Positions 1 through 64,000 of a stretch of DNA of 64,000 nt are shown here, in pieces. The first letter of the stretch is position 1; every line of letters begins with the position of its first letter. A program made the translations under genes and the position numbers. The notes below the pieces were generated by a model. That model was not told the DNA's origin, did no database searches, and saw nothing but the letters and a program-made list of their open reading frames with translations. The DNA is from Bispira polyomma. Lineage: Eukaryota. Location: the NCBI GenBank assembly GCA_965649765.1, contig OZ287754.1:35464001-35528000 (forward strand). The letters run 5' to 3'.

Positions 1-46
1 TTAGGAACTGAGACAGCAGGCCCCCTAAAGAGGTTGTGCTAGCAAC

Positions 47-178
47 AGTGTGATTGGCCCTAGTGTAACTATGGTAAAATGCCTTGCGGATAGCTATACC
101 TAATTTTTAAAATAAGGTGGGTTGTTATAATTAAAGTGGACTGAGATAGCAGTCTCCTGAAGTAGATGTGCTTAGCAC
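47..178. repeat. Terminal direct repeat of element A (partner at 8347-8478)
   Basis: agtgtgattggccc-agtgta-ctatggtaaaat...ggatagctatacctaatt...actgagata...ctgaagtaga occurs in the same orientation at both positions. Split direct repeats are typical of Ngaro/PAT elements. Confidence 0.8.
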
Positions 179-369
179 AGTCCCCGTTGTTAAGGTTAAG
201 ATAGAAGGTCAAAGTTATGTGAGTGAATTCAAATTTGCCAGTTTGTGGTGGAAGTTCAGTAACACAGAGATAGTAGAAGATTTCACTTTGAGGTTTTATT
301 TTTTACATGTTAGTAGTCTATATACATGATATTACATAAAGGTAAGATGCTTAAAAATTTATTTAAACA

Positions 370-1350
370 TCACAAAGTTTTACAACCCCAAGCCAAACCT
401 AGGAAGAGTGGGAGACAGCAGAAACAAAGGTTAAAGGGACCACTGAAGCAGCTTGTGATGTGTTTTGTAGATATGTCCAAACAGCAGATGACCTCCACAA
501 TCCGTGGGCCATAATATTCTGGAGTGAGACATTTTGATTGAATACAAAAGGTGGCTCCCGACCTTCTGAAGGCATGGAATCCATGTGAACTATGTTGAAT
601 GACAATATGTTGTAGAATCTTTTGTAAAGCAGATCTTACGTGAGAATCAATAATTGTGTGATATGGTGGAATTTTTGATGCAAAAAGTGGTGCCTTGTTC
701 GAAATTTGTCTGGACAAAAGCAGTTTCTTGAGAGCTAAAACTGGGCAAATGTGTGAATTGTCCAGTAGTGGAATCTGAATAATATAAGTGTCAGTTCGAT
801 TTTGTAGATTTTTAGCCTATTTCAAAACCATATGAGCTTCTGGCTGGCCAAAAATGACATCCTGTCTAAGAAAATGCCTGGTGTTGTCAAATGCTGATTT
901 AGAATGAGGAGCTATGTTCGATAGCCTCAAGAAACCAAATAAGGCCACTAAAAAGATAGCCCTAAAGAGTAATGGGTCATCCAGGATTTCACAAGGTTTA
1001 GATATGAGAATCAGCTGTTCTATGGTAAAGATACCTTTGGGTTTGGGTCTAAATACCGAATTATGTGTGAGACTTCTGGTGAATAATGAGACTGCATTGT
1101 GTGTAAATGGAGTAACATTTCAATTGAGTTTAGAAGCTACAAATTTCAGGGCTGTTAGATAATTATTAATTGCTCCTGGTGATAGCTGGTTCTGCACCAG
1201 GTACTCCAAAAAAGCAATAACTGCATGTACATTGATAGTAACAATTCCTGTGAACTTAAGAAAAGCTATAAATGTCTTATATTGTGCATTGTATGCTGTA
1301 GTTGTCTTTGGTCTTAAGGCTAAGTCAATTCTGGCATTGGCTGAAACCAT
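370..1350 (-). pseudogene. Tyrosine recombinase of element A (frameshifted)
   Basis: Fragments LRPKTTTAYNAQYKTF...AINNYLTALK, FGFLRLSNIAPHS (read across frames), HGFHAFRRSGAT and HGLWRSSAVWTY carry the R...HxxR...H/W...Y catalytic residues. Confidence 0.9.
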
Positions 1351-1382
1351 CAGAGCCTGGGTGATGCATGTAGAACCTGAAA

Positions 1383-3144
1383 TTATATAGATAAGTCCAA
1401 ATTGAAGTATTCAATTGGTACTTGATGCCATTTAAAGCTGCTGTCTATCTTATTTATGAGCTCTTGCTCCAACGCCTTGTCTGAATATAATCTAGACAAA
1501 GCATCTGCAATAACATTTTTCTTACCAGGTATATGTCTAATTTTTAAAGTAATGTCATAAGTAGCTGTTAGTAACCAGATATTTCTTAAGCATAAGGCCA
1601 AGAAAATATTTTTTGTGATTCGACAACCAAAACACAGTCATGTTATCACAGTTGACTACCATGTCTCCACTTCTCTACCTATACACATAAAGCGATGATT
1701 ATGTTCAGCATTTTGAGGTGTACAATTGTAAATTTTCCATCGAAAATGTCATAAAACGGTGTGGCATAAACCTCACCATTCCAAACGCCCCCAAAACTTG
1801 TAAGGCAAGCGTCTAGGTGCAGCTCCTCTGCATGTGGTATAACGTCATGGTTAATAATACTGTTATATCATTCTAAAAACTTTTAAAACCATAGAAAGTC
1901 ATTTTTTATTCCATTAGTTACTTCAAAACGCTTATTTGAATGACCAGCTCGAAATTCAGCCAATAATCTGTTCACAAAAGTTTGCCCTGGAGTAACACAT
2001 TTATGAATATAGAGGAGCTTACCTAATAATGATTGAAACTAATTTTTAGATATATATACTGCCTGTGTAGAACCTCACTGCAAATGTCATACACTTCTTT
2101 TATCTTTTCCATCTGTATACTTATAACGCCTTTGGTAATATCAAAATCAATTCTTAGACAAGTAAGCTTATTCGTTGGTGGAGTTAACTTATCCTGATTC
2201 ATTGGGAGGCCTAACTCTTGTAGCAATGTGTGAAGCTTGTCAAAGCCTGCCATAGCTTTATCCTTCTAAACTACGCAAATGTAATGATCTATGTATCCGA
2301 ATACCTTAAAACTCTGCTTCCACATATAGGCAGTAACTGTGTCTGTGCATCGCTGAAAAGCTATGCTTCCATGAACCCACCCAAATGCAATCACAGGGTC
2401 CACATAATACTCATCTTTTCAAGAAATATCTAGCTTTATTGCATCCACAGGGTCTACCCGTAGGTTTCTAAACACCCTGGCCACGTGTGATGTCTTGTGT
2501 GATGTCTTGTAGGAAATTTTAATACGAGCTTTAATAAAGCGAGTTGCCATATGGATGAGACAAGTTTAAAATTACTCTCCGTTTGTTGGTATCTTTGGGT
2601 CTTGTGAGAAGAGAACAATGGCAGTCTGAAGTCTTTACTTCCTTAACTGGACATAACATGGCCCCTAAATCAGTTTCTTTCTTGAGATATTTCCCAATCT
2701 CATAGGGATACTGTAAAGCTGAGTAATGATTCTTTACCTTAACATTTTAGTTGGAGTACTCAAACATAGAGGAAATCCAAATGTAATATATTGGAGTAAT
2801 AGTTTGTCAGGATAATCCTGAAGCATGTGTTTCCAAGCTTGTGTATTCAGCCCAGAACTAAGTGGTATTCTGGCTGATGTATAGTTTGGAACTTCTGTCT
2901 GTTTTATAATTTGTGCAGTGGTAATCATGTCTTCTACTGTTTTGATATGTATTGGCTGCTTATCTGGGCCTTGAAATTCAAAGTCAGTATCTGATAGTGC
3001 AATAAAACCTACAGTCTTATTTTTGTCATTAATGTCAGTGACCATCCTGTTCACAGGTTCACTGGCCCTTATCATATAAGTCATTTGGGAGAAGAATTCG
3101 GACGACGCAGGGTGAGTATATTTTTCATCACAATAACTTACCAT
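1383..3144 (-). pseudogene. Reverse transcriptase/RNase H of element A (many stops and frameshifts)
   Basis: SGLNTQAWKHMLQDYPDKLLLQYITFGFPL; YIDHYICV (YxDD-like); LLQELGLPMNQDKLTPP; HIPGKKNVIADALSR (RNase H C-terminus). Confidence 0.85.
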
Positions 3145-4847
3145 GCTTTTAGTAGTGTCAGAGCTACTATTTCCATTCTGTTCACTCTCGCCTGTTGACT
3201 TTACACTTTTCCAGTATTGACTGTATTTACATCTTCACAACATTCAATTAACATGTCAATTACATTTTTTACAAACTGAGTGTATGTTTTACCATTTGAT
3301 TTTAAACACTGCATGTCTTTTTGGTAATAATAAAAATCATTACTAGCTTGCTTTTGTTGCTTAGCTGTAACTATAATAAAACCCCTTTGCCAAATAATCA
3401 GGTCCCCCCATGTGAATAATTAGAAAACTTTTTCCAGTGGCAAAATTAGGTAAAGACCAATTGGTCACACTAATTTTTACCTTTACCTTGATGGCCCCCC
3501 CTTCAGGGTCGTCACTCTGCATGTGGCCTGTATGATTTTTGTCATGATGATTTCCTGTTATTTCACAGTAGTTGAAGCTACTCTCCCCTGTGGCCGACTT
3601 GACTATTCCTTGCACCCTGGTAGGTAAAAGCGTTTGCTGCTGCCTCTGGACAGACCCGAAATCACCATAAATGCTTCCTGAAATGTTCTCAGATATTATA
3701 TTTGACAACACATTATGATTACAGTTTGACTTAAATCTATTGTCTCTCAGAAACAAATCATTTTTAAATTGTCTTTGTCTACATAACTAAGACTGTTTTT
3801 ACTTAAAGAATTGTCTTCATCTACTCTTAAATCTACAGTATTTATCAATGTCACTTTCTGCCTAACTGGTTGTCGAATGTCTCCCTAGCTGCTTTTCACA
3901 TTTTGACTGTCAGATTGCTTACTAGAGTTTGCCTTAAAACATTTAAATTCTAGGTGACCACATTCCCTAGAACTTTGGAACAGTACTAGCATTGATGCTT
4001 ATAATTTCCATGATCATTTTTGTGACTGCATTTACCATTATTAGATAGCTTACATATTGTTTTCTGTAACATTGGACATACCCTGATCGTGGTTGTTGAC
4101 CATGGCTAACTCAGACGCGCTCCTTCAATTTAGCGCCAATTACGTGTGATCTTGCCACGTCAAGCGTCCCTTCTCAATTTCTTGCATATTTGATGCCCAC
4201 GCCATCCTCACCACAGGCCGGGGTAGTGATGAAGCATCTCGAAGCGTGAATACTATCTGGGTCATTATGTCCCTCATGGCTGTGTTATCTGCGACAAGGA
4301 GTGATAGGCGGGACGTTTATGAGAAGAAGTAGTGACGTTCATTGCTAAACAACCCTCGTTGTGCCAACGGTATCTCAGATCAACTGTGGCAACATCAGTA
4401 GAATTAAACCAGCCAGACTTAACCCTTTGGTTCTGCTTACCTTGGGACAGTTCCTTCTGTGCCAACAACTCGTAACTGGCCAATTGGCGTGTAACTGCTG
4501 ACTGCACGTCAGCCATGGAGCAAAGAGTCTCTAGGTTAGGAACAATGCCATCCCGGTTGTATTTGTGGTGTGTGGGCCCCAATGGTGGTTGCTGTGTGAT
4601 TCCAACTTCCGAAGGCAGAGTGGTAAACTTGGACCGCTGCGTCCAAGTGTTGTAGTACTGCTTGTGAACTGGCTAGAACTACTGGCCGAGTTGATAGCCG
4701 TGGCCGTTTTAGCTTCGACTTTTTCAAGCCTAGATTTCAATCTTCTCAATATTTCTAACATCTCGTTATGTGGATCTACTGACGTTTGTGAATTGACCGG
4801 TGGCTGTATGAACTGGAGATCAGCCTGGAATAAGCCAGCATGCCAGG

Positions 4848-7800
4848 TCCATCAGGAACAAGGGCCCCTCAGGAACAAGGGCCCCTCAGTTGTGGACAGT
4901 ATACTCAGCAACAAACTTGACGTAGCAGGTATCACTGAGACATAGATTGAAAAAAAATGACACTGACTCTTTTCTGGAAAGTATTACCCCCCCCCCCCCC
5001 CCACCCCTGCATACATTTTCCTTCAAAAGCCCCATAGAGATAGGAGAGGCGGTGGAGTTGGCGTCTTTGTGAAAAAGATTTTCAATGTCACTGAAATCAA
5101 TCTTCCTAATTTTGCCTCATTCGAATCCATCTACCTAAAAATTACTCATGGTTCTTTTTCCTTTTGCCTCTTGACGGTTTACAGGCCACCATGTCTCTCA
5201 AAATCTTTTTTTGCCTCTGACTGAATGGTTCTTATGGAAATAATTAATACTACATCTCTTGAGACGTTAATAACAGGTAATTTCAACATCCCTATGGACA
5301 AAGGTGACAGCTCATCTACAGACTTCACAGAACTATTTACCAGATTCGATTACACCCAACACATCACCAAACCAACACACATTCATGGTCACATTTTAGA
5401 CCTGATAATAACAAAATCAGACCCATCTTCGTTAAATCATTCGTGGCTGAGGGTATTTCTGACCATTTCACTGTCGACCTCCACATCAAATTTCCTCACA
5501 CATACACAATGGGTAAAACTTTACAGTTTAGAAATATTAATAAAATCAATATTGACAAGTTTAAAAGTGATATGGCATCCTCTGAACTTCTCATAAACCC
5601 AAAGACTAATGCTACTGATCTATGTGATCAATACAAAACTGGGAGATATTAAAGACAATCACACCCCCCTTCGGGAAAAAAATGTTTCGTCCCACCCAGA
5701 CTGCAGCTGGATCACCCCAGAAAGCCTCACTGCAAAAAAGCGGAAACGGTTCCTGGAGAAAATACGGCACCACACTAAATCCAGGGTTGACAGGTCACAC
5801 TACAGAGCGGCTGTAAACCATCACAACAGGCTCCTGTCAAAGGTTAAGAAAGATCACTACGATTCTCTCATCTCAAGAAATTGCACAGATTCAAGGAAAT
5901 TTTGGCAATCTGTAAAGAAGATACTTCATAAAGTTACAGATAGTGTTCTACCGTACTGTAACAAATTTTCTGAAGTGCAAATTCATTTGGAAAATTTTTC
6001 TCAGGGAAGATTGATAAAATCCGTATGGCTTTCAAGACATCCACCTTTCTTAACACCCCAACTCCACCATACAAACCGGCTACCTTAAATAAGTTCAGAA
6101 CACTAAGATGAAGTCCTTAAAATCATTACTTCATCCCCTTCCAAACAATGTGACCTAGACCCTATCTCAACTTCCTTACTGAAGGACTGTATAAATATCC
6201 TGTTAACTCCAATCACAAACATTATAAACTACTCACTCCAAGAGGGCTGCTTCCCCAAATCGTTCAGAACTGCCAATGTAACCCCCATACTTAAAAAGCC
6301 AAATCTAGACAGAATTAACCTTAAAAATTACAGACCAGTATCAAATCTAAGCTTTGTCTCAAAATTGATTGAGAAAGCTGTCTCTCTCCAAATAAATGTA
6401 CACCTGTAAAAACACCTGTACACAAACCATATGGGAAATACACACCAATCAGCCTACAGAAAATTCCATTCAACTCAAACAGCACTTTTTAAAATTAACA
6501 GTGACATCAGTATGATCTTAGATAGGGGTGGTGTGGTTGCCCTTACCCTCCTCGATTTGTCTACTGCATTTGACACAATTGACCACAAGATACTTTCTGA
6601 ATGCCCTAATTCTTGGTTCGGGTTATCTGACTCGGTTCTTCAATGAATTAAATCCTATTTCAAATGCTGTGATGAAATTATCAGGGTCAACGAAGCTAAG
6701 TCATCTCCCTTTGATCTCCCTTTCGGTGTCCCTCAAGGTTCTGTCCTAGGGCCCCTTCTGTTCTTACTGTACACTACTCCCCTTGAAAGTATAATATCCT
6801 CACACCACAATATTGGCTATCACTTCTATGCAGATGACACACAGATCTACTGCTCCCTCACTCCTAAAAATTGTTCTTCGATCCTGGAACAGCTTTCTAG
6901 CTGCCTGTCTTCAATTGAATCTTGGATGAATAATTCAAAATTGAAACTCAACCTTGACAAAACAGAATTCCTACTTATTGGCTCCAAACATCAGAGGGAA
7001 AAGGTTCTTGACTTCTTCCCTGCTACTCTCCTTGGTAACAGTACTGTTCCTGTTGAAAGTGCGAAGAACCTAGGAGTTACTTTTGACTGTGACTACTACT
7101 TCAAAAACATGTCTCGAATATCTGTCGTTCCTGCTACGGCAACATCCATGACTTTTGCAGGATTCGACGACGATTTAACCCATGAAAATGCCATTGCAGT
7201 GGCATTTTCATGGGTTAAATGTCGACTAGATTACTGTAACTCACTACTATATGGAATTGGAAAGGGAAAAATAAACAAACTACAGAAAATACAAAATAAC
7301 CTGTGCAGAATAGTAAGCCATGCTGGCCCTCGCACTTACACTACTCCCCTTCTGAAACAATTACATTTGTTACCTATTGAGTTTTGCATTAAAGGTAATT
7401 GGCCTTTTTTAAGACTTTCCATGTACATCAACCTGCCTACTTATCATCTATGCTGTCTCTCAGCAATCTCACCAGAGGTGATCGTCTCTCCACCTCTAGT
7501 TTCCTACCAAAAAAACAAGCTGGTTCAAAATCATTCTTAGTTGCAGCACCTGCTGAGTGGAATAGCCTCCCTACCAGTCTTCGGACTGAGACGAGCATCA
7601 TGGATTTCAGAAAAAGGCTCAAAACACATTTGTATCAGCTCGCTTTTCCACCCTAACATGCATCTGATGGTCACGACTGAATCTCTGATCACGAACCTTT
7701 TTCCGTCTACCGGACTATGCTCTTGCACAATGACTAGGATATGCGCCACAGAGGATGCCAGGTCTTCAGTGGCCGAGTGGTTAGCAAGTTTGGCATCTAA

Positions 7801-7973
7801 TCACAGGCTGTCACCTCTGTGTGGGTTTGCCTCCCACAAGTGACAACTGGTGTGGGCCTGTCCCAATATGACCCTGGCTGTTGAACGGGGCATAAAACCC
7901 TAAACGTTGACTTTCACAGAGGATGCCTGGTCATCGATTGTGGCACTATAGAAGTAAAAACATTAACATAAAC
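4848..7973 (+). mobile_element. L2/CR1-group LINE with near-complete ORF2 (APE endonuclease + RT), decayed, inserted into the gag of element A
   Basis: ARSIRNK...LDVAGITET, GGGVG, VYRPP, GNFNI, HGHILDLII, SDHF (endonuclease); [54 protein letters not shown] (RT); FRKRLKTHLY 3' end; ends in an acatta-like tail. Confidence 0.93.
7760..7914 (+). mobile_element. tRNA-derived SINE inserted in the L2 3' UTR
   Basis: A-box-like TGGCCGAGTGG and degenerate B-box GGGTTTGCCTCCC; perfect 13-bp TSD CACAGAGGATGCC at 7747-7759 and 7915-7927. Confidence 0.85.
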
Positions 7974-8346
7974 ACTTGGTGTACAAGTTAACGGTTTATC
8001 TACTTCGGCAAGATGGCTACGAAGGGCCCGAACAATATTATCAGTTACCTGTGAACCGTCTGTTCCACTTGTAGCATTTAATACCTTGGTCTTACGGTTG
8101 ACTGCATTCTTTGTCTGTTCAGGGGTTTTAGTCATCTTACCCATCATTATGTGCACAATCAATTCCAATAACACCTTCCTTATAATATGATAAATGATAA
8201 AATGTAAAGTTTAAAACAATTCATTAAAAACAAAACAAATAATTTTTCATATAAGTTGAAATAATTTCTACTTGTTGCTTCTTCAAAGTCAATTTCAATA
8301 TGGAGGTATAACCCCAAGAAGACCGGGAATTGCTAATTAATTCAGC

Positions 8347-8478
8347 AGTGTGATTGGCCCCAGTGTAGCTATGGTAAAATACTCTGAGGATAGCTATACC
8401 TAATTCTAAATTAAGGTGGGGTGTTATATTTAATGTGAACTGAGATAACGGTCTGCTGAAGTAGACGTCCTTAGCAAC
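8347..8478. repeat. Terminal direct repeat of element A (partner at 47-178)
   Basis: Diverged direct copy of 47-178, upstream of the gag-like start. Confidence 0.8.
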
Positions 8479-8489
8479 CTGTGTATTTA

Positions 8490-9260
8490 GACGCCTCCCT
8501 AAATGGTGTAGGCGGTCTTTGGAATAACCACTGCCTCCATGAAAACATTTGCATTAAAGGGGTGTTTTATGGTGCATATGGAAATGGTTAACATGTTAAT
8601 TACTATGTGTACTTTCTGTTCCTTGGAGGGCTACTTGTATGACCTATTACATTAATAAATACTTTGACACACAGTCGTATAAGGGACGTATACTTGCAAG
8701 CAGCGGCACGTTCTGTATGGTTAATATCCTTAACACATGCTATTACCCTTCAATTTGTGTATATCAATACCAAAGACAATTTTAAAGCGGACTGTTTGTC
8801 ACAGTTACTCTGCCCTAATAGTGGGCGTCATTGGCACTTAGCCAATTCCTGCTCTGCCCTCAACAATTACCTCAGTATGTTGAGGCATTATTTCAAATTC
8901 TATAATGTAGATATGTCACCACTTTGTCATAGGAAAGTTCAGGTGTTGGTAAAATCTGTAGCTATCAAAGGTAATATTTCTGTGGACATGTTACAACAGA
9001 TTGTCCTCCACTGCCATCAAATCCTAAATGGTAATGCCATGGTAGTCCCAGGCTGCATTTTTATTGGCATTTTTTGCTTTCTTTATGCTTTCCAATTTAG
9101 TTCCTACAAAATCCTGTAAGTTTGACGTCACCAGGCATCTACTAGTGAGTTATTGTATTTGGAGTTCACCTGGGGCTCATATAATAGTAAAATGAGGAAA
9201 AACCATGCAGCTTAGTACAAATCCCTCATATACCCAATTCTCCCCTCTGCCCTGTTCAGT
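8490..9260 (+). mobile_element. Internally deleted DIRS/Ngaro fragment (RNase H end joined to recombinase)
   Basis: RDVYLQAAARSVWL...NFKADCLS, then NNYLSMLRHYFK and AAFLLAFFAF...SNLVP...FDVTRHL; homologous to elements A and B but on the opposite strand. Confidence 0.75.
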
Positions 9261-9751
9261 CCCCACCCCACCAGGAGAAAAAAGGTAAGTGAAAGAATGC
9301 TCTGCGGATACTGATTTATTAATATATATCTTCTCTAATACTACAATATATTCACAGGTACATACGATTATAGAGATTATACAGACATTAAGTTATCACT
9401 GATCACCAACCTATGGTGACCTTACATTTACTATACGGGCACTCTAAGGTGATCTTACCCAAAGGGTTTATTACATTTACTGGGTCCCACTAAGGTGACC
9501 TTAAATTCAGTTTAAGTCATCCTGTTAAGGTGACCTTAATTTAACATTTTTTACAAGTGATTTTTAACCAACCGTCACCCTATAAGGTGACCTTAAGTTT
9601 TATACTATCGTTTTTAACATTTCAGGTTTGTGACCTGTTAGAGTCACCATGACTATAGATGTATGTGTAATACATCAACTAAAAAGACAAATTTAACGTA
9701 AACAGAGTATTATACAATAATAAAAACCCTCAAGCCAAACTAGTAGGGCAT

Positions 9752-10749
9752 TTAAAACATCTTATCTTTTGTATTTTGTAGTGATCTAGCTACTGTTTCA
9801 TTTGTATTTGCATCACCTTGTATATACCTCCAGACGCAGTCCGACCTCCAGGTGCCATGCTGCTGAATTTGCTGTATAGGGATATTTGCATTATATGCAA
9901 ACGTAGCCCCTGAACGTTGGAAGGCGTGAAATGTGTAATGGTTAGGGGCTAAGCCTGAATGAATATTTATTGCAGACAATACCTTACGTACCCTTGTGTC
10001 AGTTAGTACTTGTTTTTTATACTGAAACAAAGGACTTAGCATATGTGGGTTATGTGACTTTAACATGTTTTTAAGTGCACTGTATGGACACAGCAGAGGT
10101 GTGGATAGTTTTGGTAAAGTTAATATATGGACTTTATCCCTAGTTTGCAGGGTTTTGGTCCATTTAATGAGGATTTTTACAGAATCTTCTGTGAAAAAGA
10201 CATCAGCAGGTGTCAGATGTCTGGTGGGATCAAATGCAGAAATTGCATGAGGAGCAATATTTGATAGGCGTAAAAATCCAAAGAAGGCAGTTAAAAATGC
10301 TGCTTTGAACACAGGGGTAGATTCATTAACACAGACTGCTTTATTATATTGGTTAATGCTGATATAACCATGATGTTGTGAATCGTAACCGACAAAGGTC
10401 TACTTATTTTTATGGCTTTCAAGTAATACTTAATTTTTTGATTTTCAAGGGGGGAGACACAGAGCCCTAAAATGTTAGCTTTGATTGCTGAAATGTAATT
10501 AGTCATCATTTGACTAGAAACCTTGTTGAACATTAAAAACTCTAGGAAAGACATTACAAATGTAACTGATACTTGCTGTAATTCTACTTTCAAGTATACA
10601 CAAAAGGCTACAAATATCCTGAACTGTTGGGTGTAGGTGCTCAGTGTCTTAGGCCTGAATGCCGCCTTAAGTCTGGAGTTTGCTTGTGAACCCAGCTTCC
10701 CAAGGAGCCTGTGTCCTTTAACAAAGTACAGTACACTGTTATTATTCAA
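9752..10749 (-). pseudogene. Tyrosine recombinase of element B (one frameshift near 10300)
   Basis: FKAAFLTAFFGFLRLSNIAPH, HYTFHAFQRSGAT, HGTWRSDCVWRY. Confidence 0.92.
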
Positions 10750-10752
10750 TTA

Positions 10753-11820
10753 TTATAATTCGCTATCAAGTGTTAACAGTTCTATTGAGGTCGACAACCA
10801 GGCATGATTTTTTACATAAGTACAAAGTTCCTGATAGTTGTCAATGGTATTCTGCCATCTTGATAGCAGATCAGCTGTTCTGTTCAGTTTTCCCAAAATG
10901 TGGACGTATTGAAATTCTATATCTGCTACTGCAGCTGTGTACCAGATATTTCTAGCACACGCTGCCAGGAAGGGGTCCCTTGCTTTGCCCAATTAAAATG
11001 CCCATACCACTGCCTGGTTGTCACATTTTATTAAGACCTTTCTGCCAGCCCACTCCCTTTGAAACAATCTAGCTGCTAACAATACATTCACCGTGTACAA
11101 TGCTGAGGCTCATATAACCTCTGGGAACCTGCAGGTGATATACACAATTTCTCCATACACCTCCTGGCCCTGTAAGACACACATTCAATTCTAACACAAA
11201 GTCTACCGCCTATGATCATACATGGACACTCCGTTATACTGTGGGAGAAACTTATTGAACCATCTCAAGTCTCTGTGAAAGCAATTACTTATTTTAATGC
11301 TATTTGTGGCATGTGCACCCCTTAGTAACTCCAGCATTCTGTTGAGAAATATTCTGGCTGGTTTTACAACAAAAGTCCAAGTAACGATTGCAATTGACAT
11401 TTTGTACAGGTGTCTTTTGTGAGCCATTTTGTGACTGTGTCTTGAATTGTGATTAGTTTGTCTTGAGGTATTGAAATTATACCTTTAACTGTGTCTATGA
11501 GGACTCTCAGACAAACCGCCTGTGTTGCTGGAGTAATCAGCATTTTTGCACTGATGGTCAGACCTAAGTCTTGGAGAGTTTTCAGTTAAGCAGTCATAAG
11601 ATTTGTGCACTTTAGAGGGCATATCGTATCCGATAAAATTGTCGATGTAGTTTATTACTGTAACCTTGGTTACATAATATAATGCACAGCATCACTTAAT
11701 CTCTGTAAAATTTGGCTACCGTGTTTATTTCCAAACGGTAGACACATGTCTACATATGCGCCATGCCAATGCAAGCCTAATAGGTCAAAGTCATGGGGGT
11801 CTATTTTGGTAATTTTTACA
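10753..11820 (-). pseudogene. RT/RNase H of element B, with the RT N-terminus deleted
   Basis: IDPHDFDLLGL, DMCLPFG, NYIDNFIG, KPARIFLNRML, IKCDNQAV, HILGKLNRTADLLSRW. Confidence 0.85.
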
Positions 11821-11829
11821 GAACCAAGG

Positions 11830-12816
11830 TTATTTGGTGTTTTCAGTACTTCTACCCCAATTAAGTTTTCCTGAAGCTGGGATGTGTTTTTGCGCATGGG
11901 CTCTGCGAATTCTGTCAATACGAGATGTGTTCTGCCAAGTGACAATACCTCTTTCCATTTCGCACAACAGAACCGCGTGAGCTGCCTTAGCCCTTTGCCA
12001 CGAAAAATCTGTTGCATCTTCCATTAATTCTGACATGTACTGAACCATTTTCTCCTTGGTTGAGCTATCAGGCTCTTCCATTATATTTCTACAAAACTTT
12101 GTACCCACAACTTTGTACCCATAACTCTCTGCCTACTACTACCTCCCAGAATACACTCATGTGGCCAGGCCACCTTATTTTTGACAATCACTTCTACATT
12201 TCCCCCCCTTTTTGACTTTATTTTAGAGGTCAAATGTTTACCTGAACAAGCACCTTCACATTCTAAGTCTCTCAACCTGCTATCGACTTCCCTTTGTATA
12301 TTCTGAGATGTTCTCAGTACTGACATAGAAGGTATTACAGACTCACCAAAGGAGGTTTCACTATCACTTGAGACTTTTTTACTTTTCATTGTTCTTTTGT
12401 CTTTACTACTCAGTTTATGAAAAAGCATTTCACTATCGCTATCTGGAGATTTAGTTCTTGAACTGATTTTTCTAGTTTTACTGTATTGTTTATAAGAACC
12501 ACTACTTATCTTAGCATTGTCCCGTTTACTGTGTTGACCTCTGCCTCTCTTTGACCGTGTGTCCGCCACTAGTTCCTCCACCAAGTCCAGCCTTGAATTG
12601 ACCTTCTGAAGTTCTTTCAGGATCTGCCATCATACTTTCCTCTTCTTCATTGGAGGAAGTCCCTGCTTCGGTCGTGTCTTCGGGAGGGGTCTCCGGCTGC
12701 ACAGCTTCTTCCACTCGTGAACTCTCCATGTGCTGTTCTACTTGGCATTTTTTACTCGTAGGTGGACAATGCCTCGTCATACATTTTTTACACAGCACTT
12801 TACTACGCTTTGGCAT
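11830..12816 (-). pseudogene. gag-like ORF of element B
   Basis: N-terminal CKKCMTRHCPPTSKKC; KSKRGG...VAWPHECILGG; LMEDATDFSWQRAKAAHAVLLCEMERG...RIDRIRRAHAQ, shared with the ORF at 36729-37670. Confidence 0.8.
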
Positions 12817-14441
12817 TGTTACTAGTTCCAATTATACTGAAACACTGAAATTATAAAACACAGTCTTCTGGAGCTAATTGGACAATATCACGCTTGCTAC
12901 CAAAAGTATTGATCAGAAAGAAAGTATTGAACCCAATATTATATTTAATAAATGATTTGGATCGTCCATGTTTCTGTCAAGCATGAGGTTGTCAGATCAG
13001 CTGTATTGAGCACAATTTTTAGATATATCCATTTACACCATCTTTCCAGTTAGTTCGTTCAGTAGTAGATCACTTTCACATAAAAGCAATGATTAAAAAC
13101 AAACTAAAAACAGAAAGACAGTTGTAAAAATAAACATTTAGTTCCAATAAAAATAGTAGTACGTTTGTGCAGTTCAGTCTCAAGTTTTAAACTGATGCAT
13201 TATTAAGAAAGTGTGGGTAAGCCCAAGCTGTAAGCCAATAGAAATTAAATATAAACAATTTGAACCACTGACACTGACAACAGGGGGGAATTCTTATGAT
13301 GTCATAAGCAGTTTACCTGTTAAAATTAGCCTAGTACTTTAAGTCAAATGTTTAAGGGTGAGGCAGGACTGACACCCGTGAAGCCTAAACACCATGAGAG
13401 AATTGTTCTCAAATCATGTATTGCCACCCTGCCGTCCTCCTCTGACATTCCTTCATTTTCTTTCATCCATTCCTCTATCTTAAAAGTACTTTTCAAGTTA
13501 AGAAAACTTTTTCCTTACTCCCAGGGCCCAGGGTTTTGACCCCTCATACACCGGGTTCCATTCCTTTAGGCGTTTAGGGGTTTCTTGTGCATTTGATAAC
13601 CAAATATCCTAACAACATTTAAAATCCCATGGTAGTTGGAATTCTAATGCCATTCACTCCTACCTCCATTACACTCCCAAAGCTTCCTCACAAATCCCTC
13701 TCATGTTTCAAAAACTTCTTTCTAAATAACTACTTTGGGTTGGGCTTCACCCCTTACTAAAATTTTAATTTTTAATATTTGATAAATTTATGGGTACACC
13801 TCGTTGCTATTTTTATGTTATAATAAAAAAAAACTAGTTCCCAACACTTGGTAACATCTTTGTCAACATTCCCTACTTAGTTTCCACTTTGAAACTTAAT
13901 TATTTCTAGCTTCTCTAACTTTATTAATCTTAACTCAGCTTTTGGCGTGGGACTGTGGGTTATGTTGCATTTGCACATAGTTTCAGTCATAGTTTCACAG
14001 CCACAAGTTTTCTAGCCTTTGCAACTCCCTATCCCACTCTTACTTCTGTCTGAGGTTACCCTTAAAACATTTCTCCTGTTTGTTTGGCACCCCTATTTTA
14101 CCCTAACCTTATCTTCCTTTTAACCCACTCTTACTTCAGTCTGAGGCCAACCTTAATAGATAATTGCCTCACTTTATACTGTGGTCCAATTTCTTCCCCT
14201 TTTTCCCCTTGAGCTAGAGTTTACACGTTGCCACTTTGTGGCTCCCCTAGCATAGAAGTTCTCTCTTCCCTATTTACCTGTCTCATTTTCTATAATTTTC
14301 CTTTTCTCCCCTTCTGTCTCTTGCCTATATAAACCCTATGTCTCTGTGGTTCTGGGTCAGAAGTTATTATGCACTCAAGTGCTGTCAAAGTGTTCCCCAC
14401 CCTGTTTAACCTACCCCCTTCTTATAAGGCTGGTACTCTTA

Positions 14442-15103
14442 GCCTTCACTTCTTTTCAGCACATTTCGATGTTGTGCTTCCTTTCATCCGATTTATACTG
14501 AAAATTCGTCAGATGTTGACTTTGAAAATGGCAGGAGAAAGCATATTTCATTGTGGTTACTGTGCTGCTTTTTCCACAAAAACTGAACTGAAATGACTGA
14601 GATATATGCAGTTAGAAAACGGTATCCATTTTTACTTCCTTATGTGTAAGTTGTGATGTAGCTGCAAAACTGACGTCATTATGACGTTGCTGTGACGTAT
14701 TATTTACAGTAGAAGAGGAAGTTAACTTGGGTACCCATTTATAAACTTAAATATCTGAGCCGTTTCTTAACGAATTTTGGTGGGGAAAAAGCAAAGTAGT
14801 CGCAATAAATTAAAATTTATCATGCCATTTTCAACTTTAACATCCGACGAATATTGAGTATATATCGGATAAAAACTATACCTATGATGGTTTTTTTGTA
14901 GCCATTTCTTTTTCAAAATTGGTCAGTCCTCCCGATTTTTCCCCTCCCTGAGAGATAAAATATGTTGGCCAAACAGACGTCGGCCGACGTCTGATCGGAT
15001 CTGATGCAAATATGCTGAAAGGAAACACTTGGTAGTATTGTGTAATGAGGGGAAAAATCGGCCGATGTCAGCTGATAAAAACATGCTGAAAGGAAGCATA
15101 GGC
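14442..15103. mobile_element. Non-autonomous TIR element (MITE, PIF/Harbinger-like)
   Basis: Left end TTA-gccttcacttcttttcagcacattt matches the reverse complement of the right end, TTA-gcctatgcttcctttcagcatgttt. TWA flanks; subterminal copies of the motif near 14475 and 15012. Confidence 0.6.
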
Positions 15104-16032
15104 TAACTATTGGAAACTTTGTATATGTATGTGTATGTGTTTGTCATTTAAAAGCCTGTATACTGTGTTACCCATTATTAATATTTAGTGCATACATTGT
15201 TTTACTTGAAATTACTTGTGACTAAGTAATTACAAACTGTACTTTTATTTTGATGTAGTTGATATATTGTTTCAGTCTTTTAGTTGTAACTGTGAGGGCT
15301 TCTACCCTTACTGCAAATTTTAATTTTTAATATTTTATAAATTTATGTGGTACACGGTGTTACAATTTGTATGTTATAACAAAATTTAAGTTTAATAAAA
15401 TAAAATTAGTTCTCAACACCTGGTTTCTTTTCCTCCTTCATTAATTCCTTTTCAACCTTCCCTACTTGATTTCTCCTTTAAACTTATTTATTTCTAGCTT
15501 TACCAACTTTATTAATCTTAACTGAACTTTTGATGTGGGACTGATATACTGCTCTCAGTATGATCTGATTCATGTATCAACAATAAATGTAGCTTTGGAA
15601 TTCTCGAAGTAAAATAATGGGTGAATTGTAACATCAACAAGGTATGTAAATCTGCTAGCCTTAAAGCAAAATAGTATGTGAATTGTAACATAACGTAAAC
15701 ATAAATAATGATCTTGGGAGTGTAAATCTTGATATCTTGGTAATTGTATTTTTTTATAAATACACCTGAAAGAAAAACATTACAGATGGTCAAAATTGCT
15801 AAAAAAGAACAAACAATTAATAATATGTGTCAGTTGGGTTGTATCAAAGAGAGCATATTTAAAAATATAATAATGATACTTAAAGAAGAAAACTATTAAT
15901 AGAAAATTACTTTTTTGAAATTGACGATAGGTTGAATTGATAATATCGTTACGTAATGAAAAAATAATGTGCCAAAGCTTTCTGACTTGGGTCTACATTT
16001 GAGTAAATAATCCATGTAAATCTATAACTTAC

Positions 16033-16172
16033 TCAAGGCAGATGCAGAAACGTTATGTATAGAACTAATGAAGCTAGCTGTAGCTTTGTCACCATCAAAA
16101 CCCTCGATAAAAGTAACATAGTAGATTCCAAACTATTGGCAGTAGCACAAACCACGAGTCCAGACTTTCATT
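16033..16172 (-). pseudogene. Orphan duplicated exon of the MCT-like transporter gene
   Basis: cag|aatgaaagtctggactcgtggtttgtgct...GIYYVTFIEGFDGDKATASFISSI...|gtaagt parallels the exon at 22568-22391 but is 38 bp shorter (frameshift). Confidence 0.8.
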
Positions 16173-16599
16173 CTGTTAAAAATATACAAGAGTAAGTAAT
16201 ATATTTTGTGTTCTGTAAATCACATTTTAAGTTTCTCCTTTTTTTCTAAATTATTTCCAGATTATTTCTTTTGTTTTAGTCCTTTACAATTTGCACAGGA
16301 AATAGATGCTTTTTCTTTCAATTTGGTAAATATTTGGCTTTATATTTATCGATTGATTGTTTTTGAGGGAACAGTGTAATCCGTTTGTTTGGGATGCACC
16401 CTCGGAATACTTGCTACTGCAGTGGTGGTGTTGGTGGAGGTGAAGGTGGCTAAGACTGGGAAGTGGGAGTGATGTGAGTGGGGGGGGGGGGGGGTTGTTG
16501 TAAGCTGCGCATCCAAGTTGTTGCTGATCGCTGACTATGTATCCAAAAACGGGATGCTGAAGTTGCTGCAGAGGTACGTAGCTTAAAACGGGAGGTCTG

Positions 16600-17429
16600 C
16601 ACTGTGTAAAACTGGGGGTTGCCCTCACAAAAGCACTACGCATATGATTTCTATCCCATTGTATCTTCCTGATGGTTGCAAAAGTCTCCTGAAGGTCTGA
16701 AAATCACCCTAATCTAACTGCTCGGCTTCTGTTTCCAGGTACTGACAAAAAGCTTCTGAGTCTCTACCACAAAGCTGGACATCATGGTCCTCATCTGTCC
16801 TAGGTGTTTCATCAGCTGGGTGCTGTGTCAGAGCCCTGATGGGATGGAGAAGGTCTGTGACTACTTCTGAGACTGGTTTCTGTGACGCTGTCTTCACCAA
16901 TGCTCGAACACTTGGATAAATCATGGATCTCTGTCTGACGCTGTCGAGCGAGTAATCAGTTCTCGCTGTCTGTAAATTCTGGGACTCCTTGTCCTAACTT
17001 CTTTACCATGAGCTTACTAAAGCGGGTGCACTGCGACTTTTGAGTTCAGGTTTTCACTTCTGTCACCTTGAGAGCCCGACTGGTAGCAAACTCTTCACAC
17101 AGTGTCTTCGTCAATGAACTGTCCTTAAACTGTTTATGGCACTTGTACAAAACTTCATTGTCACAGATAAAGTCAACTACCGCCTCTTCATCTGTCTCTT
17201 TTAGGATCACGTGTACCATCTCCCTGGTCCTTTTAACCTTCCCCCTGTACTGTGACGACGACTTTGTGGATATCTCTCTGTCACTCTTCTTACTGGGTAC
17301 CTGACTTGTCCTCTGATCCTTCTTCTTCCTCTGTCCTTCTATCTCATCTAATGACACTCCCACATCAAACTCTCTCTCTGGCTCCTTCTCTGTATCCATC
17401 TTTTTTTTTATTCTCCTTCCTCGTGGCAT
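16600..17429 (-). pseudogene. PIF/Harbinger second ORF (MADF/Myb-SANT DNA-binding protein), decayed
   Basis: EEAVVDFICDNEVLY...KQFKD...LCEEFA...KT*...KSQCTRFSKL is a MADF-like signature, followed by a low-complexity tail. Confidence 0.65.
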
Positions 17430-17594
17430 TATAAATGTTGTGTATAAAAATAAACCTAAGCTAAAAAATCGTCCCTAAACTCAGAACATAGAATATATTA
17501 AAAACAATTAAAATCATCTACTAAAAAACACAGGTAGCAACAGCCAGCAATCTCCAAATACAACATGTTCTACACTGCCGGGATGTTTTTCAGA

Positions 17595-18175
17595 GACACA
17601 AGTCACACACTTGTACACAAAGACAAAACACACACACTTGTACACAGAAACAAGTCACATACTTATACACAGACACAAGTCACACACTTGTACACACACT
17701 TTTACACACAGACACAAGTCACACAAACTTGTGCACAGACACAAGTCACACACTTTTACACACAGACACAAGTCACACACTTCTACACACAGACACAAGT
17801 CACACACTTGTACACAGACACAAGTCACACACTTGAACACAAAGACAAAACACACACACTTGTACACACAAACAAGTCACACACTTGTAGACAGACACAA
17901 GTCACACACTTGTACACAGACACAAGTCACACACTCGTACACACAGACACAAGTCACACACTTGTACACAGACACAAGTCACACACTTGAACACAAAGAC
18001 AAAACACACACACTTGTACACACAAACAAGTCACACACTTGTAGACAGACACAAGTCACACACTTGTACACAGACACAAGTCACACACTCGTACACACAG
18101 ACACAAGTCACACAGTCATACATAGACACAAGTCACACACTTGGACACAGACACAAGTCATACACTTGGACACAC
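17595..18175. repeat. CA-rich minisatellite (~25-27 bp unit acacagacacaagtcacacacttgt)
   Basis: About 20 tandem units, with a higher-order block repeated at 17821-17980 and 17975-18110. Confidence 0.95.
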
Positions 18176-18189
18176 ATATTATGCTGTAG

Positions 18190-18480
18190 TGCATGCTTTT
18201 CCTATTCGATTTAAATTTTGTGGGAGTCCTCAAAGAATGGTATGCCCAATGAGTCAATAAGAAAATCATAATTAAATGTGACAATAAAGTAGTGGTGGAT
18301 ATATGGTCATTTTCTGCAATGTTTAATGTTCTTGTAGTTTTTTGGCATGTATATGATTTAAATAAACAAGTTGCAGACCCATCATTTAGATGATCGTTTT
18401 CATATGCTTGCTTGCGAAAGTTGAGAAGATTTATACTAGAATCTCAGTGGATTACAATTTCTATCTCATTTTCTGGGCAT
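18190..18480 (+). mobile_element. Highly degraded DIRS-type RNase H remnant
   Basis: KKIIIKCDNKVVVD and NKQVAD fragments. Confidence 0.4.
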
Positions 18481-19156
18481 TGGGATCTAATTTAAGGGCA
18501 ATGGAAAACGGTTGGGCAACAAGTCTAGTATGAAAACACAGTTGTTAAAAACACATTCATTTGTGAATTTATTTTATTTTAATAACATATACCACATCTT
18601 AACATTCAATATATTTGCCTTAATTTTTAACTTAAGGTGACCTTAACCTGAATTCTAAGGGCATTTATTAGCTAAAGCCTTATTAGCCTTAGATTAATTA
18701 GCTAAGATTGCTTCACCTTAAGGTTACCTTAACTTATTGAGTTTAAAGTTGTTTCATCTTAAGCGACCTTAACTTCTTGAGTCTTACGTTATATTTAAAT
18801 GCTGGTTTTAATGTAAATGTATACTGTATATGACAAAATGCCTTATTTAATAATGTACACTGTATATTATAAAATGCTAGGGCCACAGAGGCATTAGCAG
18901 TCCCGGCAAGCTAACATGGGTTAGGACCCAACACCTGCGGCACCGATTCGCTTAGCAGGGGGAGCGCCTTGGCAGCCCACACATAAGGCGAGAATAGGGG
19001 ACAGGACCCGCCCTGGACATGGTGCGGGGCCCGACCCATCTAAAGCTGACCAGGCAGATAAGTGGATGTCTGTCAATGCGCCTGTGACCAGTAAAAATAA
19101 ATTTCGAACTAAAAATTGAGTTAAAATATATAATTAAATACATAATTAAAAACTAG

Positions 19157-19160
<4 letters not shown>

Positions 19161-19196
<36 letters not shown>
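19161..19196. repeat. (TA)n microsatellite
   Basis: Perfect TA run. Confidence 0.98.
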
Positions 19197-19197
<1 letters not shown>

Positions 19198-20272
19198 TAC
19201 TCGGCCATAGCTTGAGCACTTATGTCCTTACAAAAAGAAATACAAAAACATATAGCCTTCTCAGAGGCAAAGGTTGTTACCGTAAAGATGAACTTCGCGT
19301 AATGTTTACATAACAAATTACTTAAATGACCTATACTAGGCTTGCTTGCATTTTGGAAAACAGGGAGAGTGGCACCTGAGATTATAAATTCAGAATGGAC
19401 AGACTTTGGCCTTTTCATGGTAGTCGTTTTTTTTTTTTGGCGGGAACACTTTGTATCCCGATTGTTTCAGATAATGATTGCTTCAGGTGTATTTAATATG
19501 AACACTTTAGCTCATTGAGTGTCATGCATTTGCTATGACATGTGGTCACTATGATTCCACTATGCCACCTAAATCATGTGAACGTTATGATTCACTTTAG
19601 AAACTGACCCCCTGATGCTGTTTTACAATGCACACATTCAAATCACAGTTTCCTCACGTTGATAATAAGGGCAATGGAAACCGGTTAGGCAAGCAAGCCT
19701 AGTATTAAAACACAGTGGTTAAAAACACATTTTTGCTGCACCTTAAGGTTACCTTGACTTATTCAGTTTCACGTTCGTTCAACTTGTGGCAACCTTAACT
19801 TTTTGAGGCTTGCATTATATTTAAATGCTGTTGTTGATATAAATGTATACTCTATATGATAAAATACCGAACCCAATAATATCTGTGTTTTTATGTTGTA
19901 GGTGTAGCAAATCAATTATATGTACTAGTTTTATTATCTTTAATGAAATACCTCGCCATAAATGGGGCCTTTGCAAACTCTAGCCAATCCAATGGCGGCC
20001 ATAAGTGCCATGTTTATTATTGATGGGTTAACACACAGGTCTTTCAATATCATAGATATATTCAATGTCAAACTCAGTGACAGCGGACAGCTTTTTTAAC
20101 TGGTCACCCGAGCCACTAGGCAAATGTTATGTTATCCCACTGAATGAAACTAGAATATGTAATTGGGATTTGTGATTACATTACTTGTGTATAATTTAAG
20201 TCATAGCGATTCCTATTTTATAGAAAGGTCCTGACAATAGACACCTGTGCAGGTGTTTGTTATGTTACTGTA

Positions 20273-23200
20273 TTAGTATGTTACTGTCCTCATTCTCTTC
20301 TTCCATTTCTGTTTACTATTGGAGACATTTTTGTAGTCACTGTTACTACTGTTTTCTGTTGGTATCTTTTTTATGTCCATTTTGTGTGTCAAGTAAGTAA
20401 CAACGATGCAGACAAATCCAAGCATTCCGACTGAACCTCCAACAAAGAATGGAATGTCATAGTTTTGTGTAATGTCAAACATCCAACCTGAAAAAATACA
20501 GCATATGACTTGATGTACATTGGGCTCAACATATGTAGATACAGTATATTAAACAAACGTATGTACTTTTAGATGAGAGCCTAAGGTAAATATGTTTCCT
20601 ACTTAATTCTTAAATTCCACTGTTTTCTATTCTAGATAAATGTTGTTTGTTGGTTTTGATTGAATGATTATTTTTGTACATGTATTAACCAACCTTGAAA
20701 CTCAGAAGTGACTCACCTGTAAATGGGGTAGCTACCATATTCGCAAGTCCTCCAAAGATGTTGGTAATGGCTCTTGTCTTGGCAAAATTCGCAACTCCTG
20801 ATATTTTTACCATAGATAGTAATATTGTTGGAGCGACAAAACCTGAGCCCAAAAAAGCAAATAGTCATCATAGAAGCAATAACACAAATAACTATATTGA
20901 AATCACTGTGGATTTTGCACTAATATATCATAAAGATAAAGCAATAATACCTATTGCATTGGACTAAATTGCATTAGTAACAAAGAGGCTTGCTTAGCAA
21001 AGATGTATCAATATAAATAATATTCTCACTTACATATTTCCAGTCCTTTTAAAATGCATATAAAACATAACCAAATTAATACATAAAATTACCTTGAGCA
21101 AGTCCAAATGATCCTGACAGCAATGCTATTGGCAAAAAATAGCTGAAAAAAGGACATATGAGTGGCACTAAAGACTGTACAAATGATGCAACACCTAATC
21201 CCCAGAATGGATCAAGAAACTCAAATGCCATTAAGATGCTGCAAATTATTCTTGATGTAAGTATCCCAATACCGATGACTGCTATAGTATATCCTGCATA
21301 AGTCAAGTTATATCCAAGAAAGAACAATCTGCTGGGGGTATGATCAAAATAGGTGGCAATGTTAAATCGCATAAATACTATAGCAACAGTAAAAAATATT
21401 ACAGGTTTTATCTTCAGCACCATAAAACTATTGCAAAGACTCTTCAGAAAATTCCTGAAACTTGGTTCAACCTTTCTGGTGAGCTGGGCTTTAACAGGCC
21501 AAAACGTCATTGCTAGTGCAACAGTATTGAGTAATATTCCACTATGCATAAGTAGTGTTCCACGCCATCCAAATGTGTTTAGAAAATAGTTGTTTATGAT
21601 TGGAGACAAGGCATTTCCCACTGGAAGACCACACATGGCCACAGATGTGGCAAAACTTCGATGTTTGTGGAAATGTTCCTGGATAAGAACCATTGCTGCC
21701 AGTGAAGCTAGACTTATACCACAACCTTGTAAAGAGATGTATTTGTTTATAATCAGCATTATAATATACTATATACATTAGAATGAATGTCCGTAAAGGT
21801 CTGATAATTTTTGTCAATCCCTCAATTAGCCAGTATAGTGCACATGGTAAGAATTATACTTTAGATTTACTGGACAAGAAAAAGTTAAGCTACAAATGAA
21901 TAAAATTATCTTGTTTCAGAAAATGTAAAAGACATAATACATTTGACAAAACAACAGCACGTGACAAAACCAAAAAAAAAAAAAAAAAATCACATTTATA
22001 TATTTGTTTGTCGATATATTTGTTTTTATATTTGTTCATTTGTTTGCAATTTTGTAGTTTATGAATATTATTAATAAAATGCTTACCTCCAATGAAGCCA
22101 TATGTGAAGTACAAAATGTAAATACTGGTCGCAAATGCACTTGTAAATATAGCAAATGATAGGATGATACAACCACAAATTGCAATTTTTCTAATCCCAA
22201 ATAGCTCTATCAAGGCACTTCCAAAAATACCTGCAAGGAGTTTCAGAATATAGCAGTTTGTAGTCATCACAAAGTAAAATATTATATGTTTTATATCGTT
22301 TAGAATGAATATTTTTTACTCTCTTTAAAAATGAACAATGAAAATGTATTTGGACAGCTAACAAGTCAATTCCAAATATGTAGCACTTACTTGAACCGGA
22401 TGCAGACACACCAACAATGGAACTAATAAAGCCAGCTGTAGCTTTGGTAGTTTGGAAAGTTTCACTGAAAGTAACGTAGTAGATTCCAAAGGCTAGGTAA
22501 TGGTAGCCCATGATGATATGGAATATGACCACAGAAAGGAGCACAAACCAGGAATCCAAACTTTCATTCTAATGATACAATTGTGAATGATCATTATAGA
22601 TAGATTATCCATATATATATGCATATAAATAAATAGATGACATTAGCCAATGATATCCTAAAGACAGTTTAAATTGGTTGACTATTACAGGTGGTAAAAT
22701 GTTCAGGTTTGACTACACAAAGGTAAATATATTGCGCATCTCTTGCGAGTTTTGGGCCAAAATTCGGTCAATATGCATCCTTATGGCCGAGGATAATGCA
22801 ATTATTTTGTTCGAAGTCCTTGGCTAAAAATTACTTGACAATTGAAAATTGTATTTATTTGACCTGACCCTTTATACATTAATTACCATAAATTTTTCCC
22901 ATACATTGTAAATTCTGTTTGGCACGGATGTAGTTCTGTGGTTGCTTTCTTGTATACAGAGTCAGATACTTTTGCTAGAACTAAAAATAGATGTGATGCA
23001 ATATTCTGCGAATGCTCACTGTGATCCCAGAAGACTAATTTTCAAAGTAATAGACCAATCAGGGAACTGCTCCTAATATAGTGGTTCATTGGGCTGACAT
23101 CTATCGAGTAGTGTGAAAACTAAATCCTGTACATCTGGGAGTTACAAAATGGGGATTTGCTAATGACAATGTAGCACATTGATATAATAAAAAAACTGTT

Positions 23201-24176
23201 AATTGCTTTTTATTTCTTTAATAGTCGCACATATTTAAAACTACAATCTTTAAATCTCATACTCTGAAAACTGCCAGAGTGATACAAGGAAAATCTCATT
23301 TTATGCAAATCTGCCTACTATGTCATAGAAAGGCTCATTTTGGATTTTGACAGTTTTCAAACTTTTTTCCTTAAAACTGCCGATAGTGAAAATAAATTTT
23401 CCAAAAGTAAAGTATTTAACACATATTTTCTATGGAGATTGATTATTTGATGAAATTACCATTTAAAAGTTATAACACTAGTGAATATGAGCTTTGCTAG
23501 TCACATATTATGTTAAAATCGGGTAAAAAATCTTCAGTTTTCGGTCACTGGCTCATATCGTTATGTAGGTGTTTTTTTTATAAAGGACCTGTTATTATAA
23601 TCCTGTTAGATAGATTTTTATTTTTATTTGTTTTATTAGGTAGCTGGTATATGTTGTTATATAATATAAATATAATTTACAACATTTTTACCCATAGCAC
23701 TAATGAGATCTTAAGGGAACCCTTTACGTTAAATATTCATTTTTACCGTTTTACAATACCGTGACTTTTACCTACGTGTGTGCTTATAGCTGTAGGCGTA
23801 CTGTAATATACAACACTGTGCACAAAAATCTCTATTTTAATTAGGAAACTGCAACCCAATATGGGTTCATTTATAGTTTTCACAGTATGCACTAGACGTC
23901 GACACACTGTGGAACTGAGAAAAAATATGCCGGAAGGTAAACAAATGTCAAAGAAAGGGTTGAATTAATTTTTGTACACCTTTAAATTACACTTAAATGA
24001 TAATATATACAGTAGTTGCTCTGAAATACCTTGAGATTATCACCCTTGAGAGTTGTATTTGCTGTGGCTCTAGAAATGTCTTGTTGCGACTGAAAGTATA
24101 TATCTGGCGTAGATAAAAATATTGTTTCATTCTTTCTATTGTCTACAGAGAGTCTTCTTTTATTCAGCATATCCAT
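20273..24176 (-). CDS. MFS transporter, SLC16/monocarboxylate-transporter-like. Exons: 24176-24030 (putative), 22568-22391, 22230-22087, 21725-21093, 20842-20717, 20487-20273
   Basis: All introns are GT-AG with consistent phases (0,1,1,1,1). Motifs: SWFVLL...FGIYY, LIELFGIRKIAICG, LYFTYGFIGGCG, HFHKHRSFATSVAMCG, FGWRGTLL, GWMFDITQNYDIPFFVGG. The first exon is assigned only from phase fit. Confidence 0.88.
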
Positions 24177-25499
24177 TATTATTCCAACCAAAGGCGATTC
24201 GTGATTTTTATATTACTTAAAATAATCATCCCATGTTATATAATGTCTTAATTATAGCAAAGGACACCACAATGCAAAGTCCCATATCAAGATACCTGTA
24301 TTTTGATATGATTAATTTGATTGCACAAGTACTCCATTACAATCAGTTGTCTATTGAAGTAGCTACCATATTATAATATTAAGTTACCAAAGTAAGTAAA
24401 CACTCATCATAACTAGTTGTATCAGGCAAATGTGTAGAAATGTTTTGCATTAGCATACCTAAATAGGCAGAAAATACATAGTGTAATGTGCCGAAGGTTC
24501 AAGGTAGGTTTTAGAAGACACTGAAAGGGATAGTTTGAGAATTGATTTTAGACAAGGTTCACAAAATTGTAAAATAAAAAATGTTAAAATTTTTATATAA
24601 TCAAAAGTTAAAGTGCTAATCCCAATCTGGAAAGACGGAACTGCTGAAGCAAAGGTAATTGGCACCACTGAGACAGTCCGGGATGTCTTTTGGCGATATG
24701 CTCACACTATAGATACCTCCAAAGTCCATGGACTGGAATGTTCTGTGGTGAAACATTTTTTTAAAAACGAAATGAACTCTAAATCTCATGAAACTGTGGA
24801 ATCGGTGAAATTGGTATGGTATTCCAATGTGGGAAACTATTTTCTGTAGTGACTGAACTATAGGGAGGACTGGGGCCGAGGAATGTTATAATATTGAGAG
24901 TATTTCTGAACTGACTATCCCTAATAGAAATATGAATCCGTTGGTTATAATAATAGTAAAATTTGTGCATGACAATATGTGAAGTGTACACTTAAAATAC
25001 AAAATTGAACTTGATAATCAACAAAACTAATATGTTATTGATAGAAGTAAACATGCACACTTTCAGGCAGAAATGGTCAACATTGCTTTGCAACAGCTAA
25101 ACATGAATCTTCACAATACACGGAAAGTGTTACAAAATAATAAGTACAGCATGACGCAAAACCTCCACTCAGCTAGTTAGTTGCAGAGAATGTACGTGCC
25201 ATCAGCAGTTAGAAAGCTTCCTTGGCCCTAGGATCAAACTAGGTTTCATCAAAATCTCCGTTATTTCACCATATATTTCCTCTCATTGCAGTTTACGAAT
25301 CTACAGTTAAAACAGGTGTGAAAGTGAAGTGTAACCTGTTTTTATTTAAACCTGTAAACTTATATTTAAATACAAATAAAGCTTGCACTACTTAAGATTC
25401 TTGGTGTGATAGGTTGAGTGGGGAGGGGCTCAAATGGGTGTTTCTTACAGTAGATGAATGTACGTAATGATGTAAAAAAAGTTAAAACTGGGAAACGAT

Positions 25500-26170
25500 G
25501 ACCAATCAGATTTGGGATCAGACCATGGTTGTTGAGAAGACAGCCAATGTGACCACCTATGGCGGAACAGTGTCAGGGTGGACGATGAGTACATAGAAGA
25601 AGTTATCAACCTTCCCACCACACCCAGGAGTAGCAACGAGTGTCAGATGAGTTTTCCAGGCATTGGAACTTTCACCACACATTGGGCCGATCTTCAACGA
25701 TTGTACCCTGAAGCACATGATCCAGAATGATAATCATCACCCTCTGATGATGATAACAAAACCCCATATATTTCTTCATTGTGGATGATGCTTGCACATT
25801 AAGAGCCTAGATGATGAAGCCATTTTAAAATCGCAACCTAACTATACCTGAGAGACTTTTCAACTATCAGCTGTCCAGAACGAGAAGAGTGATGGAAAAT
25901 GCAAACCATTGGATGTCCACTGACCAGTCTCAAACAGAATCTAGAGACTATTAATTCATTGGTACTGACATGTTGCTACCTTCACAATCTCATGAGGCTG
26001 AGGGAGCACATGAGTAACATGATAACATCACGGCCTGGTGGATGAGAAGAACCGACAATATAGGCTGATCCATGTGTTTTTGAGTAACAGTGCTAAACTT
26101 GTGCATCAGGAACAGAACCTTGGTGGCAATCAAGAGACAAAGACTATATTTGAAACACTATTACAACCCA
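25500..26170 (+). pseudogene. Harbinger (HARBI1-like DDE) transposase remnant
   Basis: INLPTT...FSRHWNFHHTLG; FFIVDDA...MMKPF...FNYQLSRTRRVMENA; CCYLHNLMR. Confidence 0.75.
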
Positions 26171-27279
26171 AAACAAACATGTATAAAAATATAACATAAG
26201 GTCATCATATGATCATAGTTTGTCAACGTTTCTTCATCACCAAACTTCTGCAAGTGTAATGCCAAATATGATACATGTCATGATCATATAAGAACACAGA
26301 TTGTTATAGTTTCTTCATCAGCAAGTCTACTGCCAAGTATGTTACATAATCACCTTTTTAAAGTTTGGACTTGATAAGTTGAATTTGATAAGTTTGACCT
26401 TATTAAGTTTTGTTGCCTTAAATTCTATTTCGACAAAAAATATTTTATTCTCCATACCATTCAATTTGCTCGCTTATAGACAACATCCTCTCCACATCTG
26501 TTCCTTCTATATCTAGGGGGATAGTAATGAAAGCCCGGACACTTTTGCTAGGTCCGACAAAAGACCATTTTGTCTAAGTGGATTGTCTCAGGTGGACGGA
26601 CTGTAACTGGTGGCTCCATGAGGGGTAATTCCCTGGAGTGTTCACTGAAGTTGGGTTGCAGGAGTGACCATAGTTGTGCTTGTAGTACTCACTTTGGATG
26701 AAGTAGGGCTTATAGCAGTGGACAGTGTGGTTGCGTTGGGAGATGTGGAGGGAGCTGCTGCTGGTACCTAGTACTAAATGTCTGAGGTGTTGGTTTTTCT
26801 TCTTCTTCTGGTGGCAAGGGCTGGCAGTGTGGGTATGTGTCAGAGCCAGGTATATTGGCAGACACCTCCTACATCGATTCAGTGGTGGCCTGAGACCTGG
26901 TTGAGGTGGAAGGAGGAAGAATAAACTCGTAATGGCAGGGGGTACCTTATGAAGCTATGTACCAGGCCCTCAGCTACTGCTGTCACATTTAAAGTGACAG
27001 CCATCATTCTTCTCTGGAAATAAATGTGTGGGTAGGGCCGTGGTTTGAAATCGTATCTGTGTGATTGTCGGCGTTTAGTCTGCGATCGTCGTGCGACGAT
27101 CACAGATTACTTGCCATTCGCTGCATGGTGCTCCATGCTGGTGGCACGTCTATCGCTGACCCCTCAAGGAGCATACTGATCTGGCTATAAATACTGGTAC
27201 CAATGCAACAACCATCATTATGCATTTCGTTTTGAGCAGTAAACATATCAGTTTAAATAAATTCTACTATATAATATAA

Positions 27280-27915
27280 GATGGCATTTGGCACACTACA
27301 ACTCCCGATCGCTGGCGTGCACTGAGTGACAGATTTGCAACCAGATGGAACTTTCCTCATGCTGTGGGTGCAATCGACAGGAAACACATTGCAATCAAGG
27401 CTCCTCAGTGTACCACAACTACAAGGGCTTCTTCTCCATCATCCTCCTTAATGTTGTCGATGCAGATTACCGCTTTATCTGGGTAGATGTCGGTGGCAAC
27501 GATGCTACATCGGATTGTTCCTTGTTGAACAACTCTGACCTGAAAACAAAACTTAATAATCAGACACTTGATTTACCACCTGCTGAGCTACTTCCAGATG
27601 ATGTTCAGGACATACCATACTTTTTGATTGGTGACGATGACTTTGGGTTGGCCCCCTACATCATGAAGCCATTCCTTCAACTCCAGATGACAGATAAAGG
27701 GAGAATATTTAACTACAGGTTATCTCGTGCCCGAAGGATTGTTATCCTCGCTAATAGGTTTGGCGCCCTTCTGACTACCCTTCTATAAGGCCCAGAAACT
27801 GTTAAGTCATTTGTGTTGGCATGCAGTTTTCACATAGGGTCAAGATACAGAAAACATACTTAAAACATTATTACAATAACGTTGGTGCTGTACCATGGCA
27901 GAGAGACATGCTTTA
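27280..27915 (+). pseudogene. Harbinger (HARBI1-like DDE) transposase remnant
   Basis: [18 protein letters not shown]; [28 protein letters not shown]; PYFLIGDD...YIMKPF...IFNYRLSRARR. Confidence 0.9.
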
Positions 27916-28429
27916 AGTGACTGTGACTATTTGTTGCTATGTGTGTTACTTTTACATTTGTTATTTGAAATCAAAGTAAATTGTTTATACAATAAATTGC
28001 CTCTGCACAGAAGTTCATTTCATTGTTTTCATTGTCTATGTTAAAACTTGTATTCAAATCACTAAAACATTTTCTGAAATAGAGAAGCTTGACCATAACC
28101 ACTTATAGAATAATCTTTAGCCTGCAACTGGGGGGATAGGATCCAGTGGCAGAGGGCCACTACAAGAAGTGTTTATCTTAAGCACTAGCCAGAGCAAGAT
28201 TTAGATCTTGTCCAAGGATATTGTCTACCAATGGAAGTATGGACTTTAAGCTAGCAAGTGGACAACAGGAGACCATACAAGAACTTGACCTTGTGTGAAT
28301 TTCAGATAATAAATGTTGTGCTATAGTTTCCACCTGACATATCACAACATTTATTATCTGAAGTTGGTATTAATGCTGACCTTCAGATAACGGGGACCTT
28401 GTGTTGTGTAAAACACAGATCCCCAGCAT

Positions 28430-28760
28430 ATTTCATAAGGTCATTCTCAAAAAGGTCAAGTTAAAATCAAAAAGGTCATTCTCAATAAGGTCAAGTTAAA
28501 ATCCAATATGTTCAAGATGTACACCAAAGGTCAAGTTCAATTCCAAAATATTAAAGTTCTACACCAAAGGTCAAGTTTAATTCGACAATGTTCAAGTTGT
28601 GTACCAAAGGTCAGGTTCAATTCGACAATGTTCAAGTTGTGTACCAAAGGTCAGGTTCAATTCGAGAATGTTCAAGTTGTGTACCAAAGGTCAGGTTCAA
28701 TTCGAGAATGTTCAAGTTGTACACTGAGGTCCGGTTCAAGTTAAAAAGTTCAAGTTGATT
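28430..28760. repeat. 40-bp minisatellite (gtaccaaaggtcaggttcaattcgacaatgttcaagttgt)
   Basis: About 6 full units plus degenerate flanking units. Confidence 0.9.
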
Positions 28761-28859
28761 TCCTGAAGTTAAATTTTGAAGTTAATAATTTATTTCAAGT
28801 GACAAAATCAGTAAGTAACAACAAAAGAATTTGTTAAACAAAAAAGCATCCACTTAAAT

Positions 28860-29680
28860 ATTCACTTAAAGATTATGTACATGTATAGGTTACAAAATGG
28901 CTTTGTGCAAGAATATCTCAGACAAATATGTCCCCCTGTCGTGTCTGTTACACCGATTTATGAATTAAGATATAAGAAAAGAGATTACGAAAATTAAGCC
29001 AATGAAAACTAAAAAGAACTACTTTTACACATCATTTTTTTTCATCGACTATAAGAGAATGGAACCTCCTAAATCCAAGTGTACAAGCTACATTGTCGAT
29101 AGAAACATTCAAGGCAAAATTAAAAGCAAAACATAAATTTTCCAAAGTGTATGTATGGCACTACAGTAAAGCTTCTGTACATCATAGTAGGATCAGAATG
29201 GGTTTGAGTGCTTTAAACCAACACAAAAATTGTTTAATTTGATTGAATCTGGGGTATGCCCTTATTGTGGCGAAATTAAGGAAGATGCCAAACATTTCTT
29301 TTTGATATGTCCGTCCTTTGCTGTTCTAAGGTTGGAAATGCTACAGAAAGTAAACATAGAAATACCTGAAATGAAATTTAACTTTAATGAAAATAAACTA
29401 CTTCAAATAATTATAAATGGCACCGGTAGTTTTGATGTTGATAAAATATTATTTGAAATTGTGCATTTATATATAGGAAATTCCAAAAGATTCAGTTAAT
29501 TGTAAATTGTATATCTGTATCATTGATAAATGTATGATGTATTGTAAAAACGATTGTTATGTGTAACCTATATTTATTATTGTTATAATGCAGTTTGTAA
29601 TTGATATGTTAATTTTGGACAAGAGCTTCTAGTGGCCTCACGGCTGTGGGTAATTGTCATGAAATAAATAATGTTTAAAT
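28860..29680 (+). mobile_element. 3' end of a CR1-like LINE
   Basis: SFFSSTIREWNLL...IETFKAKLK; HSRIRMGLSALNQH; CPYCGEIKEDAKHFFLICP (CCHC finger); AT-rich 3' UTR. Confidence 0.8.
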
Positions 29681-29815
29681 TAAAAAAAATGCAATAGTCC
29701 ACAACAAAAGGTCCTTCCAAACAGGAATGCCACAATATCACCAGGTGGTGTGAAGGAGGATAACCCTGAAGCTTGGCCAGGCTAAGCAGAGGCAGGCTGC
29801 ACAAGTGGCTGAGAG

Positions 29816-30085
29816 ATTGATCAATTGATTGATTTGAATATTTAACGTCCACTCTAGTACATTTTAGTAGGTTATATTTGGACGGATAGTTGAAACGCTG
29901 GAGGAAACACTATTCACAGTTGATCAAGATTCTGCACCGAAACCAGCGGCCTACAGTAAGGAACTATCACCTTTCCCACATAGACATCATCGGGGGAAAA
30001 ATCCGGACCTATCGATCTCCAGAGGTGGAAGGCCAGTGATTGTAAAGCGCACTGCTTGCTAACCACTGTGCCAGCGCGGCCCCCC
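29816..30085 (-). mobile_element. tRNA-derived SINE with (AATC)n tail
   Basis: Head GGGGGCCGCGCTGGCACAGTGGTTAG (A box); tail caaatcaatcaattgatcaatc; 14-bp TSD CAAGTG(G/A)CTGAGAG at 29802-29815 and 30086-30099. Confidence 0.8.
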
Positions 30086-30594
30086 CAAGTGACTGAGAGG
30101 AGACTGTTTGTGGTATTATCTGTGCATAAAACCAGCCCACAGCTTGTCCGTGAGAGATCAAGCCAGCAAAAGAAGGACAGTCTGGGGTTGTTGGCTACAG
30201 TCACCATAGACTGTAGTGGGTCGTTACAATGTGTGGTCGTGAAGTGGTCAACTGGCCGGTGCTGGGCTGACCGGTCTTGAATCAGAAAGGTTGGGCGGTT
30301 CAGGCTGACAACAAAAGTTGCTGTGGAGGCAATGTTGGACAGCTCCTCATCATGATTGGCAGGGGAGGCGCCATCCCCAGCCTACGATTCTCAGAACAGT
30401 CTACTAGAGGCGCCACCAGGAATGTGAATGAGCTAAGTGTCCATGTCTGGCATGCAGTGTAGAGCTTGGATGCCTGTCTGGACTTGGACTTCTTTTTTAG
30501 TTTGCCATAGTCCGCATGAACTTAAACCATGTGTTGATTCTTTTACCCTAATGTTAACCTAAGACACATACAGTTACAGTTGTAATTAGATATT

Positions 30595-32300
30595 AATGCA
30601 AAGGCATAACTATCAATAAGGTTGATTTCAAAATCACACAGTTTGCTGACGATATCACTCTTATTCTTGATGGTTAACAAAGCTCTTTGCGGGCTGCTTT
30701 GAACACAATTAAAACTTATGGAACCTACTCAGGGCTTAAGATGAATACCAGTAAAACAAAAATAATTTGGATTGGAAGGAAAAAGTATTCAAAAGACAAG
30801 TTAGCCATAACTTCCAAATTAGAATGGGGTACTGAACACTTTAATTTACTGGGAATTTTATTTTCTGTCAATTTAGAAGAAATTCCATACTTAAATTATT
30901 CTAGTGCTCTAGAAAAAGCTAGTAAACTGATAAATGCTTGGAAGAAACGAGACTTAACTCCACTAGGCAAGATTACAATTATTAAAACCTTTATCTTGTC
31001 ACAGTTCAATCGCCTTTTTATGACTCTTCCATCACCAGGTACAACCTTTTTGAAGCAGATTAAAACAATACTCTTCTCTTATCTTTGGAATAATAAACCT
31101 GACAAAGTTAAGCGTCGATATGTTGTACAGGATTACAAAGATGGTGGTCTTATAATGTTAAATTTAGACTGTCACATTCAGGCAATAAAATTGACCTGGA
31201 TCAGCCGAATTTTTAAAGGTGAATCAACGGCTTGGCTGGAACTTTTCGAAAACACCATATGTGACACTTCTATGCTATTTAAGTTTGGACCTACTTGGTA
31301 TAAAAATATCTGTAGCAATATTTGCAATTCATTCTGGAAAGAAGTATTGGACAGTTGGGCAAAATATTGTGAGTGTATTACTTTCAAAGACAACAATGAT
31401 ATTTTATCTTCACCAATACGGTTTTACAACAAGATTTCTAAGACCACATTATTTTTTCCCAACTGGTATAAACATGGGGTAGTATTTGTTGGAGATCTTA
31501 TTGATCAAAATGGATAATTTTTCTGCCAAAGAGAAATTGAGAGTAACTTTTCCATGAAAATTACAAATTTTCTAGAACACATCAAACTAAAAACTGAAAT
31601 CAACACTTTTATCAGAAAATTTAAGAAAGATAACGCACTTCTCTTTAAACAGCCATGCATTCCGAACTATTTATTACATATGAAGTTTGGAGCGAAAGAT
31701 TTTTATATTATTTTAAATAATATATATTTAGACATGGGTTTAAAAATAAATGGAACAACGAGCTAGAAATAAATATTGATAATTGTACCTGGCAGTATGT
31801 TTTTAAGATCTGCTTCAAAACTATTGAGGACAACTATCTAAAATGGTTTCAGTACAGAATTTTACACCGTATACTTCGTACCCAAAAACTTCTTTACAAA
31901 ATGGGGAAAACAGACTCTCAAAACTGTATGGTTTGCAATGCATCAAACGAATCTTTAAGACACTTATTTTTTCTCTGTCCGTATTATCAAGAATTGTGGC
32001 AAAATCTATAAATATGGATTTCCAGCAAAACAGGTTACAATTTGAAACTGAATTCCCAGGAAATTATTTTAGGATATTTTTTCACAGACAGTACCTTCCT
32101 TCCAATCAATACGATTCTAATTGCTACAAAAAATTCCATATATACCAATTCAAGGAACTCACTGGCCTTCAAAATGTCTGAATTACAAAAAAAAATTTTA
32201 ATTTTATATGAAGAACAAAAACTATTGGCCAAATTGAATTTTAATGAAGAAACATAACATAAAAAAACTGGCATACATTTAAAAGTTTATTGAATTAAAT
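30595..32300 (+). mobile_element. 5'-truncated L1/Tx1-clade LINE (RT C-terminus + zf-RVT)
   Basis: QFADDITL; SGLKMNTSKT; WKKRDLTPLGKITIIKT; YKDGGL; KWFQYRILHRIL; CMVC...HLFFLCP. Confidence 0.88.
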
Positions 32301-32596
32301 ATATATAAACTTTTATCTGGCACATAACTAACCTTCAGTTGTATGATCAGTATATAATATTAGTGTATTTAGTGTATATAATTAACCTAAAAGTGCTACA
32401 GTCACTGTAATATATTAGGTGTAAATGTATGGTATCGTAATCAAAATGTTACTGTAATTAATATGTTTATGACCCCACTGGTTCACCTCTCTGCCAGGGT
32501 GTGTGTACCACAAGTTTTTGTAATGGCAGGACTGTATTGCAAATAAAAATATTTAAATATAAAAAAAATTAAAAAAAAGATATTAATGCAACTTAC

Positions 32597-33790
32597 CAGT
32601 GAGCCCAAAGCTCTCTCCTTGTTTAGCCAGCAGCCGGTTCTTCTTGGCCCTATTTTTAAAGTCACGGAGAGACTGGTCATAAAACATGGGTTTTGCTGCA
32701 AAGAAGGCCACCAACTCCTCCTCCTTCTTGTCGGTCAGTTGGTCTGTAACCTTCATCCTCTTGGTGGCCCCGTCATAGTCATCGTCATTGTCCAAATCCT
32801 GAGTATTCTGCTCAGGGTTAAGCTGTGTGCTTCCAGATGCAATGGTTTCACTGGTAAGACTGTGCCTTCTGGTACAGTGTTGACAGCACCCTAAGATGTG
32901 TCAGTTGCTTCAGCAATATATATCACAACCCCCACTAACTCAGTTTTATCCTGAAACGGGGCTTCCTGTGTGAGAAGAACCTCCTCAGTGTCTGCCTTCT
33001 TCTTGCCTTTCTGCTTGCCCTTCTTGGTAACAACTACAGGAGCCATTATTAAAAGTTTATAAATGTTTACTTGCATTTCAAGAACTAAAATGCAGTAGTA
33101 AAAACGTCCTCGCACACCAAAGACCTCATTAAAACTGATTGCCGAATACTGAAGGGCACCTATTTATACCCTGTAGAAGTTTTCAATTGGTCGCCGTCCT
33201 GGGGGAGTGGATTTTAAAACAATAGCGGAGTGTTCTCGGGGATTAGTGGCAGACTGGTTGGATACTGAATAGAAATCAGTGAATAGTGGTCGGGGACTTT
33301 CTATTGATGTGTCACATGTCGGCGACGGGTGGTGAAGTTACTCGGGGATTGTTTGTACAACTGATTAAAGATTAGTCGCCACCCTGCTGGGATAACTAAA
33401 TACTGGTTTTCAGATCGAGTTATCTTCAGACATGTCAAAGACAGATGTCAGATAGCTTCCCGATTAAAAATATGGAAGACCTGTTAAAGACAAACAAAAA
33501 CCTCTGGGGAGTTGTGGCACGGAGGTGCCACGTTCTAGGGAACTGGTCGCAGATCAGTGGGAGATCAAACAAAGACCTCCCGCAACCTTTTGAATCGTAG
33601 AGAGGAATCACTTGTAAGTCAAGTAACCTCTCTATGAATGAAAACATGTTAAGATCAACAAGGATCTAGCGGAACCTCCAGCAAGGATCAGACACAAGAG
33701 AGTTTAAAGATTACAAAAGACTTCCAGCAACCTAACACATTCTTCAGGTCGCACCTCTCTAACCGGTCGTGTGCACTGTGTAACTGGGTT
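32597..33790 (-). mobile_element. End of a PIF/Harbinger element with the first exon of its MADF ORF (33046-32597)
   Basis: KEEELVAFFAAKPMFYDQSLRDFKNRAKKNRL (MADF-like) ends at a GT donor; a terminus-like sequence aaacccagttacacagtgcacacgaccgg lies near 33790. Confidence 0.6.
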
Positions 33791-35269
33791 TAAATAAGGA
33801 CTGAAGCTCTTGCCTGTAGCATTTGCTTTTGCCTAACCAACGAGTACATTCATTCTGGATGTCATTTAGTATATCTTGTAGAATATTGTATTGTAAGGAA
33901 TATAACATTTGCCACCATCTAAAATTTGCCACCTAGAAAATTTTGTTTTTTTGGGTAGAATTATGGTAATTATTTGCTTAAATTGATTAATTTTCCTTCC
34001 AGTTATTTTTTGCCAGTTTTTATTTATTTTGCTTAAATTTAAGAGGTGGCGAATTATAGATACAGTAGCAGATTTGAGATTCATACTGTATCAAGCTAAG
34101 GAAAAAAATATATGGTGAACCCAATAAATTGCATACAGGTTAACTGCTGTATTTTAAAGGATAAAAAATACAGAAGCTATATATGTCATAATATGAATAA
34201 CCATATGGGGTCAGTAATGGATGGTTTTATGGCAGGAAATATATTTTTTTTGTTTGGTGATTTGTAAAATGTTTGTGCATACAACAGCGACAGTTTAATA
34301 AAAAAAATTTCATCTGTAATTGGATTAAACATGGGCTTTGATTAGCAAGGCATAATTTTAAGTGTGATAGATTTGTTTGGGGTGCTATAGTGGCTTCTGT
34401 ACTGATGACTAGTACTTTCTATTGTCTATAAGAATGGTGATATATGTAGTTTAATCTACCTCACTCCATTTCATTGACAAAGGATGCACATTTTTATGGG
34501 GATACACTATTTACTGATAAATTGTGTACCCATTCATTTTTGTCTGTTCGTTTGTTCTCTAGCTGTCACTGACTGCTTGTGTTATATTTGTGAATAAAAG
34601 TATAGTACAGAAAAAGCACACGTGATCTTCCGAGCATGCGCAGTGACGCGATCGTTATCTTTTTCCTAATTTATTCTCACTAAGACGTAAAATTGACCCC
34701 AAAAGTCAAGACAGCAATTTTTAAAGGCAGATCTCTCACATTTCTACTTGTGAAAATCAACGATGTTACCAGTAAAGCTACAATTTTAAGATTCCTATGA
34801 CTGTAAAGAGTAATTTATACACTGTCTGAAACTTTTTACAAAATTAAATTCTGTCTGATACTCACTGAGATCTATACATTTAAAAATAATTGTTTATATC
34901 AGACATTTTGAAAGCTCCACCTAGAGAGTTCTACGAAACAGTAAAGTTCTCGAGTTCTAGAGTTCTAAAAATAATTCACCACAGCCGCCATCTAAAAAAC
35001 AGTTTTCGGATATTTTTTGGAAAAGTCACCGCTTACTGTGACTGGTTCACTATTTCCTGACTCGTCAGTAGCTTGCTTTGTAGTGACATTATCATGATAT
35101 GCCCGCCAGGCCATTCTCCTTATTTTAAAAAAACCTAGAATGTGTACCCTTGTTTGAGTGGGATCTTCGACTATGTGAGTGTGAACCCCTATTTCACTAT
35201 TCCTAGATATAACCATGTGGGCGTGAGCCCTTCAGAGCCTGTCAAGTTTACTGGTATCTTGTCATGCCA

Positions 35270-35700
35270 CCTTACCATCTTTCATTTGGCAAAGGAGGAC
35301 AGCTTGATTTCCCTTGGCCGCCAATGAGACGTTATGACTGTCCTCCATAATTTATGTCAAGTATTCCAACATAGTATTTGTTATTATCTATTAATTATCT
35401 GAACGAAGCAATAGACCCACTAGGCCATGGTTAAGCTGGCATATGTACATCTGGCTTTAGTGTGACCTCCAGTATATAATTATGTGGCCAAGGTACTTAC
35501 CTCTTAAATAGAATGTTTGCAGTGCCCCCTCCCCCCTCCGTTTGTGATTTGAATGCACCTGTTTTGTTTAATTCTTGGAATTCTTGGAGTCTGCTGTCCA
35601 CTTCATCCTGTAGGTGCTGTGAAACATGCAACGTCTGCATGGTGGGGACGATCAGGTCAGATGTCGACTTTATTGATTCTAGGCATCTTCTAAAGTGCAA
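35270..35700 (-). mobile_element. DIRS/Ngaro gag fragment
   Basis: IVPTMQTL...LQDEVDSRL...FKSQ...VPWPHNYIL is homologous to the gags at 11830-12816 and 36729-37670. Confidence 0.65.
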
Positions 35701-35782
35701 CAGCAAAATCATTGGTCCAATTATTAAGTCCATGGTCATTGCAAAGTCGTAAGGAAGGAAGTGGGAGTGTGCATGAGGGAAG

Positions 35783-36465
35783 CTAAGGTGGGTAGGCAAG
35801 ATTAAAAAGATAGGTTTTAAGCTTATTCCTAAAACTGATAAATGTGTCAACTGATCTGAGGTCGACTTGGAGACTGTTCCATAACCTTGGAGCTGCAGAA
35901 CGCTCTGAATCCCGCCTTTCTGATTGGTCTGACCGAAGTGACAGAGAGTCTGTTGCCTTTCTTGCGGTTACTGAGGGAAAGAAGGGAGGCAAGGTAGGGT
36001 GGCTGTTGAGTGACCACAGCCTTCAAAGTGGTAACGTGAATCTTAAACAACATTTAAGATTGTATGGGCAACCAGTGCAATTTTTTGAGGTAAGGAGTGA
36101 CGTCTGAGCGACAACCCAGGCGAAAAATGACCCTACATAGGTAGTTTTGGATGGACTGGAGCCCTTCAATGCCTGACTTGTTTGCTCCATACAAGAGAGA
36201 ATTGCAATAGCCACAAGGGCATTTGCCACAGTTATCGCTGTGTCCATGGACAAGTGGTTTCTGATTCTTTTGATGTCGTGTATGTGGTAATAGCAGGAGC
36301 GACAGATGTTGGCAATATGAGTATCAAACGAAAAAGCTGAATCAAAAGTGACACCCAGGTTTTTGGTATTTTCGGAAGGTAATATGTCTTTTCCCAGCAG
36401 GGAGATGGGAAACAAAGATTTTAGGAGTTCACTGTTTTTTTTGTTTCCTATGAGGATGAATTCTA
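35783..36465 (-). mobile_element. L2 LINE 3' fragment
   Basis: EFILIG...KNLGVTFDS...ICRSCYYHIHDIKRIR...AAPRLWNSL...SFRNKLKTYLFNLAYPP. Confidence 0.88.
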
Positions 36466-36728
36466 TTTTATATAATGTACACACAACATCAGATAGTTTA
36501 TATTACGAAAAAACATTGGTGGGCTGACGCCTTGGTGTCAGCCCCCTTAGTTCTGGTATCAGGCTACTGGGGGGCCAATTAGGCCACCTGGGGTCACGAG
36601 GGTACATATATAAGGTTTTGGCGCCAACCAGCACCATCATTAAAACTTTAACTGGTCAAAGTGACAGTGCTTTTACAATTGGGCGTTTACTACCCCTTTT
36701 TAATGTTTTAAAGCTTTTAAATTTTGTC

Positions 36729-37670
36729 ATGGCTCCAAAACGAGAATACCAGTGTAATGCATGTATGGGGAGACACAAATGCCCTGTGGGCAAAAAATGA
36801 TTTATTGATGCCAGCGTCGCTGAAGATGTACCTACGGTTGAATCCAGTGCTGGTCAGTCGGATTCGGTGTCTGAGCTAATTTTACAACAATTGCAGTCTC
36901 TCAATAGTAAAATGGACAGCATGGATCAACGTATCTTACCTACTACCAACTACCAGTGCTAATGTAGTTTCCAATGTTGTTACCCCAAGTATAATTGAAC
37001 CAGTGGTGGAGGCAGTAGTTCCGTCTCTAGATTTTCTGCGGTCAAACGAAAATTTACAAAACCAAGTGGACTAACGGCTACTCCAGCTCCAGCAGCTCAA
37101 TCAACTGACTGGAGCAGGTAAACTTAAGTCCCAACGTGGGGGTACGGATGCTCATATCAAGAGGGCAGTCGATTGGCCTTAAAATTTCGTGCTCTCGGGG
37201 CTAAGAAGGTTAGACCCACCTATGATGACTTAACCTTGGTTCAGTTTACTTCGGGATTCATAAGGTGTGTGCAAGAACAAAAATCCCCGGAAATTAAAGA
37301 AGCCATGTTGGAATATTTTGCCAATCTTATGGATGACGCACACAACTTTTCGTGGGAAGCTGCTAAAGCTTCCCATGACATCCTTTTAACCAACATGGAA
37401 TTGGACCACCTTAAGTGGACTGATGTGGACAAGGTCGATCGAATCCGTCGGGCACATGCCCAACGTCACATATCGGGCAGTTCCAGTAGTGGTACGGGTT
37501 CCAAATTCATTGGTAGTAAAACAAAGTTGCCAAGCAAGAGTCAGGGCGTGATATGTAGATTTTTTCAGGAGGGGACCTGTAAGTTCAATGCTACCCATAG
37601 AATACGGGGCAACTCTTCTAACATTGTTGTGAAACTTGTGATGGCAGCCATCAAACAAAATTGTGTCTAA
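36729..37670 (+). pseudogene. DIRS/Ngaro gag-like ORF with a C-terminal CCCH finger (stops and frameshifts)
   Basis: CNACMGRHKCPVGKK; KLKSQRGG; RPTYDDLT; LMDDAHNFSWEAAKASH; DRIRRAHAQRH; CRFFQEGTCKFNATH. Confidence 0.8.
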
Positions 37671-38479
37671 AAAAGTAAAAAAAGTAAGGGCCCACTGCAG
37701 AAATGCAGTGGGGAAACCAGTATTTAGCCGAGTTGTGCATCATTCAAAGTTTACAACAAGGCTGGTCGATTTATCTTTATGAGATTGTGTTGGATTTAAG
37801 ACCTATGTTTTTCAGTTAAGACTTATCTCTTCCTTCCAAAGACTTTTGGGCCCTCTAGACTTATCTTTTCAATCTTTATATGCAAATTTTCCCGCCTTTT
37901 TTCAAAAATTGTAGGGAAGTACCAAGGATTGGCCAGGATCATATAATCGAAGCCCCTCCCGATTATAGTCTTGATAGTGGAACAGCCCCATTTAAAGGGT
38001 CCTACAAACCATGGACTACGCAACACTACAGGAGACTACACAACATTGCACGACAGTCATATTCACACCATACACGACACTACACCACGCAATCCATGTA
38101 AAAGTGTGAATGTACCTCCCCGGCCCCTCAAAAAAATCACACACAATACTCTTATTACATATATACATAAGAAAAGCGACACGACGTGTTTTAGAGATTT
38201 TAAGCTTACCCCTCTCCCCCATACTAACATTTTTAGATTTACATAAAATTGGAATTCTCAATATAAAGACGTTTAGTTGATCTTGTCAACTCTTGTTCAA
38301 GCCTGTATCCATTGCCTTAAGATGATCCATTTAAACTATAATGCTAACTCTAATTGGCAAGGGATAATATATCATCAGAGTGGTAACTTAAAATCAATTT
38401 CACGTTACTCCCTGAGGTAATAAAAATTTATTTTAAATTACTGGCGTGTAATCTATAATCGATTTTAAACCCTATTGTT

Positions 38480-39310
38480 AACTCAATCTGGATAGAACTA
38501 AATTCATTTTGTTTGGCTCCTATTCACAACTTGAGAATTTGGCTCATAATGTCCCAGCCAATTTCTGGAAAACATGAATGAAATAAGCTCTACATGCTCC
38601 CTGCTGATACTGCCAGAAACCTTGGTGTCATGTTTGACTCTGATTTCTCATTATCTAAACTTGTCCAATCAGTGTGTAGAGCTTATTTCATTCAGTTGAG
38701 AGATCTAAGAGGAGTGAGACATTACCTGTCTATTGCTACTGCAACCATGTTGGAAAATGCCCTGGTCAGGGGTTATCTTGATTACTCTAGCTCTATTTTT
38801 CAGAGGTCTGGCTGCGACTATAAAAACAGTTTTTCTCTGATAATAATGAGAAATTCCATGTTTACTCACACGTCTGTTTTAAAAATTCTCTACTGGTTTT
38901 CGATCAAATATAGGGCAATATTTAAAACTGCTACCTTAATATATAAATAGCTCAATTCAGGTCTCCCTCGGTATTTCAGTCTTTACTTATCTCCCTATTT
39001 ATGCCAACTCAATACAAGAGTAGCCTTGATAATGTTTTTTAAGTGTATCTAGTTTTATACTATCAGTTCAAAAGTCAAAAGGCATTTAAACAATAGTTTA
39101 TCATAAGATGCTGCTAAGCTATTGAATGATCTGCCTCATGATATTCGCACTGCTCCCTCAATTACCTGCTTTAGAAAGAAGTGTCTCTATGGTCATGATC
39201 CCTGTATGTCCAATAGCTATGGCAAATTATGACAATGATTTCCTGTCTCATACTCCTTAGAATCCGCTAGCACGAAGATAATCGATATAAAAGTTAGATT
39301 ATATTAGATT
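38480..39310 (+). mobile_element. L2 LINE 3' fragment
   Basis: ARNLGVMFDSDFS...QLRDLRGVRHYL...LDYSSS...FKTATLIYK; ends in an (attag)n-like tail. Confidence 0.82.
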
Positions 39311-40155
39311 ATTTGTAACTGATATGCTACATACTAGTTCCACATGATGTATGAATGATTGATACATCGTATAAGTTCATATAATAGGAAAAATATAGTA
39401 TGTATTTCGCACATTTCTTCAAGTAAAAGTACAACTTTAATATCATTCTGATACATAAGCCACCTTACATCATTTTGTGCACGACATACTCCTTTATTTT
39501 AGTTTCTAATTTTTTATAATTCTTTACTCACTGTATTGACCTCCTGTTTACTTATGATTTGATTAAACTGTATATATATAATGTTTTATAAAATCATTTG
39601 GTTCAATAATTATTTATGTAATAACATGGAAAACAAAAAGCTTATACATCAAGAAAAGTGCATGACAAAATGTTATAAAGAAGGTTATATATTTAAGTGT
39701 ATGTATTTTTTTACATAAGTACTGTTAAATTATATATTGCTATTTACAATATTTATTAATCATGACCAAAATGCATAATATTGTTTACAGCTCAGTTAAT
39801 TCTTTTTGGTGAAACCAAATGCAAAGCATGATGTTTAACAGAACCCTGTATGAAATTTTGATTACAAAATAATTAGCTATTTAGATTATTAAGGCTAATG
39901 GAGAAAATTAAACCCTTTTTAAAATTTTATTGTGCTTTAAAATAGAAACAGGGTGAAATAGAATCCGAGTAATATTTTATTAATTGTAATTCAGTGATTC
40001 TAGTCAAATATATAACAGAAAATATTAAAAATATGGTTTAGCATACACAGTTCATTTTCAAATTTCCATTGGAAACTTTAATTGCTTTAGTTAATGTTCA
40101 AATTAAAGTCAAAGGGATTCTTTCTAAAGTTTAGTTTCTTGCCAATATCGTCATC

Positions 40156-42382
40156 TCAGTTGCGTAGTTGTGCGTTCTGAACATTCCTCGGTGGTTTGCC
40201 ACAATCTCTCTGGCATATACCATTGCAACAGACTCCCTGAAAACAGGCATCTGAATCAATAACCTGTTCACAAGGTGTTCCAGGTTGGAGTTTAGGGGCA
40301 CATCTTTGGGATTGTCTTTCGCAAAAGAGATACGGTGAGCCACAGCTTGGGTTTCTGGTACTACAAATAGGGCTTGGCTCACAAGCATAGAAATCCTTGA
40401 AATAGATGTTACTGTAGCCGTCTATATTCAGTAAGGATGAGAATGGGAGCATTGGGTTTAAGGCATAATGATAGGAATGCTGGGTGTCATTTAAAATTGT
40501 TCCATCGATTTGTTCAAGCCCAACACCAAGGGCTTTGGTGTCATTTGGATAATCATATTGAGGTCTGAAAGCAGGGTTTCTTTTCTTCTGCACTGATCTC
40601 AGCTGCTCCCAGAGACAATCTAGAAAGGCATGGTGCATGTAAAATACCGGGTCACTTGGTGACACAGGAATATCAGCCATAATTCCTCCTATCCAATTGT
40701 GTACAGCTCCATGGTGACTCTCAAACACAGGTGACACAAACCATGACAGATTTCTAACTGATGTTGCTGACAACATATGGAAGATGGCTTCATCTGACAA
40801 AAGTGCAGGCATAGTGCGAGCAAATGGTGGGGCAACTGTAAGATTGCGATATAAAAAGCGCATCTTCCCTGATGTATCTGGAAATGGAAGGCGCCAGTGT
40901 AAGAAAGGTCCTATTGTGACTTCTCCTATACCATTACCTAGAAAGTCATCTGTCCAAAGTATGGATCTGGTGGCAAGATCATCTCCAAGAGTATAGTCCA
41001 GATTTGAATCCCAGTAGGGTAGACTGACACCATTATCTATGTTGCGAAGGGCGTTTTCAAAGCTGTGTGAAGAAATTTAACTGTAAAGTGAAGAAAATGA
41101 TGAACAATATTTTTGATTTGTGCTCCGATAAAGTTTTTGTTAAAGTTTACCTAATTGTTGATACATTTTATGCAGATACTCATATATTTAATCATAATGG
41201 AATAGAAAATAAAATCAAACAGTTAAACTGTCAAAGACCAAAACGATACAGTTGTTACTTACTGAATGGTATTGAAAAGGCAGGCACTATTTTGTTGTTA
41301 CTGTAGTTATTTGTTACTTACCGTAACAACAGTTCCCTATGGTAACCCAGGAAGGCCGGCCCAAAATGTGCTCCTGGAGCAACCCGAGCCTGATGTGCCC
41401 TTAGAAAGACATCATACATTGACAATCCGTCAACAAATGTATGTTTTAGAATGTTCACTGCTCTGTGAAACCGATACCTTTGCTCATCTGTCATCATCCG
41501 GTATTCCTTTCTCAGTGACCTACTACCCGGGACATTGTTAACTTGCCTTCTGTGTCTCCTTCCTCTTCTACCCTCTGATGAACTTAAAGAATCAAACCAG
41601 TTTTTCTGGTCTACTGTTGGTTTCCATTCATTAACAGTTTTCATATTGTAAGCCCATTCTTTGTACATTTTACATGTCATTTCCAGCATAGCTTTATTCA
41701 TGTGATATTGATGGTGATTTTTGTACATAAAGTTACAAATCTTATCATAATTATTGTTTATATCATACGCAGTGTCTAATTGTACCTTTGAAGATACTCC
41801 ATGGACATATTTCATATCTTTAAAATAATTAGGATCAGTTGCACTATGACGGGGTGTAGTATCACTTTCACTCTTAGAAGGCTTTATATTTTCACTTTCT
41901 ATTTGACCTCCATGAATTACTTCATTGTAATTAATATGGTGTACTTCAACAGAATTTTTTTTTTCTTTGTAACTTACTTTCTGTGGCATTTGGCTTGGTA
42001 CAGAATAATGCGGTTCGTCACTCCCTTCCCTATAATCCACCACAGGTTGCCTCTGCAAATGTCCCCTGTTTTGTACATGGTTTCTATAACCATATGGGAT
42101 ATGTGGATTATATATAGGGTGTAGTTCTTCTCTGCTGTCATATGTGGTATGATCGTGTCCTAGGCTCCATGGATCTTCCTCTGTGTTGTAGTAGGTGTGT
42201 TCTATCCCTGGTCTTTGTAAGTTGCTGTTGTAATATTGGTCTCTATGGTACACTGGACTTGTAGGCCTTTCACTGTAAGACAGATAATACCCTCCATGTT
42301 GGTAATCACTCTCTAAAATCTGAGGTTCTGCATAATTGACTGTAACAAAGAAAATCATACAAAGCTGTAACCATTGCTCCAT
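40156..42382 (-). CDS. Secreted tyrosinase-like (type-3 copper) protein; exons 42382-41322 and 41062-40156
   Basis: Signal peptide MEQWLQLCMIFFVTVNYA; CuA H...AHFGPAFLGYHRELL; a phase-2 GT-AG intron joins R to FENALR...SLPYWDS; CuB HGAVHNWIGG...SPSDPVFYMHHAFLD; Cys-rich C-terminus. Confidence 0.93.
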
Positions 42383-43327
42383 GTTGTACTTATACAAATG
42401 TGTATTTATAGAGATTATGACTTTTACTGAACCTTCTTAACAGTGTGTAACTGACTTGCTATCCGGTATGAGATGTGCTGATATCAACAGGAAATACCAA
42501 CTTTTCTTTGTTTCATATATAAAACTGGTGGCGCCTGTTTTATTGTCTGGCGTGTGTTTGACTGAAAAAGCTCGAATATTTGTCAGATTAAGGCTGTGTA
42601 TTGTTGACTAATTTTAAATGAATTCCCACAGCAAAGGTTGTATAGATTTATATGAATAAACTCAATATTTTTATTAATTACAATGGAGAATAGCTTTACA
42701 TAATAAAAAATCTTTTTGGAATTTATTAAACAAAAATGTTGACAATACAATATAAGGTTAGATCCTAATGCCATGATGCTTGTTATTTCAGTTATATGTC
42801 ACATACAAAGAATATTGGCAGATGTAAGCAATGTAACGTTAATGGCATGTGATCAATGTCCTTTGTGCATTAATGTGAGTGCCTGTCTGACTGCACCGCT
42901 GTCCATATGTTGTCATACATAGCAAAAAAAACTTTGGTGTATAAACAATTCCAGAGATACGCATAAAAATATTTACCAAAAGGGTCACATATTTACCTTG
43001 TATTTGATAGATACTACGATCTCGGTAAAATAATCACTTTTTTCTTGCCCCTTTCAATTTATTATTGAAAGTCTGTAGCAAAATGTTTTGCCAGTGTCCA
43101 AAGATAAAAGATTCAAGTATGTTTGCCATGATATATGTACATTTAATCCTAAGCTTGTGGACGCAATGAACAGAGATAATACCTTTATGATTACACCTTT
43201 TTACTTAGCAGAACATATATTAGTTATTAACAAATACACAGCAAATGCCTTAAAACAGACACAATATTCAATCCAATCTATGTCATTTGTCGGTTTTACT
43301 TGTCATAATATATTAGCTTGGTGTGAC

Positions 43328-46300
43328 TTAATAAGTTGAACCCGCTTGACTGCTGTAGGTAATATTTCCATTGGTAATCAAATTGGTTGCCTCAGTCATG
43401 TTTGGGTTTAGCCCGCTATCACAGGCTGATGATTCAGAGGAATGGACAGCACCTCTTGTAGCAGTGTCCCCACCAGCCACAACCCTGCTCCCCAACCCAC
43501 CAGTGCACAAGTTCATCATTTCTAAGTCTGTAAAAGACTCATCCATTGACTTGGCAGTTAGTGATGTCTTTTGGTCGATCCCACTAGCCCTTCTCTCATC
43601 TCCTTTGTTGGAACGTAAGACTGTGTTTAGGAACTCGTATGCCTTCAGCAAGGCAAAAGAGAACGGTAAAGCCGCCGAACAAGCATATAGTAGAAGATAG
43701 GTTGTTAAATAAACCCATTTAGGTAATGCTTTATTTAACCCTCCTAAAATGTTAATGATTACAAAAGTCACCTCAAATGTAAATGTGATTGCAGTTGTTA
43801 CAGCATATAATTGACTGATAAATATCTCCTTTTCATGTTGTATATTTTGCCTGAGGGTTCTTGAAAGCATGCCGCTGTGGGAAGAAGAACATGTTGTTCT
43901 TGTAAAGAAGTACACGTTTGTAAGGACAGGAATTATCAGGATCAAAATGGAGCAGAATCCTAAGAAGGAATATATATGCTTGTTCACGTTTGAAAAATCT
44001 AATCCACAAGTTCCACTCTCTGAAAATACAAGAGAATTTGATTTTATTAGTTGAAAGTTAAAAAAACTGATAGCTTGAAACATATATTGGATATTTGAAG
44101 TTCTTGTATCACCCACTCTTCTGCTGAGAACTGAAACATAATACATAACCCTTAAATATATACAGAAGTAAAATATTTGGATTGCATATTTAAAAATATA
44201 AGCACGATGATGTTCAGAGCAACGGCAAATTTTTCTTGGCAAAGAGGTAGTTAATTTATGTAATAGTCGTTGGACAATAATTCCATAAACAAATTTATCA
44301 TAATATGTTTTATTGAGGGCATACCTTGATACAAAAGTCTTTTATAGTACAATCTATAGACATTTTCTTCCATATGGACTGTAAAAAGATTGCCCCATTC
44401 TTTTGATATTCCTTTAGAATTACTGAAAAACCTCCATACCAAGCCATCAATGCTTTTGTTTTCTATATGATTCCACAAGCAGGTTACAGAGTCACGTGAT
44501 TCACTTCTCAGCAAAGCCTCAAAGCCATTTGGTATTTGACCGGTCAGTCTCGTTTCTGAGTGAAAGTTGGTTTCGAAAAAAGCTGTGATGTTTTGCAGCA
44601 AAGATTGTATTAGCTGTGTATCGTTGCTGTGGGTAGCAAAGAAACTGGTGAGAGGTGACATAGTATGAGTCTCCATGGGGTGAGAAACCAATCGTATATG
44701 TACAGCACCTGTGAGGAAACATAAGGCAACAAGTGGCAAGCATACTTACAACAATCATCTTAATGATTTAAGGTGATGCTTAAATATGATTAAAGTGTAA
44801 TTTTCAATATAGGTAGGTCACCATTGCAAACTCGACACCAACTAACACTGGTTTAACTGGTTTAAATTCACCAAGTCGTCACCACTACTTAGCAAAAAAA
44901 TTTAATCAAGAAGAAAAATAAATAGTTCATTTCTATCAATGTTATTGCACATTTTGTCTTCTATATTGGAATATATCTAACAGGATGTGTACACGGTTCT
45001 TTCTTGTAGATGTCTGCTATCTTTAGTGGAAGTCTTTGTGGACATGTACATATGTACACATGCAAATGGGCTTATAGTTCTCCTGTTGTGGACATGTGCA
45101 TATGTACACATGCAAGTGGGCTTATAGTTCTCCTGTTGTAGTTTGAGCAAAAATGGAATAAATTTTGTTTATATTGTTAAAATAGTGTAGTTACATTTCT
45201 TGTGTGAAAATACTAAATTAGTGTGAGTTATTTATATGTCAGTAGTGGCGAGTTTGTCATGTTAAAAACGTACTGAGTTTATTGGACTGCAGTGAGTTTG
45301 CCATGTTAAAAACGTGCTGAGCTTATTAGACTGTGGCGAGTTTGTCATGTTATAGGTGTCGAGTTGGTTAGACTGTGACATAGTTTGTCATGTTAAATAG
45401 GTGCCGAGTTGGTTAGACTGTGGCGAGTTTGTCATGTTAAATAGGTGCCGAATTGGTTAGACTGCAGTGAGTTTGTCATGTTAAATAGGTGCTGAGTTTT
45501 TTAGACTGTGGCGAGTTTGTCATGTTAAATAGTACCGAGTTGGTTAGACTATGGTGAGTTAGTCATGTTAAATAGGTACCGAGTTGGTTAGACTGTGGCG
45601 AGTTTGTAGTGTTAAATAGATACCGAGTTGGTTAGACTGTGGTGAGTTTGTAGTGTTAAATAGGTACCGAGTTGGTTAGACTGTGGCGAGTTTGTCATGT
45701 TAAATAGGTGTCAAGTTAGTTAAACTGTGGCGAGTTTGTCATGTTAAATAGGTGCCGAGTTGGTTAGAGTGTGGTGAGTTAGTCATGTTAAATAGGTACC
45801 GAGTTGGTTAGACTGTGGCGAGTTTGTAGTGTTAAATAGGTACCGAGTTGGTTAGACTGTGGTGAGTTTGTAGTGTTAAATAGGTACCGAGTTGGTTAGA
45901 CTGTGGCGAGTTTGTCATGTTAAATAGGTGTCGAGTTAGTTAAACTGTGGCGAGTTTGCCATGTTAAATACGTGCTGACTTTATTAGACTATGACGAATT
46001 TGTCACGTTAAATACATGCTGAGTTTTTTAGACTATGGCAGGTTTGTCATGTTAAATAGGTGCCGAGTTGGTTAGACTGTTGCGAGTTTGTCATGTTATA
46101 TAGGTGCCGAATTGGTTAGACTGTAGCGAGTTTGTCATGTTAAATAGGTGCCGAATTGGTTAGACTGTGGCAAGTTTGTCATGTTAAATAGGTGCCGAAT
46201 TGGTTAGACTGTGGCGAGTTTGTCATGTTAAATACGTGCTGAGCTTGTTAGACTATGGCAAGTTTGTCATGTTAAATAGGTGCCAAATTGGTTAGACTGC

Positions 46301-49300
46301 GGCGAGTTTGTAGTGTTAAATAGGTGTCAAGTTGGTTAGACTGTGGCGAGTTTGTAGTGTTAAATAGGTGTCAAGTTGGTTAGACTGTGGCGAGTTTGTC
46401 ATGTTAAATAGGTGCCGAGTTGGTTAGAGTGTGGTGAGTTAGTCATGTTAAATAGGTACCGAGTTGGTTAGACTGTGGCGAGTTTGTAGTGTTAAATAGG
46501 TACCGAGTTGGTTAGACTGTGGTGAGTTTGTAGTGTTAAATAGGTGTCGAGTTAGTTAAACTGTGGTGAGTTTGTCATGTTAAATAGGTGCCGAGTTGGT
46601 TAGAGTGTGGGGAGTTTGCCATGTTAAATACGTGCTGACTTTATTAGACTATGACGACTTTGTCACGTTAAATACATGCTGAGTTTTTTAGACTATGGCA
46701 GGTTTGTCATGTTAAATAGGTGCCGAGTTGGTTAGACTGTTGCGAGTTTGTCATGTTATATAGGTGCCAAATTGGTTAGACTGTAGCGAGTTTGTCATGT
46801 TAAATAGGTGCCGAATTGGTTAGACTGTGGCAAGTTTGTCATGTTAAATACGTGCTGAGCTTGTTAGACTATGGCAAGTTTGTCATGTTAAATAGGTGCC
46901 AAATTGGTTAGACTGTGGCGAGTTTGTAGTGTTAAATAGGTGTCAAGTTGGTTAGACTGTGGCGAGTTTGTAGTGTTAAATAGGTGTCAAGTTGGTTAGA
47001 CTGTGGCGAGTTTGTCATGTTAAATAGGTGTCAAGTTGGTTAGTCTGTGGTGAGTTTGTAGTGTTAAATAGGTGTAGAGTTAGTTAGACTGTAGTGAGTT
47101 TGTCATGTTACATAGGTACCGAGTTTGTTAGACTGTGGCGACCTTGTCATGTTAAATAGGTGTTAAGTTGGTTAGACTGTGGCGAGTTTGTAGTGTTAAA
47201 TAGGTGTCGAGTTGGTTAGACTATGACAGAGTTTGATTTTGCTGACTGTACATACACCATTATTTCTAGGCAGTCTCAAAGCTTTGCATTAGTTTGGTAA
47301 ATATGATCCATACACTTGTCTATACACTCTATTTGTGGGCGACTATTGTGGAAAAGCTAGCACTAACCAATGGGAGCATTGAGAAGCAAATGTTTATAAT
47401 TAGATTTCTTTTTGTATATATTTGTATTGCTTTTCGGTAGCAGTATACTGCCTTTTTCAAGAACAGATTCGTTGATTATATCAATGCTGTAGCTGTCATT
47501 GATTTTATATTTTTATGCTGTCCATTACTGGATATTTATAGATAGCATTGATAAGGTAGTATGTTTTTTGTCTCACGTTGTTGCAATATACCGCTATTAC
47601 AAGCTAATTATGCACACATGTTTAGGTAATAAAGAGTGGGGGAAACCTAAGCTTTATCATAAAACACGAGTAAAGTTGAAAGTAAAATAAGAACATTTCC
47701 CATTGGTATTTTAAATACCATTCGTGACTTCCTGTTCTAAGGTTTTGTTATTCAATCTATAAAGAACTTAATCCATGGATAAAGTAAACTCAATGGCTAC
47801 ATACCACACACAATTTACTCTTTCATGGAGAAAAACAACACCTGATTTTAACACATTTGTATTACAGTCAACAAGTGTGTAAAATAGTGATGTATAGGTT
47901 TTCAAAGCCCAAAAGAGCCTTTTGAAAGGATGTAGAATATAGTGTGATAAAAAATTGCCTAAAACCCATACGTAATTAAAGTACTGAAATTATATAAAAT
48001 AATTGGTCAGAAGGGCGTGGGAAGGAATATTATGACCCTACATCTGAATAGCCTATTCAGTGCTGGCTGGAGATAGGAAGTTACGATTTAAAGGTATCGA
48101 TTCCAGAAAAACATGTAAAGATTCAACGAGGTGATTCATGTTATGAGGAGGTCAAAAGTGTAGGTCTTTGAAATCCTTCCAGTGCTACAAAAGAGTTCTA
48201 GTCCTTGGTTTAAATTGGGTTCATTAGGGAGTTTGCAGGAAATGAATGTTGTTGAATAGCTAAAGCTCATTGAGAGGTTTTGTCCATGAGCTCACGTCTA
48301 TAGGAGACAGCCCCTCAACGCCCAGTCTTACTTAGTGGTGAAGCTTTAGTTGTCAGTTCACAGCTACATTCAAATGAATAGGTCATAAAGATGAGCCCCG
48401 TCTGTATTAATGTCTGCAACATCTTGAATTGATTGGATGTATTTATTCTGGCGTACCTTGGCGCAGGTTAATTGATTAAAATGACTTCCATTTTAGGCTG
48501 ATCCTGACTTAATAGCTTTCATAGAAACTATACTGATTTTGTGATACCCTATCCTTATATTATGGTTGATATTGTTCGCTGGCAATTAACATCTACTCTT
48601 ATATATTTAAGGCTAGCATGTTAGGTTTAAGAGCTTGACAGGTGATTATTATCCTCACGCATTCATTAATATTTGTATATCTATCTATAGAATAATGGAG
48701 TGATAATATTTGTATATCCATCTATATAATAATAGAGTGACATTCTCTTCATATTTTGTAAAATCCATTGATTAATTTTAAGAAGAATGACATGAATTGA
48801 TGATAGATAGATAAATTGTATGTGTATGATGCATATTTAATGGTATTGCACTTTAAGATTACATAATGGCCACAATTATACAGCAATCGTATCTACAAAA
48901 CAGTTTGTGCCCAAAACAAACCAGTTGCAAATATCATAAAAGTTGGACAGCGGTATTCCCAGGCCTACTGTAATTTCCTGGTGGATAAAATTACCAGTGT
49001 GATCGTGTAATGTAATCATCCCTAGGAGACGAGGGCATGAAGTACAGGGTTGTGTGGTTACATGTAGTGTAATCATCCCTAGGATACGAGGGTATGAAGT
49101 ACAGGGTTGTGTGGTTACATGTAATGTAATCATCCCTAGGAGACGAGGGCATGAAATACAGGGTGGTATGGTTACATGTAGTGTAATCATCCCTAGGAGA
49201 CGAGGGCATGAAGTACAAGGTTGTGTGGTTCCATGTAATGCAATCATCCCTAGGAAACGAGGGCACAAAGTACAGGGTTGTGTGGTTCCATGTAATGCAA

Positions 49301-50888
49301 TTATCCCTAAAAGACGAGGGCATGAAGTACAGGGTTGTGTGGTTACATGTAATGTAATCATCCCTAGGAGACGAGGGCATGAAGTACAGGGTTGTGTGGT
49401 TCCATGTAATGCAATTATCCCTAGAAGACGAGGGCATGAAGTACAGGGTTGTGTGGTTACATGTAATGTAATCATCCCTAGGATACGAGGGCACAAAGTA
49501 CAGGGTTGTGTGGTTACATGTAATGCAATCATCCCTAGGATACGAGGGTATGAAGTACAGGGTTGTGTGGTTACATGTAATGTAATCATCCCTAGGATAC
49601 GAGGGCATGAAATACAGGGTGGTATGGTTACATGTAGTGTAATCATCCCTAGGAGACGAGGGCATGAAGTTCAGGGTGGTATGGTTACAAGTTATTGGAC
49701 AAAATTAATTTGAGACCAAATAATCATATCGAATCACAAGATATCATTTTATTATCCACTGTGACGTTTGATACGGACCGGCTGATTCAATAAACCGTAT
49801 CACTCCACTGAAAATCATACTGTAGTAACAAGAATTTTTAAGCTTTTAAGTGTGGTTAACATAATATATAAACGTTAAGCAATATGGTATTATATTATAC
49901 TCGATTTTTAGTTTGGTTTAAGTTTGTATTTGAAGCTAATTCTTCAAGGTAACAAATCAATACCTTTTGTTTATATTGACCAGGTTGCCGTGTTTTTAAT
50001 ATTTTAGGACTTTTAGTGTTGTTTGTATGAGATTTTTACCTGTATAGGCATAATAATTACATAATGTAAGTGGATAATAAAATAAAAACAACCCATTGGA
50101 TTTGTATATTGAAAAAGATATGACTCAAGAAGATGAAACACACAAAACTCGGCTTAATGGGCTCGTATTGCATTGATCTTCTTTTGTCATATATTTTTAA
50201 ATACACACCACTCGGGTGTTTTACTATTTTAATGCTGTGAAATTGTGCAGTTTGGATGAGAAATTTACATAGTTTTGTCGTTATAATGTCACAGCCACAC
50301 AAATGTTACACATTACAATGTTCTTTTCCCTAATATGAACCTCTTGCCCAAATACTCATAGATTCCCATCATTCTGGTAAGAGTCTTACCTCTTTTATCC
50401 GAATATTCAGCCCAACCATAGATAGGTCCCGTGAACACCATGCCTACAAATAGCACCATACCCCACAACAGTATCTTAGTGTTGATGTCAGAAAACATAG
50501 AACTGTATTCATTTGGCAGGACTATTTTAAAAAACCTGAAAACAATAAAAACAAAATATGGTTCAACAACTAGTTTTGAATTTTAATTTAAATGTTTTTT
50601 TTTCTACATCTAAATCCTTTACATTCTATCTACAACATTACTTGAAGTAATAAAATTAAGTTTTTTATTTTTTATTGAATTGGTATTCATGTGTACTACT
50701 ATAGTCAAGTGAATGAAACAATGTATTCTGTACAATAGTAACAGTTTCGGTGTAGAATGGGTTAATTTTGCAAGTAAACACAAACCTTTCCATGGAGGCC
50801 AAAGCCAAGAACCACATCCACGTGCCAAGAGTGATGCTAGAAATAAGGCCAAAGAGTTGGCAGGACACAGTTCCAAACAGCCATCGCC
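43328..50888 (-). CDS. Class A (rhodopsin-like) GPCR with opsin-like motifs; exons 50888-50786, 50535-50390, 44019-43328; 5' part not resolved
   Basis: The spliced product reads RWLFGTVSCQLFGLISSITLGTWMWFLALASMER/FFKIV...GPIYGWAEYSDKR/ESGTCGLDF...TM5-TM7. All splice sites are GT-AG and phase-consistent, with an intron inside the ERF arginine codon. Confidence 0.8.
45250..47230. repeat. 44-bp minisatellite (gttaaataggtgccgagttggttagactgtggcgagtttgtcat) in a GPCR intron
   Basis: About 45 tandem units; each unit is a dimer of two related ~22 bp halves. Confidence 0.97.
49005..49690. repeat. 60-bp minisatellite in a GPCR intron
   Basis: About 11 units of atcatccctaggagacgagggcatgaagtacagggttgtgtggttacatgtaatgta-like sequence. 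Confidence 0.97.
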
Positions 50889-51666
50889 CTGGAAATACAA
50901 TTGAGAACTATCATATCATTGGTAATAGCCCAATCACACCTACACGTGTTGGAGCTACGTGTGTGTGACGTTTTGAAACGTAGTAGATGGTAATGCCAAA
51001 GTAAGGATCCCTGGTGTGTTCGTTCCATGACGATGCTTAACGAATTATATCTTTCCAGAAACGTCTCCATTTGGTCGGTTGCAACGATTACTTCAAACTG
51101 TTTAAAATAATTGTGACAGAGCACTATGTTTCTCAAAAACGTCTCCACTCGTCTGTATAAGTAACATAACATAGCATAACGTAGCAGTAAGTAGTGAGGT
51201 CGTCTCCACTCGTTTTTATTTGTTGTGCAATGTTTTAGTAGGTAGCAAAGAGGAGCAGAATGCAGCCATAAGTAACATACAGTAAATCTACGTAGTAGTA
51301 AGTAATGGTATCCTACCAGTAAAATGATTAATTTTTTCCCCCGCTGCGTGTGTAGAAGTATCAAATCGTCACAAAAATGTCAAAATGTTTTGTGAAAATG
51401 ACGTCACTGTGACATGTAACTATATGATCAGCCGTCACTTAATAATTTTAAATTGGCACTCACTTACAAAGGATAATCAGCAAAGCTGGGTTTGGAGAAA
51501 GCACGGTTATACAATAATTTTCATACCAATCAAAACAAGACAACTTCAGGCACCCTGCTCTCACTAACTTTTTGGAGGTATTTTTAGGACAATGAGGTAT
51601 ATGTATATAAAATACTATGAAAATGAACATTAACATTTTCTGCATCAGTATTTCCGAAATAACAGA

Positions 51667-53515
51667 ACTACTACTATTAAGGCCCGGGTAAAGACACAAT
51701 TGTCAATGCCAAAAAAGATAATGCCAGGATTATAATGCCAAAGATAATGCCAGGATTATAGTGCCCAATTTGTTAAAAGCCAGATATAATGCCAGAATTA
51801 TAATTCCAGATTTTTCACGTAAAGAAGTATGAGACTGGGTGAGTGAATCAATAGTGTGAAGTGGGTGTGGCACACATGTTATAGCCCCTCCTCACTCCCC
51901 CCTTATTCCAGTAGAAGGTTTGAGGTCTTGTGAACTTGTGGGGGGCATTTGCATATCAGCCCCTCATTACTAAATTGTTAATATTTTCTGGAATAATTGT
52001 TTTGATTTTTAAAATTTAAAGAGCATAATGTGTGCATGCACATTTGTCCCTTTTTACCTCCTCCCCACACACTGTTTCTAATTTCAGTAGAAGTTTTGAC
52101 ATCTTATGAACTTGGGGCATTTGCATATCAGCCCCTCATTACTAAATTGTTAATATTTTCTGGAATAATTGTTTTGATTTTCAAAAATGAAAGAGCTTAA
52201 TCTGTGCACACACATTTGTCCCTTTTTACCCCCTCCCCACACACTGTTTCTCATTCCAGAAAAAGGGTTTTTGATGTGTGTTAGATATCTGGGTGTGGGT
52301 ATTCTATATCGTGGGTGTTTATTACCTTTATCAAATTTCTGAATAAATGGGGCTATTGAAAAAACCTTCTTGATCCATATTATCAGGCGTTTAATTTTAT
52401 ATCAAATAAGTCCAGATTTATTACTCTGTACAATGAATTTTTTTATTTTCCAGAAAATATGCAAAGCTTGTTCAACGTTTGAACAAGTCAGTTTGCATGT
52501 TTGTTTGTCCGTCCCAATTCAGTCTTGACCAGACAGCTTGCTTTCTCCACTTAATTCCCTTTGTGCTATTGAGTGATTTCTGTAAACTAGCATACAAAAT
52601 CTTTCTAACTTTCTTAATAATGGTGTGTTTTTCACAAGTCAAAAACCTTCTTGATAAGAATTACCAGACGTTTATTTTGATATCAAATTTGTACACCTTT
52701 ACTACTAAATTATATGTAATGACTTTTTTGTCATGTAGAGCTAATTCACTGTTTGAATAAGTTTTTCAAACGGTGTCGGCCCAAATGCATTCTAGACTAC
52801 ACAGCTTGATTAAGCCCCTCTTCTTTCAGAGCTTTTAAAAAAAACTTAGAAACTTCAAGTTTTCTTAAAAATTAAGTGTTTTTTAAAATTTAAAATCTAG
52901 CATCACCAGCAGTTTCATTGGCATGTTACGGCGCTAAAGATGATACTAAATATGGCTATATGTAATCTAAAAACTCTATTCCTTTAAAATTCCAGATTTG
53001 GTCAGTTTATTACTCCAAAGCTAGCTCTCAACTTGTTCACTTTTGATCAATCATAAAGGGTCAGTAAATTGTATTTTGTGTATTCATTGGGCTTAATCTC
53101 TTTTAAAATAACTTACAAATTACAAATGATTGTAACTTTCTTAATAATGAACTACCCTACAAACTGGCAATGCTTGTAACTTTCTTAATAATGAAGAGTT
53201 TTTAAAATTTTAAAACCAGCTTCATCAGCACTTTTGAGTCGTTTAAGCTGGTACTAAATATGGCTTTATTTAATTTAGAAACTCTATTCTTTTTAAAAAT
53301 TCACATTTATTTACTTGATTAAGATTTAGCCCACCATATATTCACTTGTAATCACACATCGTTAAAGGGCCATGGTGAATGATATTTGTGTTATCATTTG
53401 AATCTATAAATCTCGAAATGCCTGTGATTTTATTGATAATTAGTGTATCTAACTCATTTAAAACTAATGTACTTAACACATTTTTAAAAACCTGCTTAAT
53501 CTGCACAGAACATTA

Positions 53516-53595
<80 letters not shown>

Positions 53596-54819
53596 AATAA
53601 ACATATCTTTATTTATATTAATAAAACAAATCTAAATTTTTAAAAACAATTTTATTAAACGTATGCATATCAGACACTGATGAACTTGGAGAAAAATCAT
53701 CATTTTTATCAGTTTCTTATAAAATTTCTTCACTCTCTTCATTGGCATCACTGTCTTTATCATCCGGTTCCCCACTGTCTACTGTTTTCACCATCCGATT
53801 CCCTGCTGTCTGAACTGTCTTCACCATCGGGTCCCCACTGTCTGAACTGTCTTCGCCACCGTTTTCCCCGCTGTCTGTACTGTCTTCACCATTCAGTTCC
53901 CCGCTGCCGACTGTCTTCACCATCCGGTTCCCTGTTGCCTGTACTGTCTTCACTATCCGGTTCCCTGTTGTCTGTACTGTCTTCACCATCGGTTTCCCTG
54001 TTGTCTGTACTGTCTTCACTATCGGGTTCCTGTTGTCTGTACTGTTTTCACCATCGGATTCCCTGTTGTCTGTACTGTCGTCACCATTAAATTCCTCATT
54101 GTCTGTACTTGCATCACTATCAATAAGATCATCAAACAGCTGATAATTGCGATGTACAGCTAACTTTAGAGCTTTTCTGAAGTTATAATCCTTTTCCTCC
54201 GTGAGATTTTCAACCTCTTCCATGATTTCATTGTGTATGGTACTGTTTTTCAACTTACGGGTTGTAAGCACAATATCTTTGTACTTTTTCACAATAAACT
54301 TTTTATATTTGTAAAGTAAATCATCAGTAGCTTTCTGCCGTGATTCAAAGTTGGAGTTCCCATCTTCTTCATATTCTGTAACTAATTGACCATATTCGTC
54401 ATCGTATGCATTGTAAGCCTCATTGACAATATCATCCCATCCTGATTCATCATCACTTTCCTCATTAAACCTTGACTTTTTAGAGACTTGCCCTTCGTCT
54501 TTTGGACATCCTCTTTTAAAATGTTTCTGTAAATCCATTTGTGAGGAAAATAGCAATCCGCAGTCGATACAAGAACACTGCGTGGATTGCTGCTTCCCCA
54601 TGTTGGTACCAGACATACAGGAGCACTTTAATGGTTGAGGTTTATCCATGATGTTGTCACGTTGACTGCAAACTGCTGAATGACTCGATCCTTTTCTTTT
54701 ATTTACTTTTAAGACATCCGTCTTCAATCGATCGTCATCCGGGGTTTTTTGTTTAAGATCCACCAATAAATACCCATAAGGTACTTTGGTTGGTCGTTTA
54801 AATTTATTTAAGAACTGCT
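51667..54819 (-). repeat. Left arm of the giant inverted repeat (reverse complement of 56131-59208)
   Basis: Mirror ORFs in the track (52479-52760+ and 58124-58405- give identical peptides; 53717-54766- pairs with 56183-57186+). The match ends at aatttatttaagaactgct (54801-54819). Confidence 0.97.
53717..54819 (-). pseudogene. Mirror copy of the ATPase 3' portion (5'-truncated, reading frame open)
   Basis: QFLNKFKRPTKVPYGYLLVDLKQKTPDDDRLK runs in frame into CIDCGLLFSSQMDLQKHFKRGC, an acidic region and 30-bp repeats. Confidence 0.85.
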
Positions 54820-54820
54820 T

Positions 54821-55249
54821 TAACTCCAGTAAATAGCAGCAATAGCACCAGAAGTAGCACCAATAGCACCAATAACCTTAGAAATAGCACCAATAGCACC
54901 ACAAATAGCACCAATAGCACCACAAATAGCAGCAATGACATACAAAATAGCACCAATAGCACCACTAATAACACCAATGACACACAAAGTAGCACAAAGT
55001 AGCACCAATAGCCTTAGAAATAGCAACAATAGCACCACAAATAACACCAATAGCTATTAGTGCTATTGGTGCTATTTGTGGTGCTATTGGTGCTACTTCG
55101 TGTGTCATTGGTGCTATTTTGTGTGTCATTGGTGCTATTTCGTGTGTTATTGGTGCTATTTGTGGTGATATTGGTGCTATTTCTAAGGCTATTGGTGCTA
55201 GTGCTATTGGTGCTACTTCTGGTGCTATTGCTGCTATTTACTGGAGTTA
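54821..55249. repeat. Central hairpin of AATAGCACC-based minisatellite
   Basis: taactccagtaaatagcagcaatagcacc... is mirrored by ...ggtgctattgctgctatttactggagtta; the strand flips at AATAG|CTATT (55053/55054). Confidence 0.92.
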
Positions 55250-55375
55250 TTTCTGCATATTTTTGGTGATTTTAATTTAACTTGATTATTGTGAACAATT
55301 CGAACATGAAAAAACTATAAAAGACAAAATTGATGGGGATAAGTTAATTTCTATTGTACACATGAAAGAGTCAAG

Positions 55376-57186
55376 ATGAAAAAAACATGTCCACAGTGCC
55401 ACAAGACATTTGCTAGACCTTATACATATAGAAAGCACATGTTAGAACATCATAACACGTTCATCAAACCTGAGTGGAAAAGAAATGGCATGCTTAGAGA
55501 GTCATATGAAACATATGGAGTACCACTAGAAATAGCACCACCAACAGCACCACCAATAGCCCCTCAAATGGCACCTGAAATAGCACCAAAGGAAGTACAA
55601 GGATCCGTTACAACATATGCAGCGAAGCTTGAAGCATCTAACACTAAAATTAACAGTGCTAAGCAAGTGGAGAACTTTAAATTCCAACACCCATTTACGA
55701 TGATTGTAGCAGGTCCCACTTCCTGTGGCAAAACAACGTGGATAAAGACTTTGCTACAACAGGTAAACACAATGATCAACCCAGCCCCTTCGAGAATCGT
55801 TTGGTTTTACAAGAGATGGCAACCCATGTACACTGAGATAAATCAAACCATCGGTGACGTAGAATTTGTTCAGGGAATCACTGAAAGAGAACCAGACGGT
55901 CGGCCTTCCCTGTATATCTACGATGACTTATTAAAAGATACAACAAAAAACAACGACATATGCGAAATGTATACTGAAGGATCTCACCACTGTAGTCTGA
56001 GTGTGATATGTTTACTCCAGAACCTGTACAATAAAGGAAAAGAAAACAGGACAATGAATCTAAATTAAAAATCCACGTGATCAGCAACAAGTATCAGTCT
56101 TGGCAAGACAGATGTATCCGGGTAATTCACAGCAGTTCTTAAATAAATTAAACGAGCAACCAAAGAACCTTATGGGTATTTATTGGTGGACCTTAAACAG
56201 AAAACCCCGGATGACGATCGATTGAAGATGGATGTCTTAAAAGTAAATAAAAAGAAACAATCGAGTCATTCAGCGGTTTGCAGTCAATGCGACAACATCA
56301 TGGATAAACCTCAACCATTAAAGTGCTCCTGTATGTCTAGTACCAACATGGGGAAGCAGCAATCCACGCAGTGTTCTTGTATCGACTGTGGATTGCTATT
56401 TTCCTCACAAATGGATTTACAGAAACATTTTAAAAGAGGATGTCCAGAAGACGAAGGGCAAGTCTCTAAAAAGTCAAGGATTGATGAGGAAGGTGATGAT
56501 GAATCAGGATGGGATGATATTGTCAATGACGCTTACAATGCACACGACGAATATGGTCAATTAGTTACAGAATATGAAGAAGATGGGAACTCCAACTTTG
56601 AATCACGGCAGAAAGCTACTGACGATTTACTTTACAAATATAAAAAGTTTATTGTGAAAAAGTACAAAGATATTGTGCTTACAACCCGTAAGTTGAAAAA
56701 CAGTACCATACACAATGAAATCATGGAAGAGGTTGAAAATCTCACGGAGGAAAAGGATTATAACTTCAGAAAGCTCTAAAGGTAGCTGTACATCGCAATT
56801 ATCAGCTGTTTGATGATCTGATGCAAGTACAGACAACGAGGAATTTAATGGTGACGACAGTACAGACAACAGGGAACCCGATAATGAAGACAGTACAGAC
56901 AACAGGGAAACCGATGGTGAAGACAGTACAGACAACAGGGAACCGGATAGTGAAGACAGTACAGGCAACAGGGAACCGGATGGTGAAGACAGTAGGCAGC
57001 GGGGAACTGAATGGTGAAGACAGTACAGACAGTGGGGAAAACGGTGGCGAAGACAATTCAGACAGTGGGGACCCGATGGTGAAGACAGTTCAGACAGCAG
57101 GGAATCGGATGGTGAAAACAGTAGACAGTGGGGAACCGGATGATAAAGACAGTGATGCCAATGAAGAGAGTGAAGAAATTTTATAA
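55376..57186 (+). pseudogene. Polinton/Maverick packaging ATPase (A32/FtsK-HerA type) with an N-terminal C2H2 finger and a C-terminal zinc finger plus acidic domain; frameshifted
   Basis: HPFTMIVAGPTSCGKTT (Walker A), LYIYDDL (Walker B), EGSHHCSLSVICLLQNLY...RTMNLN, then across frameshifts KNPRDQQQVSVLARQMYPG and ATKEPYGYLLVDLKQKTPDDDRL. These motifs are characteristic of the Polinton/adintovirus ATPase. Confidence 0.88.
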
Positions 57187-57310
57187 GAAACTGATAAAAA
57201 TGACAACAATTTTTCTCAGAGTTCATCAGTGTCTGATATGCATACGTTTAATAAAATTGTTTTTAAAAATTTAGATTTGTTTTATTAATGTAAATAAAGA
57301 TATGTTTATT

Positions 57311-57368
<58 letters not shown>

Positions 57369-59208
57369 TAATGTTCTGTGCAGATTAAGCAGGTTTTTAA
57401 AAATGTGTTAAGTACATTAGTTTTAAATGAGTTAGATACACTAATTATCAATAAAGTCACAGGCATTTCGAGATTTATAGATTCAAATGATAACACAAAT
57501 ATCATTCACCATGGCCCTTTAACGATGTGTGATTACAAGTGAATATATGGTGGGCTAAATCTTAATCAAGTAAATAAATGTGAATTTTTAAAAAGAATAG
57601 AGTTTCTAAATTAAATAAAGCCATATTTAGTACCAGCTTAAACGACTCAAAAGTGCTGATGAAGCTGGTTTTAAAATTTTAAAAACTCTTCATTATTAAG
57701 AAAGTTACAAGCATTGCCAGTTTGTAGGGTAGTTCATTATTAAGAAAGTTACAATCATTTGTAATTTGTAAGTTATTTTAAAAGAGATTAAGCCCAATGA
57801 ATACACAAAATACAATTTACTGACCCTTTATGATTGATCAAAAGTGAACAAGTTGAGAGCTAGCTTTGGAGTAATAAACTGACCAAATCTGGAATTTTAA
57901 AGGAATAGAGTTTTTAGATTACATATAGCCATATTTAGTATCATCTTTAGCGCCGTAACATGCCAATGAAACTGCTGGTGATGCTAGATTTTAAATTTTA
58001 AAAAACACTTAATTTTTAAGAAAACTTGAAGTTTCTAAGTTTTTTTTAAAAGCTCTGAAAGAAGAGGGGCTTAATCAAGCTGTGTAGTCTAGAATGCATT
58101 TGGGCCGACACCGTTTGAAAAACTTATTCAAACAGTGAATTAGCTCTACATGACAAAAAAGTCATTACATATAATTTAGTAGTAAAGGTGTACAAATTTG
58201 ATATCAAAATAAACGTCTGGTAATTCTTATCAAGAAGGTTTTTGACTTGTGAAAAACACACCATTATTAAGAAAGTTAGAAAGATTTTGTATGCTAGTTT
58301 ACAGAAATCACTCAATAGCACAAAGGGAATTAAGTGGAGAAAGCAAGCTGTCTGGTCAAGACTGAATTGGGACGGACAAACAAACATGCAAACTGACTTG
58401 TTCAAACATTGAACAAGCTTTGCATATTTTCTGGAAAATAAAAAAATTCATTGTACAGAGTAATAAATCTGGACTTATTTGATATAAAATTAAACGCCTG
58501 ATAATATGGATCAAGAAGGTTTTTTCAATAGCCCCATTTATTCAGAAATTTGATAAAGGTAATAAACACCCACGATATAGAATACCCACACCCAGATATC
58601 TAACACACATCAAAAACCCTTTTTCTGGAATGAGAAACAGTGTGTGGGGAGGGGGTAAAAAGGGACAAATGTGTGTGCACAGATTAAGCTCTTTCATTTT
58701 TGAAAATCAAAACAATTATTCCAGAAAATATTAACAATTTAGTAATGAGGGGCTGATATGCAAATGCCCCAAGTTCATAAGATGTCAAAACTTCTACTGA
58801 AATTAGAAACAGTGTGTGGGGAGGAGGTAAAAAGGGACAAATGTGCATGCACACATTAAGCTCTTTAAATTTTAAAAATCAAAACAATCATTCCAGAAAA
58901 TATTAACAATTTAGTAATGAGGGGCTGATATGCAAATGCCCCCCACAAGTTCACAAAACCTCAAACCTTCTACTGGAATAAGGGGGGAGTGAGGAGGGGC
59001 TGTAACATGTGTGCCACACCCACTTCACACTATTGATTCACTCACCCAGTCTCATACTACTTTACGTGAATTTGAAAAATCTGGCATTATAATTCTGGCA
59101 TTATATCTGGCTTTTAAAAAGATTGGGCACTATAATCCTGGCATTATCTTTTTTGGCATTATCATTTTGTCATTACAATTGTGTCTTTACCCGGGCCTTA
59201 ATAGTAGT
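56131..59208 (+). repeat. Right arm of the giant inverted repeat
   Basis: Reverse complement of 51667-54819, including the (TA)n tract and the ~170 bp internal tandem duplication. Confidence 0.97.
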
Positions 59209-60131
59209 AACAGACCAGCTGACACATATACAACTTCAGCCACTATCCCATTAGGCTTTCCAAGGAACGAAAACTTTGTACTATTGATGAAAGTCAAATT
59301 GAACTACTTCCATTAGTCAGAGTTTTAACTAAAACATAACACATTTGCACAGATAAAGTATTGATAATCGAGTACCAAAAAGAAAACCAATCATATCTTT
59401 CTGCAACAGACAAAAACGTGTAGATTTGAACATCACTATGTTGAAACGCATTTTGTAACAACTAAAGATAGGGTGATTGCTTTTATGTTCAAATGCTTCG
59501 TCAGTTAAACAAACTGATAATTTCCCTGTTAATTATCTAATTTTAAGCATCCACTTTCAAGCATAATCTTATAATTAATTAATATATATTAATCAATGTC
59601 TTGAAAGGTTGTACAAGGGCTATACATAGTGTCTTTGTTAATTTTTCTTCAGCAGGTTTGATACTTAATCTCACTAAGTTAAGTGCCAAAGAAAATCAAT
59701 GGGTTTCCTGCCGGTAGAGCCATCATGACAGAAGTCATGACAATGAATAATATCATTTATCACTCCTCAGATTGTGATTTCCCCATTATGGGAACTATTG
59801 GGAAAGCTGTACTTAAGTTTGTGTCATTCTGTCTTGACTGTCACACTACAGGTGTTTATGAAGGTACTTCTAAACTCACTTGTTAAAAAACACCAAGTTA
59901 CTTACAGTTTCTTCTCCAATATAATATCACCCAAAACCTGGTGTCATGTCATGAAATGTAATAAGGTAGAAATAATCTGGTTTTGGTTGTCATTTTGGTT
60001 ATTTTAGGCTACATTTTGGTTGACAAATGATATTATCCCCTACTATTTATTTATTAAATATTGTTTTTGTATTTATCAAATATGTAAAGAATTTGGTATT
60101 GATTGTGATATCAAGTTTAATCCAGTTAAAG

Positions 60132-60951
60132 TGGTGGTTCCACTATCAAGTTTGATCGGGAAAGTGGGCCTGGTTTTATAATCGGGAAGGTTGGGGCGAA
60201 AAAGGCAGGAAAATAAAAATGGGGGCGACCTTTCTGATCGAACTGATTGCTTCCCGTTTTGATGGGACACCTACTACGATAGAACTTGAAGTCTGTAGTA
60301 AAACTATAGGATCTGACATATCGGCCTAGGATCGAACGTATCAGCAATACGATCTGACGGATTCATATCCCCGACCATAAGGATCGACCTTCTGAGAAGT
60401 CAAAGTCGGGACTATTATGGTAAAATATCTGACAAAATGTGCCAAAAATAAAAGAAATAATACCTGTTCAGACCTCATTTTTGATAAAAGTTTGTTGCAA
60501 ATACGTTTTATCGTTCATAAACTGCTTAAATTTTAAACTGGTATCCGTCATCGGGACTATTATGGTAAAATATCTGACCAAATGGGGTTATATAACAAGT
60601 TATGTGTCTTCATACATATATTCTTCCCGACCTTCCAGACCACTCCATTTTCACCCCCTGACCAAAACATTTTGACGGGCCAGTGATAGGACAAGCCTGG
60701 AGTGACATATGATCTATCAGAAAGAATGTAGTATAGGATCAAACTTATTCGCCGAAGCCGACCTATACATTTTTGGAGGTTCAGGACACAAGTCAGGACA
60801 TTATTTGAAAAAGGTTAAACATCCTTAACTTTCCTGCCGACCTTCCCGACCACCCCGTTTTTGACTGTGACCTATAAGTTTCACTGCTTTTCCTGTTAAC
60901 GATCACAAAGTTGGGAAGGTCAGGGACTAAACCTTGATAGTGGAACCACCA
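60132..60951. mobile_element. MITE with 19-bp perfect TIRs (PIF/Harbinger-like)
   Basis: TGGTGGTTCCACTATCAAG (60132-60150) and CTTGATAGTGGAACCACCA (60933-60951); TAA/TTA-containing flanks; internal repeats of cgggaag/cttcccga motifs; no coding capacity. Confidence 0.8.
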
Positions 60952-63900
60952 TTAAGGTTAAGCTCCTTGTATATGGGGATAATATAACTGGAATACAAAT
61001 AGATAATATTTTTACTGAGTAACATCCTAGGTCACGTGATATGTTATGGAATTATTATTGTACTAACGTGTACAGTGCATTTTTTAGGGTGTAGAAAAAC
61101 TAATAAAATGATATATGGCATCCTGGCTTTGGGGATCTGTGAACAAGAAAGGAACAATATACACAACGACCTGACGTTTTTTTAATTGAAAACAATATAC
61201 ACAAAGACCTGACGTTTTTTTAAAGATATCTCCGACTTCAATGGCTGTGTTGGAGTGGTTTTACTATTTCCGGCTACCTGGTTACAGAGTATTTAAGGTA
61301 GAAACAAAAATAATGGATAGGGTTGCAACTAAAATTCATAAAAGTAGTAAACAATTATAACTTTGTTCAATATTCACAGCTATTCAAGGGGAATGACTAC
61401 TTAATAATCTCAAATCCATTGCGAAAGCTAATTCACCAAGATAGTTTTTTAGAAGCTATTTTTTAAGGGCCTGTCTGTAATGTTCAGCCATCTTGGATTT
61501 AACAGGTAATCACCTTGTTCTATATTTTCAAGATATCTAAAAAAACAATAGTTCAGACCTATTTTCATTTATACTGAGATGTCAGGCTAGGATTGATGTT
61601 TAACTTGATATATGATTTCAGTATAGCTAAAAAGGCTATAAGATATTATACAGCAAAATTAGTACTGGTCTGACTCCATGTTGTGTAGTGTAGTGGGCCC
61701 GCCATGTTGTATGACGGGTCTTTGTGGTTAATATATTTGTCTGCCAAAAGGTACACAGGTAGAAGTATATTTGTGGTTAATATATTTGTCTGCTAAAAGG
61801 TACACAGATAGAAGTTTAGTTCATACGAGAAATTAAAAATTCATAAACTTCAACAACACTGTTTTACATGAAAAAAATCTAACAGGCCTTTTTACTTCTG
61901 GGATTCTCGTGTCCTATATTAAGTCATAGCTGACTTAATTAGAAAGTATGTCATATCGCTAAGCGAAATGGTTACTACTAAACCTCAGAATGCCATTTGG
62001 AACCTGAATAGATTATTATATTATTTTGTGTTTTCCCAGATAATTTTAATTGTTTAAATAACTGTATTTGTATGAATATTTTACCTAAAATGTTCGTTTT
62101 AGTATTACCAGAAGGCTCTTATAATGTACTTTGTGATAAGTTTATATAGTGGCCATCAATGACCTGCCTTTTTAATGATACTGATGTATTAAATGTGTCT
62201 AGCATTGAAGGCCCAATGGGATTTCGAGAAGCTAAGACATGCTTTAGCAGTAATGAGATCACATTCATGTATTTTGCTATGGATTAGTGTGAATTGTAAA
62301 ATGTGTTCTTTGTACCCAATTATCAATTCTTATGTTCATCTTATAGTGTCTGTACATAGATCATCCTGCTTCTTTAGTTCCCTAAGTCTATACTATTTTT
62401 CTATACTTTTTTTCCAACTACACAAATGTTACAACAATATGTACTTTGTGCAAAAATTTAAATAAATAAATAGGTTTCAGGAAAAAAGTTACAGTCAATG
62501 CAGATTATATGTAAAGATCCACCTTCTGTCTTAACATCAGAACTGGTGTCACTTCTTACATACAAAATATACTGGCTCCCCATCACTATGGAATTATTTT
62601 GTCACTACTTTCAAGGTGCTTCTTCACGAGCCGTTTGTTATGCCAGACTCAGGGTCTGTTTTTCGTACTATGCCGTGGTTTATTAATTTTGATGGTTACA
62701 CTTTAGAATATACCTAGCACCTATATAATGAATGACCATGACCATAATATAAAATAATGCAAAATGTAAGCTGATTGGTTTACCTGTTAAAAATATGCTA
62801 AAACAACATGCTTATACAATATGCAATTGTATTACATACACCTTCGGATAATCTGAATCCTTTATCTGTTTATTTCTTACTTTCCCTTGTTTTATTTCTT
62901 CCTTTTCTTGTTATGTATCAATTGCAGAATGTCTAAGTAAATTAAATATTAATATATTAACATGACACATCATGCCACACCATGTTTGGTTGTGGGACGT
63001 CACATCCAATTATATCAGTTATAATATACTTTGCCATATTGTAAGAAAGAATACCATTTGACTGTAAAGTCGACAAAAAGCTAAGAAGTTGCACCAAACA
63101 CACCCGGAAACGTGAGTAAATCATTCCACTAAGCCAAATCAGCCTGGAAGTTGTATATCATGCATAATTATAGCTAGACTGTCGTGTTGTGAATTAGGTT
63201 TCCATAAGGCTATTTGGCTTGGAGTTTGAAGTCGCCTTTAATATTGAGCTAAAACAAAAGTCAATATCATGCCTTAGTGGGGTTGCGTCCAAGTGTCTGC
63301 ATAGAATGTCACAACATATATTGTATTGTATTTTGTTATTTTAACTTGCCTTATTTATCCTCGACATTTCCTAAAGCCTAACAACTGAATCAGTAAACCA
63401 ATAGAAAAGTCCAAAAACATAGCCACAATTGTAAGGATAGTTAGACGAGTTGTTTGTAGATAATATCACTTTGAAGTGACATATTCGTATTCTATGACAT
63501 GACGCTAATGATTGACTTTATATTTACAGTTTTGTTCTTAGTTCAGCATACCCTCAACTGATCAGTCTACCCTCAACTGATATTAGGCGCTATAAAAGTC
63601 CAATTACAATCATAAACAATGAAATTAGTCAAACTATGAAGTACCATTGAAAGTGTTGCAAAAATATTGCAAAGGAGGGTTTGAATTCTTTCTAATTTTT
63701 GTTTTTGTTGCAAACGAAAAAAATCCATTAATAACACAACTGTCATAGCAGTATCACGATATTATATCCCTTGAACTCTCAATGTCAGAACTGGATTACT
63801 TGATTAGAGGCATTAAAGATGCTAGTCCGTTTTGTCCTCAGTTCAGTCTACCCTCAAATGATCTCAACTAATGTAATTTGTCAAACTAAGGACCACGAAT

Positions 63901-64000
63901 TGCTTGAAGTACCATTGACATAAAATAGTGCACAGTCCACAGGTCAACATTTCCCATGTCATTAAAGGCGAATGAGTCTTTCGTTTTCGTTCGGTAGATC

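Follow-up and report, generated by a model that had tools for sequence, protein, structure and literature searches.

A decayed, palindromic insertion built from two inverted copies of one Polinton/Maverick-like element end in Bispira polyomma

Within a 64,000-nucleotide stretch of Bispira polyomma DNA (contig OZ287754.1, positions 35,464,001 to 35,528,000 of the forward strand; hereafter, the window), we found a 7.5-kb insertion that consists of two inverted copies of the same end of a Polinton/Maverick-like element. The element is a real and unusual defective derivative, and it represents a single old decayed copy. As to how it came about, we hold with about even confidence that the element, non-autonomous and "one-ended", is an old palindromic derivative that originated by a strand switch and was later subject to gene conversion. 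A strand switch during strand-displacement replication is here the best mechanism, albeit not a proven one. The overall layout, A'-B'/B-C-A, is found at the coordinates originally predicted (Table 1), and the whole element is palindromic apart from 881 bp.

Table 1. Positions of the element's features in the window (position 1 is the first letter of the window).
Feature	Position	Strand	Description
Left TSD	51661-51666		AACAGA
Left terminus	51667-51810		(ACT)3, then about seven 14-nt repeats with a ATAATGCC core
Arm A'	51667-54819		3153 bp, inverted copy of arm A
172-bp tandem duplication	51905-52266		Non-coding outer arm; mirror at 58625-58942
Near-identical tract, left side	52054-53553		0.13% divergence, 0 indels
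5'-truncated ATPase copy	53717-54819	-	Last third of the ATPase domain, C2H2-like motif, and acidic 33-nt-repeat tail
Extra base at the A'/B' junction	54820-54820		Single nucleotide; no microhomology
B'	54821-55053		233 bp, tandem 9/21/63-nt array, inverted collinear copy of B
Centre of symmetry	55049-55058		Perfect 10-nt palindrome across 55053/55054, no spacer
B	55054-55249		196 bp, tandem array upstream of the ATPase gene
Segment C	55250-56130	+	881 bp, unique; ATPase leader and 5' part
Full-length packaging-ATPase copy	55376-57186	+	A32/IVa2 type with a long tail, ~600 codons; broken into three open pieces
Arm A	56131-59208		3078 bp
Near-identical tract, right side	57331-58830		Pairs with 52054-53553
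Right terminus	59080-59208		Mirror of the left terminus, (ACT)2
Right TSD	59209-59214		AACAGA

To begin with the arms, the gapped self-alignment paired positions 51669-54819 with 59209-56131 over 3161 columns, with 95.7% identity when gaps are counted. A re-alignment of the two arms (51667-54819 and 56131-59208) with MAFFT gave 3020 matches, 48 mismatches (1.56%), and 12 indel events over 95 columns, the identity at aligned bases being 98.4%, and in the ungapped arm-versus-arm blocks the identity rises to 99-100%. Together, the two alignments bear out the prediction that one element end is present as two inverted copies. The similarity between these copies is uneven along their length, and the picture first drawn of them needs correcting in this respect.

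At its outer boundaries, the element lies between two copies of the hexamer AACAGA, a match that would arise by chance with a probability below 1% even when a slack of ±2 nt is allowed at each end. Insertion of the molecule duplicated 6 bp of the target. From left to right, its ends are 5'-(ACT)n...(AGT)n-3', and because there are three trinucleotides on the left, (ACT)3, and two on the right, (ACT)2, the bounds of the alignment are offset by 2 nt from those set by the target-site duplication (TSD). Vertebrate Mavericks likewise have a 6-bp TSD, and their termini too are composed of a reiterated trinucleotide, the motif being 5'-(AGT)2//(ACT)2-3' (PMC8097293). Measured against this published description, the TSD and the termini fit Polinton/Maverick-type integration, as had been supposed. 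A reiterated trinucleotide is present at both ends of the element, but in the strand sense opposite to that seen in vertebrates, and each arm measures 3.1-3.4 kb.

The element carries a packaging ATPase of the FtsK/HerA (A32/IVa2-like) type, which is one of the marks of a Polinton/Maverick. Its protein sequence in the window matches PF04665 with 24.5 bits (curated cut-off 22.8) and PF02456 with 22.8 bits (curated cut-off 21), and the PF04665 match is shared by 20 of the 20 aligned relatives. The full-length copy of the gene spans segment C and continues into arm A, with C encoding an N-terminal C2H2 finger, IAP-type repeats, and the Walker A and B motifs, and the left arm holds the 3' part only. 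Here, the truncated left copy is without Walker A and B, and its frame is open throughout for ~367 codons. Relatives of the ATPase align collinearly from ~55385 to ~56550-56755 on the plus strand, and on the minus strand only from ~54820 down to ~54100; moreover, five uninterrupted relatives (415-550 aa) contain both parts of the gene. In this way, the relatives run collinearly from C into arm A, with only the 3' part in the left arm, and uphold the claim that the arms extend into coding DNA. Those alignments also rule out the arm ORF as an independent gene and identify it as a 3' portion of the ATPase gene. ATPase relatives with a named source include ones from Mytilus, Mercenaria, and Ruditapes, and among known hosts, bivalves have the most Polinton/Maverick-type regions. 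A sequence-based search for relatives with solved structures, using both the single protein and a 20-sequence profile, returned only generic P-loop and zinc-finger noise.

We found no polymerase in the 7.5 kb of the element, whose longest ORF is 349 aa and whose ORFs of at least 93 aa were all scanned against Pfam. Likewise, no Pfam match to an rve integrase was obtained among the element's ORFs, nor is there space for one, and neither a capsid nor an adenain-like protease ORF was found in the element from the ORF list and Pfam. In the outer arm, no further genes were seen, the ORFs there being short, of low complexity, and without a Pfam family, and a search of the whole window against Rfam gave 0 matches. 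The polymerase, integrase, capsid, and protease of an autonomous Polinton/Maverick are therefore lacking, and the element is non-autonomous. Because the element encodes no integrase, we infer that the integrase acted in trans, and the earlier proposal of integration in trans is sound on this ground.

In the centre of the element (54821-55249), tandem units of 9/21/63 nt form a palindrome, with the symmetry axis located exactly at 55053/55054, where B' abuts B with a spacer of 0. When B was compared with the reverse complement of B', the two were collinear with 91-96% identity (gaps free), and their outer 45 nt were identical, as against units inside one array, which are only 62% alike. This difference (91-96% collinear versus 62% between units) rules out the B'/B arrangement as a chance pairing of one repeat family in two orientations. 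Among all possible joins of B' with B, only 3.2% match the symmetry of the centre. The 881-bp asymmetry begins 196 bp from the axis, and self-alignment of the window revealed no left-side counterpart of segment C; on the left, in place of C, the end of B and the start of A meet directly except for one added base, without microhomology. It had been suggested that C stabilises the palindrome, a role that is not evident because B'/B is still able to fold into a 200-bp hairpin. As for the suggested deletion of C after the fold-back, this is one option only, and a second template jump, or a B'/B already existing in the parent, fits equally well. A scan of the centre for bacterial-type promoters and terminators re-found the hairpin only, and such a scan is not meaningful for a eukaryote.

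The mismatches between the arms are distributed over four segments as 21/500, 11/697, 2/1500, and 14/371 (chi-square p ~1e-11). The centre and inner arm have diverged by ~4%, a 1.5-kb stretch of the mid-arm by 0.13%, and the tips by ~4-10%, the terminal 0.2-0.4 kb being among the most diverged parts of the arms. Synonymous divergence reaches 6.4% in the inner coding part, versus 0.13% in the 1.5 kb of non-coding mid-arm, and over the 196 codons that are open in the same frame in both copies, pN/pS is 0.39 (p = 0.048), a marginal signal of selection that rests on 19 differences. A single fold-back, as the original prediction had it, followed by decay would lead to uniform divergence, and because the divergence is strongly mosaic, one recent fold-back with uniform decay is excluded. 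The mosaic implies either that the palindrome is old and that gene conversion between its arms came later, or that it had two variant parents. Moreover, the pN/pS value and the open left copy as against the broken right one hint that part of the divergence was acquired before insertion and under selection.

According to the account that we favor, both halves come from one and the same genome end, made up of a terminus with the trinucleotide and the 14-nt repeats, ~2 kb of non-coding DNA, and an outward-pointing ATPase gene. They are joined head to head within the tandem repeats that immediately precede this gene. A strand-displacing, protein-primed polymerase, or else a broken replication intermediate, would have changed strands and returned along the end just replicated, and the product would have been a mini-genome bearing two equivalent termini. 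The 881-bp asymmetry may be due to a further template jump during that event or to a deletion afterwards; alternatively, in a one-junction model, B'/B would already have been present in the parent. Insertion with the 6-bp target duplication followed, presumably with an integrase supplied in trans, after which the halves may have diverged to ~4%, and gene conversion between the arms would have made a 1.5-2 kb tract of them alike again. The one gene that was complete has decayed, and the element is now a dead insertion. Snap-back genomes are defined as one-end palindromes (PMC13506859), and the element resembles them in that one genome end supplied both of its halves, in opposite orientations, and in that the symmetry passes through the centre without a spacer; it departs from them in lacking the uniform divergence of arms that were identical at birth. 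Some observations count against the favored account. The mosaic divergence requires gene conversion or two variant parents, and a centre this symmetric, with no spacer, is matched by 3.2% of random joins between two periodic arrays, which makes it no more than moderately improbable. In addition, the truncated left copy is fully open and the full right copy is broken, with pN/pS at 0.39, and the terminal motif has the strand sense opposite to that of vertebrate Mavericks.

Alternatively, the element could be an internal deletion of an autonomous parent whose native terminal inverted repeats (TIRs) were ~3.2-3.4 kb long and included the 3' part of the ATPase, with no fold-back at its formation, which we think unlikely. 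There is a precedent in active butterfly Polintons, where ~2-kb TIRs contain whole genes and every insertion has two gene copies (bioRxiv 10.1101/2025.02.07.637071), and long TIRs homogenised from outside would be expected to diverge more and more toward their inner ends, as the arms do, but the high divergence of the terminal 0.2-0.4 kb is contrary to homogenisation in that direction. Such a deletion must also have removed the interior between the TIRs with single-nucleotide precision, so that a 10-nt palindrome without a spacer remained, of the kind produced by 3.2% of random joins, and inverted repeats do not promote deletion via homologous recombination. The arms of 3.1-3.4 kb compare with measured lengths of 46-1447 bp for vertebrate Maverick TIRs (PMC8097293), and the inverted duplication of a partial gene is merely shifted back to the parent.

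Rather improbable is an origin in which the halves came from two variant genomes in one cell that were joined head to head and then integrated, the join being either an intermolecular template switch or an end joining of molecules broken in the fragile tandem array. The mosaic divergence is like that between recombining variants, and the synonymous divergence of the inner coding part set against the non-coding mid-arm, the pN/pS value, the left copy open for its ~367 codons beside a broken right copy, and the prior absence of C from the left half would all fit two parents. Both molecules, however, must have broken or switched in one and the same array register, selection is only marginally indicated, and one gene-conversion tract explains equally well how a 99.9% identical, non-coding tract of 1.5 kb lies beside coding DNA with 95% identity.

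We regard it as very unlikely that host replication or repair made the palindrome within the chromosome after a longer element had integrated, whether by a fold-back inversion or by break-induced copying between the element's own TIRs. Fold-back inversions via short hairpins are a known host process (PMC7467729), and both the TSD and the two termini would be kept. Against this, the newly copied inner part should be younger and less diverged than the original TIRs, the opposite of what is seen, and the whole interior must have been lost and replaced symmetrically. Lastly, palindromic artefacts are frequent in long-read and amplified libraries, but a fold-back assembly or sequencing chimera, i.e., a palindromic long read, is scarcely credible here and is ruled out by the flanks (unrelated to each other in the self-alignment), the bracketing 6-bp TSD, and the divergence of the arms (48 substitutions, 12 indels, and the 881-bp segment), with the palindrome stopping exactly at the two termini and the window having no runs of N (0 N and 0 lower-case letters).

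The idea of a "parasitic or defective-interfering satellite class" finds no support because self-alignment revealed no second copy of the element within the 64-kb window and a search of 5.8 billion proteins yielded no close relative of the ATPase, the best match having 70% identity. Only one copy is seen, its complete gene is broken, and as an indirect protein test, a search for stand-alone truncated relatives of the ATPase found none, all five matches being full length. We consider a heritable lineage of palindromic one-ended mini-Polintons that use a helper's polymerase and integrase to be quite doubtful. If such a lineage is supposed, the mosaic divergence, the hint of purifying selection, and the open truncated copy may reflect the evolution of a replicating lineage or recombination among variants, and not decay in place. 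On a separate reading, transcription of the long inverted repeat may yield a hairpin RNA that would enter small-RNA pathways silencing related Polintons.

Comparable structures are found in several other systems. Foldback (FB-type) transposons have long inverted arms with tandem repeats, and the middle is short or absent; their arms are non-coding repeat arrays, unlike those of the present element, into which a viral packaging gene extends, and Polinton-like features are seen here in both TSD and termini. One-end deletion derivatives of the yeast killer linear plasmid, reportedly described by Kikuchi et al. in 1985, are said to be hairpins or inverted dimers with terminal protein at the ends. 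As here, they stem from one end of a protein-primed replicon, but they are extrachromosomal and cytoplasmic and have no TSD. The defective adenovirus genomes of incomplete particles reportedly described by Daniell and Mullenbach in 1978 are said to repeat the sequences of one end in inverted orientation. These come from a protein-primed relative, but they are encapsidated, not endogenous, and presumably unrelated in sequence. For Polintons/Mavericks themselves, protein-primed replication from the ends is assumed, and to our knowledge it has never been directly observed.

Among the integrated elements, the Polintons/Mavericks of vertebrates (Orthopolintovirales) are alike in the A32/IVa2-type ATPase, the 6-bp TSD, the TIRs, and the trinucleotide termini, though intact ones measure 12.7-24.6 kb as against 7.5 kb here (PMC8097293). 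Unlike intact Mavericks, the present element is without pPolB, integrase, protease, and capsid genes, is a near-complete palindrome, and has the sense of its terminal motif reversed. Inverted terminal duplications that extend into core genes, with two copies per insertion, are shared with the butterfly Polintons (bioRxiv 10.1101/2025.02.07.637071); these, however, are full-length and apparently active, with whole genes (hexon and adenain) in their TIRs, whereas here the arm cuts the gene mid-way and the interior is absent. Inverted sequences with deletions in between make up more than 85% of the chimeras formed by phi29 DNA polymerase, a strand-displacing family-B enzyme of the protein-primed group, and the complementarity at their junctions is 0-21 nt (PMC1855051). 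These chimeras offer a precedent for the mechanism favored here, but they are an artefact of in-vitro amplification and not a natural element. The snap-back or copy-back genomes of RNA viruses are similar as one-end palindromes from strand switching with replication signals at both ends (PMC13506859), but they are made by RNA polymerases, do not integrate, and have been shown to interfere.

As a single decayed copy, the element is an instructive specimen and not evidence of a new class. If the favored account is true, a chromosomal one-end copy-back with integrase-recognised termini would be a natural footprint of strand-displacement replication, and a molecule with two copies of one terminus would suffice for integration. 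The finding would link Polintons to the palindromic defective genomes of adenoviruses and of protein-primed linear plasmids, and the gene-bearing long TIRs of insect Polintons may share the same strand-switching origin.

Structurally, the palindromic insertion comprises two copies of one Polinton/Maverick-like element end, placed head to head, with both termini intact and a 6-bp target-site duplication (TSD). The inverted structure claimed in the original prediction is real and lies at the coordinates given there, as seeded repeat finding gave ungapped blocks with 99-100% complementarity (51814-54804 versus 56145-59070), gapped blastn returned a single alignment (51669-54819 versus 59209-56131), and the global alignment of the left arm (A') with the right arm (A) counted 3020 matches, 48 mismatches, and 12 indel events. 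A blastn self-comparison found no further copies of any element part in the window, which contains neither N runs nor soft-masking. The predicted TSD is likewise present as AACAGA on both sides, and random placement would put a 6-nt direct repeat this close to both ends (±2 nt) in <1% of cases. Inward from the TSD, the termini read identically on the left and right sides, each with reiterated ACT units (three on the left versus two on the right), a common sequence, and, further in, a 14-nt repeat present about seven times.

Features of the insertion and the surrounding window, with the divergence between its two halves
Feature	Position	Strand	Details
Insertion	51667-59208		7.5 kb
TSD, left	51661-51666
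TSD, right	59209-59214
Left arm, A'	51667-54819
Central array, B'	54821-55053
Central array, B	55054-55249
Segment C	55250-56130		unique, 881 bp
Right arm, A	56131-59208
ATPase, left copy	53717-54819	-	5'-truncated, about 367 codons
ATPase, right copy	55376-57186	+	full-length, about 600 codons
ATPase coding repeat	55530-55588		codes for IAP-type peptide repeats
B versus B'			divergence 4-9%
Arm, inner 0.5 kb			21 mismatches/500
Arm, following 0.7 kb			11 mismatches/697
Arm, near-identical tract	57331-58830		2 mismatches/1500, no indel
Arm, terminal 0.38 kb			14 mismatches/371, plus indels within the 14-nt repeats
Tyrosine-recombinase ORFs	9752-10749	-	PF00589 catalytic domain, PF13102 SAM-like N-domain
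Tandem units	17510-18200		25-27 nt, about 15 copies; overlapping ORFs of 141 and 192 aa
MFS transporter exon	21076-21759	-	PF07690
ORF	30687-31517	+	276 aa, no Pfam family
Tyrosinase gene	40156-42397	-	PF00264 in last large exon
ORFs	43328-44739	-	304 and 162 aa, no Pfam family
Tandem arrays	within 45400-47300 and 48892-49818		just upstream of the insertion

In intact vertebrate Mavericks, with lengths of 12.7-24.6 kb, the terminal inverted repeats (TIRs) measure 46-1447 bp and the TSDs 6 bp, and the termini consist of a twice-repeated trinucleotide, 5'-(AGT)2//(ACT)2-3' (PMC8097293). The insertion resembles these in the length of its TSD and in having a terminal reiteration of this kind, whereas its own termini, 5'-(ACT)n...(AGT)n-3', have the opposite strand sense. 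No polymerase, integrase, protease, or capsid gene is found in the element, and since the polymerase and integrase are defining, it is a Polinton derivative rather than an autonomous Polinton. The outer 2 kb of each arm holds a 172-bp tandem duplication, a TA microsatellite, and only short low-complexity ORFs with no Pfam family.

The sole recognisable gene encodes an A32/IVa2-type (FtsK-HerA) packaging ATPase. An N-terminal C2H2 finger, a short IAP-type repeat, and both Walker A and Walker B motifs are present in the first of its open pieces, which passes the curated thresholds of both PF04665 and PF02456; PF04665 is also matched by all 20 of the aligned relatives. No solved structure for the ATPase was detectable by sequence. 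On the plus strand, the relatives align collinearly between about 55385 and about 56550-56755, with the minus-strand alignment limited to about 54820 down to about 54100. Five long relatives of 415-550 aa (one standing for 68 member sequences) contain the ATPase part together with the arm-encoded tail, without interruption. The gene therefore runs across the C/A boundary, which falls inside the ATPase domain, and the original prediction was right that the arms extend into the 3' half of this gene. The closest database match has 70% identity, and the named relatives are from the bivalves Mytilus, Mercenaria, and Ruditapes; bivalve genomes are also reported to have the highest load of Polinton/PLV-derived regions. 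The full right copy is split into three open pieces, with four internal stops in the nominal frame before the second piece ends. Over the coding part that the two copies share, five indels set it apart from the left copy, four of them not multiples of three. The left copy, which lacks the Walker motifs, has a frame open throughout, an asymmetry that by itself does not reach significance (about 0.1).

At the centre, 54821-55249 is made up of 9/21/63-nt tandem units that run in opposite directions on either side. When gaps are allowed for unit gain or loss, the reverse complement of B' aligns collinearly with B at 91-96% identity, as against only 62% between different units inside one array, which makes B' a genuine inverted copy of B; over the outer 45 nt the two match exactly. 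The ATPase coding repeat uses the 9-nt motif of these arrays, in the orientation of B', and is thus related to the arrays upstream of the gene. The symmetry axis lies between 55053 and 55054 inside a perfect 10-nt palindrome. Of all the ways in which the two arrays could be joined, 3.2% give such a spacer-less palindromic centre. As single-stranded DNA, the centre is predicted to fold into a near-complete hairpin (-187 kcal/mol, z = -30.7). The left junction, between the outer end of B' and the inner end of A', has one extra base and no microhomology, while on the right, segment C separates B from A. This 881-bp asymmetry can be explained by a later deletion of C, as originally proposed, by a second jump within the same event, or by one junction at 54820 if B'|B was already present in the parent; none is singled out by the window sequence. 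There is no clear sign that C stabilises the palindrome, as B'|B still forms a 200-bp hairpin.

A new finding here is that divergence between the arms is mosaic, with highly significant heterogeneity (chi-square p about 1e-11), whereas the halves should differ evenly if one recent fold-back had been followed by neutral decay. This is most simply read as an old palindrome whose halves differ by about 4%, with one 1.5-2 kb tract later homogenised by arm-to-arm gene conversion. Alternatively, the halves came from two variant genomes. Towards this lean the intact truncated ATPase copy and a marginal selection signal in the 196 codons with both copies open in the same frame (pS 0.064, pN 0.025; pN/pS = 0.39, p = 0.048, 19 differences), both too weak to decide.

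Elsewhere in the window, the upstream exon of the host tyrosinase gene (359 aa) ends where the copper-A site starts; the closest database match to the tyrosinase has 49% identity, and the named matches are from a brachiopod and a nematode. Together with the ATPase matches, this would place the host among invertebrate animals, probably molluscs, with a genome not represented in the protein collection. The two adjacent recombinase ORFs, 41 kb from the palindrome, are a Crypton/DIRS-like or other tyrosine-recombinase mobile element, and the long ORFs with no Pfam family at 30687-31517 and 43328-44739 may be transposon remnants or lineage-specific exons. The arrays just upstream of the insertion include a 44-nt array (at least 38 copies, with strong GC skew of 0.25-0.35) and a 57-nt array (12 copies).

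As to its origin, the head-to-head join would have come from strand switching during strand-displacement replication, and integration would have used an integrase supplied in trans. The strand switching is proposed by analogy: for the yeast killer plasmid and adenovirus incomplete particles, derivatives in the form of inverted dimers or hairpins have reportedly been described. A palindrome of a single end is also what snap-back defective genomes consist of (PMC13506859), and the phi29 polymerase, of the protein-primed family-B group, makes chimeras that are mainly inverted with intervening deletions, at 0-21 nt of complementarity (PMC1855051). We regard replication fold-back as the best explanation, with roughly even chances that the whole chain is right. 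Active butterfly Polintons have TIRs of about 2 kb holding whole genes (bioRxiv 10.1101/2025.02.07.637071), which shows that long coding TIRs exist naturally and keeps live a parent with long TIRs, the case that the original prediction itself set against its proposal. The two-variant origin and an in-situ rearrangement are also live rivals; an assembly artefact is ruled out for practical purposes. The interpretation in the original prediction is borne out in part. The proposed satellite or defective-interfering class is unsupported, because there is a single copy, its sole full gene is broken, and the available data hold no close or truncated relatives. The butterfly elements also suggest that extended TIRs and full palindromes may both result from one process.
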